In this document: piece after piece, positions 1 through 64,000 of the stretch
Layout of the letters: each line of letters begins with the position of its first letter
How positions within the stretch are numbered: position 1 is the stretch's first letter
Origin: Macrostomum lignano
Taxonomy: Eukaryota
DNA: 64,000 nt
Assembly (NCBI GenBank): GCA_002269645.1
Contig: NIVC01000620.1
Location: 444,979-508,978, forward strand
Direction: 5' to 3'
Notes under the pieces: model-generated
Database searches by the model: none
The model's input: the letters and a program-made list of their open reading frames with translations, nothing else
What the model was told of the DNA's origin: nothing
Made by a program: the position numbers and the translations under genes

Positions 1-1
1 A

Positions 2-5299
<5,298 letters not shown>

Positions 5300-6439
5300 T
5301 TATTTGAATATCAATAATAAATTTAGAATTTTATCTGTAGTGTGTTTGTCCCAGCATTGGCGAAATCAACGTCTGATTCTCTCTGTGTGTCTGCAATTTT
5401 CGCTTAATTTTCTGTGTTTTAATTTTCTGAACATTAACTTTTGATTCCTCACCTGTCATCTCATTGATTTGTCACTAAACACTTGAAGACCACAGCAATA
5501 TAGGGTCCTGACTTCCTAGTTGTCAAGCCGAGGACTGCTCAAGTAGAGTGACGGGAAAGCTGGTTTTTTTCGATAGGAGGCAGACCCTTGATTTGATATT
5601 TATAAAGCTTTTAGTTTAGAAAATTAGGATTCTGTGTTAATTATTTATTCTAGTCAGGTACATGTCCTGTACCTGACAATTGGATTGGAAAGTCAGTGGA
5701 CCTGAATATGAATGAGTTCAACTGGGATAGTTGAAGTTCTCTTTACACCATTGCAACACATTTCACCTTTAAAATCTATACTGATTTGGAAATTTCTGTC
5801 TTGATTTCAATTCAAACTGATTCACACCTCAGCTTTTAATATTTATTTATTGATTTATCTAATAATTTGTTGCTGTCTTGTCTGTATTCAGCTTGCAATC
5901 TGATGCTACATATTGTTAATCATTTAAATGGCTGGCGTTGTGTACAATTAATTTATATTCATACAATGTTTATATAGTTTGCTATAACATTATATGCCTA
6001 AATATGTATGGCTTCTATTACTAGGTATATATAGTAGTCTAGGGCAAATCTTATATACTAAATTATGTACGTGTGTTAATGTTTATGTTTATTATATACG
6101 CATGGGCATCACATGTGAGTCTTTATGAAGCAAAATTTCAACAAATTTACAGATTCCGGTTACGCATTCTCATGCGACGATCATCCCACGGTGTCGAGTG
6201 CCCACCTGCTCAAATGCTCTTGCCCGGAAAAGAAACTGCTCTAAAACGAGAACAGTTGTTAGTCTATCGATATTCTATAGGTTATTTATTGCATGTCAGT
6301 TTATATAATTTATCCTAATTCTTGTCTGTGATGGTTAATTTTTTGTAAATGTTTGAAAATTACTTGTAGTAAATTTTAGGATAGCAATTTGTTTCAAATG
6401 TAGCTTGTGTGATTATCTAAGTAATGGCCATGGGAGCCT

Positions 6440-6810
6440 AAAGAGGGTGATTATCTAAGTGATAAGAGGGTAAAGAGGGTAATTATCCAAGTGATGGGAG
6501 GGTAAAGAGGGTAATTATCCAAGTGATGGGAGGGTAAAGAGGGTAATTATCCAAGTGATGGGAGGGTAAAGAGGGTAATTATCCAAGTGATAGGAGGGTA
6601 AAGAGGGTAATTATCCAAGTGATGGGAGGGTAAAGAGGGTAATTATCCAAGTGATGGGAGGGTAAAGAGGGTAATTATCCAAGTGATGGAAGGGTAAAGA
6701 GGGTGGTTATCTAAATTATGAGAGGGTAAAGAGGGTGGTTATTTAAATGATAGGAGGGTAAAGAGGGTAGTTATCTGAGTGACGGGAGGGTAAAGAGGGT
6801 GATTATCTCA
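6440..6810. repeat. 32-bp minisatellite (aattatccaagtgatgggagggtaaagagggt)
   Basis: Period 32 read from 6481 onward. Confidence 0.9.
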
Positions 6811-7234
6811 GTTTAATTGCAGTCTTTAAATACTTCTTAGTAACCAGAAATATTTTGCATCCTTTCTCCAGAATGCGAGGTTATGTTTGATTTTTTGGGT
6901 ATTTGACTTTTTTGGTACAATATCTGTCGCTAATTCAATCTGCAATTGTGTTACAGGAAGTTCACTGTTTGTGTAGTTTCCTATTTGCGTAAAAAAAACA
7001 AAAAAAGTTGGCATTGGAAAGTCAGGCATTGTTCATTCAGTGACTCATTTTAGGCATTAAATTCAATTCATTGAAAGTTAATACTATCATTTTGCTGTCA
7101 TTCAGACTTTAACCACTGTTTGTTAAAGATTGATCTAGTTTTCTGCATAGCCAGTCAATGGCAGGACCGTTTCGTTAGTAAAAGCTCTGCTATGGAGAAT
7201 CTTTTTACGGATTTCCTAATGTAATATGAGTAAT

Positions 7235-7303
7235 GTGTGTCTGCTGGCTTGTCTGTCTGTCTTAGTGTCTCTGTCTGTCTGTCTGTCTGTCTATTCTAGT
7301 GTC

Positions 7304-7344
<41 letters not shown>

Positions 7345-7347
7345 GTC

Positions 7348-7386
<39 letters not shown>

Positions 7387-7400
7387 GACTGCCTGTCTGA
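7235..7400. repeat. (TCTG)n microsatellite
   Basis: 4-bp array. Confidence 0.85.
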
Positions 7401-8329
7401 AGTATACAAATCGATATTCTCACTTTAAAATATATATGTCTACTACTTTACTTACAGTAGTGCTTCTCTACATTGACTGCTTTGCTACCTTTTTGTTTAT
7501 TTTTTCCATTCAAGTCTCTTCTAGGCTGCACAGGCACGTCAGAATATTGTTTTCTATTTTCTTCAACAAGATTTAAAATAACGAATAGATTGCATCTATG
7601 CTACTAGTGCAAGCTAACAAATTTTCATTTGTAAGCAGCTTATTTCGCTTGCTTAACATTTCTGCCATTTTTATCCAATTTAGTTTTTTTCTAAGCTTGA
7701 TAAATAAATATTTCTTATTCACATAATTGCCTCGTCTGTGCACCCGCTTGACTGGCCTATTTAGATAGTGAATTTATTTCCTCTAACGAATTCGAAATTC
7801 AATGTTGGCATGCTTTTTTAATTAATGATTATGTTGTGTGCTTTTTCAATTCAATTTTTTCTGTTTTTACTGTCTCACGTCACTAATTGTTATCTGTCTT
7901 CTGCTTCAAAAAATTATTGTCAAGAAATATTGCTGCAATTTCTTCTAGAAGCAACCAAAAACGGAACTAAGAATTCAATAAATCAAAGAATTTCACTGCG
8001 TTTCATTATTTACTGCCTATAAATAATTTGAATGGCTGCCATTTGTATGTTTTTTATTTGGTTCCCAGATACATAGATAGATAGATAGATACATACATAC
8101 ATACATACATAGATACATAGTAGATAGCGAGAAAGAGCGAGCGAAGCGAGCTCTTTCGAGCTTGCTTGCCGCAGCCAATCAAGCTGAATGCACGCACACA
8201 AGATCACCGGAAACGATTAAGGCAGCTGGAAAGCCAATGGGCGCGGTAAGCGCTTTTATCCAGAGGAACTACCTGCTGGAACCAGCCATGCCGAACGAAA
8301 ATCAGACTACTCAAGTAGTGCAAAAGAGT

Positions 8330-8650
<321 letters not shown>

Positions 8651-9138
8651 ATATGAGATTTCGTGACCTTCTGGCCCATGCGGCGCACACAGACCCAAAG
8701 CATAGTATGGCAATCACAGCTGAAAGTGGAATTCGTGTCGCAGTTCTAAAAGTGCCGGCAGTCCGCAGTTCAGGGCTCACTAAAGTCTCACGTGCACACA
8801 AAGCGCCAAAAAGAGCTGGCTTCAAAACACTGGCTACTTGTTCATTCAATGACGTTTCAAATCTAGATAGCTGTTTTTATGAAAGTTCAGTAGCAGTGAA
8901 ATTTCTTATCAAGATTCTGTCAGGCGCTTTTAAGCAATATAAAAAAGCTAAACTACCAGGTGAAAGGAGACCGGTGAATCTGTTGAAGAATTTTCATAAC
9001 TCCACTGGCTAGAAACAGTCGCCAACTTGTTAAAGATTGAAGCCCTATCAATGATAGTTAATGGGAAGAGTTCGTTTGTGACTTTGAGTAGAGCAATAAT
9101 TATTAGTAATTGTACGAGTTTTTACGGCCGCTTAAGGA

Positions 9139-12100
9139 ATGAGCTCATGCTCAGACTGGAGAAATATTCGACTGGCAGCCTTGCTTCTAGCACTGCTGGG
9201 TTGCGTCGTGTTTACTGCCTCTGTGGCTGGATTCAACTACAGGTGGCATGCGAGTAACACGGATGAAGATGGGAGTCTGCACAACTCAGCTTTCGGTGGC
9301 CAAAGTGAGTTAATTGCATCTGGTGCTTTGTATGGGTTTGAATGTGGCTCGATAGGAGTACATGTCTAACAAGTGCATGTAGGGGTGTCCGTGTCTAACG
9401 GGTAGGGGTGTCCGTGTCTTACAGGTAGGGGTGTCCGTGTCTAACAGGTAGGGGTGTCCATGTCTAACAGGTAGGGCCTGTCCGTGTCTAACAGGTAGGG
9501 CCTGTCCGTGTCTAACAGGTAGGGCCTGTCCGTGTCTAACGGGTAGGGGTGTCCGTGTCTAACGGGTAGGGGTGTCCGTGTCTAACAGGTAGGGGTGTCC
9601 GTGTCTTACAGGTAGGGGTGTCCGTGTCTTACAGGTAGGGGTGTCCGTGTCTAACAGGTAGGGCCTGTCCGTGTCTAACAGGTAGGGCCTGTCCGTGTCT
9701 AACAGGTAGGGCCTGTCCGTGTCTAACGGGTAGGGGTGTCCGTGTCTAACGGGTAGGGGTGTCCGTGTCTAACAGGTAGGGGTGTCCGTGTCTTACAGGT
9801 AGGGGTGTCCGTGTCTTACAGGTAGGGGTGTCCGTGTCTTACAGGTAGGGGTGTCCGTGTCTAACGAATGCGACTTTCAAGCAACCTGTAAAGCCATCCC
9901 AACTCGCCTGGGCTGCAGGTGAAACATCCGCGGTGCATCCGGGCAATGCAATCGCCGATCCCATGCAAGCCATCAACAGCTCCGAGAGCTGCACACCGCG
10001 CACTGTGGAGGCCTACCCGCCAGACCTGTTCACTTTGGCGCAGAAGCAGAGCGGCGCCATTCTCATTCACGCTTTTGTCTCGGCTTGGCTGTTTGTTGCT
10101 TTGGCGATCGTGTGCGACAATTATTTTTTGGCTTCACTGGAAGTTGTTTGTGAAAGTGAGTGCTGGCACAGGTGCTCAACTGGGTTGTCACAGGTGCTCA
10201 ACTGGGTTGTCACAGGTTCTCAACTGGGTTGTCACAGGTGCTCAACTGGGTTGTCACAGGTGCTCAACTGGGTTGTCACAGGTTCTCAACTGGGTTGTCA
10301 CAGGTGCTCAACTGGGTTGTCACATGTGCTCAACTGGGTTGTCACAGGTGCTCAACTGGGTTGTCACAGGTGCTCAACTGGGTTGTCACAGGTGCTCAAC
10401 TGGGTTGTCACAGGTGCTCAACTGGTTTGTCACAGGTTCTCAACTGGGTTGTCACAGGTGCTCAACTGGGTTGTCACAGGTGCTCAACTGGGTTGTCACA
10501 TGTTCTCAACTGGGTTGTCACATGTTCTCAACTGGGTTGTCACATGTTCTCAACTGGGTTGTCACAGGTGCTCAACTTGGGTGTTACAGGTGCTCAACTT
10601 GGGTGTTACAGGTGCTCAACTGGGGTGTTACTGGTGCTTAGGTACCTGTACCTGGATGTGCCTGCACCTGTCCAACCCTAACCTTGATCTTGTCAATCAC
10701 CTGCTATTTCGATCGCAGAGCTTCACCTGAAGCCGGACGTCGCCGGCGCCACCTTCATGGCTGCTGGCAGCTCAGCACCGGAGATGCTGGCTTCGGTCAT
10801 TGGCGTCTTCATCGCCCAGAGCGACGTCGGTGTGAGCACCATAGTGGGCAGCGCCATCTTCAACAACCTGATGATTGTCAGTCTGTGCGGCTTGGCCGCC
10901 ACCAGCGCTGTCTACCTGTCCTGGTGGCCGCTGTTTCGAGACTGCGGCTTCTACTGCATAAGTGTGGCCGCTATGATTGCTGTGATCTTCGACGGGATTG
11001 TCAACTGGTGAGCTTCATTTTCTTGCATTTTGTTTGTTTGAAAGACCTGCTGCTATTACAGTATGTGCCTGTCTGGCGATTAAAATGAATGGGAAGGGGC
11101 CATGGCGTTTCATTCACGATATACTCGTACCTTCCCTCCAGAAGCTGCGCCTTGAAACCAAAGAAACTACAGGTAGTTGCTAATAATAATATAAAAATAA
11201 TTGATTACACCTGCCCTAATAAGCAGATGTGCAACCGACAGCTCAGCCGCAGCTATTGCACGGCGCATCTGAAGGCTGCGTACGGCTGTTCAGTCCAAGG
11301 ACTGGGGGGGGAGTCGCCACACACACCCTCAATTTCCCCAGCTAATGCTGGCACCCATTCTACAGCTGGGTGAACTGAAGCAGTGCAGAGTTAAGGGTCA
11401 CGAATCAAGGACACAAATTCAAGTCGTGAGTTCGACGCTCTAACCACTAGGCTAAAACCTCTTCCACACTATTGTCACACTCTCCCTGTCACCCTCCTTG
11501 TCACACTCTCCTTGCCACACTCCTTGTCACATTCCCTGTCACACTCCTTGTCACACTCCCTCTCACACTCCTTGTCACACTCCCTGTCACACTCCTTGTC
11601 ACACTCCTTGTCACACTCCTTGTCACACTCCCTGTCACACTCCTTGTCACACTCCTTGTCACACTCCTTGTCACACTCCCTGTCACACTCCTTGTCATAC
11701 TCCCTGTCACACTCCTTGTCACACTCCCTGTCACACTCCTTGTCATACTCCCTGTCACACTCCTTGTCACACTCCCTGTCACACTCCTTGTCATACTCCC
11801 TGTCACACTCCTTGTCACACTCCCTGTCACACTCCTTGTCATACTCCCTGTCACACTCCTTGTCACACTCCCTGTCACACTCCTTGTCATACTCCCTGTC
11901 ACACTCCTTGTCATACTCCCTGTCACACTCCTTGTCACACTCCCTGTCACACTCCTTGTCATACTCCCTGTCACACTCCTTGTCACACTCCCTGTCACAC
12001 TCCTTGTCATACTCCCTGTCACACTCCTTGTCACACTCCCTGTCACACTCCTTGTCACACTCCCTGTCACACTCCTTGTCACACTCCCTGTCACACTCCT

Positions 12101-15100
12101 TGTCATACTCTCCCTGTCTTACTTGACTTACTTGACTCAGCTGCAGGGCTGTCCAGGGGGGACACAGCGGGAAGGCGCGAGCGCCCATTCCGCTAATCCC
12201 TGAACGGCCGACGCGTCGCTATGGACGAAGGGTTGGCGCCGCCCAGGGAGGTCCCCCAGTGTCGCCAGCAGCTATAGTGCTCTCTGGAACAGAGAGTTCA
12301 GCCCTGCGGGTGGCCTGGAGGTTGCGCATGAGCTGATTAAAGTTTTCGGGTACTCTCCCTGTCACTCTCCCCTTGTCACACTCCCTGTCACACTCTCCCA
12401 GTCCCAGTACACGCCCATCTAGGTGGTATTCCTAGATATGAGTATCCAGGAACAGGTTGTGGCCTGGCTAACTCAATACTACTGTTTGATTCTCGCAACC
12501 CATCAAGGTACGAGTCTGTCATCCAGCTAGCTCTATTCGCTCTATACATCGTGGTGATGGCCTTCAACAATCGAATCGACGCTGCAATCTCCAAGCGCTA
12601 TCCTCGGCTCGGCACGGGGGGCGCGCAGCGATTCTACGACCAGAGTAGACAGCAGACGGACGACTCAAGTCGGGTGATGGACGACGACGAGCTGGCTGAG
12701 ACGGTTGCCGGGCAGCAGCAACAGCAGCAAATTGAAATCTGGACGTTTGAGACTGGCGGCAGACCGCAGGTGCTCGCTGGCAGTCAAGACGATGAAGAGC
12801 TGGATGTGGTTTGTGAGTTTGAGTTGGTTTGTTCCTGGCCAAAATAGTGATGCTAGTATTTTTTGTACACAAGCCTCTAATGAATGTGGTTGCTTACGGA
12901 ATTGTAAAATGTCGGAATGAGTGACTTGGTTGTCTGTCTGACTCTCGACAATGTCATTTCTTGCGTTCAATCCCGTGAATGATCTAGTTACCTTGGATTT
13001 GTCCTTCTCCAAGGTGCTCAACTGGGTTGTCACAGGTGCTCAACTGGGTTGTCACAGGTGCTCAACTGGGTTGTCACAGGTGCTCAACTGGGTTGTCACA
13101 GGTGCTCAACTGGGTTGTCACAGGTGCTCAACTGGTTTGTCACAGGTGCTCAACTGGGTTGTCACAAGTGCTCAACTGGGTTGTCACAGGTGCTCAACTG
13201 TGTTGTCACAGGTGCTCAACTGGTTTGTCACAGGTGCTCAACTGGGTTGTCACAAGTGCTCAACTGGGTTGTCACAGGTGCTCAACTGGGTTGTCACATG
13301 TGCTCAACTGGGTTGTCACAAGTGCTCAACTGGGTTGTCACAAGTGCTCAACTGGGTTGTCACAGCTGCTCAACTGGTTTGTCACAGGTGCTCAACTGGG
13401 TTGTCACAAGTGCTCAACTGGGTTGTCACAAGTGCTCAACTGGGTTGTCACAGGTGCTCAACTGTGTTGTCACAGGTGCTCAACTGGGTTGTCACAGGTG
13501 CTCAACTGGGTTGTCACAGGTGCTCAACTGTGTTGTCACAGGTGCTCAACTGGGTTGTCACAGGTGCTCAACTGGGTTGTCACAGGTGCTCAACTTGGTT
13601 GTCACAGGTGCTCAACTGGGTTGTCACAGGTGCTCAACTGGGTTGTCACAGGTGCTCAACTGGGTGTTGTCCTTTTCGCATGTGACGGGGACCAACGTCC
13701 AATGTAGGTAGACGGCTGCTTTACACCCTGACTGAGTGCCTAAGTATCCGCCTGCGTGTCCGTGATCGGGGGTCACTACTTGACTCCTCGCTTGATGTGG
13801 GTGGGTCCAAGCTCGATTGAAAGCAACTGCCGCTAAAATTATCAATGCATATCAATGAAGATGTCGATCTGAAACCTCCATGCGCACGCACCCACCGACA
13901 GTAGTCAACCAAGGCCCCGAGTCGCCATTCCAACCGCCAGTCGGGCTGCTCCGACGGGTTTACTGGTTAATCGGGTTGCCATGGACAACGGCATTCTATT
14001 TAACCATACCAGACTGTCGGAAACCCGGCATCTGGCGCCGACTGTTTGTCCTCACCTTCCTAGCCAGCGTGCTGTGGGTCTCGGGCCTGATCTACATGCT
14101 GGTGTGGATGGTCTGTGCCGTAGGCGACGCCATGGGCATCCCGGACACTGTGATGGGGCTGACGCTTCTGTCTATTGGCACCTGCATTCCGGACGCTCTG
14201 GCTGGGATTTTTGTGACTAGAAGTGGTGAGTTTTTGTTAAAATAATCTAAGATTAAAAGTCGTAGAATTTCATTCGGGTCTTTTCTTCCTAAAACTATGT
14301 TGCACAAATTTCATTTGGTGTGGTGCCATCTAATTTGATGAGGTGCCATTTCATTTGGTGTGGTGCCATTTTATTTGATGAGGCGCCATTTCATTTGATT
14401 AACAAAAAATGAAACGATTGCTCATACTCTGTTTTGCACAAGACATTGAACTACAAACAGTTGAAATGTCTAAGATAAAATTGCGAAAATGGGTCTGGCA
14501 CAAAATTTGCGTCGAACTCCCAACTTAGGGCGACTTGGAGGACGACATATTAACAGCCTTCATTCCATCGAGCTTTAGAGGTTATTTGACCTTTTATGAC
14601 TGTTCGTAGTTGTTAACCATTGTCCTTGGTTTTTCTTCACTAGCTCAAACCATGACACCATGAATGCTAGGCCACTCTTGTGACATCTCGTGACGCAACC
14701 AGCTCTGAGGCAATTCTGCTGAGATACTCTCACACGGGGTGTACATTGGCGCTGACTTTCTAATCGTCAGGCATGTGCACTCTCTGTGCCCTAGGGGGGG
14801 GGTAGGCCCTGATGCATGTGAAGGAAATCTAAAATTCACCTACCGATTCGTGTGCAGGTCTGGCAGACATGGCCATCGCTAACAGCATCGCCAGCAACGT
14901 GTTCGACATCACGGCTTGCCTCGGCCTGCCCTGGTTCATCAGCACGGCCCTGCTGAACCCCGGCAGCACAGTCACCATCAGCTCCAGCGGTCTGACCTAC
15001 ACGGCTATCACTTTGCTGGTTACTATCGTGTTCCTTCTAGTAGCAACACATGCCAATCGAATGAGGGTAGATAAGAAATTAGGATTCATCTTCTTGTTTG

Positions 15101-15192
15101 TTTATGTTGCCATAGTGACCGCTGCGTGTTTGTACGAGACTAACGTTTTTGGATCGTTCAATCCGGAGCCCTGCCCAAGACAAAGAATTTAG
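9139..15192 (+). CDS. SLC24A: SLC24/NCKX-family Na+/Ca2+(-K+) exchanger, paralogue 1 (about 582 aa, 7 exons)
   Basis: Exons 9139-9304, 9919-10155, 10719-11007, 12508-12812, 13708-13800, 13902-14225, 14858-15192; all GT-AG, total 1749 nt in frame. N-terminal hydrophobic segment; alpha-1 GATFMAAGSSAPE...GSAIFN; alpha-2 GTCIPD...DMAIANSIASNVFDI...LGLPW; C-terminal YETNVFG...CPR. The small exon 13708-13800 is the least certain. Confidence 0.92.
9375..9863. repeat. 23/24-bp minisatellite (ggtaggggtgtccgtgtctaaca) in NCKX-1 intron 1
   Basis: Tandem array with ggggtg/gggcctg variants. Confidence 0.9.
10165..10640. repeat. 22-bp minisatellite (acaggtgctcaactgggttgtc) in NCKX-1 intron 2
   Basis: Tandem array; same unit as 13012-13665. 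Confidence 0.92.
11300..11454 (-). mobile_element. Degenerate tRNA-derived SINE fragment with a CORE-like central block
   Basis: Minus strand reads TAGCCTAGTGGTTAGAGCG (A-box-like) ... TGTGTCCTTG ... CTTAACTCTGCACTGCTTCAGTTCACCCAGCTGTAGAATGGGTGCCAGC, resembling the invertebrate CORE-type SINE consensus as recalled; B box not seen. Confidence 0.5.
11468..12115. repeat. 12-bp minisatellite tgtcacactcc(c/t) with higher-order variants, NCKX-1 intron 3
   Basis: Tandem array; small residue at about 12352-12400. Confidence 0.92.
13012..13665. repeat. 22-bp minisatellite (acaggtgctcaactgggttgtc) in NCKX-1 intron 4
   Basis: Same unit as the intron-2 array. Confidence 0.92.
14308..14473. mobile_element. 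Short copy of a dispersed element: about 5 units of a 20-bp repeat plus a unique 3' flank of about 75 bp
   Basis: atttcatttgatgaggtgcc units followed by attaacaaaaaatgaaacgattgctcatactctgttttgcacaagacattgaa...tgtctaag, a flank shared with 17030-17105. Confidence 0.6.
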
Positions 15193-15465
15193 CTAAAAGC
15201 AACCTAATTGCATACGTACTACGAGCTACTTACAAGTAATAAGAAACGAATACCACATTTGCCGATATTATTAGAAGGTAGTTGATTTTTTGAAAGTACG
15301 AGTACAAAGCGCTGTCACGCTAAAATATTGAATAAATCGAAAATACGATTATAATCAGTTGATTTCCTAATTTGAGTAAAGCTTCTTATTTTTATCTGTA
15401 AAATGACTGTACTAACATACAAACGATGAGAGAGATTAAATAAAAAAATTCATTCATAATGGTTG

Positions 15466-15750
15466 GCCGTGGCCCAGTGGTCTGGCGTGGCGCTCTCGTG
15501 TGCCAGCGGCCCAAGCTCGATTCCAAGTGCAGTCACATTAATTTTGAAGGCTAAATTGGAATTTCGGCTTGGCTCTGCTCGTGAAATTAACGGCCTTGAA
15601 GGCCAACCCCCCAAGGCACAGTGAAGTGTACATGCCTAACGATAAATAAAGTTAGGGCCGCTGTACACTCCTGTGTGAGTGTGTGCCTGTACGTATGACT
15701 GCGTACGTATCCGCGCGCTTGTGTGCCTGCTCAGGGGAGTCGGCGCAATG
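15466..15750 (+). mobile_element. tRNA-derived SINE copy, 3'-truncated
   Basis: Aligns by eye with 22840-23197 (gccgtggcccagtgg...gctcgattccaagtgcagtcacattaa...gggccgctgtacactcctgtgtgagtgtgtgcctg). Confidence 0.8.
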
Positions 15751-15859
15751 ATGGGCAGTATCTGTTCTTTGATAAAGTGCAAGTTCCTAACTTGCTGCTT
15801 TTGCATAGGATTGCAAAGGATTCCGTCTTGAAGTTTTTATCGTTAAAGAAATCCCACCA

Positions 15860-17105
15860 TTTCATTTTAGAGGCGCCATTCATTCATTTGATGAGGTGCC
15901 ATTTCATTTAATGTGGTGCCATTTTATTTGATTTGGTGCCATTTCATTTGGTGAGGCGCCATTTCATTTGATGAGGTGCCATTCCATTTGATGAGGTGCC
16001 ATTTCATTTGATGAGGTGCCATTTCATTTGATGAGGTGCCATTTCATTTGATGAGGTGCCATTTCATTTGATGAGGCACCATTTCATTTGATGAGGTGCC
16101 ATTTCATTTGATGAGGTGCCATTTCATTTGATGAGGTGCCATTCCATTTGATGAGGCACCATTTCATTTGATGAGGTGCCATTTCATTTGATGAGGCACC
16201 ATTTCATTTGATGAGGTGCCATTTCATTTGATGAGGTGCCATTTCATTTGATGAGGTGCCATTCCATTTGATGAGGCACCATTTCATTTGATGAAGTGCC
16301 ATTCCATTTGATGAGGCACCATTTCATTTAATGAGGTGCCATTTCATTTGATGAGGTGCCATTTCATTTGATGAGGTGCCATTCCATTTGATGAGGCACC
16401 ATTTCATTTGATGAGGTGCCATTCCATTTGATGAGGCACCATTTCATTTAATGAGGTGCCATTTCATTTAATGAGGTGCCATTTCATTTGATGAGGTGCC
16501 ATTTCATTTGATGAGGTACCATTTCATTTGATGAGGTGCCATTTCATTTGATGTAGTACCATTTCATTTGATGTGGTGCCATTTTATTTGATTTGGTGCC
16601 ATTTCATTTGGTGAGGCGCCATTTCATTTGATGAGGTGCCATCTAATTTGATGAGGTGCCATTTCATTTGATGAGGTGCCATCTAATTTGATGAGGTGCC
16701 ATTTCATTTGATGAGGTGCCATCTAATTTGATGAGGTGCCATTTCATTTGATGAGGTGCCATCTAATTTGATGAGGTGCCATTTCATTTGATGAGGTGCC
16801 ATCTAATTTGATGAGGTGCCATTTCATTTGATGAGGTGCCATCTAATTTGATGAGGTGCCATTTCATTTGATGAGGCGCCATCTAATTTGATGAGGTGCC
16901 ATTTCATTTGATGAGGTGCCATCTAATTTGATGAGGTGCCATTTCATTTGATGAGGTGCCATCTAATTTGATGAGGTGCCATTTCATTTGATGAGGCGCC
17001 ATTCCATTTCATGAGGCGCCATTCCATTTGATTAACAAAAATTAAACGATTGCTCATACTCTGTTTTGCACAAGACATTGAATTACAAACAGTTAAAATG
17101 TCTAA
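15860..17105. repeat. 20-bp satellite (atttcatttgatgaggtgcc), about 1.15 kb, with the same 3' flank as 14398-14473
   Basis: Tandem array; the right part alternates tttca/tcta variants as a 40-bp dimer. Confidence 0.92.
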
Positions 17106-17406
17106 GCACCAGCTTAAGTTATTAGTCAAATACAAACGAAGCCCCTACCCTCTATCAAATCAATTCGATATCTTCTTCAGTGTTTCAAGCTTGTATAAGC
17201 CAGCCAAATATTCGGTTAATTGACTCAGAAACCGGATCTCCTCAGTTTTATTTAACCAGGCTTAACGGCTGGGAAACCATGTGCCAGTTGAAATCTAATA
17301 CACACCTTGTCAACATCCTACTGAATATAAATCTACCAAAAAGTGTCGATTTTCGAATCGTCTCTAATTCTCGTCCATTGACAGATCCTTGAAAGTTCCA
17401 TGGAAA

Positions 17407-18188
17407 ATGGTTTGTACTTTTGTTTTCGCATTCTTGCTGTTGCACAGCTCAACTGCCATAAAGCTCATCGGTGTTACCTACATCGGTTGCTTCAAGGACG
17501 AATTTAGGAGTAGCAGAGACCTGGATGGTCTAAGAGGACTGCTTTCGGTTGATAAATACCCAGTGCGCACTTTTGGTGCAGTGACGACGGAAAAAAATTC
17601 GCCAAAGTTTTGCACTCAAATCTGCTCAAGCATCGGATTCAAGTTTTTCGGATTGCAGAATACAGACGAGTGTTTCTGTGGAAACTACTTTGGGAGATAT
17701 GGGCGGGAGCCGCAGCACAAGTGTAATCACAGATGTCCGGGCAATGCGACCGAAATCTGCGGCGGTAATCTTCGAAATTCCGTGTACCGCTTGAGCTATC
17801 AATTCGGTGAGTTTCCTATTCTGAAGCTTCTGGGTCACTAGTCGCCCCGAAGGCTTCCTATAAAAGAATGTATGCGTACCTTTTAACGTGTCGAATATGA
17901 TCCAAACCTACAAAAACTTTGACAGAATCTACAGGCATCAATCAGTTTGTTAAGCAACTCGACAACCGTGTCGATGAGCCGAAAAAACTTTTGTCCGAAG
18001 ACCTGCTGCTACTTGCCGAGCGAACTGTCAGTGCTCATCGCCTGCTGCAGTGTGCCGCTAAGTGCTCAATTGTTGGCTGTCAAGTTGTAGTTTTTTCTGA
18101 GAAACAACGACGTTGCGGACTGTTTTGGAATGTTCAGGTTGTTAAAGATCGACGTTTGGTTGATTTAGAAGTCTTTGTTCGTGGCTAA
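17407..18188 (+). CDS. Secreted WSC-domain plus C-terminal PAN/Apple-like protein, copy 1 (about 217 aa)
   Basis: Exons 17407-17806 and 17935-18188, phase-1 intron. Signal peptide MVCTFVFAFLLLHSSTA; WSC motifs YIGCFKD...CTQIC...FFGLQNTDECFCGN...CNHRCPGNATEICGGNLRNSVY; C-terminal LLQCAAKC...CQVVVF...C. Confidence 0.85.
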
Positions 18189-18867
18189 AGACTAACTGAA
18201 ACCTGCAATCGTTCCCTGGGAGTGTTAATTTAGCAAGCATTTACTGGTATACTAGCTGCTATTCAAAATATTCGCATTGCATCATGTGAAGTATTTCACC
18301 CATGGAGAAATAAATATATCTCGATTCCCAGCAGTTTGAAATGAGTTGAGAAGAAAGTTGCAAAATATTGACGTTTTTAAGCTCTTTGAGACAGAAATTC
18401 ACGAAGCTTTTAATTTTTTTTCACGGTTGCACCTACCTAGATTCTCTATACATTACCTGTATGGCATACATCAGTGAGTTTCTTGTAAAAGCCCGCAAAC
18501 ATCAGCAGCATCCCCCATATACTTTTGGCAGTAAAAATTTGCTTGACTTCAAAGTTTCGATCGATTCAGCCTAAACTGAGCGACAAAATTCAGTCGATAT
18601 TGGTGTGTGGACTCAGCAATGAAACTGTATTCCTTGCGTAGAAAACTTTTAGGATCTTTTTCTAACTTCCTTTTCGACATCCTTTTGTATGCCAATCGAA
18701 GGAAGCTGTGACTACGGTGCAACACCTAGTAAATAGTGAGAATATGGATAAACAGACGCATTGCGACAGATTTGGGCGAGTTTGAAAGGGAAGGCATATC
18801 AAAATACTAGCTGTATGCAGAGTTTCTTCTCAAGCTGGTATTCAGTTTAATCGTCCCAGAGTTAGGC

Positions 18868-19576
18868 ATGCTTCGCCATCTCTTTTTCTTGCTTTTTTGT
18901 CAATGCTTAGCCGCTAAGAAGCTCACTGGTTTCGACTACATCGGCTGTTTCAAAGACAAAGACAACCGCGACATGCCAGGACTCGAAGGCATGCCTCCAA
19001 TTGAGGGCCACAGCGTTGTCGGTACCTCAATTAGTAATGCCACCCAGAACTCGCACGAATTCTGCAGCCATATTTGCTCTCTGTTCAACTTTCGCTACTT
19101 TGCTGTACAGTTTGGCAAGCAGTGCTTCTGCGACAACTCCTATGGAGGAATGGGAGCAGGTCTGGAGAGCGAATGTAGCTTTGGTTGTCCTGGCAATTCG
19201 AACCAGAAATGCGGAGGATTTGATCGAAACTCTGTTTTCAAGCTGAACTATGCTAGTGAGTAAAGCATTTCTGCATTGATACACTTTTGATACACTTTCT
19301 AAAGATCCTAACCATTGCATTACAGACGTGGACGAATATTTTCAAGGGCAGATTAATCGCAACTCGACTCTGAGCTACGTTACGAGCCCTGACGCACCTG
19401 CCGATCGTACTTTTATCGCTCGAAGTTTGCTGCAGTGCGCCTCGAAATGCTCTTCGACTGCTGGTTGCCAAGCGGTAATTTTCACCAAGCAAAGAAAGCT
19501 GTGCCGCCTGCTTGGAGCTGCGGAAGGTCTGCCTACATTGGTTGGAACCGACGAACTGGTGTTTATTCGTGGCTGA
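18868..19576 (+). CDS. Secreted WSC-domain plus PAN/Apple-like protein, copy 2 (about 212 aa)
   Basis: Exons 18868-19255 and 19326-19576; signal peptide; YIGCFKD...CSHIC...YFAVQFGKQCFCDN...CPGNSNQKCGGFDRNSVF; LLQCASKC...CQAVIF...C; same intron position as copy 1. Confidence 0.85.
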
Positions 19577-20181
19577 ATGGATCGAAAAGTGGTCAAGAAC
19601 TTTGATGTCAACGAAAAAATTTAGAACCAAAAAAAAAAAATAAAACATTTTCGATCTGCTAAAGGACTCAAGGATTAGCTTGCATTCGCAATTGACACCA
19701 GACTTAACCTGCTCTTTGTCATTTTATTAAGCTGTTATAATCAATTACAATACCGTAGTTACCGTAATTCTCCAGGTAAGTGTTAGCACACCAATAACCT
19801 TTCTTAACTAGTAGTTGTTCAAAGGTCGTGTCAGCACCCATACATTTTTATTTGCTGAGAACGAAGCTGATATGAGAAAGTGTTTTCATAGGTGCAGAGA
19901 GATAGAGAAGCGCAGTGGACACCATACGCTGTGAGAATATTTATCTAATTTAATTTCCTATTTCACAGTTTGATATGCCTTGGCCAGCAATGGTGAGCAC
20001 CCTCTTGACAGCTTTAATAACCCGAGCTTTCACTTTTTCGATTCAATATTTTTAGAGGTGAAAAATGACCATATAAATATGGCCTTTTAATAAAAGGCTC
20101 AAATTTTGTTATTATGTCACTAAAATGCCTTTTAATGCATATAAATATGGCCTTTTAATGCAAGGCTCAAATTTTGTTATT

Positions 20182-21304
20182 ATGTCACTAAAATGTCAAA
20201 AATTTACTCGGCGAGACAGAACTTTTACCACTTTACTTTTGGCTGCATGGCTGTTCGGCATGGCCCTGTATGGGCTGGCCTACAAAACGGCGACTGCAGG
20301 TGAGTCAAAACTTGTCCTTTTTCAAGGAGATCTCAACTTGAGCACCAGCACGAAGTAAAGCTCAGATTTTGTGCTGCTAGTGGACTTAGGAGTTTGAAGT
20401 TTAAAGCAACCAATAATTTTCGATATGTGCAGATTTCTGGATGTTTGACAGAGATTTTGTTAGAACTTTAGAATCCATTCTAGAGTTTTAAGTTGGTATA
20501 AAATCCCCATTTTGAGCCTAGGAATGCAGGAGCCTTGATTTTCGGCTTTTTCGGGTCAAATTAGTCCGACAAGTTGTCGATTGAACATCTGTTGCAATTC
20601 TAAATAAAATATTCGATTATCTCTTGTTGATTAATATTTGAAAATATCGGTCTCGTGTTGCAATGAAGGCGGAATTCTACATGTAAATGTCAGCTATACA
20701 TTCAGAGGCAGAATGTGCTTTTTATGTTAAAAAAATCCAGCTCATAGGTGTTAAATGCTTCCTTCGCCTTTGCAAGCAATTCTTATCTAAACCGAGTCAT
20801 TTTTATAAGTTCAGAATGTAAACAGCATTAAATAGCTCTGCCTTTAATAGCAGCTGATGCCTCAAGGTACGGTAGAATGCTAGATTACAGGTGTAAATGT
20901 ACATTACTGTCTACAGCACAAGAGAAGAAAGAATCAATTAAACTGGATTGACAGTAGTCTAGGTGATGTCGGTAACTTGAAAAGGTTTTCCACCAACCAT
21001 GACTACCATTTGATCTTCCACCAGGTTTAACGTCCCAAGGTGACAATCCGTCCGACTTTAACTTTGGAACCAGTGTCGATGAAAGCAGTTCGCACCTGCG
21101 ACACCTACTGTTTGTTCATGTTCACAGCAATTGTACGCCTCGATCAGTGGAGACTTACCCACCTGACCTGTTCACTCTGGAGCAGAAACAGCACGGAGCA
21201 ATTATTATTCATATTGCAGTTGCCGTGTGGCTGTTTGCCGCTTTGGCTGTGATCTGCAATGACTACTTTCTGGCTTCAATGGAGGTGCTTTGCGATGGTA
21301 AGTG

Positions 21305-21348
<44 letters not shown>

Positions 21349-21385
21349 GCTACTACTACTACTACTGCTACTACTACTACTACTG

Positions 21386-21447
<62 letters not shown>

Positions 21448-21490
21448 GCTACTACTACTACTACTACTGCTACTACTACTACTACTACTG

Positions 21491-21568
<78 letters not shown>

Positions 21569-21569
21569 T

Positions 21570-21619
<50 letters not shown>

Positions 21620-21630
21620 TTACTACAACA

Positions 21631-21703
<73 letters not shown>

Positions 21704-21706
21704 TTG

Positions 21707-21747
<41 letters not shown>

Positions 21748-21750
21748 GCG

Positions 21751-21814
<64 letters not shown>

Positions 21815-21815
21815 T

Positions 21816-21881
<66 letters not shown>

Positions 21882-21908
21882 CACTACTACTACTACTACT
21901 ACTACTAT

Positions 21909-21995
<87 letters not shown>

Positions 21996-24900
21996 CACTA
22001 CTTATGTACTTTGTAACACTTTCAGTTCTGCACCTGAAGCCGGACGTCGCAGGCGCCACCTTCATGGCCGGCAGCAGCTCAGCTCCGGAGCTGCTCACCT
22101 CAATAATCGGCGTGTTCTTCGCCGAGAGCGACGTCGGTGTGAGCACGATCGTTGGCAGCGCCGTGTTCAACATCCTCATGATTGTGAGCATGTGCGGCCT
22201 GTTGTCCTCCAGGCTGGTCTGCCTGTCCTGGTGGCCGCTATTCAGAGACTGCAGCTTCTACTGCGTCAGCGTTGTCGCGTTGGTCGCGGTCATCTACGAC
22301 GGTTTGGTGACTTGGTGAGCGGTTGTCACTCTGTTAAGCCATTGTATTAGCTGAGAATGTAGAACCAGGTAAGCGAGGTCTCAAGGTATAAGAATTTTTT
22401 ATTCCTTATAAGTCGCAGCAACTAAAATCGTTAAAAATAATAACGAATCACCTCTAAAAGGCACAGGGTAGAGTGTTCAGGTTGAAAAGCTACGTGACCA
22501 ATTAGATAGAATCAAGGACAACTTAAGTAGAAGGACGCAACACTCAAAATATACGAGTATATGGTAAATGTTTTGAAGGCAACTTTTCGCCGAAAAATAC
22601 ACTACAGAGATAGGAGATTTTTTAATTTTTTCAGCACAAAAGTTGTTATTGCTTTTGATAAGAGAAAGACTCAGTGCTCATCTTTTGATATGTTGTGCCT
22701 TCCTTATTGCTCTATTGAAATTCATAAAGCTTCTTGTTCAGAAAATTAGGATTTCGAGTTTAGCGTCCTATATATATGTTACTTAAGTAGTCCTTTGGAT
22801 AGAATACGATAGAAAACTCAAGGATGAAGGCGCAACCCAGGGGGGCCGTAGCCCAGCGGTAGCGCAGCTGCTCTGGTGTGCCAGCGACCCAGGCTCGATT
22901 CCAAGTGCAGTCACATTAATTTTGGGCTGAATTGGAATCTCGGCTTGGCTCTGCTCGTGCAATTAACGGCCTTGAGAGCCAACCCCTCAAGGCGCAGTGA
23001 TGTGTACATGCCCTGTACACTTGAAATAAAGTTAGGGCCGCTGTACACTCCTGTGTGAGTGTGTGCCTGCGTACGTATCCGCGCGCTTGTGTGCCTGCTC
23101 AGGGGAGTCGGCGGAATGGGCAGTAATGCCTCTCGCCGGTTGTGTGCCCATGTCGCTTAAAGTGCGCCAGGGTACCCCCCTGCCTCTAATAATAAAAAAG
23201 GCGCAACCCAACTTACACGCAGACTTTACACTACTAAGTCAGTAGTATCATTCATATAAGTCTACAGACTACACTTTGTGTTACTGTAGTTTTCAGTAGT
23301 TTTCAGTTCCTTTGTAATTGTCTAAGAAACCAAGTTTCCCATCCTTCCACTTCAATTTAATGTCAATTTAATTCTATTGTAAACTTCAGGTTCGAGTCCG
23401 TAATCCTGGTAGGCATGTACATCATGTACATAGTGTTGATGTTCTTCAATGATCGCCTGGACAGCGCAATATCAAGCCGGTATCCCAGCCTGGGCACCGG
23501 GGCAGCCTACAAGCTCTATGGAAAAACTGACGCCATCGACAATGAGAGGGAGGTGTTGCTCAGCCAGTCTGGCGAATCGCCGAGAGGATATGCCAGCATT
23601 GACTTGCCTCTGGTTTCAGTCACTGGTAAATGCAAACATTTTTATGTGACCAGATATAGAGCATTAGCTAATGTCTGCGGGCCAGGTGAGGAGAGGAGAG
23701 AGGATAGGAGATGAGATATGAGATGAGAGTAGAGGTAAAAGAGAGAGAATATATGAAGAAGAGGAGAGAGAAGGGGGGAAAGGGAGAAAAATAGAAAAGG
23801 GAGAGGATCGAGAGAAGGGGGAGAGAGGATCGAGAGAAGGGGGAGAGAGGATCGAGAGAAGGGGGAGAGAGGATCGAGAGAAGGGGGAGAGAGGATCGAG
23901 AGAAGGGGAGAAAGGATCGAGAGAAGAGGGTTGAGAGAGGATCGAGAGAAGAGGGTTGAGAGAGGATCGAGAGAAGAGGGGGGAGAGAGGATCGAGAGAA
24001 GAGGGGGATAGAGGATCGAGAGTAGAGGGGCAGAGAGGATTGAGAGAAGAGGGGAGAGAGAGGATCGAGAGAAGAGGGGGAGAGAGGATCGAGAGAAGAG
24101 GGGGAGAGAGGATCAAGAGAAGAGGGGGAGAGAGGATCGAGAGAAGAGGGGGAGAGAGGATCGAGAGAAGAGGGGGAGAGAGGATCGAGAGAAGAGGGGG
24201 AGAGAAGATCGAGAGAAGAGGGGGGATCGAGACAAGAGGGGGAGAGAGGATCAAGAGAAGAGGGGAGAGAGGATCGAGAGAAGAGGGGAGAGAGGATCAA
24301 GAGAAGAGGGGGAGAGAGGATCGAGAGAAGAGGGGGAGAGAGGATCGAGAGAAGAGGGGGAGAGAGGATCGAGAGAAGAGTGGGAGAGAGGATCAAGAGA
24401 AGAGGGGGAGAGAGGATCGAGAGAAGAGGGGGAGAGAGGATCGAGAGAAGAGGGGGGAGAGAGGATCGAGAGAAGAGGGGGAGAGAGGATCGAGAGAAGA
24501 GTGGGAGAGAGGATCGAGAGAAGAGGGGGGAGAGAGGATCGAGAGAAGAGGGGGAGAGAGGATCGAGAGAAGAGGGGGAGAGAGGATCGAGAGAAAAGGG
24601 GGAGAGAGGATCGAGAGAAGAGGGGGAGAGAGGATCGAGAGAAGAGCTGGGAGAAAATAGGTAATAAAATTGAGAAGAGATCCTGGATTGCTATTGCGAA
24701 TTTGAAGTTAATAACTACGGGGGTATTTTTGATAAAAGTCCCTCATTCAGAGACGGAAACTTTCTTTCTTTACATTCGTCAAAGCCCCAGAAGACCAGGG
24801 TCCAGAGTCGCCATTTCTGATGCCTCAGGGCTTTCTCCGCCGAACCAGCTGGATCTGCATGCTGCCGTGGACCTGCGCATTCTTTGTCAGCATTCCCGAC

Positions 24901-26102
24901 TGTCGAAGACCGGGCATTTGGAGGCGCCTGTTCCCGCTGACTCTGGTCTCTAGCGTGGCCTGGATATCCGGGATAAGCTATCTCATGGTGTGGATGGTCT
25001 GCGCTGCGGGCGACGCACTGGGCATCCCGGACACAGTGATGGGGCTCACTCTGCTGGCCGCCGGCACCTCTGTGCCTGACTGCATGGCCGCTGTCTTTGT
25101 CTCTAAAGGAGGTGTGCAAAAACTTTTGATTGGAGAGTGGGGCTACTACGAGTATTACGAATAGCTATAGACACAAACACACACACACAAGCACACACAC
25201 TGTCCCTTGAAGGCTGGGACTCTGAGCAGATATTATTTAACTTCAAACTTAAACCAATTTGCGTGCAAAAAGCCCTATAGGATACTGCATCTGCAACTGG
25301 GAGGTATCTACAAAACCCATTAAACAATGAGACAGTTTGTGACTAGACATGCCAATGCTTTGACCCCCCGCGCCCCAGATTGTGACTCGTTGTGGAAATC
25401 AATATTTATGCTTCAGGGCGCCAAAATATAGCGCTATCGGCACCAAAATGAATCTCAAAATAAATGCTTGCCTGCGGCGCCAAAATGAGTGCCTGTCATT
25501 TCGTGCCTGTCTGTGGCGCCAAAGTGAGTGCCTGCGGCGCCAAAATGAGTGCCTGCGGCACTAAAAGAATGCCAAATGCTTTGATTCCCAAAACGTTGTA
25601 GAGTTTTTTATTTTGTCCCCCCATATAAAAAATCCATGCCGACATCCCGGTTGGCCAGAATGCAGAGGTGTAGCAAAGGAATTCCAGGGCTTTTCGAGGA
25701 AGTTCAGTCGCCCAACGAACAACGATGCAAATCAATAAATATTGAAACTTCTCGTTCAACTTTGCAGGACTGGGCGATATGGCGGTATGCAACAGCATTG
25801 GCAGCAATGTGTTCAACATCCTCATCTGCTTAGGCCTGCCCTGGTTAATCAGCACCGTCATTATCGAGCCTGGAAGCTCAGTTATCATCAATTCGTCTGG
25901 TCTAACGTATTCTTCCATCACCCTGTTCTCCACAATAGTATTCCTGTTCATCATTGTCTATTATAACAAAATGCAATTGAACTTTCGTCTGGGACTTACC
26001 TGCCTCATTGTTTACCTAGTAGTGACGACATTGTCGTGCTTGTACGAGACTAACGTGTTTGGACCATTGAATCCGCCGCCGTGTCCCAGGACGCGGATGT
26101 GA
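20182..26102 (+). CDS. SLC24A: SLC24/NCKX-family exchanger, paralogue 2 (about 525 aa, 6 exons)
   Basis: Exons 20182-20299 (start ATG uncertain), 21025-21297, 22026-22314, 23390-23625, 24785-25111, 25768-26102; total 1578 nt in frame. alpha-1 GATFMAGSSSAPE...GSAVFN; alpha-2 AAGTSVPD...GLGDMAVCNSIGSNVFNI...LGLPW. Exon 3 (289 nt) and the last exon (335 nt) match paralogue 1 in length. Confidence 0.92.
21305..22000. repeat. (CTA)n trinucleotide microsatellite in NCKX-2 intron 2
   Basis: Lies between donor gtaagt (21298) and acceptor ttcag (22025); the poly-Y/T/L/S/V ORFs are artefacts. Confidence 0.95.
22840..23197 (+). mobile_element. Full-length tRNA-derived SINE (about 358 bp) with a 13-bp target-site duplication
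   Basis: Head GGGGGGCCGTAGCCCAGCGGTAG (A-box-like) and GGCTCGATTCC (B-box-like); tail ctaataataaaa; TSD aaggcgcaaccca at 22827-22839 and 23198-23210; two more copies in the window. Confidence 0.88.
23690..24650. repeat. Polypurine 22-to-24-bp minisatellite (gatcgagagaagagggggagagag) in NCKX-2 intron 4
   Basis: Period 22 near 23830 and 24 near 24135; almost entirely purine. Confidence 0.92.
25417..25562. repeat. Short degenerate repeat of about 20 bp (gcggcgccaaaatgagtgcct) in NCKX-2 intron 5
   Basis: About 5 imperfect units. Confidence 0.6.
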
Positions 26103-27479
26103 AATATTCAACTTCCATAGCTTTTTCAAGTATAGTCTCAATGTTTTTCCTAATTGCTTGGGGAGTAAGATTTTGAATATTTGGAAGAGCTTAACAGTTC
26201 GTTATGAAATACATTATTAATTTTCATAATATCTATTTTTTATATTCCATTGAAGTACCTTGATGAGTCATTTAATTCAACTACAAATTTAATTTAAAAT
26301 GTTCTTTTTGTCCTTTCAAAAGACGCAACATTCATTCACTTCAGATAAAAGTGCTTATTTACCCATATAGTGCGGCACACTGCCTGATTTGCCTCACTAC
26401 TTCAAAAGTCCATATTTACTATTCAAAAAGCCGCCAATATTGCCCCATTCAGTGCAACTTCCGGCTCTGGAGACTTTAGAAATTTTTCTAAGGAATGGCT
26501 AAGGTGGTTAGATGGCATGGACTACCACTCTGCAAAGGGCTTCTATTTTATACGCTTTTATTCATAAAATCTTAGAACTTTTATAGAGTTGTCAACTGAG
26601 CAATTTTTAGGTCTCTTGCGTCAAACAATATAGATGGACTGTCCTTCTGAATTTTCTGTAGACCCCAACTCGTCCCTAAATCTTCACTCTCTCTCGGCAT
26701 GCTCTCCAGTCCTGAGCTTGACACATCTCTTCTCAAAGCTTGTAAATAAGCAAACTTCGAGCACGCATGAGTCCTTAGACGCTCACTTTTCTGCCAGAGT
26801 AATCAGACAGCTGTACTTGGCCTTTTTCATTTTCTTACTAAAACTTGGGGTCTCCTTATGATCTCTCTCTCCCTTTCTGTGCTCTCATTTGGAGCAGAAA
26901 AGAAGTGACTGACTACAGGCTTGCTGCTCGGGCAGGAAATAGCAGCAAGGAGAGGGAGGGAGGGAGAGAGCGTGTGTGCCAGATTGTGTGCACCGCTCGT
27001 TGCCATAGCAACAGCGGAGAGGTGCGCGCATGCAGGCTCTCAGCACAGCAGCAAGCAGTTTTAGATATGATTAAAGACTTTCGTGTCTCTTCTGGTCTGT
27101 GAGCGAGACCGCACTGAAATTCAATTGGCACTACTGGGTCTTCACACTGTATAGCCCAGTGTTCCATGCTCATTCTCTCACTGGCTGCTCACTGGCACAC
27201 ATCAACCCCACCCAGCTGGGGGCCCCGATTCCATTTGCTCTTTTTTTGCCTCAGCTATTCGTTTTGTGCAAGCAGAGCATGAGCACAAAGCATTAGAACT
27301 CTCTGTTGATTCTGGAGAGAGTTTTCTTCACAAAGAAAAGACGCCCCTAAGTGAATATATATATGATGCGCTGCTTGTAAAAATAGCCATCAAAACTGGA
27401 GAGAGAGAGCATCGACTGCACTAAAACAGACAACGGCCGAAACTGAAAGAAACTTCCGATAGCAGCTGAAAAGTTTGAA

Positions 27480-29338
27480 ATGAAGCGGAACATTGAACGG
27501 ACGGCGACTCCGCCAGACAGACAAGCGACATACGAAGCCGACCGGGTCGCTGAAGATGACAGCACTCAGCAGCAGCAGGAGCAGCAAGCAAAGAATCCAG
27601 GAGCTGTACAAAGACCGCGAACCGCCCTTGAGGTTGCTCGGTCCAGCGGCATGTTCAAGGACTACTTAGCTGGATTAGACAACCTCCGCTCGATAGTAAA
27701 CGATTGCGAGAACCGTCTCGCCCAGGCTTTGAACGAGTTCTACGGCACAACGGAAAAAGACGAGCAGATGTTCAACGCATTTAACATCGAGGTCAACAAA
27801 GCGTTCGAAGCGTGCAACTCCTGCCTGGACAAGGCCGGCCATCAGGCTATCATTGTTGATGGCCAAGCCCCGATTGCTACGCTGGTGAACAAGCTGAAGG
27901 AATACCGATTGGCCGCTAATCCGGAGGACACTCAACTGCTGCTACAGTTTTGGGAGTCGTTCAAGCTGGCTCTGGAGCAGCTGCAGACCATCGCGGATGA
28001 CTACGAGCGTCGAGTGCTGTCAAAACTGCGCACAGGGTGCCTGATTGCCTCGAGCGGCGCAATGGCGACCGCCAAATCGCCGCTGTCGAAGGCCTACGAA
28101 GCCGAGGCCGCCGCCTACTCCAAGGAGCTGGAGACCGTCCGCACGAGAGTCCGACTGCTCTGCCACAGCGCCGGCACCCACATGCGAATGGAGCTGCTAG
28201 GCAAAGCCTCTCACACCGAGAGAGTCCTCATCAACTGTAACGACGACTTCTATCCGATCCTGTGCGTAGTGCCTGACCTGACGGTCAAGCTGGAGTCCAT
28301 GGCCCGCATCGCCTACCAGTGGCTGGACAAAGACGAGACCTACTTGTTTGAGGTGTCCCGCCAACTGCGCGATAAACGAAGCGAAACACGCGAGATGGAA
28401 CAGCAACTCAGAGCTGAGCGCGAGAAACACCGACTGCTACTGAAGTCAGTGAAGTCAGCTTACCTGATGTGTCAAAACAGCAAGAAGAGACTTCGAGAAA
28501 TCACGCAAGAGCTGAAAAACCTCGAGGAGCATATTGAGCACTCGGCTCGGGAACGGCGGGCCAAGATGGACGAGAAAAAGCAGAAGAAGGAGATGGCCGA
28601 CTTTTTAGACTTGAGCATCACTCAGACTAAAATGAATTACGCGCTCCAGGTGAGTTCTTTCGTTGATTAGACAGATGCTTTGATCGTGCTAACGAAGTGA
28701 AGTCAAATGCGGGTAAAAACAGACCACAATTACTTTTAACTTTTTTGGGTAGCGTATTGGCTGGCTATCCAGATCCCTATGCCACACGAGCTGGTAATCA
28801 AAGTGATGTACTCTAATACTCTGTATGCACATACTCCATCAGACAAAGTGTTATTTCTTACTGATGATATTTTTCGTAATTTTCATTGATAAACAAGTTT
28901 GTTGCACTCGTAATGGGCTAAAACATCCCATTTCCCATCTACCAGCTCAAACGCCAGCGTCTGATGGCCCAGATTCAGGAACTGGAGGAGTTCCTGCGCA
29001 AAGTTGAGCAGGAAATCAGCTCGCTCAAGACCCAGATTCAAACAAAGACTAATGAGAGAAAGTCTGCCGAAGACCTGTACCAAGCGCAGGACAGCAACTT
29101 CGCGAATATGAAGACCGACTTAGAAGGCTACACTAAAAAAGTACAAGAGATGAGCAACGAACTCCGCGGCGTCCGCCAGCATCTCAGTCATCTGGAGAGC
29201 ATCCAGAGCCTCAAAACCAGTCCGGAGACTGTGGACACTTTCTACGAAAGGCCTCGCAGCGTGAAGCTGGCGCCGTCGCTCATGGAGTCGATCAACATGA
29301 AAAAACGACGTCTCCTGAAGCAGTCAGTTAAAAGTTGA
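27480..29338 (+). CDS. Uncharacterised helical/coiled-coil protein (about 520 aa, 2 exons)
   Basis: Exons 27480-28649 (donor gtgagt) and 28946-29338, phase 0; E/K/Q/L-rich heptad-like C-terminal half; no family recognised. Confidence 0.75.
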
Positions 29339-30516
29339 CTGAATTTCAGGGAAGTGTGCATTGCGTTTTCCGAAAAAATCTGCGTTGTGTAAAATTTCGT
29401 AGAATTCTAAATTTGATAAAAGAACAATTTTAATTGTCATGAAACTGATATGAAAATCAGGTAGCCGAACTTCAGATGCTTTGCTCACGGCATTTACGCT
29501 CGTTAGATGCTTCTCGCTTTTGTAACGATAATATTTATATCAGATTAATTTGTTATTGTCCCAAAAATAGCTATCGAGTTCTATTTTGCAGACAGGAATT
29601 TCGATACTCTGTAGTTAAAATAACAAATACTCCTAGTTCTAAACAGTTTTGGCAGCTCGCCAAAATTAAAACTCTCCGATTTCTAAACCAGCGAGCAATC
29701 ATCCAAGACTCTCAACTTACTTTTTTGTACAGCAAACAAAGTCAAACTTGTTTTTGTTGTAATGAAACTCCTGCCGGTTTGTCGATAATTATCTTTTGTT
29801 AGAAATTGCTTTGCTTATATTATTTGAGTCGATTTTGACTGCGTCAAAACAAAATATTAGCGTCAAACAATTAATCTTTTTTTCCTTAGAGTAACTTTTA
29901 TCTGTTTGCATATAAAATTTTTAGTGAATAAAACAAGAAATTTGATATTGTGATATTATTATTCACATTTGAATATTATATTAAATTTACTCAGTTGTAT
30001 GACGTAGCGAGTTCGAGATGTAGTTAGCGATTAATTAAGCATTAGTTATTTATTTATTAGTTAGCTAGTTCAATTATTAGTAGTGTTGACACGCAGGGTA
30101 CGAGACAAAACGCCGAGTTGAGGAGAGTACAATAACGAGCGCGAGGCAACAATTTAAATTGGCGGGGAAATCCGATTCATTTAAACCTAAGATGTCTATA
30201 AAAAAGTAATAATAACTTGGACTTAAATAAATAAAACTTGGAGCACATTTTTTTCTAAATAAATTACATTAAATTAATAGCTGGGGAACCTGCAAATTAA
30301 TCAACTACAATAATTTTAAGTAATAAAAACTCAGTTAGAAACTAAAAATTTAAGATGCTAACGACGTCGTCACAGTTTCTTCGTCGAGATTGAAAATTAT
30401 ATCTTAGGATTTTCAAATTTGAAACAATAATTTCGCTTCTCCGAAATTATAAAGTAACAGTTTTCGCAACAATTATTAAAATCGATGTTAGAAAATTGTT
30501 GATAAAGGCTCGTTCA

Positions 30517-30668
30517 CACCCAGGAGCGTATAGCCTGGCAGGGAGGGCAAGGGCCTTCCCCTAATAGAGTGGCACAGCAGGTTCGCCGTCTCTGTGTCCA
30601 TTGGTAGTAATAGATCCCCAAAAACTTATTTGGCGCTGGGCACCCCTTGTTGCTAGCGCTCCTGGGTG
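30517..30668. mobile_element. Possible small MITE-like GC-rich insert
   Basis: Perfect 12-bp inverted repeat cacccaggagcg (30517-30528) / cgctcctgggtg (30657-30668) in AT-rich DNA; no TSD identified. Confidence 0.3.
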
Positions 30669-30933
30669 CTAAAGCCCGTCGCTGGCCCCAAGGCGCCTCC
30701 CCATCAAAAAGCCTGGCTCCTCTCATGGGTACACTGCGATCATGAGGCTTCGTTACATTGTGCGTATCTTCGTTGCACTCTTTTTATAACCATATCTCGT
30801 TAATTAGGCAACCTCACTCAGACTTTATTTTAATTGCCTAGTCATTTTAAGTGAAAACAACATTGATTTCTTGTAATTGTTATTAGGCTCACATGCTGAA
30901 TAGTTAAAGGTAAATGAAGCATAATTTCTTGAA

Positions 30934-31350
30934 TCAGTTGGGCCTGAGCACCGGTTGAATTCGACCGCTTTGACCTTTGCGCGCCTCGCTGAACTGCCTC
31001 AGCTGCTGCACGAGCTCCCGAGAGCGCTGCCGCTGCGGAAAGTCCGGGTCCTGCACGCACTGCACCAGGTAGTCATTCTCGTCAATCAGTCGCTTCATCT
31101 CCTTCTCGATGATGCACACTTTTGATTGCAGCGAGTTTACCAACTGGCCCTGATATTCAATCTTTGCATTGGCGGCTGCCAGCCTCGCGGACAGCTCCGG
31201 CAGGCTCACAGCCGACTGACTCGTTTCGTCAACTGTTGCTAGGGAAGCGCCGCCGATCGATGGGAGATCCGTGCTTTGGGCCTTCTTCCGGATCAGGCGT
31301 TTGGAGTCTGCAGTCTCGGCAGCTGATAGCTTGACAGTCTCAGATGCCAT
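30934..31350 (-). CDS. Small uncharacterised coiled-coil protein (138-aa ORF; 3' end may be spliced)
   Basis: ATG-initiated GC-rich ORF with a heptad-like LSARLAAANAKIEYQGQLVNSLQSKVCIIEKEMKRL segment. Confidence 0.55.
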   Translation of the reverse strand: MASETVKLSAAETADSKRLIRKKAQSTDLPSIGGASLATVDETSQSAVSLPELSARLAAANAKIEYQGQLVNSLQSKVCIIEKEMKRLIDENDYLVQCVQDPDFPQRQRSRELVQQLRQFSEARKGQSGRIQPVLRPN

Positions 31351-32089
31351 TTAGTGCGTGCGTGTGACAAAAATGGAAGGGCGAATAGAAAAACGCAAGC
31401 TGTTATAAATCCGTCCGAGCCACTTCAGCTGCATGCAGTCGACTGCGCACGAGGCAGCATTTTTCTAACCCGCATTGCAGTTCCCATCCGACGTATTCTG
31501 TGCAAAACAATGCAATTTCAGTCATTGTTTGCCGTACCGGTTTTGTCTAGATAGAAAGACGAGAGCAATTGACTCTGGTGCCTGAGTCAGCTGATAGATT
31601 AATTGCTTCCGCTTTATCTTCTCCTGTCTCAGAGCTTACAGCAGACTTCCCATTTGTCAGGTGTTGATTCCCAGGAATTTTACATTCATTTTAAATTGTG
31701 AAACAGCCTCTGCCTGGCTCAGAGCCTGCCTATAGAGAATACGACGGTGAAGCCTTCCGTGATGCTTGGCTGCTTGCTTCAAGACAAGCCTCAAGAAATT
31801 TTACTTGGAGTTGTTTTTCGTTCCGCTTTGTAAGCGTCACTTTCTTCGACTTTTGACACTCTTCATTTTTATTTAAACAGATCAGCTTAAAAGCTTGCTA
31901 TGCCTTCCTACCTGCTACTTGAAATTTTAAATCAGTTTATTTGGACACTCAGAACGAAGCGACGAGTTCTCATGCCTCGAAACCCAAGCCTAGAATCGAG
32001 ATCTAGCAGCGCCTCAACCGACTCCGAGTTGCTGCTTCAGCAGTATCGCAACCAGCAGCAGACGCGGAAACAGAAAGTGTTTCAGCAGC

Positions 32090-33316
<1,227 letters not shown>

Positions 33317-33892
33317 AGTGTCATCAGAGTGGTGTGTCTCTAGCCATTAATTGTGTTTCGTAGTTTTCCGCCTCTTGGTGAGCATCTCAGAACGCAAATT
33401 AGAGTTCTCAGCTCGACAGAAAATCTTCTTTCTGTCTCTGTCTGCTCTTTTTTCGTTCTCGAGCGATCATGGTTCATTCAGTGTGCTGCACTCTGCCATT
33501 GCTTTGGCTGAAGACACTTCGGACACAAAATTACTGCTTAATAAAAAAGTCTAAAATTTTCGGGACCACTTCGCTGCCATGTGGGTCTTCATTGGAAGTG
33601 CTATAAATGGACAATCAACCCTCTTAGCTGTTTAGAAGACACTAACTAAAAGCTAATTACAAGAATTTTTTCACAAGAATAATTTTTTCGATTTGATCAT
33701 ATGAGTTTGTTGGCTTAAGATAAGCTATTCTAAAAATCAACCAAACCGTTGCAATAACCAGTTTATCAAAATACTCATGATAACGAATCATAGAATATAG
33801 AAACTTGAAATCTTTTGATCGTAAGCTGACAGCCTACAGCCTACGGTTGTCTGCCAAAAGTTTTTTGAAATAAATTTCTAAATGGATCAATG

Positions 33893-34212
<320 letters not shown>

Positions 34213-34968
34213 CGAAGATACGTAGATAGATCTTCTTCCTCAGGTCTCCTTGGCCTGCTTGTAGGTTGGTGAGAACTTGGTCGGAAATTATTGCAATGCT
34301 TGCCTTGTTGTCTTGGAGAAATAAAAAGCGCTGCTGGGAAAAAGCAGAGACACAGAGAGATAGCAATCTTGTAGTTTTACGACGCCGGCACTGTCTCAGC
34401 AGGTTTGAAAATGAGCTCTGCTCATCGGTGTGACAAGCCCACCCAGACATGCTTTCTCCCTCACCCTTGTCAACGTCGCCCACCCTCGGCTGCCTCTGTT
34501 GCATTATCCATTCATTTAGTGACAGCGAGACAGAGAGAAAAGCAAAGTGCTCTTTCTGCCGCCCAGGAGGGTCGTTTTTTTCTTTTCATTCTTATTTCTG
34601 CTTCTGCGCACCATTTTCTAGCGAAAACTCTGAGAGAATTGATGGTCTTTATTTCATAGCTTGTTTTTACTGCAAGTGTGTATACACCCGGCTCACTCTC
34701 CCTCTCACTCTCTCCCCAAGCTTCTCATTTCTATTGCTCAGTCGGATGTCTCTAAGGCGCAGGCTGGGAGCGGAGTGGCCCACAATCCGTTCTCCATCAG
34801 GCTCTGTCAATCTTACTTGACCAATATGGTCGCGGGTGAGCCAGTCAGCATTAAGCCTGATGAATGGCGTCTCCATCTATAAAAAGACCCGTCGCATTTA
34901 ACTGTAATTGAAAGAAAACTAAAGTTATCGACTAGAAGTACGTTTTCGACAGTGCAGCAACAAGCGAC

Positions 34969-37900
34969 ATGGATTTTGACTACTCCGAGCAAATTGAAAT
35001 TCGACCATCAAAAAGGTAGGTTTGTCATTTCAAGCGTTATAGTAACTTGAGTTATTGTTACCAGGCATCTTAGTCTCCCTCAGCTCGAAAATTCCCCATG
35101 AGTCTTGACAACTCTAGCGATTCCTTGAGTCTTGACAACTCAAGCGATTACCCATGAGTCTTGACAATTCAGCGGTTCCCGATGAGTCTTGACAACTCAG
35201 CGGTTCCTTATGAGTCTTGACAACTCAGCGATTCCTTATGAGTCTTGAGAGCTCAGCGATTCCTAATGAGTCTTGACAACTCAGCGGTTCCTTATGAGTC
35301 TTGACAACTCAGCGATTCCTTATGAGTCTTGAGAGCTCAGCGATTCCTAATGAGTCTTGACAACTCAGCGGTTCCTTATGAGTCTTGACAACTCAGCGGT
35401 TCCTTATGAGTCTTGACAACTCAGCGATTCCTTATGAGTCTTGAGAGCTCAGCGATTCCTAATGAGTCTTGACAACTCAGCGGTTCCTTATGAGTCTTGA
35501 GAGCTCAGCGATTCCTTATGAGTCTTGACAGCTCAGCGATTCCTTATGAGTCTTGACAGCTCAGCGATTCCTTATGAGTCTTGACAGCTCAGCGATTCCT
35601 TATGAGTCTTGACAGCTCAGCGATTCCTTATGAGTCTTGACAGCTCAGCGATTCCTTATGAGTCTTGACAACTCAGCGATTCCTTATGAGTCTTGACAGC
35701 TCAGCGATTCCCCATGATTCTTGACAACTCAGCGATTCCTTATGAGTCTTGACAAACCAACAGTTCCCTACGACACTTAAAAACTCAACAATTCCCCATG
35801 ATAAGTTTGAACATAGCTTGACATATTGCCTAATGATTGCCTAATTAGTGCTTCGTCATAACTGAAAATCAATATCTTGACTATTAAATCCCAATGACTG
35901 CCCCTAAATTAACGACGCCAGAGAATACCCCAGAGGTTGCAGGCAACATGACTGTGACTCAATTTTCTTGAATCAGCTGCGTGAGGCTACAGGGATGCAA
36001 CGCCAGGGGGGGGGGGGCGTTGCCACCCATCCCCCAAAAACCCCTGGCGACCACGGACCCTCCGAAGAGTCCCGGAAGTGGATTGGGTCTTCCGGAGAGC
36101 CCTCAGTTAGCTTACAAGCTGGTGAAACTTTCCGGGTCCTAAAACGTTGGAGAGGTCCGGGTTTGGGCCGATGTATGTGAAGCTTCTCCTGAGTAAAGGC
36201 GGGGCATACACAGATGAAGTAGTGGTACATAACAGAACAGGTCACCGCATTGATGTCCCTGCGGTTGAGTCCAAGCAGGGCCCTGCGGAAAGCGACAGGA
36301 CAGGCAACGGTAGTGCAGGGCTTCTGGCATCTTTGTGTTGGGAAAATTTGCATAACTTAATCATCAATACTACTTACTGAAAGTAGCTCATAGGCCGGAC
36401 TGATAGGTTCTATTGCTAGACATATCACTATAGCTGTTAGAAGCTAAAAAATACATATTATAGTTTTATTTAGAATTTCGATTAAAACTATTATAATACG
36501 AACTTTTTCGTTTGTGGTACTTTGAGTAGTGCTATTATTGAACCCTAAAACTTTAGATTAAGTGGGCATGCTTGCAACATATTTTAAGCCATGCTCCCCG
36601 GGGTTTGGCCTGAATGTTTGCACAACAGTCTACAAGCTGAGAGCATTGGAGGCTGAGGCTATTCAAGTAGTCAAACGGAAATAATTGATGGCCTACTGCT
36701 CACTTCCTTGCGAGCTACATTGGGTCTCTCTGTGTTGACACTGCTGCAGGGTGGCCTTGTTATGGCTTGTTGGCCATGTCCTCTCTTCTTCAAGGAGCCT
36801 GCAGGAGTCAGGAACCCCCAGTGCCCCTTGTCCCCAAACTATTGGTCGCTATAAAATTGGACGACAAGCCAGTCTGCTCCCGCCCTCTGACAGCAGACTG
36901 ATCCCCGTCTAGAGCCGGAATTCTCCTCACGGACCAGCTGCTTAGCAACTGCAGGCAGATACACAATAAGCCAGACTGCCAGGCAGAACGCTTTGAATAG
37001 CATCACCAACCCCGGTTACTTTTTGCGTATTTCTTCCAAGCATTGTGCTTCTGCGATGCTGCACCTTTTGTAGCTCGCACTTCTATTCTGTTCTTCCTGG
37101 ATCCCCGGTCTTGAGAAACTGAATAGGCTGGGCTTAGTGCAGAGAGCCCAGCTTACAAAGCAGCTTACAACTCTGAGCAGAGTCGCATTTGAACAGATCG
37201 GAAGTTGACGGGGGATTTTCTTGTAAAGTTAAAATAAGTAGAAGTTTTTGAAGAAGAGTTAAAAAGGCCGAGAGGATCAGCTCTGTATAAATCAGGCAAA
37301 ATCCCTCTACACCATTGAAATCATGTCGCAGAGATGAGGAGGCATTCAAGATGGAGGATCAAGGCTCCGCTCTGCTGCACTACTCTGAGGCCGAGCTCAC
37401 GGCCAGTCGAATCAATCTGAAGGAGCGCCGGCTTCTGTCGCGCAGCTGGGCCCGCCTGGAGGCCGATCGGAGCTACCGGATGCGCTGCCTGCAGACGGAC
37501 CTGCGCCTGGCCGAGCTGGGCCGCGCACGCTTGGAGACGCGCAGCGCTCGGGTGCGCAGCAACCTGACGCAGGACGAGCGCAGCGGCTACCGTCGATTGG
37601 ACGCCGCTGGTATGCTTCGCCTGCCGTCGGGTTGTAGCTATTACCGACGTCCGGCACACCTGGAGCCGGCCCAGCTCATCCAGTCCGCCCAGAGACGCCT
37701 TGAAGCCGGCGGCACGTGCAGTCGTCTCACTCGGAGGCAACACTCGCCGCAGCGCCTGCTGCGACCGAGCACCAGCAAAACCGCCAGCTCCAGTGCGGTG
37801 CGCTTTGTCCGCTCCGACATCGCATTCGACGCGCCAGACGTGGACGACATCAATGACGCTTCATCGACTGCATCGACTTCTTCAGCGTCGACAACGGAGA

Positions 37901-38208
37901 GTCTGCGTCAATTGCGCACAGCTGCGGCCGCGTCCTCGGCGCGTCAGAGGCCGCAGACGACAACAGCAACAGCCAGGAGTACCTACAGCGCCCTTCAACA
38001 GCTTCAGCAGCAGCAGCAAAGGCTACGACTAACCAGCCAGTCCTGCCATTCCGCATTTTACACCGGCGGCGAGCAGCGGCAGAGCCACTTAATGGACGCA
38101 GCTAGCAGGCGTCGGGCTTGGGCGGAGGCTGAACGACAGAAGCAGCGCAACTTAGACAGACCAGTGAAGGAGTTTCTGCGCTCCCTGGAGCAGCTGCGGG
38201 TCGCTTGA
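34969..38208 (+). CDS. Uncharacterised Arg/Ser/Ala/Gln-rich protein with short terminal helices (about 307 aa, 2 exons)
   Basis: Exon 34969-35015 (MDFDYSEQIEIRPSK, donor gtaggt, TATAAAA about 90 bp upstream) joins in phase 2 to 37332-38208 (RDEEAFKMEDQ...LDRPVKEFLRSLEQLRVA*). Confidence 0.6.
35094..35760. repeat. 28-bp minisatellite (atgagtcttgacaactcagcgattcctt), intronic
   Basis: Period 28, head-to-tail with no spacers. Confidence 0.92.
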
Positions 38209-38419
38209 AAATGAGCTGATTTTTTCAAAGGCATTATTCTACATTTACTACTGCACATAATATGCAAATAATTTTTCATAGCTAATGGTTTTCTGATTCT
38301 TATTTTGACTCTAAATAAATAATTTTATTCGTAATTTTTGCAGTGACAGGCCGATCGGCCTGAGAAAATTTGATAAATAACAGTCGATTTTCTCTTTCTG
38401 AAGCGTACTTTCAAAAGAA

Positions 38420-38950
38420 ATGAAATGAAAAAAATGAGAATCTAGAAATGAGGAATGGGAATTAAGAAATGAGAATTGAGAAATGAGAAATGAGAATTGA
38501 GAAATTACAATTTAGAAATGAGAATTGAGAAATGAGAATTGAGAAATGAGAAATGAGAATTAAGAATTGAGAATTGAGAATTGAGAATTGAGAAATGAGA
38601 ATTGAGAATTGAGAATTGAGAATTGAGAAATGAGAATTGAGAAATGAGAATTGAGAAATGAGAATTGAGAATTGAGAAATGAGAATTGAGAAATGAGAAT
38701 TGAGAAATTAGAAATGATAATTGAGGAATGAGAATTTAGAAATGAGAATTGAGAAATGAGAATTGAGAAATGAGAAATGAGAATTGAGAAATGAGAAATG
38801 AGAATCGAGAAAAGAGAAATGAGAAATGAGAAATGAGAAATTACAATTGAGAATCAGGAAATAAGAATCGAAAATTAATAATGGACAATTGACAATTAAG
38901 AATTGAGAACTAAGAATTAACAAATGAGAAATGAGAAATGAGAAATGAAA
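38420..38950. repeat. 7-bp (gagaaat/gagaatt) satellite
   Basis: Tandem array. Confidence 0.9.
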
Positions 38951-39289
38951 ATTTGCGCAAATGTGAGAATAGTGTTCCAAATTTTACCGGCTAGAGGCAA
39001 AGATTATCACCGGCATTAACGAAATGAGACATTTTTATGCAAATAAGCCAACTACTACAAGTATATTACGTTTTGGAGACAGAAGTCTTTATTATAAAAA
39101 TCAAAAAACTCTCAAACGCTTTCGCCAAGTACGTCATTGTCTTTTTCATATTGGCCCAGACATGCTTGGGTTGCTAGTGGATAAGTTCTAACGCTGTAAA
39201 AATTTCGCACCAATTTAAACATTCCGCAAAGATTTTAAAGAGAATTCGGCTCCGCAAATCTCGAAAGCCGCTCAACTCCATCGGGTCTC

Positions 39290-39560
39290 TTTATTTTTAT
39301 ATTAGAGGCAGTGAGGCTGTGTGCACCCTGACGCACATTGTCACATAACCGGAGAGAGGCATTACTCCGACTCCCCTGAGCAGGCACACAAGCTCACGGA
39401 TACCTATAGATACGCAATCATACGCACAGGCACACACTCACACAGGAGTGTACAGCGGCCCTAACTTTATTTATCCTTAAACATGTACACCTCACTGTTT
39501 CTAGGGGTTGGCCCTCAATGGCGTTAATTGCACGAGCAGAGCCAAGCCGAGATTCCAGTT
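39290..39560 (-). mobile_element. tRNA-derived SINE copy, 5'-truncated, minus strand
   Basis: Reverse complement of the body and tail of 22840-23197 (ccgactcccctgagcaggcacacaag...acacaggagtgtacagcggccctaactttattt...gcacgagcagagccaagccgagattcca). Confidence 0.8.
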
Positions 39561-40399
39561 TCTTCAAATGTAGCGAAAAAGTTTCCGGTAGGATTTCTGA
39601 GCAGATCTCTTTACAATTCAGAGCAACATGGATTCGACTGGTTGCATAAAACGCTTGACGAAAGCAAGCCTGAGAAAGGTCCTGGAGCTGGAGGAGATCT
39701 CCCAAACTGTGCTCAGCGGCAGCCTACCACTCAGAACTGAGGAACAGGTATACGACTGCTGGCTAAGTCACATTAGAGGCACCTAAGCTAAAATTCACAG
39801 CTCAAAGCCAGGGGCACTTGCTCATCAACTTTGAGCCCCCATTCCGTGCAGTGCCTGCTGAGCAGTCCTCAGAGAAACATGCACGTGAGATTGAAATTGT
39901 TGAAAAATCAACTCTGATTATGCTAAAATTGAATTCTAAAATCGGATGATGACGTGAGAAGTCAATGGTGGCAAAAAATCTGCACCAGAAAAAGCAGACA
40001 GTTGAGACTGAAAGACACTGACAATGTGACGCTCACGGTTAGAAACAAATTTAAAAATCGCAAAATTCACGCAAAAATGCATTCGAACGATCCAAGCGCT
40101 GCACTGAGATTCTATGCGTGGAGGAGCAGCCACCGGCAGCAACCCAGCCTCCCCAAGACAACGCACAGCAAACAAATTTCTCTGTCGCTATGGCAACGCG
40201 ATGCTGAATTCAGCGCAGAAAGCAACAGAGAGACAACAAAGAATCTCTCAAACCAATCCAAAGCCCGGCTTCATCGGGATCGACTGGCTCGACACTGCGC
40301 TCCCGCGCTGCCATCGCAACGCCCTCCACCCCAAATGATGAGTTGGGAAGCTGCATAAAGCCCGCAGTCCTGCAGCAGTCGAGAGGCACAAAAGCGAAA

Positions 40400-41598
40400 A
40401 GAACATCCCATCTCCGTAAAAGACTCTCCGCTGCCGCTCTGACCGCTCTGACTTTGTCAAATCTGCCGCTGATTCTCTGCTGCTGCATCGCTCTCGGCCA
40501 CTCGCTCGAATTCGGCCACTTGAGCTGCTTTGTGGACGAAGAAACTCCAAACCGAGACCTCACCGGTCTTGTTGGCTTATCCATTGTCGGACCTTACTCG
40601 AAGACACCGGAGGAGGGGGACGTCGCACTTTATGGCAGCTTGACTTTAGAAGTTTGCACGAAATCTGCACGTATGGAAAATTCCGGTACTTTTCCGTTCA
40701 GTATTCAGGTGCTTGCTTCTGCGGAAACTCGTACGGCAGATTCGGCAGGGCAGCCGACAGCGACTGCAACATGGCCTGCGCTGGCAACTCCGCCCAAATC
40801 TGTGGAGGGACGTCGCGAAACTCTGTGTACCCGCAGGTCTACAATCGTTCAGGTGAGCGTAACGGAATTGCAATCGATGCGGTTCTACTTCTACACGTAC
40901 ATGTACTTTTCCAGCTGCACTGGGCACAGCATCCATGGTTTAGCACGCGTTTGCTTCAGCATTAAATATTAAGATTTCAAAGCATTTCACAAAGTCAAAC
41001 TAGATTTCTGATCCAACACAGATAAACAAATATAATTAATTTTCCGTAGGGCTCCGGGCACGCTATTAGAACGCTGTCAAAAAATGGTTTCACAACCAAA
41101 GGTTTTGTCAATCTTCAGCCCGTTCTGCTGATTTCTGGGCACGTATAAGAGCACGGATAACTGTACGAACTCATACATGTACACTCTCTGTGCCTTGGGA
41201 TTTAGCACTCCTAGGTGTGAGCGCGCAACGAACACTGAGCCAATTTTTCAAAAGAAAATATACAGCCAGAGTTTGAATGCAGTTTCAGCATGTGACTGAC
41301 TACAGTCGACATGTCGAAGGTCTCACAAGAGTAGCGGTGCACCACTCAATGTCTTTTTTTCCTTTCAGATAGCAAGCATTTCATTTTGGCTGACCGAGAC
41401 TACGTGAACCTGACCTCTACCAGCGGCCCGTTCTACCGCACCGAGCAGCCCGTCAGGAGTTTGACTGAGTACGTATATCGCTGCGTCACAGACTGCCAGG
41501 CCGTGCTGTTCCACCTGGACGCCTGCCACCTGCTGAGATTCGCCGTTCTGCCACACGAGCTGAAGAACGTCGCTGGGATGTTCGTCACCCGCGTGTGA
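40400..41598 (+). pseudogene. WSC plus PAN/Apple-like gene, copy 3, with a 1-nt frameshift at about 40657 (pseudogene or assembly error); start codon not found
   Basis: ...LILCCCIALGHSLEFGHLSCFVDEETPNRDLTGLVG...LTLEVC continues in another frame as HEICTYGKFRYFSVQYSGACFCGNSY...CAGNSAQICGGTSRNSVY; donor at 40853; exon 41369-41598; same intron phase as copies 1 and 2. Confidence 0.7.
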
Positions 41599-41639
41599 GG
41601 GACCGCCAGATTCGGAGCAAGGAGACTCGGTTGCTGAAG

Positions 41640-43030
41640 CCTCTGATTGGTGAACTCTGTGATTTCTGACACCCTCTGATTGGTGAACTCTGTGATTTCT
41701 GACACCCTCTGATTGCTGCAATTCTGTGATTTCTGACACCATCTGATTGCTGCAACTCTGCAATTTCTGACACCATCTGAGTGCTGAATATTGTGAATTC
41801 TGACACCATCTGAGTGCTGAACTCTGTGATTTCTGACACCATCTGATTGCTGAACTCTGTGATTTCTGACACCATCTGATTGCTGAACTCTGTGATTTCT
41901 GACACCCTCTGATTGCTGAACTCTGTGATTTCTGACACCCTCTGATTGCTGAACTCTGTGATTTCTGACACCATCTGATTGCTGAACTCTGTGATTTCTG
42001 ACACCCTCTGATTGCTGAACTCTGTGATTTCTGACACCATCTGATTGCTGAACTCTGTGATTTCTGACACCATCTGAGTGCTGAACTCTGTGATTTCTGA
42101 CACCATCTGATTGCTGAACTCTGTGATTTCTGACACCATCTGATTGCTGAACTCTGTGATTTCTGACACCATCTGATTGCTGAACTCTGTGATTTCTGAC
42201 ACCCTCTGATTGCTGAACTCTGTGATTTCTGACACCATCTGATTGCTGAACTCTGTGATTTCTGACACCATCTGATTGCTGAACTCTGTGATTTCTGACA
42301 CCATCTGATTGCTGAACTGCGTGATTTCTGACACCCTCTGATTGCTGAACTCTGTGATTTCTGACACCATCTGATTGCTGAACTCTGTGATTTCTGACAC
42401 CATCTGATTGCTGAACTCTGTGATTTCTGACACCATCTGATTGCTGAACTCTGTGATTTCTGACACCATCTGAGTGCTGAACTCTGTGATTTCTGACACC
42501 ATCTGATTGCTGAACTCTGTGATTTCTGACACCCTCTGATTGCTGAACTCTGTGATTTCTGACACCATCTGATTGCTGAACTCTGTGATTTCTGACACCA
42601 TCTGATTGCTGAACTCTGTGATTTCTGACACCATCTGATTGCTGAACTCTGTGATTTCTGACACCATCTGATTGCTGAACTCTGTGATTTCTGACACCAT
42701 CTGATTGCTGAACTCTGTGATTTCTGACACCATCTGATTGCTGAACTCTGTGATTTCTGACACCATCTGATTGCTGAACTCTGTGATTTCTGACACCATC
42801 TGAGTGCTGAACTCTGTGATTTCTGACACCATCTGATTGCTGAACTCTGTGATTTCTGACACCCTCTGATTGCTGAACTCTGTGATTTCTGACACCATCT
42901 GATTGCTGAACTCTGTGATTTCTGACACCCTCTGCTTGCTGAACTCTGTGATTTCTGACACCCTCTGATTGCTTAACTCTGTGATTTCTGACACCATCTG
43001 AGTGCTGAATATTGTGATTTCTGCAAATCT
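41640..43030. repeat. 33-bp minisatellite (tctgattgctgaactctgtgatttctgacacca), about 42 units
   Basis: Period 33; one minus-strand frame is stop-free, (MVSEITEFSNQ)n. Confidence 0.95.
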
Positions 43031-44556
43031 AACCACAGTTAATATATTTACTCCTGGCGTGTCACCTGAGTTCCAAAAAAATAAATATTTTTTGCTGCCA
43101 AAAAGAAAGAATTCTAGCGGCTTCTGAGCAGTAGCTTAATGGCATATAAATTTCTTTTTTTATCTTGATCGATCGACATAACGGCAGTAGTAGCAACCAA
43201 AGCAGATATTGCTGCCACACTATCGACTCTAGCATTATCAGGCATCAGATTTACAGCAGCGAATTAACTGAAGAAACTTCTCAATTCACACGGAGCTGCT
43301 GTATGAGCTATTGTAACACTCGAATATCACACCAGTTTCTACGAGTATAAGGCTAGCACCCCAGATGTTGCGAAAAAAATTTAGAGTGTTATACTTCGAT
43401 ATACTACTTGCACAGCAGAAGCCACAATAGCTTCTGTAGGTGACATCTCAGGTGTGTATACTATCTATTATTTACACACCTTGAAACGTATAGCACCTGT
43501 ATCATTTATTTACTTTAGTACACTTACAAAGGGAATTGAGAATATGAATTGCAGCACTCGATGGATTAGAATGATAAAGCTGTTAGTTAGTTTAACAGCA
43601 GTTAGTGAGCAGGCTAAATACAGGTATAATAATTAACACCAGGAATTCCTAACCATTTTTCTGCCCGTCGAAATACCATGGATTCAAAGGCATTTTTTGC
43701 TTCTGCAGTACGCAAGAAGGCAGATACACGAATTTCAAGGACACATGGGCTTGTTTGCTTTTTGCACCTGGCGCCATTTCAATCAAGAACCAAGTAGTTA
43801 GACACTCCAGACAGTCGAGATATTCAACAGTTGTGCTTGTGTCACCTGGTGTCACCGAAGGCCCACAACCTTTTGAAGTCATAGCAGATGCATCCACGTG
43901 TGGTTGAGATGCTGATAAAATTTTGAGACGCAGTGCTTACTTGAATACACTTGTATCGAAACAAGTCTGAATATTCCCTCACCTTTGAAGTTCTACCGTT
44001 AAAGCACCGAGTAACAAACACACATTCCCTTGCAAACAACGTGAAAATGTTAAAATCTGGTGAGACAGTGTTTTTCAAGCAAAGTTAAGCGTAGTCTAAA
44101 TTTGTTTGTAAGCAGAGTTAGCTTTGCAAAGCTCACTAGCTACAATGTGAGTAAGTTTTAAATAAATTAGTGCTAGGAGTCAGATTTATTTCGTATTTGT
44201 AGCTCCATCTGATGAGGTAGTGACAGTCGACTGGGTATTGAAGTCTACGACATTTGCCCGCGGGAAGTCTTCACAGGAACTTCACAGGACCTTGAGATTA
44301 GGCGAATTAGGGAAGACTTATCTCCACCTAGTCACGAATCTTATCATTCAGTCGATCATCTGCAGCCACGTTTATCAATTAAGAGTTAATTATAAAGTGT
44401 ATTATTAATCTAAACTGCTGATAAATTTATATAGTCAAGGTATATAACTATACTACTATAGATGATAACTTTATCAGAATCGAATAATAATCATCACTCA
44501 ATCTAAATCTTATCTGGAGTTGTCTTATCAGCGTTATTAATTTACTTGTACCGCAT

Positions 44557-44776
<220 letters not shown>

Positions 44777-45542
44777 GTTTCTTGTCTCTCATTTAATGAT
44801 AGCAGATTTTGTAGGCCAGAGATGCAGCAGAGAAGTTTCTGCAGCTAAGCAAGTAACAATATGCAACTAATATTTATTTTAAGCACCATACGTCAGTACC
44901 ATGTTGGAGGAGACTTTTTTGAGACAATCGTTTGAAAGTCTCAGATCTTGGTTAATAATGCTCAAGGCTTGTCTTTCTACCCGAATGCGAGCACAATGAG
45001 ACTGTAGGTAATGAAATGCCTGCACACTGCCGCACTTACCTCAGTGCGTGTATGGGCAGACACAGCTTAAGTATCATAAAATAAAAAAACAGTATACGAG
45101 CGTATACGGGATGTTTAACACTGTGACACAGCAGTATCCCGGACCTTTACACAAAATGCTAGAGCTGTAATTGAGAATTAGAATATCGAATGTTCTATTA
45201 GATGAGGCTTGTGTGCAGTGTTGGCTTCGAAAATTACGGTTGGACTAGCATCGCTCTCTCGTCGTTTTTCAGAAGTCGCTTTTTCATTATTTTTTTGCTA
45301 ATGTACTCTCCTCACGATAAACATCCTCAGCAGTGCGACATGAATTCTGTGATGCAGAAAGCCTTACTCCGGTTCATTTTTTTTCATTATGTCATTCTTA
45401 TTTTTATACATATTTGTGTTCTCTGCAGCTTTGCAATTGCGATAGGTTTATGAAGGCCATAAGTCGTCTTATATAAAGAGAATTCTTAGCTCATTTTTAA
45501 CTAGCGTTCAACATACCACGTTTATTCTCGAATACTCGTACA

Positions 45543-46565
45543 ATGGAGGTCTTAGGCACCCTGTCTCAAATTTTCGAGATCGCAAATGGCATCATCACGA
45601 CATCTAATGCTGTGAGCAAAATTGTGGAAGACATTGTCGCCGACGTGTCTCGGCTTCGGACGTCGCTAGAGAACAAGAAGGCTGAGATCGATCGGATGCT
45701 GATGTCCGAATTCAGCTCGGCTACAAGAGAAGTCAGCTCCCAGGGCAGCCAGACGCAAGCCATGTTCCGCAACCTGTGCCACCGATGGCATCGAATTTCG
45801 GACGAGCTGTCTCAAGCTATGCGCTATAGGCGACTCGAAGCTTGGAAACTGAGGGAATTAAAAGAGCAAATCTCTGCTGCCCTGACCTTCAGTAGCTCGT
45901 GCGAGCACAGCTACGATATATTCAAGGAGCGACTCAATGAAGCCTTCAAGATCGCACTGAGGCTCTGTGGCAGGCTGCAGTCTGGCGCGGAACAAGCAAT
46001 GGCTGGGGTCAGGAAGGCGAAGATCGGCGGCTACGGAGCCGCTGGCGTCATGGGTGCTGGAGCTGTAGCCTGCGCTGTTGGCGCCTTTTTTACTGGTGGC
46101 TTGTCACTGATTGGCACGGCTGTTCTGGGGGCCGGAGCGGCTGCGGCTGCCAAGGCTACAAAAAAGTAAGGGTAACGTGTGTAAAATGTCGTAACTAACC
46201 CAGATATTAAAAAAGTTTTATTGGTAATGCGCTACGGGAACACAGTTTTTTAAAGAGAACCAGAAATATTTAAAAAACTGTTTTAATGTGTAAAACATAT
46301 TCAGCTTTCATAAAATTTCAGACACGCAGGCGAACTAGAGAATCTTGCCAACGAGTTTAAAGGGCGGATTAGTAACATCGACGAATCGATTCGAAACATG
46401 GATCGCCTTGCCGATCAAGTGGAAAAAGCCCGCCAGCAAGGCTTGAGCGCTTGCCAAAGGCTAGAAGATAAGATGTTCGATCTGCAACGAGAAGAAGAAT
46501 GGCGTAGACGCGCCGAATTAAGTAAAAGGACAATGAGTCTCTTAGACATTTGGAAAAATAGTTGA
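45543..46565 (+). CDS. Helical protein with a central Gly/Ala-rich hydrophobic hairpin; apolipoprotein-L-like or alpha-pore-forming-toxin-like (about 288 aa)
   Basis: Exons 45543-46165 (donor gtaagg) and 46322-46565, phase 2, 867 nt in frame; hairpin GGYGAAGVMGAGAVACAVGAFFTGGLSLIGTAVLGAGAAAAA flanked by amphipathic helices. The gene model is solid; the family call is inference. Confidence 0.7.
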
Positions 46566-47119
46566 AGGCCGATTACTAAAATGTCTGTATCTCCGAATCG
46601 GTTGCATGTAGAAGAATCCTTTTTTCGCCAGATTGTTCAGATTTTTGTCCCCTACCAAGTAAGTCAGTCAGTTTAGTTTCCCACTCGATGTAGATGCAAG
46701 AAAATCCTGTACAATGAAGACACCCTATTTCTGATCGAATGGTAGCTATTCAAATCTTCAAGTTTAGGAAGCAAATAAAATAAAGAAGCTAAAAAATCTT
46801 AAGCGCTTCATTAGTGACATTTCTGAAAATATATCGGAGTCTGGAGATCATATACAGAACCCGCATAATTTGGCCTATAGCTATCCTTTAAAATCTTTCT
46901 CACAAGATGGCCAGTCAGAAAAAATGAGTGAGAAGAAAAAGCCAAACATCACAAAGCAGACTCCTGTTTTAACACTCTGTCCTCTATAATCTGTAAATCG
47001 AAGTGGCTTGAAAGTGGCAGTAGAATTTAGCAAGCAAGCAGAGTTGTGTCGAGTTTATTTGCTTATATAGGGTTATGACTAGCTAGAAATCAAATAGGTC
47101 TATGTCTATAAAGTATTTA

Positions 47120-49545
47120 TTACTAGGTTTCCAGTCGATAAATATTTGTCCTTAGCCTTAGTCATAGGCCTAGCCTAGTAATGTAAGTAATGTAAAAAAC
47201 GATAAATAACCTAATAAAATTCGACTAAACCATAAAATAATATAATTGCTGCGGGGTTTGTATAAATAATATAATTATGTTACTGATAGTAGTTAACCGT
47301 GCATATTTTATTCCAATCAATCAGAAAATTCTTCCCCTTATTAGTTTTAATCCCGTGAAATTTTGTTTAAATTCCCACTTTGTTATAAATGTCGTTGTTA
47401 TTTTGTTTTAATGCGTAGTGCTCACCCCCCTTTGTATTTCACTATAAAAAGGAGCAGTTTGGGCTCAAATTCAAGTTTTGGCTTTGATCATTTTCCGCTT
47501 GAAAACTCTTAGTAATTTGAAGTTTAACTTTAAAACTTCCGCTAAGACTTGTCTCGCTATTTCTTTATTGAATAGGGAGAACTTGAGGTCGTGGAGACCC
47601 AGAACTAGGAGTCTGGAATAGGGAGAACTCGAGGTCGTAGAGACCCTGAATAGGAGCCCAAAAAGGGAAATTTGAAGTCGTGCAGACCCTAAGGAAGCCG
47701 TGCAGGCTAATAAAACACATTAGGCGCTAGGGAATTAGGCATTAGGGGATTAGATAGCTATCTGGACACACTTGATCCTCGGAAAACGCAATACTTTCGG
47801 ACTTAATTAGGGAATTAGACAGTGTCTTACCGCTCGGGCACTACACGCTATCACAAGGTTTCTAAGAAATCACGTGAATTAAGAAATTTCTAGGAAAGAA
47901 TTATAGCTTAGGGGCAAACAACACTACTTAAAGTAGGCAACTCAGTGGCATTTAATGAGATTTACAGAGGTAGAACATAGAAGTAAAACAAAACCTAGTA
48001 CAACTTGGTGACTGCGGTGGGATATTTTGCAGAAAGAGCAGTCAGACCTATTACAACTTGGTGACTAATCGCTGGGATTTCAGCTAGGAACTATAAGGAC
48101 TATTAAATAATTTAGCTAAGTGTTTCTGGTTACATACTGCAAAATTATGAAAATTAATAGCCCTAGGCTTCTGCAAACAGCACATTATGTTGAAAATCAT
48201 ATGCAATTCGTATATCTCACTAATGTATAAGAGAACGAAAATCGGCCTTCAACTATTTTTACACGAATCGAGAGTGTTACGTCCTGCATACAGAGGCGCC
48301 GGTAGGGCCTCAATGATGTTGCCCCAAAAAAATTAAATTTAAAAACAAACAATAACAAAATACGCAGCCCCACATGCAAGGTCACAGTTAAACAGCTCAT
48401 AATTTTAAAAGAATGCTTCATATTCAATGCTACTCGAATTCTAAGAGTAGCTGCTTTTATTGGTCTTGCAAAAGATCAAAATATACAGTACGATCTACGC
48501 TTTGTCAACAATACTGTAAAAATCCAATTCTTTTCTATGCGTTTCAAATTTCGCCTATTAAATTAGTAAATATACCTGATCGTTGCCCGAAGGTATTTGG
48601 CCCTGAATTCAGGCCTGCAAAGAGATATCACTTACCTATTTAAGTTAGTTTGCTCGTAATTGTTGGGTAGTTTTATTGCTCATTTTTACTTTCATACGAG
48701 CGTAGAATGTGGGTTTTGGGGGTAGCTACCCGATGCCTTCACCCCCCGGCCCTGTTTTGAGTCCCTTTGTTAGAAAAGATGGACAATAAAAGTTTTTTAT
48801 CGCTGAGATAGTGCCTGAAATAATAGCCTATTTTTATATGCACAAATAATACTTTACGTTTTTGCTATGCTTTCTTAGAAACGCGCTCAGTAAAATTTAC
48901 CCGAATTTTGTTAAAATGTTGTTATTCACGGAAATATTAACTTTTGTTTGAAACGAGTCTGACATCTTAGTATAAATAGAAGCCCCGAGCGGGCCAAGAA
49001 AAGTAACTTGCCTCGACTTGCCGAGAGCTTCCAAATTTCGAGCAAAACTTAGTAAGCTCTTACTAAATCTTTAAAAGCAGTTGTTCAAATTGACTTATTC
49101 ATTTCCTAGAGTATAAAACCCCAAATTGGGAGTAGCATTAGAAGACCGCTAAAAAGCGAGAACCACCTCAGAGTAGGAAAACCCTACAGAGTAGTAAAAT
49201 CGCCTCAGGGCAGGAACGATCGCCTCGGGGCAGGGAAAGCGCATAAGGCTGTGACCCTCTGATACCGGGAACGCCCAGGACTGAGAGAAATTATAAGATC
49301 AAATAGTAAGAGTAGACAGTGCCATTAGACCGCTCAGGCCAAAGAGTAAAGTACATGTACAGACGCTACCAGTAGATCATTAAACGCTACCAATAACTAT
49401 AAATTCATGCAAAAGTACATTAATGAGAATTAAGTAAGAAAGCATCGAAATTGGCCTTATAACAGCTTTAGTGGCAGAAAATATGATTAGACAATGGAAT
49501 AAATAGGGAGCCCTAGTACAATTTGGTAACAGTAGTAGGATAATT
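47120..49545 (+). mobile_element. Degenerate LTR-retrotransposon remnants (LTR 3' ends followed by PBS-like motifs), no coding region
   Basis: cctagtaca-act-tggtgactgcggtgggat (47994-48023), cctattaca-act-tggtgactaatcgctgggat (48047-48078), cctagtaca-att-tggtaacagtagtaggat (49512-49541); 5' boundary approximate. Confidence 0.4.
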
Positions 49546-50655
49546 ATAGTAAGAAGAATAATCACTGTTACAATTATGGTTGCGTTGTGAGATTATTTAT
49601 AGGGACAGAAGTAACCCCTGTGTCACCACCTAGAATCTCTCCATCTAGCTGCATTAAAAGTTTATTTTTGGCTCAGTTTCAGATTATTTTTTCTGCACTC
49701 AGAGATAAAATGCATTGTATATAGAAGACAGCACTTGATATTTGTCCAAGTAATTGTGAGAAGGAGTTCTCAATATATTTGTCTTTTTACATTTTTTCGG
49801 ACTGCTGTTGCAAAGGTAAGCCAAGTCGTATTGCGTTAGATAATTTAGAGTTCTGTATCACAATTTTCAAATTCCATTCTTTATAAATTAATCTGATTTG
49901 TACCATTATGAATTTAGCGTCATAAATAAGCTTGCCAAGTTAGAATTTACAGTGAAAAAATCTGATTTCCATGAAAATTTGGCCTCTTGGGCAGAAATGC
50001 GATTGCAGAGCTAGTCAAACTGGTTTTTGTTTTTAGACTAGCCATCTGCGCCCCCTTTGGGGTAGCGAAAAGGAGAGGAATGATTGACTCAAAATTCCAA
50101 AACGCAAGCAAACCCAAGCAACCAGGCTATCAGTCTAACCGAGCCCTCTTGCACTAAAATGATCACACTCCTAACCAGCCTACATTACCAGCCTTATGCC
50201 TGATGAAATTCTATTAGATCTTGACTCTGCATTTTAAAGCACCCACTCCCTGCAGACAATTAATGTGGCAGTGCTGGGCAAAAGTAGGGGTTAGGCAATG
50301 TTATATGAATAGAAGGTAGAGTCTTGTTTCTTTTTTGTGCTTCTGTACCCTGCCTGTCTGCACGCCGCCAAAAGCTGACAGTGGGGTGGGCCCTCCACTC
50401 CACTGCCCTCCCCAGCCGACGGGTGGCGCCACGTTCTTACTTTTTTCCAGAATTTTCCGCTATCCACCCTCTCAATCTGTGAAAGTTCTACTGTTTCCTT
50501 TTTTGAAAAGTAGCCAGGTTGGCGTGGTTGGCGTGTTAGTAGTATGTTACGCGCATTTTTCTTTGCTTACTTGCATTTAACATTTCTCATATATTAACTT
50601 AAATTTAACTTGCATGCAGACACTCTAGCATTAGAGAACTATTCGGCCGCAACCG

Positions 50656-53600
50656 ATGGAGCCGGACTCTTCTAAAGGAGTCGAAGTGCCGAATGATGGC
50701 GATCCGATGGTATCGTTTGAGCCTCAGCCGACGCCGCCGCCACCGCCATCAACGCAGCCTCCGCCGCCAACACAGCCTCCACTGCCAACGCCACCAAATG
50801 ACGACGACTGCAAACGTGAACTACTGCTTCAGCTGACACAACAGAAGAAATTTGATGACGCAAAGAAGATTATACAAAGTTTAAAGAACACAGCTGCACC
50901 TTTACGTCGAGATCAGCTGCTACGGACAGCTGTTCACTACTCCGCGATGGATCCAAGCGGGTTTGAGCTATTGAAGGATCTCACAGAACTGGTTGGCGCA
51001 GGCTGCTTGGCAACCCCAGACCGCAATGGAGTGACTCCGTTTCACTTCGCAGCGCAATATCTGCCTGATAATGCCTGGAATACATTTATTAACCCGCTTG
51101 TAACGGAAAGCCATCTTAAGAAGAGAGATAACGCAGGAAATACTTGCGCACACTATGCAGTCCGCGAACAGCGTGCCAATGATGGAGTAATACTTTCTAT
51201 AGTCCATAAGTCGGGGCCGAGATGCCTGGATGTTTCAAATGAGATTAAAGAGACGCCTCTTCAGCTTGCGGTAAAAAACTGCACCTCAAAAACAGTTAAA
51301 AAGCTGTTGAAAGAGCTCAATCCGAGGTGGCTTCAGGAGGCAGATGAAGAAGGCAACACAGTAGCACATTACGCGGCCATGAACCCGAGAGGCGCGGTAC
51401 TTAAAGTTGTAAAAAAAGTGGGCGATCCCGTTCTTTTTTGGTCTAACAATCACAAAGAAACCGTTTTACAAATAGCGCTTCAGTTCTGCTCGATTTCGAA
51501 ATCGCACTTGCTTCTGAAAAAAGCTGTAGCAAAGGCTGCTAAATTGCCAGGGTCGAAAGAGTCGAAAAAACTCCGGCAGCAGGATTCGACTGGAAAGACA
51601 TGCTTACACAGTACAGCGATGCTTAGCGACAGGCAAGAAATTCTGCTTCAGGCAGTAGAGTTAGGGAAGCCACTCGGACCCGAATGTCTAGCCTGGAAGA
51701 ACCAAGCCGGAAGTTCAGTGCTGCACGTTGCACTTGAGCATGGCCGCCAGTCCGAACCCGCAAGCACAGAAGTCTTAGTCAAATTGATTTCAAAATCTAC
51801 AAAAGACGTTCTAGCAAAGGTTGATGCAAACGGTAATACATGTCTTCACATAGCCGCTAAGAGGAGAGACAATCATCGATTGTTACGTGAGGCTATCCAG
51901 AAGTGCGGAAAAGATTGCATGTTCTGGCCAAACAAAAGAAATCAATTGGTAATGTTCTTTGCTATTGGAGTTGTCTCTTCCAAAGAACTAGAAGAGGCAT
52001 TGAAGAATGACATCCCTTCTGACGATTTCGGCAACACTCTGTTGCATTACCTCCTTCAAGGCTACAGCAGCGAGTCAGTCTGTGTTGGCTTAACCGATTC
52101 TGCAATCGAAAAGCAGTCTACAACTGATATTCTTGAGAAGATCGATATCCTTATTGCTTTTGGCGTGGATCCACTTGAGGAGAATATTGCCGCTCAAAAC
52201 TTTCTACATTGGGCTAAGTTGCCGCAAAATTTGCTTAAGAAGCTTTTAACAGATTTTTCCGAATCTCATGGGCTTAAGGCCCTGTACGAAAAGCTAGATT
52301 GTGGGTCAAATGGACTCCACTTGGTTCACACGTACTCAAGAAAGTACAATTTGGAAGTTTTATTAGAGCCATTATCGAAACTGTCGGATTTAAAAGAAAA
52401 TAGACTTTTGAGCTTGGCTGTTTCCAAGGGCGACAACAAGGGTGCCACCTGTTTTCATTTCGCCTGCGAAGGTGGCCAAACAAGCAGTTTTCGATTCTTA
52501 TTGAAAAAAGGTCCAAATATTAGCGTCAGCATCAAGACGCTGACAGATTCCGAACTGTCTTGCATTGACTTTGCTATTGATAGAGGTCACCTCGAGCCGG
52601 TAATGAAAGTCTATACAGAATTTGAAGCTAAGGCACTTCAGAAAAAAGGAATAGGCTCCAAAGCAGCATCAAATGCCGCAAGAATTACTCTCTTGCGCCT
52701 CGTTGATCCGATTAAGAAGGCCGTCTCGCTGCCGGACCGGGTGGCAGCTCAGAAAGCGCTTGCTTCAATAATCGACCAGCTATCCGACGATTCAACTGCC
52801 TGTCGGAAGGGCAGAAGAGGCCTGCAAATACTAGAAAGGGCGATAACGCTCAACTCAACAAAACTATTTCGCAGCGCTTTAAAGATGAACTTTGTTAACG
52901 CCACAACGGAGAGACTTTTGCCAGAGTTCTTGCGCTGCCAGCAGCATCGAAATTTAGAGCTAAGCGTGATAAATTGCCTGTGCATGGGTGACAAAATTGG
53001 AAGGCACGGTTGGGTCGATGCTTTTTCTGAGTTGTCTGTCATTGACATTACATGTTCACACTCTGAGCACTACGATGAGATTTTGTTGGACTTGGTACTC
53101 ACTAGGCAATTTGAGCTGATTCCGGCCAGCATTAACCTACTCATCAGGCTGGGCCCCGAGATCGACAAGCTACGCTCGCAGGCACGTGGCAAGCACGCTA
53201 CGCTGCAGGAGTTGTACAGAAAAGTGCAGGAAATCGCTGTCAATTCTCTTGAAGAGTTGTTCGCTAGCGCTACTCAAAAGCGTCAGCGAGAGCTTCTCTT
53301 TGAGTTCCTTCAGGGTCGAATCGAAAGCGCAGAAGGCGTGTCCGGTCCCAAGTTTCCATTTAGAACTCTAAACAAGAAAATAAGGCATGGCGCCGTAACA
53401 GACATGATTGAGGAAGCTGACTGTAACGAGATTTTCGCGACAGACTGCATCTACAGCTTGGTGCAGCAGGAGTGGAAGACTGGACGAAGGCCCTGCAGGT
53501 GTAGCACATGCTCAGTTTCGAATAGCAAACAAAGTAGTGAAGACTGCTGCTGCAGGTGCACCCGCGAGTTCTATTCACCGCGAGCAAAATTCGGGACTTA

Positions 53601-54843
53601 CTGTACCTTTTTCGCCTTTCTAATTATATACTTTACATGGTACACGGTTGACTTCAAAAATAGTTTCGCCCACATTTCAACTGACATTCCTTTGATATTC
53701 TATTGGCTATCCTTCGTTTCCCAAGAAGTTGTCGACTTCCGCAGACGGCGGAAGCGGCGCAGCTATCTCGTATGCGGCCGCCTCTGCAGATGGCCCACTT
53801 ATTTTGAGGACTTACTGAACTTTCTAGAATGGCTCGTAATCGTTTTTTTACTGGTTGGTCTGATTTTGAAATGGATACTGCTTGCTAATTCGCTACCTTT
53901 AACTGCAGCATACCCCTGTCAGATGGTATTTAGCGTCGCTTTCGGTCTGCTAATGTTTCGGGCAGTGCACTTTCTGAGCCTATCAGCCGTCATTGGTCCT
54001 GTAATAACGATGCTATGGAGTCTAGTATTCAATGACTTGCTGCCATTTCTGGCAATTATCGCCGTCATCATAATCGCTTTCGGAGTGTTTTTCTTCAACC
54101 TACTTTTCTCTGTGACTGGAGTGAACACCCAGTCAACTTACTACAACAGTCCTTGGTACAGCTGGGACGCCACTGTTGCAGCGATAACTCTACCATTTAA
54201 CATACTGTTTACAAACTTTGAGAAGCTAGAATTTGGGAAGACGTTAACGAATATCACGATTGGAAAATCAGCCCACACGCAAGGAATCGGAGTGTTTGAG
54301 AATCTGATGCTGTTCCTTTTCATGGGCTGGTGAACATTGTTATGCTGAACCTACTGATCGCGCTCTTCAACCTTCGGGTCAACCGCATGGCTAATGAAGC
54401 TCTGGGGATCTGGCGAAGGACGTACTTCGGCATGCTGAAGGAGTACCAAAACTTGAGTCCGGTTCCGCCACCGCTGTCATTTCTGTGGTACATCTACGAT
54501 TGCTTTGTGAGAAAATGCTCTTGCAAAAAATGTAAAAACTCTGCGGGAGTGGCTCCGAAGAAGAAGGTTTGTTTTGTTTTTTTAATGGCGCGGTGACTCA
54601 GTAGGCTAATTGACAATTGTTTTGTCTCTATTTCAGACCGAAAACTGGTGGCGTGACCCTAAAAAGTATCCCGAGGAGTACATGGATTTTCTGGAGTTCC
54701 AAGCTAACCAATTAAGGCGGTTCCGCGCTTCTCTGCTATCCAATTCCAACTCCAATAGCCGAGATGATCTCATTGATCAATTGAGTCATCGATTGAAAGT
54801 ACTGGAAGAACAGACTCAGGCGGTACATGAGAAGCTGAAGTAA
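50656..54843 (+). CDS. TRP-superfamily cation channel: Pro-rich N-terminus, about 15 ankyrin repeats, TRPM-like 6-TM region, TRP box and short coiled coil (about 1372 aa after correcting a 1-nt frameshift at about 54325)
   Basis: Exon 50656-54566 and exon 54637-54843 (phase 0). Ankyrin motifs DRNGVTPFHFAA, DNAGNTCAHYAV, DANGNTCLHIAA; pre-S1 FYSPRAKF; S3 YFEDLLNFLEW; S5 NDLLPFLAII...AFGV; S6 NIVMLNLLIALFN; TRP box IWRRTYFGMLKEY...PVPPPLSFL. Confidence 0.88.
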
Positions 54844-55669
54844 CCAGCTGGTTAAAACAAATATTCCATTATTTTTTCGCTTATGCAAGGCTCTTTAATG
54901 ACCAATAATTTTAATTTTATAGCATATTTTGAGGAGAACTTAAGTCTTCAAAGAAAGCTATTACAGTGTAGGCTTCCAATTAAGAGTTTGCAAAGGTTAT
55001 AAATAAATCCTGTTCAGAATTGTTGGCATAAGAAAAGCGACACAAGGAGCAAGGAAATATTTCAAAGGCATTGCCAGTGGCGTACGCAGGGGGGGGGGGG
55101 GGCCGCGGCCCCCCTTCCTCAATCGCCCGCCAAAAAAAATTGATAGTATTGCTATTCAGGTATTCTTGTTAAAGCAAAATCGGTTTACTCAGAAAAACAA
55201 AAAATTGCAAGTATTCTAGTATTCTGTTACTCAAGTGTAATCGAGATTGAAATGGAAAATACGTTATTCATTGCAAAAAACAATGATAATCCGCTCTTTT
55301 GACATCCGGTTTTTTCACTGTTCGAGCCATATTGCTATGGTCAGTTTGAAAATATTTATATTTTAACAAATGTAGGGTATAAATTTGAAGAGTAATTTTG
55401 TGATTGAAATATTTTTATTCGGTTCTGTGGACACTTCAAAGACTTTTTGTTTATGCACAGATTTACGATTTTTGTTATTCGAATGTTTATTCTAGAATGT
55501 TAGTATCAACGCTCTATTTATTGTTCGAGCAAATGCTATAAAATTAATAAGAAAAATTCTTTTAACATACAGATATCTTAAAATTATACTCGTAGTTTCA
55601 CCTCTGGACTTATTTCATTTAAATTTACGTCTCATTTAGACAGTGTCTCTAAGAACATTTTATTCTGCA

Positions 55670-57535
55670 ATATCCCCTGCCACCGATTTCCAGTCACTAA
55701 TTCCCCTGCCACCAATTTCCTGTCACTAATTCCCCTGCCACCGATTTCATGTCACTAATTCACCTGCCACCAATTTCATGTCACTAATTCCCCTGCCACC
55801 GATTTCATGTCACTAATTCCCCTGCCACCAATTTCCTGTCACTAATTCCCCTGCCACCGATTTCATGTCACTAATTCACCTGCCACCAATTTCATGTCAC
55901 TAATTCACCTGCCACCAATTTCATGTCACTAATTCCCCTGCCACCGATTTCCTGTCACTAATTCCCCTGCCACCGATTTCCTGTCACAAATTCTTCTGCT
56001 ACCAATTTCCTGTCACTAATTCCCCTGCCACTAATTTCCTGTCACTAATTCCCCTGCCACCGATTTCCTGTCACAAATTCCCCTGCCACCGATTTCCTGT
56101 CACTAATTCCCCTCTGCCACCGATTTCCTGTCACTAATTCCCCTCTGCCACCGATTTCATTCCCCTGCAACCGATTTCCTGTCACTAATTCCCCTGCCAC
56201 CAATTTCCTGTCACTGATTCCCCTGCGACCAATTTCCTGTCACTGATTCCCCTGCCACCGATTTCCTGTCACTGATTCCCCTGCCACCAATATCCTGTCA
56301 CTAATTCCCCTGCCACCGATTTCCTGTCACTAATTCCCCTCTGCCACCGATTTCCTGTCACTAATTCCCCTGCCACCGATTTCTTGTCACTAATTCTCCT
56401 GCCACCGATTTCCTGTCACTAATTCCCCTCTGCCACCGATTTCCTGTCACTAATTCCCCTCTGCCACCGATTTCATTCCCCTGCAACCGATTTCCTGTCA
56501 CTAATTCCCCTGCCACCGATTTCCTGTCACTGATTCTTCTGCTACCTACTTTATGTCACTAATTCCCCTGCCACCGATTTCCTGTCACAAATTTCCCTGC
56601 CACCGATTTCCTGTCACAAATTCCCCTGCCACCGATTTCCTGTCACAAATTCTTCTGCTACCAATTTCCTGTCACTAATTCCCCTGCCACCGATTTCCTG
56701 TCACTAATTCCCCTTTGCCACTGATTTCCTGTCACTAATTCCCCTGCCACCGATTTCCTGTCACTAATTCCCCTCTGCCACCGATTTCCTGTCACTAATT
56801 CCCCTGCCACCGATTTCCTGTCACTAATTCCCCTCTGCCACCGATTTCCTGTCACTAATTCCCCTGCCACCGATTTCCTGTCACTAATTCCCCTCTGCCA
56901 CCGATTTCCTGTCACTAATTCCCCTCTGCCACCGATTTCCTGTCACTAATTCCCCTGCCACCGATTTCCTGTCACTAATTCCCCTCTGCCACCGATTTCC
57001 TGTCACTAATTCCCCTGCCACCAATTTCCTGTCACAAATTCCCCTGCCACCGATTTCGTGTCACAAATTCCCCTGCCACCGATTTCCTGTCACTAATTCC
57101 CCTGCCACCGATTTCCTGTCACTAATTCCCCTCTGCCACCGATTTCCTGTCACTAATTCCCCTGCCACCGATTTCCTGTCACTAATTCCCCTCTGCCACC
57201 GATTTCCTGTCACTAATTCCCCTGCCACCGATTTCCTGTCACTGATTCCCCTGCCACCAATTTCCTGTCACTAATTCACCTGCCACCAATTTCCTGTCAC
57301 TGATTCCACTGCCACTAATTTCTTGTCACTGATTCCCCTGCCACCAATATCCTGTCACTAATTCCCCTGCCACCGATTTCCTGTCACTAATTCCCCTCTG
57401 CCACCGATTTCCTGTCACTAATTCCCCTGCCACCGATTTCCTGTCACTAATTCCTCTGCCACCGATTTTCTGTCACTAATTCCCCTGCCACTAATTTCCT
57501 GTCACTAATTCCCCTGCTAGCAATTTCACGTCACA
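55670..57535. repeat. 29-bp satellite (attcccctgccaccgatttcctgtcacta) with 31-bp variants
   Basis: Period 29 (55811 to 55840); 29/31 alternation at about 56700-57200. Confidence 0.95.
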
Positions 57536-57559
57536 AATTCCATGAGCGCTTCTTGTCTG

Positions 57560-57740
57560 TGGGTGAGCGCCCCTGCCTCTGGGTGGGGGTGCCCCTGTAT
57601 CTTGGTGGACGCCCATATCTTTGAGTAGGCGCCCATATCTCTGGGTGAGCGCCCATATCTCTGGGTGGGCGCCCCTATCTCTGGGTGGGCGCCCCTATCT
57701 CTGGGTGGGCGCCCCTATCTCTGGGTGGGCGACCCTGTCT
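57560..57740. repeat. 20-bp GC-rich repeat (ctgggtgggcgcccctatct)
   Basis: About 8 units abutting the 29-bp array. Confidence 0.85.
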
Positions 57741-59621
57741 CTGACTGACTGACTCCCATTATTTTCATCAAGTTAAACAACCTAATTAGGCACTTAACGT
57801 AAATTCTAAATTTGCAGATCGCTCTCGTACTGTATGGACCACTAGCAGTAGGCTGCCAGCGTTTTTTGTGTGTTCGTCCTCCAAATCTTACGATTATCAA
57901 TATTTGACATACATGTAGTTTTGCTTATTAACGTATTTTTAGGTCACATATTGTACTCTCTCAGGGATTACTAGCTCGTATTGAGGTATTTGAATTTTTA
58001 GTCTTCATGATGAAGTTGTCAATCATTTTTACAACGGGTTTTATAAGTTTTGGCCCAGAAAGTCTGAAAAGGTCATGTGATTTTCGAATTTAGTTCTTAT
58101 TATTCTTCGTTGATATGGAATCAAAGATCATTGTTCTGGTCTCACCAGACAATCACGTCGACCTCCGCGGTAACTGAAATTATTGATCCAGTCAATAATG
58201 AGAAGCGAAATTGTTTATATTGACTAAGATCGGTAGATGTACACGAAAAATATTTGAGTGCAAGATTACAAACTCAATGATAAAAAACAAACATCGTTCA
58301 ACAAAGTAATTTAAGCAAGACTATTTAATTAAAAATTCGATACCTGCTTATTTCATTCAATCATAGTTTGATTTGTTCTTCCAAAAACAATAAAGCCATC
58401 GGCCTACGCGAAAGTCCTTCATCGCTAGAGTTATATTTCCAGTTCGTGATAATCATTTCCCATGTCCCACGCACTCAAATCCCAGTTCCTATTTAGCACT
58501 TACTTATCCCAGCTCTATATCGACCAAGTAATTACCGGAACTCTAATCCTACTCATTTTTTTCGCACCTATCTTACCATCCTCATCTACTTTCCAATCCT
58601 CCTCTCCATCTCTGTCATTCGCGTGCAGAGTCCCACAGTTCTTCCCTCAGCCCTTAGCAACAGCAATTTTCCACGAATCCTATTCCCGATCACCCGATAG
58701 GCCTCCCAGCGTCCTCGCTTAGTGCTGTACCATGCTTATATGGAGTATTTTTCCATAAAAGTATCTGGCCACTTCAGGCTCTTCCGCGCAGCTCACTTCC
58801 CTCATCCTCTCTCTCTCTCTGTTCCTCATTCGCTCTCCCCTCCTACTTAAGCTACCTTCAGTCTCTGCTTGCGCATGATCCCGCAGCAAAAAAGTGTCTA
58901 TAAGCCCTTAGGCGCTATTTCTGCTCCCCCTCTTAGCCTTCGTCCTCCGGAATATCCTCCGGTCGGGTCTCCCCATCTCTTCCTCTTGATCGCCCCGGCC
59001 CGTCCCCTCTTCACATCGCTCTTCAATTTTGCGGCCCCAGCCAGCGGCTATAAAGTCAGAAAGCGTCCAACAAACCTAATTTACTGCAGGCCCCGTTCAG
59101 GAGAGAGAATTAAAAAAAGAGCAGCATATACAACGGCTGCAACCGCGTCCTCGGCTCTTTTCCAGCAGAGCGCGGAGCCACCTGGACTTTGGCGAGTAAA
59201 AAGCTCCGTCAGAGTGTCTAGGTGGATCCAGCAACGGTGAAGCTGTAACGTTTTAACCTCCCCTTCCCCAATTCGACTTTTTACCCCCCCCCCCTCCCTG
59301 CCTGGCCGGTGGGCCATCCAGTTGTGTCCCAGCACGGCATCGAAGCTTCTCTATTTGTTCCTTTTCTTCCAGACTGAACGGTTGCACGAAATTTAACCTT
59401 TTTTGATTACTGGATGCCCCACACAGCCTATATTTAGAGATTGCAACATGCCATGTAGCAGCAGTACGTCTAACCTTCGCTTCGCATGTAAACATTGATA
59501 TATTCATCGCTAACGTACTAAGGTAAGTGTAATCATAATTTTTTCTAATTGCTAATGGGCTAGTTAGGTTATTAAGTACTGTTTCCTAAAAAAATATGTA
59601 GATGACAATGAGACAACGACA

Positions 59622-59820
<199 letters not shown>

Positions 59821-59902
59821 ACTATGACAGACAGTTGACCAAAAGCTATCAGCTATCAGCTAATCGCGTCAACTCACTTCCAGAACGTCAGCCGTGTAGA
59901 GC

Positions 59903-60302
59903 ATGTCGTTCGTGTCTTCCCGAACCACGAGTGACTGCGATAACAACACGGGTGGCGGCGACGACTTCAATGCAGCAGCTTCGAGAGGTTCACCCGTGAC
60001 AGGCCTGTCCGTGCTCAACAGTCAGGACTCAGAGATGCAGATGCAGCTTGCCAGGCTATCCCGTCTGATGGCTCCAGCCGGTGGAAGCTCCACTGCGCTG
60101 CCACTAGAGTGCGACGCTGGATTCGAGAGCTCTTCTCTCTGCGGCAATTTCAACAATGTCGACCCGGAGTCCGATGATCGACCGACAGCCAAACAGAAGC
60201 GAGTAGCTCGCGTGGTGATGGCTGTCGCCTTCATTCTGCTGTCAATGTGCTTCGTGCTGATTGTTGTCACGCTGTCAATGTCTGATCACATTGACAGAAT
60301 GG
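59903..60302 (+). CDS. Coding exon of a small single-pass membrane protein; downstream exon(s) unresolved
   Basis: ATG-initiated Ser/Gly-rich segment, then KRVARVVMAVAFILLSMCFVLIVVTLSMSDHIDRM and donor gtgagt at 60303. Confidence 0.6.
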
Positions 60303-60374
60303 GTGAGTTTCCGGGAAGTGTGTTGAAATTAAAAAAGCGCATCTTTTTCTTCTGTCTACAGCATTGGAAAACGA

Positions 60375-60640
60375 CTATTAGCACACTTCTCTCTTTACTC
60401 ACCGTACTCTACTCTCTACTCACTGTACTCTACTCTCTAATCACTGTACTCTACTCTCTAATCACTGTACTCTACTCTCTAATCACTGTACTCTACTCTC
60501 TAATCAATGTACTCTACTCTCTACTCATTGTACTCTACTCTCTAATCAATGTACTCTACTCTCTAATCACTATACTCTACTCTCTAATCACTGTACTCTA
60601 CTCTCTAATCACTGTACTCTACTCTCTACTCATTGTACTC
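60375..60640. repeat. 21-bp minisatellite (ctctactctctaatcactgta), intronic
   Basis: Tandem array; gives the spurious LYSLITV tail of ORF 59903-60643. Confidence 0.9.
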
Positions 60641-61829
60641 TAATTTATACTCACTAAACTCTAATCTCTGCTTTCGATCCAAAGATGAGACGGGATTGAA
60701 GGGTTGAGGTCTCTCTGCCCTAGACGCTTACGGAAAGGTTATTAATAGGCTTTTAGGCCATGCATTGGTTTCCATGCCTTGTTTCTATTCTACTCGTAGA
60801 GCATTGTTATAATTGTTATAATGACCAAGGAAGAAGCATTGCCAAAGAATGTTATTTCTTCGGTGAAAAGTACCAACTAACAGAATGCAAATCGGAATGA
60901 AGGCTAAATGCTGATTACCTTATCAACTGAAGACTTATAAACGTAGACTTCTGGAAGACTCGACACTGAAGCTTAGGAATATTGGCTATAATGCTTTTAA
61001 AATCTTGAAAAAAATACTCTGGTATATTTAGCTTCTCAATCTTCTTACTAAGAAGTAGCAAGAAAAGAATATAGTTTTTCTCCTTTAGTTTCCTCAAGAA
61101 ACTATTCAATCTGCATTTTATCTCTTTACTATAATTAGAGATAAATTACAAGCATTGATTGTTCATTTCAGTTCGAAAAGCTCTAATGCACAGTCTGAGC
61201 AAGGCCAGGTCGCAGTCAAGCTCAAAGTTGTCATCGGAGTTTCGACAGACTTGGAATTTGGCTACCACTGCAGCATCAGCAACCGATAACTGATTGATGC
61301 AATGCAGATTCGTTTTAGTATATTTAAGAATACCGAAACCAAAAAACGCTGTGGGCTGCAAATGACAACATTGCTTGTTTATTTGTATGCTGTGTAACGT
61401 ACATGTACTGCTCGATTTAAACTAAATTAAGTGATTCCTGTTTTGCGTTCATGGCTTAAAAATCATTATGAAGGTAAATAAAAAAGCTAAAGGTAATATT
61501 ACTCGTAGATCGCGGCTCATTTCCCACGGTGAACTAGTAAAAGTAGGTTAAGTGTAGGCAGAAGTGTAGCTTCTGGTGTCAAGTGGTTAAAATGAATAAA
61601 AAGGTTTCTTGAGAGGCGTCTGAAGAGTCTAAGTGCCACGCATTAAAGGAAAAGTAAAACTCAATTAAACGGATACTATACTCGTATGGAATCAGCTTTG
61701 AATTTTGTTAACAAACGTAATTATTGGTTAGAGGTTACGTTTATAATTATAGAAAACGCCTGCTAGAAAAAGAACACAGCAAATTCTATAGAGTCTTGTA
61801 AGAAAGTAAACTCTGCAAAACCACAGGAG

Positions 61830-62841
61830 CTACTGACGCTGCACCATGCACGCCTCCAGCCAGTCGTCGCGCACCCTCGCTTCGTTCACTTGGCTAATAC
61901 CATTGCGCAACTCGATAAGATCTACGTCATCCGGCAGTTGGCCAAGTATGAAGATGCAAATTCGAGCAAGAGGCCGGTAGATAATTCCATAGTTGTCCTG
62001 CTGAAGGAATTCTTGCTGATTAAAGTCGATCCTGGCCACCTTTTGGGGAGATTCGTCCAGCCGCTGCCAGCCGGTGTTGTCATCCCAGTGCGGGAAGGTG
62101 ACAAAAAACCAAAACTTGCCTGGCTCCGCATCTTCCAGAGTTTCTAAGACTCTCTCGGCAGTGGCGTTCAGCACAGGCTCCACAAAGGGCGGGCCGAGAC
62201 TCCAGCCGCCCGGATATCCGGACAGGTCGAGGCGGAAGAAGTTTCCCAGACTGCAAACGCGGCGTCAGTGTCATTGAACAGGCTGCAGAACTTGACGCCA
62301 TCTCGTCCCAGAAGGCGGCAGTTCAGAGGCGACGAGAAGCCCTCATAGGTGACGTGGCCAACGTCGTACAGAGCGTCGAGTCCCGACACGCACATGCCAG
62401 ACTCACCGCCGTAGAACTTGCACAGATGAGCGTAGCGGAGGCACATCAGCGCAGTCGCGTCAGTGCCGTATGTTTGCGCCAGGTAGCGAATTCGAAGACA
62501 ATTCCGGGTTTGGAAATCACCCACGAATAATTTTCCACTGGTTCCGCTCTCGGTGTATCGAACAGCAACATCAGGCAGTGGTTCATCCTCGAGATCAGTG
62601 CCCAAAATTCTTCGATACTGTCGAACACCTGGTTGGATATTCTCTTTGCCGTATCTTCATTCGCGCGTAAATTCTGTTGCAGCATCCTCTCCAGTTCCGT
62701 CCTGAGGTTTTCATTAAACGGTTGCTGTGGCAACAACGGATAGGCAGCTTCTTGATCCGCTGTGTTGAAGAGTTGCACGATTTGCAGAAACCTACCAAAC
62801 ACGTTTAATGCGGCATTCTTGTGCTTATTCTCGGACCCCAT
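61830..62841 (-). CDS. Intronless PCIF1/CAPAM-like methyltransferase-domain protein (about 337 aa after correcting two 1-nt frameshifts)
   Basis: Three overlapping minus-strand ORFs fuse by adding one T at 62604-62607 and one G at 62254: ...MCLRY...YEGFSSPLNCRL...FCSLFNDTDAAFGSLGNFFRLD...GWSLGPPFVEPVL...FFVTFPHW, matching the PCIF1 pattern LLRY / ECFASPLN / YCSAFPDTD..FGSRG / NPPF.EELM / F....P.W. Confidence 0.75.
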
Positions 62842-64000
62842 TTAGGAAGGGCTGTTCGAAAGTCTTGAAAAAGTGTTTCGATAAAATTGTATTGTCGCAT
62901 CTCTTTGGCGATTTTTTCCGGTTCTATTCCAGCGAATTCGCCATTATTTTCACACGGCTTGATTGTCTCAGTAATCGTTAGGGTAGTTTAGAGTGCAGAT
63001 ATTTGCAGCTCGGTGTTTTTTCAATGGCCTGTATTTATGTCGTTGCTCTCCAGCCGGTAGAGATTTTCATCGTTTATATTTCCAAGAAATGAAACAAAAT
63101 CTACGACAATAAAAATTCTCGCTGACGCGAGCGAGGGCAGGGAAATGTACAGTTTTGCAACTGAGGCAAAATTCCAGGAAATGGCTACTGTACATAACTC
63201 AGATCCAAATAACTGGATGTATAGTCTCTTCGGCCTGAAAATTGTTTTTTTTAACTAGAAACAATAGCCCAAGTGGCGCGCGCCGCCACTCGCTCATTGT
63301 AGGCAGCGCTAGAGCAGCTTATGTCCAGACAAAAAGTGCGCACAGTTATGTTCTTACCCCAAAAAGTCTGACCCCCGGCCTCAGTTCGTCTTTATGCAAA
63401 AGAGAGAGGCATACGAAGCTGCCGTGAAATGCGCAAGTACCTGCCGCAAAGTTTTGCTAGATTAATTTCAAATATATGATGAGACCATCTTCAATTCGAG
63501 CACAAGAACGACGACTTAACTGGACAAGCTTTTTATCTTCGAGTACTATTAGTAGCATTTAAAGCTCGACACTTCGAATGATGGAAACTTAAAGCTTAAT
63601 CAAGTGGTATTTTCTGGAATTTTGCAGATACAAGCATCTGATAACTGGTCATTTCGGACATTGATTTTTAAAACTAGGATGACTGTAGGGAAATTATTTT
63701 GAAGACAATTTCACTTCTAGGATTATAAACTCAAAGCTGAAGTTTCTAATCGGTGTCATATCTTAACTGCAACAGGTACAAACAAGATTAATAATTATAT
63801 TTGCAGGAGGGTTGTGGGCACCCTTGCATAGCATCTTCCCTGAAATAGCTCTACAAACAGCACTGAGACAATTCTGCCTCAGTCTTTTTGTCTTTTTGTT
63901 TTCAGTCTTTTCTGTCTCACTCCGGAGCACATTAGCACGCTTCAAACAAAAGTGTACATCGTCTCTGACTTTCAAATCGTCAGGAATGTAACACTATGTG

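What the first reader, a model, noticed from the sequence alone, without database searches (positions are those of the whole stretch)
25779..25850. NCKX-2 naturally has Asn at the residue that confers K+ dependence
Seen: paralogue 1 reads SNVFDI (GAC at 14905-14907) and paralogue 2 reads GSNVFNI (AAC at 25815-25817). Known: the equivalent Asp (D575 in NCKX2) is required for K+ dependence, its Asn mutant is K+-independent, and NCX proteins have Asn there. Inference: a tandem pair of one K+-dependent and one K+-independent exchanger on the SLC24 scaffold, implying different stoichiometry and driving force.
Basis: partly seen in the sequence, partly recalled or inferred. Interest (0 to 1): 0.72.

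Follow-up and report, generated by a model that had tools for sequence, protein, structure and literature searches.

The report
Flatworm NCKX exchanger lacking its K+-site aspartate
One of two neighbouring sodium/calcium/potassium-exchanger genes in the flatworm Macrostomum lignano naturally carries, under strong purifying selection, the single Asp-to-Asn change that makes human NCKX2 potassium-independent in the laboratory, so it is probably a natural potassium-independent exchanger, though this has not been tested.

Summary
The window is the last 64 kb of Macrostomum lignano contig NIVC01000620.1. It holds two tandem six-exon SLC24 (NCKX3/4/5-like) genes on the + strand.

- **P1** (9139-15192) is identical to PAA79702.1 and has GAC (Asp) at 14905-14907.
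- **P2** (20182-26102, 525 aa) has AAC (Asn431) at 25815-25817.
- **Equivalence:** Asn431 aligns without gaps to NCX_Mj Asp240, which the literature equates with NCKX2 Asp575.
- **Not an error or pseudogene:** AAC is present in all three copies of the locus in the assembly, and Asn is present in a gene model from an older assembly. One copy is publicly annotated from RNA-seq with exactly my exon model (PAA75855.1). dN/dS between copies is 0.08-0.12 (p = 2e-9).
- **Rarity:** Asp occupies this column in about 98% of close homologues. Asn is derived on the P2 branch and arose independently in Haliotis, Branchiostoma and at least one other lineage.
- **Rest of the site:** P2 keeps the other 11 of 12 cation-site residues.

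P1 is not a canonical control, because it carries Cys at the Ser545 position, a change that abolishes transport in human NCKX2. K+-independence of P2 is a well-founded but untested prediction.

The parts
20182..20299 (+). P2 exon 1 (ATG; N-terminal signal/TM0 segment)
   Evidence: Gene model. The start coincides with the annotated start of the homeologous copy (L002 20355). The product equals PAA75855.1 in architecture.
21025..21297 (+). P2 exon 2 (TM1; contains the fixed D118N change)
   Evidence: AG/GT junctions, phase 1. D118N is fixed in all three copies.
22026..22314 (+). P2 exon 3 (alpha-1 repeat, TM2-3; Glu152 = NCKX2 Glu188)
22070..22075 (+). Codons Gly146-Ser147 (AGSSSAPE instead of the family's AAGSSAPE; NCKX2 Ala182/Gly183 positions)
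   Evidence: The Gly column is 100% conserved and the Ala column 95% conserved among homologues. Both changes are fixed in all three P2 copies. A182C is non-functional in NCKX2.
23390..23625 (+). P2 exon 4 (TM5 and short cytosolic loop)
   Evidence: The GA-rich repeat at 23801-24654 is intronic.
24785..25111 (+). P2 exon 5 (TM6-7, first half of alpha-2 repeat; GTSVPD, Asp404 = NCKX2 Asp548)
25768..26102 (+). P2 exon 6 (TM8-10; second half of alpha-2 repeat; stop codon)
   Evidence: It is 98.8-99.4% identical to the two other copies.
25815..25817 (+). AAC = Asn431, the equivalent of NCKX2 Asp575 / NCX_Mj Asp240
   Evidence: with the literature equivalence.
25788..25790 (+). TGC = Cys422, a change private to the window copy (other copies AGC = Ser, the family consensus)
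9139..15192 (+). P1 gene (exons 9139-9304, 9919-10155, 10719-11007, 12508-12812, 13902-14225, 14858-15192); 551 aa, identical to PAA79702.1
14905..14907 (+). GAC = P1 Asp457, the NCKX2 Asp575 equivalent
14183..14185 (+). P1 Cys427 codon (GTCIPD), at the position of invariant NCKX2 Ser545
   Evidence: S545C is non-functional in NCKX2.
27480..29335 (+). Downstream coiled-coil gene (PAA79703.1, Mlig023664g2; exons 27480-28652 and 28943-29335). It shares its transcript-cluster name with the annotated P2 copy.
   Evidence: Naming rule is from PMC5730564.

Best explanation
P2 is a functional, transcribed SLC24-type cation/Ca2+ exchanger of Macrostomum lignano. It arose by an old tandem duplication with P1. 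After the duplication, a single G-to-A change turned the aspartate of the central 'Smid'/K+ site (NCKX2 Asp575) into asparagine. The other eleven cation-coordinating residues stayed at the family consensus. The site therefore has the Asn/Asn configuration of eukaryotic NCX. P2 is predicted to exchange Na+ for Ca2+ without co-transporting K+, probably 3 Na+ : 1 Ca2+. That would give a smaller driving force for Ca2+ extrusion than the 4 Na+ : 1 Ca2+ + 1 K+ cycle.

**Shown:** the sequence, the positional equivalence, gene integrity, purifying selection, transcript-based annotation, and the derived and recurrent nature of the Asn.

**Inferred:** K+-independence and stoichiometry.
For: - **Codon and gene model:**
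- **Family:** two Na_Ca_ex domains, E = 3e-50. Best hits are NCKX3/4/5-like proteins.
- **Equivalence:** the ungapped alignment puts Asn431 on NCX_Mj Asp240 and Asp404 on Glu213. PMC5749117 equates Asp240 with NCKX2 Asp575 and reports that D575N is K+-independent with exchange retained. PMC4232491 says the same.
- **K+-independent relatives:** NCX1 and NCLX have Asn at this position.
- **Site residues:** 11 of 12 are at the consensus.
- **Independent copies:** three genomic copies are all AAC, with intact ORFs and GT-AG introns.
- **Selection:** dN/dS is 0.084-0.116, with 22 synonymous against 6 non-synonymous differences, binomial p = 2e-9.
- **Expression:** the public RNA-seq-derived annotation has the identical 525-aa model with Asn, PAA75855.1.
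- **Fold:** the AlphaFold2 model has pLDDT 84.9 and pTM 0.83, and it matches only CaCA exchangers.
- **Polarity:** P1 and P2 are sisters (96%) inside a Macrostomum clade whose other members are all Asp, so Asn is derived.
- **Recurrence:** independent Asn lineages retain the rest of the site. These are Haliotis (two species, alpha repeats identical at 83% overall identity), Branchiostoma and P0316.
Against: - No transport measurement exists for P2 or for any natural Asn variant.
- The D575N result comes from human NCKX2, a different SLC24 branch that is only distantly related to P2 outside the alpha repeats.
- NCX_Mj has Asp at this position yet is K+-independent. The residue is therefore necessary in NCKX2 but is not a universal predictor.
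- P2 also carries fixed changes at other highly conserved positions: A182G and G183S equivalents, D118N and S408A. Their effect is unknown and could compensate or alter function in other ways.
- P2 is among the more divergent family members, with 7 of 93 near-invariant columns changed against a median of 1.
- Expression evidence is indirect. It rests on an annotation on one of three copies, and I could not inspect reads.
Confidence: 0.55

Rival explanations
1. P2 is a working exchanger that is still K+-dependent or K+-modulated. Other residues, for example the remodelled alpha-1 segment AGSSSAPE or backbone carbonyls, would supply the K+ site in this sequence context.
For: - P2 has fixed, lineage-specific changes next to the site: A146G, G147S and S408A.
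- Many NCKX2 residues besides Asp575 shift the K+ Km (PMC12150658 introduction).
- The predictive value of this one residue is imperfect, because NCX_Mj has Asp yet is K+-independent.
Against: - In NCKX2 the single D575N change was sufficient to remove K+ dependence.
- All characterised K+-independent animal relatives in the PDB alignments carry Asn here.
- None of the P2-specific changes introduces a new acidic or carbonyl-rich side chain near the site.
Confidence: 0.2
2. P2 has a different job. It could be an exchanger with altered cation selectivity (for example Li+ or H+ coupled, as in NCLX or CAX relatives), or a poorly transporting or non-transporting paralogue retained for another role.
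For: - Both tandem genes are unusually divergent at near-invariant columns, P1 at 11/93 and P2 at 7/93.
- P1 carries a substitution that kills NCKX2, S545C. The pair as a whole may therefore have left canonical NCKX function.
- P2 has lost two conserved acidic residues, D118N and D431N.
Against: - P2 retains Glu152 and Asp404 and all Ser/Thr/Asn ligands.
- Strong purifying selection acts across the whole coding sequence.
- The fold is confidently predicted.
- NCLX-type motifs such as GNSIGD are absent.
Confidence: 0.2
3. The Asn is an artefact (sequencing or assembly error), or P2 is a decaying pseudogene.
For: - P2 is not annotated on the window's own contig.
- No identical protein was returned by the homology searches.
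Against: - AAC is present in three separate contigs that differ at 2-4 positions within exon 6 and 24-28 across the CDS.
- Asn is present in an independent older assembly.
- The ORFs are intact and the splice sites canonical in all copies.
- dN/dS is about 0.1.
- The annotation gap is explained. P2 and the downstream gene share one transcriptional unit that received one CDS. The 90% cluster is represented by a 103-aa fragment.
Confidence: 0.02

Closest known systems
Vertebrate and invertebrate NCKX3/4/5-type K+-dependent Na+/Ca2+ exchangers (SLC24A3-5; Drosophila CG1090-like)
   Same: - Two Na_Ca_ex domains and a short N-terminal segment with a predicted leader helix.
- 45-60% identity to these proteins.
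[quoted passage not shown]
- 11 of 12 site residues match.
   Different: - Asn instead of the about 98%-conserved Asp at the K+-dependence position.
- AGSSSAPE instead of AAGSSAPE in the alpha-1 repeat.
- A very short cytosolic loop.
Human NCKX2 D575N laboratory mutant (Kang et al. 2005, J Biol Chem 280:6834, as cited in PMC5749117 and PMC4232491)
   Same: The same residue change at the same structural position on an SLC24 scaffold.
   Different: P2 is a natural, selected sequence of another SLC24 branch and has additional fixed substitutions. Its transport has never been measured.
Eukaryotic NCX (SLC8) and NCLX (SLC8B1)
   Same: Asn at the Asp240-equivalent position, giving an Asn/Asn Smid configuration. 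They share the CaCA 10-TM fold.
   Different: - Only distant sequence similarity (E about 1e-13 to 1e-16, against 1e-195 for NCKX-like proteins).
- No Calx-beta regulatory domains.
- No NCLX-type GNSIGD motif.
Natural Asn variants in Haliotis (P0070, P0075), Branchiostoma lanceolatum (P0197) and representative P0316
   Same: SLC24-like proteins with Asn at the same column and the remaining site residues largely intact.
   Different: - They have independent origins.
- Haliotis additionally has P187A and A541S equivalents, and Branchiostoma has A541S.
- None has been characterised, as far as the searchable literature shows.

Membership tests
SLC24 / NCKX (K+-dependent Na+/Ca2+ exchangers) | [quoted passage not shown] | tested here: met
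   Pfam E = 3.1e-50 with two stretches. Alpha repeats are aligned.
SLC24 / NCKX (K+-dependent Na+/Ca2+ exchangers) | Closest sequence relatives and phylogenetic position within SLC24 | tested here: met
   All top hits are NCKX3/4/5-like or CG1090-like. P2 nests in a flatworm clade of that branch.
SLC24 / NCKX (K+-dependent Na+/Ca2+ exchangers) | Central acidic pair Glu188 / Asp548 and the Ser/Thr/Asn ligands of the four cation sites | tested here: met
   P2 has A,S,S,E,S,N / A,T,S,D,S, which equals the consensus.
SLC24 / NCKX (K+-dependent Na+/Ca2+ exchangers) | Asp at the Asp575 position (determinant of K+ dependence) | tested here: not met
   Asn431, codon AAC, in all copies.
SLC24 / NCKX (K+-dependent Na+/Ca2+ exchangers) | Obligatory K+ co-transport, 4 Na+ : 1 Ca2+ + 1 K+ | not testable with these tools
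   This requires flux or electrophysiological assays.
SLC8 / NCX | Asn at the NCX_Mj Asp240-equivalent position | tested here: met
   P2 Asn431 aligns with the NCX1 Asn in GSNAVNVF.
SLC8 / NCX | Large cytosolic loop with two Calx-beta (CBD) domains, and closest sequence similarity to NCX | tested here: not met
   The only Pfam family found is Na_Ca_ex. The loop is about 70 residues. The E-value to NCX1 is only about 4e-13.
SLC8B1 / NCLX (CCX) | CCX-type alpha repeats (for example GNSIGD) and closest similarity to NCLX | tested here: not met
   P2 has GTSVPD. The E-value to NCLX is 4e-16, against 1e-195 to NCKX-like proteins.
CaCA superfamily fold | 10-TM inverted-repeat exchanger fold | tested here: met
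   The AF2 model has pLDDT 84.9. The top 31 Foldseek hits are all CaCA exchangers: NCLX, NCX_Mj, VCX1, NCX1, CAX and YfkE.

The most novel reading that the evidence does not exclude
Animals have repeatedly converted K+-dependent SLC24 exchangers into K+-independent, NCX-like exchangers by the same single Asp-to-Asn change. This happened in Macrostomum, Haliotis, Branchiostoma and at least one more lineage. In M. lignano the change sits in a tandem pair whose two members have both remodelled the ion pocket, P1 with S545C/A541S and P2 with D575N plus the A182G/G183S equivalents. That would give two exchangers with different stoichiometry, Ca2+ floor and voltage dependence from one ancestral NCKX gene.
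Probability: 0.4. Interest if true: 0.62.

Novelty: new variant of a known kind. Interest (0 to 1): 0.5.

Why it matters
K+ co-transport is the property that defines SLC24 and sets how low these exchangers can drive cytosolic Ca2+. One calculation for cone photoreceptors gives about 0.04 nM for an NCKX against about 50 nM for a K+-independent exchanger under the same gradients (PMC2151608).

The only evidence that one residue controls this coupling is a laboratory mutant of human NCKX2. Natural, selectively maintained Asn variants would show that evolution uses the same switch. They would supply ready-made proteins for testing how K+ coupling is built into the CaCA fold; no NCKX structure is in the PDB copy searched. 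They would also warn against annotating every SLC24 homologue as a 'sodium/potassium/calcium exchanger'.

M. lignano is transgenic- and RNAi-tractable, so the physiological role could be tested.

Tried and rejected
- **Exact look-ups.** Look-ups of its last-exon ORF and of the window's P2 itself found nothing.
- **Homology searches.** Searches with full-length P2 and with its C-terminal half returned nothing above about 60% identity. This first suggested an unannotated or unexpressed gene. The cause turned out to be technical. The 90% cluster holding the annotated copy is represented by a 103-aa N-terminal fragment. On two of three contigs the shared transcriptional unit was given the downstream gene's CDS instead.
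- **Reaching the third copy.** Fetching it by flanking P1 fell short of exon 6. This was solved by guessing the annotated protein from exon combinations and then fetching it.
- **Repeat ORFs in P2 intron 4.** The long stop-free Glu/Arg-rich ORFs (23722-24950) were considered as a possible coding loop and rejected. They are a 24-bp tandem repeat, they are out of frame with exon 5, and they are absent from the annotated 525-aa product.
- **Literature.** The primary D575N paper is not held. Text searches for 'D575N', for natural Asn variants, and for the gene ids Mlig023664 and Mlig021664 found nothing.
- **Rejected explanations.** Sequencing error and pseudogene were considered and rejected.
- **P1 as a reference.** Treating P1 as a canonical K+-dependent reference was considered and rejected.

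Full report
**What is in the sequence.** The window is eukaryotic DNA. Between 9.1 and 26.1 kb on the + strand lie two genes with the same six-exon structure. All internal junctions are GT-AG and the intron phases are identical.
- P1 (exons 9139-9304, 9919-10155, 10719-11007, 12508-12812, 13902-14225, 14858-15192) encodes 551 aa.
- P2 (exons 20182-20299, 21025-21297, 22026-22314, 23390-23625, 24785-25111, 25768-26102) encodes 525 aa.
- The two proteins are 58% identical.
- Each has two Pfam Na_Ca_ex domains.
They lie in ...IASNVFDITACLGLPW and ...IGSNVFNILICLGLPW.

**Source organism.** P1 is 551/551 identical to Macrostomum lignano PAA79702.1 (BOX15_Mlig021664g2). The window is the last 64 kb of contig NIVC01000620.1 of assembly GCA_002269645.1. 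Both proteins belong to the NCKX3/4/5-like branch of SLC24, with best non-flatworm hits at 45-52% identity.

**Is the Asn at the K+-dependence position?**
- An ungapped HMMER alignment of the P2 alpha-2 region to NCX_Mj places Asp404 on Glu213, Thr400/Ser401 on Thr209/Ser210, and Asn431 on Asp240.
- PMC5749117 states that NCKX2 Asp575 is equivalent to NCX_Mj Asp240, and that the Asn substitution makes NCKX2 K+-independent while Na+/Ca2+ antiport remains. PMC4232491 describes the same residue as the conserved alpha-2 aspartate conferring potassium dependence.
- The spacing between Asp404 and Asn431 is 27 residues, the same as between Asp548 and Asp575.
- Human NCX1 and NCLX align an Asn with P2 Asn431.
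The primary paper itself is not held.

**Is it real, and is the gene alive?** M. lignano DV1 has large duplicated genome blocks (PMC5730564). The whole locus (flippase, P1, P2, coiled-coil gene) is present three times in the assembly.
- I extracted P2 from the other two contigs (L004 and L005). Both have intact 525-codon ORFs, canonical splice sites and AAC at codon 431.
- The window and L004 copies differ at 28 coding positions, 22 synonymous and 6 non-synonymous. This gives dN/dS = 0.084 and binomial p = 2e-9 against neutrality. The two comparisons with the third copy, run on exons 1-5, give 0.10-0.12. P1 copies give 0.11-0.18.
- A chimeric UniProt model from the older assembly (A0A1I8IMX5) also contains GSNVFNIL.
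- The copy on NIVC01000859.1 is publicly annotated as PAA75855.1 (BOX15_Mlig023664g3, 525 aa). It matches my exon model exactly and carries Asn.
- That annotation was built from RNA-seq-derived transcriptional units (StringTie/TACO/TBONE/TransDecoder), with name prefixes shared by transcripts that are at least 95% identical. It therefore counts as transcript evidence.
- It also explains why P2 is unannotated in the window. On the other two contigs the unit named Mlig023664 was assigned the downstream 520-aa coiled-coil ORF instead. The protein accession numbers of P1 and that gene are consecutive.
- Sequencing error and pseudogene are excluded.

**How unusual is Asn here?**

| Set | Asp | Asn | Other |
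|---|---|---|---|
| First alignment: 120 best full-length homologues plus P1 and P2 (122 rows) | 119 | 3 (P2 and two Haliotis paralogues) | – |
| Second alignment: 120 shorter hits plus the C-terminal halves of P1 and P2 (122 rows) | 120 | 2 (P2 and one Branchiostoma lanceolatum protein) | – |
| Third alignment: 146 new representatives at 50% clustering plus P1 and P2 (148 rows) | 133 | 5 (P2, three representatives, one misaligned row) | Glu 6, Ile 1, gap 3 |

- A neighbour-joining tree puts P1 and P2 as sisters (96% bootstrap) inside a Macrostomum-specific clade (100%) whose other members all have Asp. The Haliotis Asn genes sit among gastropod sequences.
- Asn is therefore derived in P2 and has arisen independently several times.
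- The two Haliotis orthologues are 83% identical overall but identical across both alpha repeats, including Asn. This suggests the state is maintained there too.

**The rest of the ion pocket.** I used the twelve site positions described for NCKX2 and NCX_Mj (PMC12150658).
- P2 equals the family consensus at eleven positions and differs only at Asp575.
- P2 also has lineage-specific changes fixed in all three copies at highly conserved non-ligand positions. These are A146G and G147S (AGSSSAPE, the NCKX2 Ala182/Gly183 positions), D118N and S408A. S422C is private to the window copy.
- P1 keeps the Asp but has Ser at the Ala541 position and Cys at the invariant Ser545 position in all copies.
- In human NCKX2, S545C and A182C have <1% of wild-type transport.
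- P1 deviates at 11 and P2 at 7 of 93 near-invariant columns, against a median of 1.
- Both members of the pair have thus remodelled pockets, so P1 cannot be assumed to be a standard K+-dependent exchanger.

**Structure.** An AlphaFold2 model of P2 is confident, with mean pLDDT 84.9, pTM 0.83 and the membrane core above 90. It matches only CaCA exchangers in the PDB: NCLX, NCX_Mj, VCX1, NCX1, CAX and YfkE. The PDB copy holds no NCKX structure.

**Interpretation.** The best-supported reading is that P2 is a working exchanger whose Smid/K+ site has the Asn/Asn configuration of eukaryotic NCX, and that it is therefore K+-independent. If so, it would have a lower thermodynamic capacity to lower Ca2+ than a 4Na:1Ca+1K exchanger. 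PMC2151608 calculates 0.04 nM against 50 nM under one set of gradients.

This last step is inference. It transfers a mutant phenotype from NCKX2 to a distant family member that carries additional substitutions. NCX_Mj shows that Asp at this site does not by itself impose K+ coupling. The alternatives are retained K+ dependence through compensating changes, or altered or absent transport. The decisive test is a flux assay with and without K+, together with the N431D revertant.

**Novelty.** The protein sequence is public as a 'hypothetical protein'. The Asp575 rule is established. I found no paper describing natural Asn variants within SLC24. The nematode survey only notes three proteins with atypical alpha-2 repeats. 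I therefore rate it a new variant of a known kind, of moderate interest. The finding is solid at the sequence level and the hypothesis is directly testable. It is not surprising in mechanism.

Noticed in passing
window 14183-14185 (P1 codon 427) and 14171-14173 (codon 423): P1, the paralogue that keeps Asp, has Cys at the invariant Ser545 position and Ser at the Ala541 position (LSIGTCIPD) in all three genomic copies and in the older assembly. S545C abolishes transport in human NCKX2, yet P1 is under purifying selection (dN/dS 0.11-0.18).
   Followed up: partly
window 20182-29335: P2 is unannotated on this contig. P2 (525 aa) and the downstream coiled-coil gene (520 aa; 27480-28652 and 28943-29335) share the transcript-cluster name Mlig023664. 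They are apparently one transcriptional unit with two ORFs, and the annotation kept a different one on different contigs. This could be an operon or trans-spliced precursor, or read-through transcription.
   Followed up: partly
window 25788-25790: The window copy alone has TGC (Cys422) where the other two copies have AGC (Ser, 95% conserved in the family). This is nine residues before Asn431, in TM8.
   Followed up: yes
window 17368-18185 and 18811-19573; also 40420-40962: Two unannotated tandem ORF pairs lie between P1 and P2. Each pair has a WSC-domain ORF (Pfam 1.7e-16 and 3.2e-14) followed by a second ORF. The second ORF of the second pair (19280-19573) has a PAN domain (7.6e-7); the first pair's second ORF has no Pfam hit. 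A third WSC ORF lies further downstream.
   Followed up: partly
UniProt A0A1I8IMX5 (P0394), maps to window ~9990-41000: This 1506-aa 'WSC domain-containing protein' model from the older assembly is a chimera. It joins P1 exons 2-3, P2 exons 4-6, the coiled-coil gene and later ORFs. UniProt A0A1I8I270 (103 aa, named 'Transmembrane protein 107') is just the N-terminus of P2.
   Followed up: yes
window 9379-9865, 10167-10638, 11465-12110, 13012-13665, 15857-17032, 21305-22002, 23801-24654: The introns of both genes are packed with long minisatellites.
- The same 22-bp unit (CACAGGTGCTCAACTGGGTTGT) fills P1 introns 2 and 4.
- (CTA)x233 fills P2 intron 2.
- A 24-bp GA-rich array in P2 intron 4 creates about 1-kb stop-free Glu/Arg-rich pseudo-ORFs in several frames.

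Array lengths probably account for much of the size differences between the three locus copies.
   Followed up: partly
P0252, P0284, P0291, P0317, P0356, P0384 (representative proteins): Six of the 146 diverse SLC24-like representatives have Glu at the Asp575 column with the rest of the site mostly intact. This is a second natural variant class at the K+-site residue.
   Followed up: no
window 50635-54330 (+) and 825-1511 (+): There is a 1232-aa uninterrupted ORF with multiple ankyrin repeats. The C-terminal exon of a P4-ATPase phospholipid flippase lies at the left end of the window; that gene sits upstream of P1 in all three locus copies.
   Followed up: no

What the first reader, a model, noticed from the sequence alone, without database searches (positions are those of the whole stretch)
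50656..54843. Ankyrin-repeat N-terminus on a TRPM-like pore
Seen: about 15 ankyrin repeats, then a linker and TM region with TRPM-style signatures (IEEADCNEIF...LVQQEW, FYSPRAKF, SQEVVDF, YFEDLLN, LPFNILF pore helix, IWRRTY...EY...PVPPPLS). No MHR1-2/SLOG or NUDIX region is evident. Known: canonical TRPMs lack ankyrin repeats, whereas TRPA/N/C/V have them with different TM signatures. Inference: a domain-shuffled, lineage-specific sensory channel.
Basis: partly seen in the sequence, partly recalled or inferred. Interest (0 to 1): 0.75.

Follow-up and report, generated by a model that had tools for sequence, protein, structure and literature searches.

The report
Ankyrin-bearing TRPM-like channel, flatworm paralogue
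This is a Macrostomum lignano (free-living flatworm) gene for an ion channel with a TRPM-type pore and ankyrin repeats where TRPM channels normally carry a melastatin/SLOG domain; parasitic flatworms are already known to have this design (TRPM_MCLZ, the meclonazepam target), so the gene is a divergent new member of a known kind, not a new class.

Summary
Window 50656-54843 (+) encodes a 1372-aa protein. It has a Pro-rich N-terminus, an ankyrin array (aa ~55-665; 10 clear repeats, about 15-16 by spacing), a helical linker, S1-S6, a TRP helix, a rib helix and a C-terminal coiled coil. No SLOG or NUDIX domain was found. The channel half is TRPM-type by sequence, by profile and by predicted fold, and is not TRPA, TRPN or TRPC.

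Two caveats apply:
- This copy has a 1-base frameshift inside S6 (a G3 run at 54324-54326, G4 in an intact 99.5%-identical copy). It could be a long-read assembly error or a very recent lesion.
- A 70-bp intron lies near the 3' end.

The ankyrin-for-SLOG design is not private to this gene. M. lignano has about 13 paralogue lineages, and it also has ANK+MHR3/4+TM relatives. Trematodes and cestodes carry TRPM_MCLZ, published from 2023 to 2026 as a "TRPM-like" channel with N-terminal ankyrin repeats. The window's linker is homologous to the TRPM_MCLZ-type linker, so an MHR4-like module is kept.

The gene is not a TRPM_MCLZ orthologue, because the drug-pocket signature is not kept. A common origin of all ankyrin-bearing groups is only weakly supported (38-55% bootstrap). 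A sensory role is untested.

Verdict: new member of a known kind, of moderate interest.

The parts
50656..54566 (+). Exon 1 of the channel gene. It runs from Met1 to aa 1304 and is interrupted by the frameshift at 54324-54326. An alternative in-phase donor (GTGAGA) lies at 54507.
   Evidence: ORF 50656-54333. Sequence read and translation across the shift. Same start and length as the intact copy P0017. UniProt models P0009 and P0010 use the 54507 donor.
50656..50811 (+). Pro-rich, probably disordered N-terminus (aa 1-52).
   Evidence: Translation. No Pfam hit there.
50818..52650 (+). Ankyrin-repeat array (aa ~55-665). Ten clear repeats have cores at aa 125, 161, 198, 233, 267, 313, 352, 393, 459 and 596. 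Degenerate units lie near aa 55, 88, 427, 513, 552 and 633.
   Evidence: Pfam Ank_2 1.2e-22, Ank_4 7.8e-19, Ank 7.1e-15. Motif scan and self-built repeat HMM. NOMPC and TRPA1 ankyrin regions match in the PDB. aa 560-665 are modelled as three helix pairs with pLDDT 72-85.
52693..53577 (+). Helical linker between the ankyrin array and S1 (aa 680-974). It takes the place of TRPM MHR3/4.
   Evidence: AF2 model with pLDDT mostly 85-96. Foldseek alignments to TRPM structures span ~700-790 columns of a 693-aa query.
53035..53484 (+). MHR4-like / pre-S1 module (aa 794-943). It contains LLDLVLTRQFELIP, IAVNSLEELF and IEEADCNEIFATDCIYSLVQQEW.
   Evidence: hhalign of the family linker against the TRPM_MCLZ-type linker: 94.7% probability, E 5.9e-8, 126 columns. 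That linker matches canonical TRPM MHR3/4 at 96.6% and the ANK+MHR group at 99.5%.
53578..53976 (+). S1-S4 voltage-sensor-like domain (aa 975-1107). Candidate Ca2+-site residues are E1024 and D1027 (S2) and N1055 and E1058 (S3). S4 carries R1102 and H1105.
   Evidence: Helices in the AF2 model. Alignment with nvTRPM2, drTRPM2, TRPM1 and TRPM3 puts these residues on the TRPM ExxQ / NxxD / RxxH positions.
53992..54452 (+). S4-S5 linker, S5, pore helix (aa 1168-1184), filter region FTNFE (aa 1185-1189), S6 and TRP helix (to aa 1266; IWRRTYFGMLKEY).
   Evidence: AF2 helices. Alignment. PDB phmmer and profile matches to TRPM over this span.
54324..54326 (+). G3 homopolymer where the intact sister copy has G4. 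The missing base shifts the frame inside S6 and creates TGA at 54331-54333.
   Evidence: Sequence. Gene-to-gene alignment with L004 shows 21 substitutions and this single indel. P0009, P0010 and P0017 read FMGLVNIV.
54567..54636 (+). 70-bp phase-0 intron (GT..AG).
   Evidence: Sequence and frame. The same junction is in the annotated intact copy.
54637..54843 (+). Last exon. It holds the rib-helix motif EEYMDFLEFQANQLRRFR (aa 1317-1337), the C-terminal coiled coil (aa 1346-1371) and the TAA stop.
   Evidence: Translation. It aligns with the nvTRPM2 post-TRP region up to query aa 1365. Helices are in the AF2 model.
55002..55007 (+). AATAAA, a candidate polyadenylation signal about 160 nt after the stop. 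This is an inference from sequence only.
   Evidence: Sequence read.

Best explanation
The locus is one of four near-identical copies of a Macrostomum lignano gene (Mlig010193). The gene belongs to a Macrostomum-expanded subfamily of ankyrin-bearing TRPM-like cation channels.

Shown:
- Each subunit has about 15 ankyrin repeats where canonical TRPMs carry the SLOG (MHR1/2) domain.
- It has a helical MHR3/4-like linker.
- It has a TRPM-type S1-S6 with a TRP helix, a rib helix and a C-terminal coiled coil.
- Its closest characterised relative is flatworm TRPM_MCLZ.

Inferred:
- The protein assembles as a tetramer through the coiled coil and conducts cations non-selectively, as Sm.TRPM_MCLZ does.
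- Gating is driven from the S1-S4 cavity. Intracellular Ca2+ probably acts as co-factor, because all four TRPM Ca2+-site positions keep oxygen side chains (E1024, D1027, N1055, E1058) and the S4 R/H pair is kept.
- The ankyrin tier replaces the nucleotide-sensing SLOG tier as the cytosolic platform that binds partners or couples to gating.

The natural stimulus is unknown. The many paralogues in a free-living worm make a sensory role plausible but untested. The window copy itself is truncated in S6 by a 1-base homopolymer deletion. That deletion is more likely an assembly error or a very recent lesion than old decay.
For: Organism and copies:
- Hits are named M. lignano. The 90% cluster holds an intact 1372-aa copy and two other truncated copies.

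TRPM-type channel half:
- PDB phmmer gives nvTRPM2 at 5.6e-17 over aa 965-1365, followed by TRPM2, TRPM8, TRPM1, TRPM4 and TRPM7. The NOMPC TM region scores only 14 bits, and TRPA1 matches only in the ankyrin region.
- With a profile, the top 60 PDB hits are all TRPM at 156-202 bits.
- An HMM built from the family alone scores TRPM_MCLZ-type and ANK+MHR proteins at 140-167 bits, canonical TRPMs at 107-143, NOMPC at 62-71 and TRPC4 at 35.
- The AF2 model of aa 680-1372 has pLDDT 84.3 and pTM 0.81. Its top 50 Foldseek hits are all TRPM structures over ~700-790 columns.

Phylogeny:
- In the NJ tree, the TRPM-like ingroup separates from TRPN/TRPC at 87% (75-81% in re-runs).
- The window family is supported at 98% (94-99%).
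- The window family plus three further M. lignano relatives is supported at 94%.

Architecture shared with relatives:
- ANK+Ion_trans is found in Opisthorchis, Schistocephalus and M. lignano proteins.
- ANK+PF25508+Ion_trans is found in the M. lignano proteins P0071, P0075 and P0079.
- The published TRPM_MCLZ pocket spacing is matched exactly by P0050, P0068, P0097, P0102 and P0109 (residues from PMC10788528).

Linker homology chain:
- F-M 94.7%, M-A 99.5%, A-C 99.0%, M-C 96.6%.

Constraint:
- The window copy differs from the intact copy by 13 synonymous and 8 non-synonymous substitutions and one indel in a G run.

Functional precedent:
- Sm.TRPM_MCLZ gives a linear I-V with reversal near 0 mV and is activated through the VSLD pocket (PMC10788528).
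Against: - Common ancestry of all ankyrin-bearing groups has only 38-55% NJ bootstrap support. Independent acquisition of ankyrin repeats is therefore not excluded.
- No TRPS reference was available and no ML or Bayesian tree could be run.
- The family linker shows no direct match to canonical MHR3/4 (F-C hhalign negative; Pfam PF25508 not hit). The MHR4-like call rests on a transitive chain and on a model whose alignment contained TRPMs.
- The TM similarity of the single sequence to TRPM (63 bits) is no greater than that of NOMPC to TRPM1 (71 bits). The branch is long and may be subject to attraction artefacts.
- The filter glycine is replaced (FTNFE) and the pore-loop cysteine pair is lost in this subclade. 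Permeation may therefore differ, or could even be lost.
- No expression or functional data were available here.
- The window copy as assembled cannot make S6-TRP.
Confidence: 0.8

Rival explanations
1. A separate domain shuffle in the Macrostomum lineage: an ankyrin array was fused onto a TRPM pore independently of TRPM_MCLZ.
For: The super-clade of ankyrin-bearing groups has only 38-55% bootstrap support. The family's ankyrin repeats are atypical and longer than those of the relatives. The family is restricted to M. lignano plus one environmental contig.
Against: The linker between the ankyrin repeats and S1 is homologous to the TRPM_MCLZ-type linker (94.7%), so the junction region is shared. 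M. lignano itself holds intermediate forms: ANK+MHR3/4+TM (P0071, P0075, P0079) and ANK+TM (P0055). The family HMM scores ankyrin-bearing relatives above canonical TRPMs.
Confidence: 0.12
2. The window copy is a dead pseudogene, and the frameshift in S6 is real.
For: The assembled sequence has TGA at 54331-54333. Two other copies of the same gene are also truncated in the annotation, at different places (P0015 and P0016).
Against: The only indel in 4.19 kb against the intact copy is a G4-to-G3 change in a homopolymer. From my own recollection, this contig comes from an assembly of M. lignano built from long reads, in which homopolymer indels are a typical error. Substitutions are 13 synonymous to 8 non-synonymous, which gives a rough dN/dS near 0.2 on my own estimate. 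There are no further stops downstream in the shifted frame.
Confidence: 0.3
3. It is a TRPN, TRPA or TRPC channel whose TM motifs merely resemble TRPM.
For: Long N-terminal ankyrin arrays are the hallmark of TRPN and TRPA. The best whole-protein PDB hit by E-value is NOMPC (2.3e-17).
Against: That NOMPC hit comes from the ankyrin region, and its TM part scores 14 bits. The family HMM gives NOMPC 62-71 bits and TRPC4 35 bits, against 107-167 for TRPM-type proteins. The tree separates the ingroup from TRPN/TRPC at 75-87%. The Foldseek top 50 are all TRPM. The TRP box is IWRRTY..KEY..PVPPPLS, with a TRPM-type rib helix and coiled coil.
Confidence: 0.02
4. It is a gene-model artefact in which two neighbouring genes (an ankyrin protein and a channel) were read as one.
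For: Several database models of relatives are split or fused. The Schistocephalus gene is split into ANK and Ion_trans pieces. Opisthorchis P0050 has two TM domains.
Against: Here a single uninterrupted ORF of 1225 codons runs from the first ankyrin repeat through S6 with no stop or intron. The same holds in the intact copy and in the intronless relatives P0075 and P0035.
Confidence: 0.01

Closest known systems
Flatworm TRPM_MCLZ (Schistosoma mansoni Smp_333650, the meclonazepam-activated 'TRPM-like' channel; PMC10788528, PMC11731825, PMC12861061)
   Same: - N-terminal ankyrin(-like) repeats in place of the MHR1/2-SLOG domain.
- A TRPM-type S1-S6, TRP helix and C-terminal helices.
- No NUDIX domain.
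- Few exons (3 in S. mansoni, 2 here).
- A homologous pre-S1 linker.
- S2 Glu and the S4 Arg/His pair are conserved (E1024, R1102, H1105).
- Probable TRPM_MCLZ orthologues (P0050, P0068, P0102) are among the nearest non-Macrostomum relatives.
   Different: - TM identity to the Schistocephalus orthologue is only about 25%.
- The pocket signature is not kept: there are no S1 histidines, and Tyr is replaced by Phe at aa 1020.
- The filter glycine and the pore-loop cysteines are lost.
- The ankyrin array is longer.
- The family is expanded to about 13 lineages in a free-living worm, where parasites have a single gene.
- Monophyly with TRPM_MCLZ is only weakly supported.
M. lignano ANK + MHR3/4 (PF25508) + TM channels (P0071 = Mlig012389, P0075, P0079)
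   Same: Same genome, N-terminal ankyrin repeats, TRPM-like TM domain, intronless or intron-poor genes, and a shared post-TRP FLxxQAxxxRxxR motif.
   Different: They keep a Pfam-detectable MHR3/4 domain, the canonical EExRQ / DxWNxxD Ca2+-site motifs and the pore-loop cysteines. TM identity to the window protein is about 15-17%.
Canonical TRPM channels (TRPM1-8, Nematostella TRPM2)
   Same: TM fold and sequence signatures (S1 SPxxKF, S4 RxxH, S6 NLLIA, TRP W, PPP motif), rib helix, coiled coil and overall predicted structure.
   Different: There is no SLOG/MHR1-2 domain, no Pfam-detectable MHR3/4 and no NUDT9H or kinase domain. The protein lies outside the alpha (TRPM1/3) and beta (TRPM2) clades, each of which has 100% support. 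It has ankyrin repeats, which the literature treats as absent from TRPM and TRPS (PMC7306681).
TRPN (NOMPC) and TRPA1
   Same: A long N-terminal ankyrin solenoid in front of a six-TM TRP channel. The ankyrin regions match at 5e-9 to 6e-12.
   Different: The TM domain is far more distant. TRPN has an EWKF-type TRP box with no rib helix or coiled coil. The tree places them as the outgroup.

Membership tests
TRPM (canonical melastatin family) | TRPM-type S1-S6, TRP helix and post-TRP rib helix / coiled coil | tested here: met
   PDB phmmer and profile hits are all TRPM. The Foldseek top 50 are all TRPM. The motif alignment agrees.
TRPM (canonical melastatin family) | N-terminal MHR1/2 = SLOG (LSDAT_euk) domain | tested here: not met
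   No PF18139 or PF18171 hit at E<=1. Ankyrin families occupy aa 80-690 instead.
TRPM (canonical melastatin family) | MHR3/4 (Pfam PF25508, TRPM2-like domain) before S1 | tested here: inconclusive
   Pfam gives no hit. Direct hhalign to canonical MHR3/4 is negative. A transitive chain F-M 94.7% and M-C 96.6% supports homology. The full-length structural alignment to TRPMs also supports it.
TRPM (canonical melastatin family) | Placement inside a recognised TRPM clade (alpha: TRPM1/3/6/7; beta: TRPM2/4/5/8) | tested here: not met
   The alpha and beta reference clades each have 100% support and exclude the family. The beta-like and gamma clades and TRPS could not be represented.
Ankyrin-bearing 'TRPM-like' group (TRPM_MCLZ type) | Ankyrin repeats at the N-terminus instead of SLOG, on a TM domain that clusters next to TRPM | tested here: met
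   Definition taken from PMC11731825 and PMC12861061.
Ankyrin-bearing 'TRPM-like' group (TRPM_MCLZ type) | Common descent with TRPM_MCLZ (one clade) | tested here: inconclusive
   The NJ super-clade of ankyrin-bearing groups has 38-55% support. Linker homology to the TRPM_MCLZ type is 94.7%.
TRPM_MCLZ orthologue | VSLD pocket residues at the published spacing (S1 H, +4 H, +37 Y, +41 E, +116 R, +119 H/Y/F) | tested here: not met
   The pattern is matched by P0050, P0068, P0097, P0102 and P0109, but by no member of the window family. The window protein has F1020, E1024, R1102 and H1105 only.
TRPN (NOMPC) | NOMPC-type TM domain and TRP box after ~29 ankyrin repeats | tested here: not met
   The TM part scores 14 bits by phmmer. 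The family HMM scores 62-71 bits, against 107-167 for TRPM-type proteins. NOMPC falls in the outgroup in the trees.
TRPA | TRPA1-type TM domain after ~16 ankyrin repeats | tested here: not met
   TRPA1 chains match only aa 85-259, which are ankyrin repeats. No TM match appears among the hits shown at E<=0.01 (60 of 83 listed). No TRPA is in the Foldseek top 50. No TRPA sequence was included in the tree.
TRPC | TRPC-type TM domain, EWKFAR TRP box and TRP_2 domain | tested here: not met
   The family HMM scores 35 bits against TRPC4. The TRP box is IWRRTY. There is no TRP_2 hit. TRPC4 falls in the outgroup in the trees.
TRPS (soromelastatin) | Grouping with ced-11-like sequences; SLOG and often Nudix domains; no ankyrin repeats | not testable with these tools
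   No named TRPS sequence could be obtained. The domain criteria (SLOG, Nudix) are not met, and TRPS is described as ankyrin-free (PMC7306681).

The most novel reading that the evidence does not exclude
The ankyrin-bearing TRPM-like channels form one old branch beside TRPM and TRPS. That branch would comprise TRPM_MCLZ, the M. lignano ANK+MHR3/4 genes and this expanded family. On this reading it kept the ancestral ankyrin repeats of group-1 TRP channels and did not gain them secondarily. The 'ankyrin-free TRPM-TRPS ancestor' inferred in PMC7306681 would then have to be revised, and the window's family would be its most divergent known offshoot.
Probability: 0.12. Interest if true: 0.6.

Novelty: new member of a known kind. 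Interest (0 to 1): 0.35.

Why it matters
TRPM and TRPS are usually described as the TRP families without ankyrin repeats. Flatworm TRPM_MCLZ is the published exception and is also an anthelmintic drug target.

This locus shows that the exception is not confined to parasites. A free-living flatworm carries about 13 divergent paralogue lineages of the same design, together with forms that still keep MHR3/4. That material could be used in three ways:
- to date the SLOG-to-ankyrin replacement;
- to ask what the ankyrin tier does in a TRPM scaffold;
- to study TRPM_MCLZ-type channels in a tractable laboratory animal.

For this particular gene the gain is modest. It is an uncharacterised, already annotated 'hypothetical protein' whose class is now clear.

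Tried and rejected
- A full-length search in the word-indexed protein collection was swamped by ankyrin proteins and returned only NOMPC-like hits.
- A third search with a TM profile found almost nothing new.
- An 89-sequence alignment failed.
- The first AF2 run, with 7 sequences, gave pLDDT 52.6. I discarded it except for the last three ankyrin repeats.
- Two home-made ankyrin HMMs were too insensitive to count the degenerate repeats. One was built from NOMPC repeats and one from the gene's own repeats. The count of 15-16 therefore rests partly on spacing.
- I looked for TRPM_MCLZ sequences in the supplements of two papers and none were held. I used the published residue numbers as a spacing signature instead.
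- I tested whether P0138 was the schistosome channel by residue numbering. It is not.
- I considered and rejected four readings: a TRPN/TRPA/TRPC identity, a fusion artefact of two genes, tandem copies inside the window (tblastn finds only this one), and any link to the neighbouring ORFs (a P4-ATPase exon and low-complexity ORFs).


Full report
WHAT IS THERE

On the + strand a single ORF of 1225 codons runs from 50656 to a TGA at 54331-54333. Reading the DNA shows that the sequence continues in the -1 frame with VNIVMLNLLIALFN..., the second half of a TRP S6 helix. It runs to 54566, then a 70-bp GT..AG phase-0 intron spans 54567-54636, and a last exon runs from 54637 to the TAA at 54841-54843. 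The conceptual product is 1372 aa. Only one copy lies in the window.

ORGANISM, COPIES AND THE FRAMESHIFT

Database relatives are all named Macrostomum lignano.

The window's ORF sits in a 90% cluster with three other copies of gene Mlig010193:
- one intact copy of exactly 1372 aa (PAA53932.1 = P0017);
- two copies truncated at other positions.

I aligned the window gene with the intact copy's locus (L004, contig NIVC01002998.1). The result is 21 substitutions (13 synonymous, 8 non-synonymous) and one indel. The indel is a G3 run at 54324-54326 where the intact copy has G4 and reads FMGLVNIV. The flanks are 95-98% identical, so these are distinct loci.

A lone homopolymer indel and a synonymous excess fit two readings: an error in what I recall to be a long-read assembly, or a very recent lesion. 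I cannot tell which.

DOMAINS

Pfam finds only ankyrin families (Ank_2 1.2e-22 and others) between aa ~80 and 690. It finds no SLOG/LSDAT, no PF25508, no NUDIX and not even Ion_trans.

Ten repeats have a clear GxTxLHxA core. Five or six degenerate units fill the remaining spacing. The last three are modelled as helix pairs.

THE CHANNEL HALF IS TRPM-TYPE

Against PDB sequences:
- aa 965-1365 match Nematostella TRPM2 (5.6e-17), then TRPM2, 8, 1, 4 and 7;
- the NOMPC TM region scores 14 bits;
- TRPA1 matches only in the ankyrin repeats.

A TM profile hits only TRPMs in its top 60 (156-202 bits).

An HMM built from the Macrostomum family alone scores as follows:
- ankyrin-bearing relatives: 140-167 bits;
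- canonical TRPMs: 107-143 bits;
- NOMPC: 62-71 bits;
- TRPC4: 35 bits.

One caution applies. The single-sequence score to TRPM (63 bits) is no larger than NOMPC's score to TRPM1 (71 bits). The family is therefore a long branch.

With a 35-sequence alignment, AlphaFold2 models aa 680-1372 at pLDDT 84.3 and pTM 0.81. The 50 best Foldseek matches in the PDB are all TRPM structures, aligned over ~700-790 columns, that is, including the linker.

RELATIVES

An exhaustive profile search of 1.84 billion representative proteins gave 5466 hits.

About 30 representatives (>270 bits) cover both linker and TM.
- All the named ones I looked up are M. lignano 'hypothetical proteins'.
- They form about 14 lineages in the tree, 13 of them in M. 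lignano.
- The exception is P0035, an intronless gene on a 5.1-kb contig binned into a 'Kangiellaceae bacterium' MAG. It is clearly eukaryotic contamination.

The next tier matches only from the pre-S1 region onward. It mixes canonical TRPMs (SLOG+PF25508+TM) with ankyrin-bearing proteins:
- ANK+TM in Opisthorchis (P0050), Schistocephalus (P0068, named 'TRPM7' by UniRef), P0102, P0059 and M. lignano P0055;
- ANK+PF25508(MHR3/4)+TM in M. lignano P0071, P0075 and P0079.

LITERATURE

Himmel et al. [quoted passage not shown] They did not detect them in TRPS and inferred an ankyrin-free TRPM-TRPS ancestor (PMC7306681).

The Marchant group's papers describe schistosome TRPM_MCLZ (Smp_333650) as follows:
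- it lacks MHR1/2-SLOG and carries N-terminal ankyrin(-like) repeats;
- it is encoded in three exons and was formerly called TRPM7-like;
- it clusters next to the TRPMs as a 'TRPM-like' group;
- meclonazepam opens it through the S1-S4 pocket, with a linear I-V (PMC10788528, PMC11731825, PMC12861061).

I turned the published pocket residues (H827, H831, Y864, E868, R943, H946) into a spacing pattern. P0050, P0068, P0097, P0102, P0109 and their cluster mates match it exactly, so they are TRPM_MCLZ orthologues. No member of the window family matches.

PHYLOGENY

I built NJ trees on S1-TRP with Kimura distances, 274-365 columns and 100-200 bootstraps. TRPN and TRPC4 served as outgroups, and TRPM1, TRPM3, drTRPM2 and nvTRPM2 as references.

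Support values were:
- TRPM-like ingroup versus TRPN/TRPC: 87% (75-81% in re-runs);
- window family: 98% (94-99%);
- window family plus three more M. lignano genes: 91-94%;
- TRPM_MCLZ clade: 100%;
- ANK+MHR clade: 100%;
- alpha and beta TRPM reference clades: 100% each, both excluding the family;
- all ankyrin-bearing groups together: only 38-55%.

The backbone is unresolved and no TRPS reference was available.

THE LINKER

I ran profile-profile comparison of the 400 residues before S1:

| Comparison | Probability | E-value |
|---|---|---|
| family vs TRPM_MCLZ-type | 94.7% | 5.9e-8 |
| family vs ANK+MHR | 62% | not recorded |
| family vs canonical TRPM | no match | - |
| TRPM_MCLZ-type vs ANK+MHR | 99.5% | not recorded |
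| ANK+MHR vs canonical TRPM | 99.0% | not recorded |
| TRPM_MCLZ-type vs canonical TRPM | 96.6% | not recorded |

The shared columns include RQF(D/E)xIP, IAV(N/D)xL and the pre-S1 (A)xC...L...W motif. So aa 794-943 are a divergent MHR4-like module.

HOW IT PROBABLY WORKS (INFERENCE)

In the alignment with TRPMs, three features are kept:
- The four Ca2+-site positions of the S1-S4 domain (ExxQ in S2, NxxD in S3) are E1024, D1027, N1055 and E1058. The family consensus is ExxD/N and NxxD.
- S4 keeps R1102 and H1105.
- S6 (VNIVMLNLLIALFN) and the TRP helix (IWRRTYFGMLKEY) are TRPM-like. A rib-helix motif and a coiled coil follow.

Two features differ. The filter reads FTNFE (Gly replaced by Thr in this subclade), and the pore-loop cysteine pair is missing.

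I therefore expect a tetrameric, non-selective cation channel gated from the S1-S4 cavity with Ca2+ as co-factor. The ankyrin tier would replace the SLOG tier as the cytosolic platform. The stimulus is unknown, and the paralogue expansion in a free-living worm is the only hint of a sensory role.

VERDICT

The gene is a divergent, Macrostomum-expanded member of the already described ankyrin-bearing TRPM-like kind, whose best-known member is TRPM_MCLZ. It is neither an orthologue of that channel nor a new class.

Noticed in passing
window 55673-57541 and 57556-57743: A 29-bp minisatellite (TCCCCTGCCACCGATTTCCTGTCACTAAT, about 64 copies, 89% matches) lies about 0.8 kb downstream of the gene, followed by a 20-bp x 9 array. 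This explains the strong negative GC skew of 56-58 kb. The paralogous locus L004 appears to hold a much shorter array.
   Followed up: partly
window 852-1514 (+): This ORF matches the C-terminal domain of phospholipid-translocating P-type ATPases (PF16212, 5.3e-48). It is probably an exon of a flippase gene at the left end of the window.
   Followed up: partly
L005 (GCA_036350755.1, contig JAZBNS010000602.1), 42-4655: A 1537-aa intronless member of this flatworm channel family sits on a 5.1-kb contig deposited as a 'Kangiellaceae bacterium' MAG (MEE4247282.1). It is almost certainly animal DNA mis-binned into a bacterial genome.
   Followed up: partly
P0050 / P0186 (Opisthorchis viverrini gene models), TM domains at aa ~657-1001 and 1289-1719 of P0050: The Opisthorchis TRPM_MCLZ-type model contains two consecutive TM domains. 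This fits the two alternative exons '3a/3b' reported for trematode TRPM_MCLZ (PMC12861061) being concatenated in the gene model.
   Followed up: partly
window 1515-4283, 9919-10730, 11472-12203, 12951-13711, 21147-22350, 23668-24660: These stretches are open in several frames and on both strands at once, with skewed composition. They are typical of low-complexity or satellite DNA, not genes.
   Followed up: no
window 41585-43036 (-): This 483-codon ORF gives only biased, repeat-driven Pfam matches (apolipoprotein-like amphipathic helices, below the family cut-off). It may be a repetitive coiled-coil protein or no gene at all.
   Followed up: partly
P0015 (988 aa) and P0016 (286 aa), sister copies of the window gene: Three of the four near-identical copies of Mlig010193 are truncated by frameshifts at different places in the public annotation. 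This pattern suggests residual indel errors in the assembly and may affect many M. lignano gene models.
   Followed up: partly

What the first reader, a model, noticed from the sequence alone, without database searches (positions are those of the whole stretch)
61830..62841. Intronless PCIF1-like methyltransferase domain with GPPF replacing the catalytic NPPF
Seen: a stand-alone domain of about 337 aa with no WW domain and no introns, GC-richer than its flanks, retaining EGFSSPLN and FCSLFNDTDAAFGSLG but reading GGC CCG CCC TTT (GPPF, 62184-62195). Known: PCIF1/CAPAM makes cap-adjacent m6Am using an NPPF motif whose Asn is catalytic; stand-alone PCIF1-like domains are, to my recollection, also found in protists and large DNA viruses. 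Inference: a retrocopy or horizontally/virally acquired gene that is either a catalytically dead cap-binding factor or decoy, or an enzyme with altered chemistry.
Basis: partly seen in the sequence, partly recalled or inferred. Interest (0 to 1): 0.78.

Follow-up and report, generated by a model that had tools for sequence, protein, structure and literature searches.

The report
Flatworm stand-alone PCIF1-like gene with GPPF
This is one copy of a tandemly repeated flatworm (Macrostomum lignano) gene for a small PCIF1-like RNA-cap methyltransferase whose catalytic asparagine is genuinely replaced by glycine in every copy; the frame breaks in this copy are almost certainly assembly errors, so it is a modestly interesting probable pseudoenzyme, not a decayed retrocopy.

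Summary
The minus strand of 61830-62944 encodes a stand-alone PCIF1/CAPAM-like protein with no WW domain and no intron, and 62184-62195 reads GGC CCG CCC TTT (GPPF).

The window is the last 64 kb of contig NIVC01000620.1 of Macrostomum lignano (assembly Mlig_3_7). The gene is a copy of Mlig015920, already deposited as intact 372-aa "PCIF1 WW domain-containing" proteins.

- **Frame breaks.** The window copy differs from the intact copy on NIVC01003467.1 by four single-base deletions and no substitution. Over 8.2 kb there are 23 indels and 0-1 substitutions. This points to long-read consensus error at a contig end, not decay.
- **The glycine is real.** All eight genomic copies read GGC. Diverged tandem copies give pN/pS 0.34 over the domain.
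- **Relatives.** The sister paralogue (Mlig030305) and about 80% of 127 related domains keep Asn. The closest relatives outside Macrostomum are stand-alone proteins from metagenomes. Several of these lie on giant-virus-like contigs. Vertebrate PCIF1 is much more distant.

Best reading: a conserved, probably non-catalytic or weakly catalytic paralogue that keeps the PCIF1 fold. A retrocopy origin is not supported. An ancient viral origin is possible but unproven. Interest is modest.

The parts
61830..62944 (-). Coding sequence of one copy of the M. lignano Mlig015920 gene, a stand-alone PCIF1/CAPAM-like protein of 372 codons in intact copies. In this window the frame is broken by four single-base deletions. 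There are no substitutions, insertions or in-frame stops relative to the intact copy.
   Evidence: Global alignment to L002:6001-7119 (NIVC01003467.1) gives 0 mismatches and 4 one-base deletions. The intact products are PAA51302.1, PAA75858.1 and PAA53933.1.
62600..62921 (-). N-terminal helical part (aa 9-116 of the intact protein). It corresponds to the helical domain that precedes the methyltransferase domain in CAPAM.
   Evidence: The AlphaFold model has helices H9-32, H39-61, H79-93 and H97-116. Foldseek alignments to 6irw/6irv span about 418 alignment columns, gaps included. Coordinates were mapped.
61941..62563 (-). Rossmann-type methyltransferase part (aa 129-336). It contains the Pfam PF12237 match (aa 166-311 = window 62452-62016).
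   Evidence: The window pieces alone hit PF12237.
62184..62195 (-). Motif IV position, reading GGC CCG CCC TTT = GPPF. Relatives have NPPF or NPPY here.
62945..64000 (.). Spacer of the tandem array, upstream of the gene and running to the end of the contig. The next array copy lies beyond the contig end on sister contigs.
   Evidence: Window 64000-55839 aligns to L002 4944-13119 at 99.6% identity. L002 and L004 carry another copy further upstream. Window base 64000 is the contig end.

Best explanation
**What it is.** The locus is the last unit of a tandem array (period about 6.8 kb) of single-exon genes of the free-living flatworm Macrostomum lignano, gene family Mlig015920. Each unit encodes a 372-aa stand-alone PCIF1/CAPAM-like protein: a helical domain plus a Rossmann methyltransferase domain, with no WW domain.

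**The breaks.** The four frame breaks in this window are most likely residual long-read consensus errors. The contig ends inside the array, and the same haplotype is assembled intact on another contig.

**The glycine.** The Gly replacing the catalytic Asn (GPPF) is a fixed feature of this subfamily. It arose after duplication from an NPPF paralogue (Mlig030305-like).

**Likely function (inferred).** The protein keeps the PCIF1 fold and most family-conserved residues, so it probably still folds and may still bind SAM and/or capped RNA. It has probably lost most or all N6-adenosine methyl transfer, because the Asn side chain that positions the target amino group is missing. It would then act as a non-catalytic paralogue (binder, competitor or partner) alongside the NPPF-bearing paralogues.

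**Shown versus inferred.** Shown: identity, copy structure, motif state, conservation and predicted fold. Inferred: that the breaks are assembly errors (about 0.85), transcription, and loss of catalysis (about 0.5-0.6).
For: **Source organism.** The window is bases 444979-508978 (the end) of NIVC01000620.1 in GCA_002269645.1. NIVC is the Mlig_3_7 assembly: PacBio reads assembled with Canu and polished with Pilon, with 180 Mb of duplicated blocks at 95% identity or more (PMC5730564). The sister proteins are named Macrostomum lignano.

**Breaks as artefacts.**
- The coding sequence differs from the intact L002 copy by 0 substitutions and 4 one-base deletions.
- Across 8.2 kb there are 0-1 substitutions against 23 indel events, 17 of them bases missing from the window.

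**Array structure.** L003 holds three copies about 6.8 kb apart. L002 and L004 each hold an upstream copy.

**Gly is fixed.** GGC occurs in all 8 genomic copies. GPPF occurs in all protein versions.

**Selection.** Between the diverged array copies, pN/pS is 0.34 over aa 111-372 (16 synonymous against 18 non-synonymous changes, Fisher p 0.0016).

**Family membership and fold.**
- PF12237 scores 89.3 bits.
- A profile of the family hits PCIF1 structures at E 1e-27.
- The AlphaFold model has mean pLDDT 86 and pTM 0.87.
- The best PDB folds are human and zebrafish CAPAM at E 2e-14.

**Conservation.** P0002 keeps 34 of the 39 columns that are at least 85% conserved in relatives. Asn to Gly is its only change in a column that is 100% conserved.

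**Sister paralogue.** Mlig030305 has NPPF and groups with Mlig015920 in 96 of 100 NJ bootstraps.

**Role of the Asn.**
- PCIF1 APPA and SPPG mutants are inactive (10.1101/485862).
- Mutation of N184 inactivates METTL16, and the family motif is D/N-P-P-F/W/Y (PMC8287941).

**Transcription (indirect).** The NCBI gene models derive from an RNA-seq-guided transcriptome assembly.
Against: - No activity or binding data exist for any member of this subfamily.
- In the cited PCIF1 mutants, Asn was changed together with Phe. The effect of Asn to Gly alone is therefore inferred. Backbone contacts of the PP motif could leave some residual activity.
- The selection signal rests on one paralogue comparison with few changes, and gene conversion within the array is evident (the domain parts of L003 copies a and b are identical).
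- An older, independently assembled model of the same gene (P0003, from the ML2 assembly) is also frame-broken. That is compatible with shared read-level errors, but also with a truly broken allele.
- Two other copies on L003 each show one frame break.
- Transcription is inferred from the annotation method only. With near-identical copies, reads cannot be assigned to this unit.
Confidence: 0.6

Rival explanations
1. The GPPF protein is still an active methyltransferase. It either keeps cap-adjacent adenosine N6-methylation through the backbone contacts of the PP motif, or it has shifted to a different substrate or chemistry.
For: - Purifying selection acts on the domain.
- P0002 keeps 34 of 39 family-conserved columns, including the P-P-F of the motif and the SPLN and FCSLF-D-TD blocks.
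- The predicted Rossmann fold is confident.
Against: - Asn is present in about 80% of the 127 aligned related domains (101) and in all 28 non-Mlig015920 sequences of alignment A1.
- No GPPF occurs outside this subfamily.
- Every characterised m6A/m6Am RNA methyltransferase has D or N at this position, and mutants lacking it are inactive.
Confidence: 0.2
2. The window copy is a genuine pseudogene: a recently inactivated unit or allele of the array whose four deletions exist in the animal's DNA.
For: - There are four frame breaks in 1.1 kb.
- An older gene model from another assembly of the same line is also frame-broken (P0003).
- NCBI annotated only a 131-aa product at this locus.
Against: - Zero substitutions in the coding sequence, and 0-1 in 8.2 kb, against 23 indels. 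That ratio fits long-read consensus error, not mutation.
- Indels occur on both sides of the comparison and in non-coding flanks as well.
- The locus lies 1-2 kb from a contig end, inside a repeat array, in an assembly known to be redundant.
Confidence: 0.12
3. Origin hypothesis, compatible with the best explanation: the whole M. lignano stand-alone PCIF1-like family descends from an old transfer from a giant virus (Nucleocytoviricota) or a protist. It would not descend from the animal WW-domain PCIF1 gene.
For: - Full-length P0002 scores 95-120 bits against metagenomic stand-alone proteins, but 36-42 bits against human and zebrafish PCIF1. Core identity is about 40% against 30%.
- Several of these relatives lie on contigs with dense ORFan genes plus topoisomerase II, Rpb5, TBP, a cap-methyltransferase-like gene and glycosyltransferases, which is giant-virus-like.
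- The fold matches stand-alone proteins of CroV, Tetraselmis virus 1, Bodo saltans virus, Hokovirus and others, with TM-scores up to 0.67-0.70.
- The Mlig015920 and Mlig030305 units are single exons, in a genome averaging about 5 introns per gene.
Against: - Identity to any viral-context protein is only about 40% in the core, so no recent transfer is visible.
- The two closest outside relatives (P0006, P0076) are on short contigs of unknown origin and could come from other animals.
- The genes sit in host context: an intron-bearing dynein light chain, ferrochelatase and an ankyrin gene.
- No viral hallmark gene was seen in the window, though only nine large ORFs were checked.
- The tree is a neighbour-joining tree on 137 columns rooted on two vertebrate sequences. 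It includes no invertebrate PCIF1 and gives no direction of transfer.
- The reverse direction, viruses capturing host genes, is equally possible.
Confidence: 0.25
4. The gene is a contaminant from an associated protist or virus, not from the flatworm genome.
For: - Its closest outside relatives are environmental sequences.
- Flatworm data sets are known to carry ciliate sequences (title seen).
Against: - It lies inside a 509-kb contig next to satellite arrays and other annotated genes.
- The same locus is assembled on four contigs, next to an intron-bearing dynein light-chain gene.
- Several paralogue families sit in other host contexts.
Confidence: 0.02

Closest known systems
Vertebrate PCIF1/CAPAM (human 6IRV/6IRW, zebrafish 6IRX-6IS0), the cap-specific m6Am methyltransferase
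   Same: - Same Pfam family, PF12237.
- Same two-part fold, a helical domain plus a Rossmann methyltransferase domain (Foldseek E 2e-14).
- Conserved SPLN and FCS-F-D-D-FGS blocks and the P-P-F of motif IV.
   Different: - No WW domain and no long linker: 372 aa against about 700.
- Only about 30% core identity.
- Gly instead of the catalytic Asn.
- Single exon, multi-copy, in a tandem array.
Stand-alone PCIF1-like proteins of giant viruses (for example CroV E3T4I2, Tetraselmis virus 1 A0A2P0VNQ5, Bodo saltans virus A0A2H4UTM5, Hokovirus, pithovirus-like genomes, salmon gill poxvirus) and of giant-virus-like metagenome contigs
   Same: - Same size and architecture: 300-450 aa, helical plus methyltransferase domains, no WW domain in most.
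- Higher TM-scores, 0.6-0.7.
- Sequence scores two to three times those to vertebrate PCIF1.
   Different: - The single-domain relatives that could be scored mostly have NPPF or NPPY.
- They lie in viral gene context, whereas this gene lies in a flatworm chromosome.
- Their function has not been demonstrated, as far as the library searched shows.
Macrostomum lignano paralogues with an intact motif: Mlig030305 (PAA48317.1), Mlig000263 (PAA56815.1), A0A1I8HAP9
   Same: - Same species, same architecture and same clade (NJ support 68/100 with two unknown outside sequences).
- Mlig030305 is the sister group (96/100) with 58% core identity.
- The Mlig030305 unit is also a single exon.
   Different: They keep NPPF.
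Drosophila Pcif1
   Same: It is a precedent for a PCIF1 homologue with a changed catalytic motif in an animal that lacks detectable m6Am. The protein is retained and considered non-catalytic (PMC9479742 citing Pandey et al. 2020).
   Different: - In the fly the change is Phe to His at the last motif position, and the Asn is kept.
- The fly protein is the WW-domain orthologue, not a stand-alone paralogue.
METTL14, the non-catalytic partner of METTL3 (comparison from general knowledge, not tested here)
   Same: It works like what is proposed here: a methyltransferase-fold paralogue with a degenerate motif IV, kept under selection for a non-catalytic role beside an active paralogue.
   Different: It belongs to a different family (MT-A70). 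No evidence exists here for any heterodimer.

Membership tests
PCIF1_WW / CAPAM family (Pfam PF12237) | Profile match above the curated gathering score | tested here: met
   The intact sister copy scores 89.3 bits against a cut-off of 31.1, E 3e-25. The window's own open stretches score 31.2 and 18.7 bits.
PCIF1_WW / CAPAM family (Pfam PF12237) | Helical domain plus Rossmann methyltransferase fold as in the CAPAM crystal structures | tested here: met
   The AlphaFold model has pLDDT 86.3 and pTM 0.87. The top six PDB matches are all CAPAM at E 2e-14 to 1e-11; the next hit is at E 0.015.
PCIF1_WW / CAPAM family (Pfam PF12237) | Catalytic motif IV, N-P-P-F/Y, with Asn | tested here: not met
   GPPF is aligned to NPPF of 6irv and 6irx. 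Asn is present in all 28 other sequences of alignment A1 and in 101 of 127 aligned domains.
PCIF1_WW / CAPAM family (Pfam PF12237) | m7G-cap-dependent N6-methylation of cap-adjacent Am | not testable with these tools
   No activity data exist for this protein or any stand-alone relative in the sources searched.
Canonical animal PCIF1 orthologue | N-terminal WW domain that binds the Ser5-phosphorylated Pol II CTD | tested here: not met
   Only PF12237 was found in P0002 at E 0.001 or better. The protein starts about 8 residues before the helical domain.
Canonical animal PCIF1 orthologue | Closest relatives are animal PCIF1 proteins | tested here: not met
   Vertebrate PCIF1 scores 36-42 bits, against 95-209 bits for metagenomic stand-alone proteins. 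None of the 94 hits with E 0.001 or better that were looked up carried an animal PCIF1 name, other than M. lignano itself. Invertebrate PCIF1 proteins were not compared directly.
Processed retrocopy | Poly(A) remnant or target-site duplication, and a multi-exon parent gene of high identity | tested here: not met
   No T-run lies on the + strand below 61830. No direct repeats flank the gene. Each unit sits in a 6.8-kb tandem repeat with conserved spacers. No parent gene was found.
Decayed pseudogene | Frame disruptions accompanied by substitutions relative to functional copies | tested here: not met
   There are four single-base deletions but 0 substitutions in the coding sequence, and 0-1 in 8.2 kb.
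Giant-virus stand-alone PCIF1-like proteins / endogenous viral insertion | Viral gene neighbourhood (hallmark genes, dense ORFan genes) | tested here: not met
   The window holds satellites, an ankyrin gene and low-complexity ORFs. None of the nine large ORFs scanned gave a credible viral-domain match. Sister loci adjoin host genes. This was only a limited scan.
Giant-virus stand-alone PCIF1-like proteins / endogenous viral insertion | Same stand-alone architecture and closer sequence and fold similarity than to cellular PCIF1 | tested here: met

The most novel reading that the evidence does not exclude
A flatworm lineage holds a giant-virus-type stand-alone cap-adenosine methyltransferase gene family, old and possibly exchanged with viruses. 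The family has expanded into tandem arrays. One sub-lineage lost the catalytic Asn yet stays under purifying selection as a non-catalytic cap- or SAM-binding regulator of mRNA or spliced-leader caps.
Probability: 0.2. Interest if true: 0.55.

Novelty: new variant of a known kind. Interest (0 to 1): 0.3.

Why it matters
If the GPPF proteins are conserved non-catalytic paralogues, M. lignano would offer a natural pair of active-type (NPPF) and Asn-less PCIF1-like proteins in one transgenic-ready animal. That pair would be useful for separating the catalytic and non-catalytic roles of PCIF1, a question already raised by the fly protein and by methyltransferase-independent effects in mammals.

The grouping of the flatworm family with giant-virus-type proteins also bears on how cap-modifying enzymes move between viruses and hosts.

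On the practical side, the case shows that frame breaks near contig ends of the Mlig_3_7 assembly should not be read as pseudogenisation. The genes themselves are already in public databases under an automatic PCIF1 name, so the gain is interpretive rather than a discovery of a new kind of system.

Tried and rejected
- **Word-indexed protein searches.** All three searches with the window's separate open stretches returned nothing but the window's own 131-aa product. The exhaustive HMMER search with one stretch was what found the family.
- **PDB searches with single stretches.** These gave only non-significant PCIF1 hits (E 0.14-1.2). They were convincing only because they were colinear, and were later confirmed with the intact sister protein.
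- **Weak hit to C. elegans C45G9.5 (9l35, E 0.47).** Dismissed as chance.
- **Other copies in the window.** tblastn found none.
- **Flanking direct or inverted repeats (mobile-element test).** None beyond satellites and one short palindrome inside the coding sequence.
- **Sequencing error at the Gly codon.** Rejected: eight copies read GGC.
- **Foreign base composition.** Rejected: GC and GC3 fall within the range of other coding ORFs in the window.
- **Literature.** No paper links PCIF1 with flatworms or names Mlig015920. The two papers that mention both PCIF1 and giant viruses only cite it in passing.
- **Frame-joined translation.** None was built. The intact database copies were used instead.

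Full report
**What is in the sequence**

The minus strand between 61830 and 62944 carries a coding sequence. Its open stretches hit Pfam PF12237 (PCIF1_WW) at 31.2 and 18.7 bits. They align colinearly to adjacent segments of human PCIF1 (PDB 6irv), placing the window's GPPF opposite the enzyme's NPPF. Bases 62184-62195 read GGC CCG CCC TTT on the minus strand.

**Where the window comes from**

An exact look-up of the neighbouring 1225-aa ankyrin ORF places the window at the very end of NIVC01000620.1 in GCA_002269645.1. NIVC is the Mlig_3_7 assembly of Macrostomum lignano line DV1. It was built from PacBio reads with Canu and polished with Pilon. It has 180 Mb of non-repetitive duplicated blocks at 95% identity or more, and its gene models come from an RNA-seq-guided transcriptome (PMC5730564).

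**Intact copies and the nature of the breaks**

The exhaustive HMMER search with one open stretch found 94 relatives. The best is P0002 (PAA51302.1, Mlig015920g3), a 372-aa protein annotated "PCIF1 WW domain-containing protein". Two cluster mates are g2 and g4.

The P0002 gene is a single 1119-nt exon on NIVC01003467.1. Against it:
- the window's coding sequence shows no substitution and four single-base deletions;
- over the whole 8.2 kb shared by the two contigs there are 0-1 substitutions and 23 indel events, 17 of them bases missing from the window and 6 missing from the other contig.

A ratio of this kind, at a contig end inside a repeat array in a redundant long-read assembly, marks consensus error rather than evolutionary decay.

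Caveats:
- An older gene model from the ML2 assembly (P0003) is also frame-broken.
- Two other copies on L003 carry one break each.
- Reads were not available to me.

**Array structure**

Contig NIVC01002998.1 (L003) carries three copies about 6.8 kb apart. L002 and L004 each carry a further upstream copy. The window's contig stops in the spacer just before that upstream copy. The four contigs look like redundant, haplotypic or homeologous versions of one array. Host genes adjoin the array and its paralogues: an intron-bearing dynein light chain, the ankyrin gene, and ferrochelatase.

**The glycine is real and conserved**

- All eight genomic copies read GGC at this codon. GGC is two changes away from either Asn codon.
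- Array copies that differ at pS of about 0.09-0.10 keep GPPF.
- They give pN/pS 0.34 over residues 111-372 (Fisher p 0.0016) and 0.44 over the whole gene.
- P0002 retains 34 of the 39 columns that are at least 85% conserved in 28 relatives. Asn to Gly is its only change in a fully conserved column.

**Relatives**

*Within M. lignano.* Other paralogue families keep NPPF: Mlig030305 (361 aa, single exon), Mlig000263 (three tandem units fused in one model) and A0A1I8HAP9.

*Motif census.* In a profile-based census of 127 aligned domains:
- 101 have Asn at the first motif position;
- GPPF occurs only in Mlig015920;
- a group of two-domain metagenomic proteins has V, H, F, I or A there, so loss of the Asn has happened elsewhere in the wider family.

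*Similarity scores.* Full-length P0002 scores 209 and 154 bits against two short contigs of unknown origin (P0006, P0076). It scores 95-120 bits against many stand-alone metagenomic proteins, but only 42 and 36 bits against human and zebrafish PCIF1.

*Context of the metagenomic relatives.* Four contexts were inspected. All are dense, mostly ORFan gene arrays. Among them they carry topoisomerase II, Rpb5, TBP, a cap-methyltransferase-like gene, glycosyltransferases and ankyrin genes, which is giant-virus-like.

*Tree.* A neighbour-joining tree on 137 core columns groups all M. lignano paralogues with P0006 and P0076 (68/100). It makes Mlig030305 the sister of Mlig015920 (96/100) and places the clade among the metagenomic proteins, with vertebrate PCIF1 on a long branch. 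This tree is rough, lacks invertebrate PCIF1 and cannot give a direction of transfer.

**Structure**

With a 30-sequence alignment, AlphaFold gives mean pLDDT 86.3 and pTM 0.87. The model has four N-terminal helices followed by an alpha/beta Rossmann-type domain. Foldseek finds only CAPAM structures at significant E-values in the PDB (2e-14 to 1e-11). The next hits (COMT, METTL16) are at about 0.02. In the viral library the best matches are annotated PCIF1-like proteins of Bodo saltans virus, pithovirus-like genomes, CroV, Hokovirus, Tetraselmis virus 1 and salmon gill poxvirus. TM-scores reach 0.67-0.70 for the stand-alone ones.

**How it most likely works**

In N6-adenine methyltransferases the first residue of the D/N-P-P-F/W/Y motif positions the target amino group. 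Supporting literature:
- PCIF1 APPA and SPPG mutants are inactive (10.1101/485862).
- Mutation of N184 inactivates METTL16, and motif mutants of METTL5 are inactive (PMC8287941).

A Gly offers no side chain. The most likely state is therefore a folded protein, possibly still competent to bind cofactor and cap, with little or no methyl transfer. It would be kept by selection for a non-catalytic role beside the NPPF paralogues.

This last step is inference. The rival is residual or altered activity.

Drosophila Pcif1 is a precedent for a retained PCIF1 homologue with a changed motif, although there the change is at the Phe and the protein keeps its WW domain (PMC9479742).

**Comparison and novelty**

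The gene is a member of PF12237 by profile and by fold. It fails two features of canonical PCIF1, the WW domain and the catalytic Asn, and it is not a retrocopy of an animal PCIF1. It works like, and resembles most, the stand-alone PCIF1-like proteins known from giant viruses.

The proteins are already deposited and automatically named. No paper in the library links PCIF1 with flatworms or mentions Mlig015920. The Asn-to-Gly subfamily is a new variant of a known kind and of modest interest.

**Limits**

- No reads, no expression tables, no other flatworm genomes and no invertebrate PCIF1 sequences were available.
- The viral nature of the metagenomic contigs is inferred from gene content.

Noticed in passing
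window 55673-57541, 57556-57743, 59618-59821, 60391-60669: Four tandem arrays lie just downstream of the gene: a 29-nt satellite (64 copies), a 20-mer (9 copies), (GACA)51 and a 21-mer (13 copies). The 246-aa ORF 59903-60643 is largely the 21-mer array read as protein, so it is probably not a gene.
   Followed up: partly
window 50656-54333 (+): A single-exon 1225-aa ankyrin-repeat ORF. It is annotated at NCBI with exactly this product. Such a long intronless gene is unusual in a genome averaging about 5 introns per gene.
   Followed up: partly
window 41585-43036 (-): A 483-aa ORF with many weak, mutually inconsistent Pfam hits (apolipoprotein, helicase IV N-terminal domain, and others). This is typical of a repetitive coiled-coil or low-complexity protein.
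   Followed up: no
window 1515-4283, 9919-13711, 21147-22350, 23664-24953: Clusters of long ORFs overlap in several frames and on both strands, in regions with extreme AT or GC skew. These are most likely simple or tandem repeats rather than genes.
   Followed up: no
L003 6001-20725 (NIVC01002998.1): The NCBI gene model for PAA53933.1 (Mlig015920g2) spans 14.7 kb across three tandem copies and does not translate colinearly. It appears to be a chimeric model that joins parts of different array units.
   Followed up: partly
L011 8001-14499 (NIVC01002568.1): Mlig000263 is modelled as one 1283-aa protein containing three PCIF1-like units, all with NPPF. Two of the units are interrupted by about 1.2 kb, while the third is contiguous. 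This could be a tandem array fused by the gene model or a true multi-domain gene.
   Followed up: partly
P0008, P0034, P0040, P0043, P0048, P0050, P0060, P0063 (metagenome proteins; L007 for P0008): Two-domain PCIF1-like proteins of about 650-750 aa carry V, H, F, I or A instead of Asn in one or both domains. P0008 lies in a giant-virus-like contig next to TBP and a cap-methyltransferase-like gene. Asn-less PCIF1-like domains are therefore recurrent outside the flatworm.
   Followed up: partly
P0014 (VVB70519.1): A 313-aa stand-alone PCIF1-like protein with NPPF is deposited as 'uncultured archaeon', on a 5.9-kb contig. The taxonomic label looks doubtful for a family otherwise seen in eukaryotes and giant viruses.
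   Followed up: no
P0003 (UniRef A0A1I8J898): The older ML2-based model of the same gene is a 1170-aa mis-prediction. It starts in wrong frames, then reads the true domain including GPPF, and runs on into unrelated sequence.
   Followed up: partly
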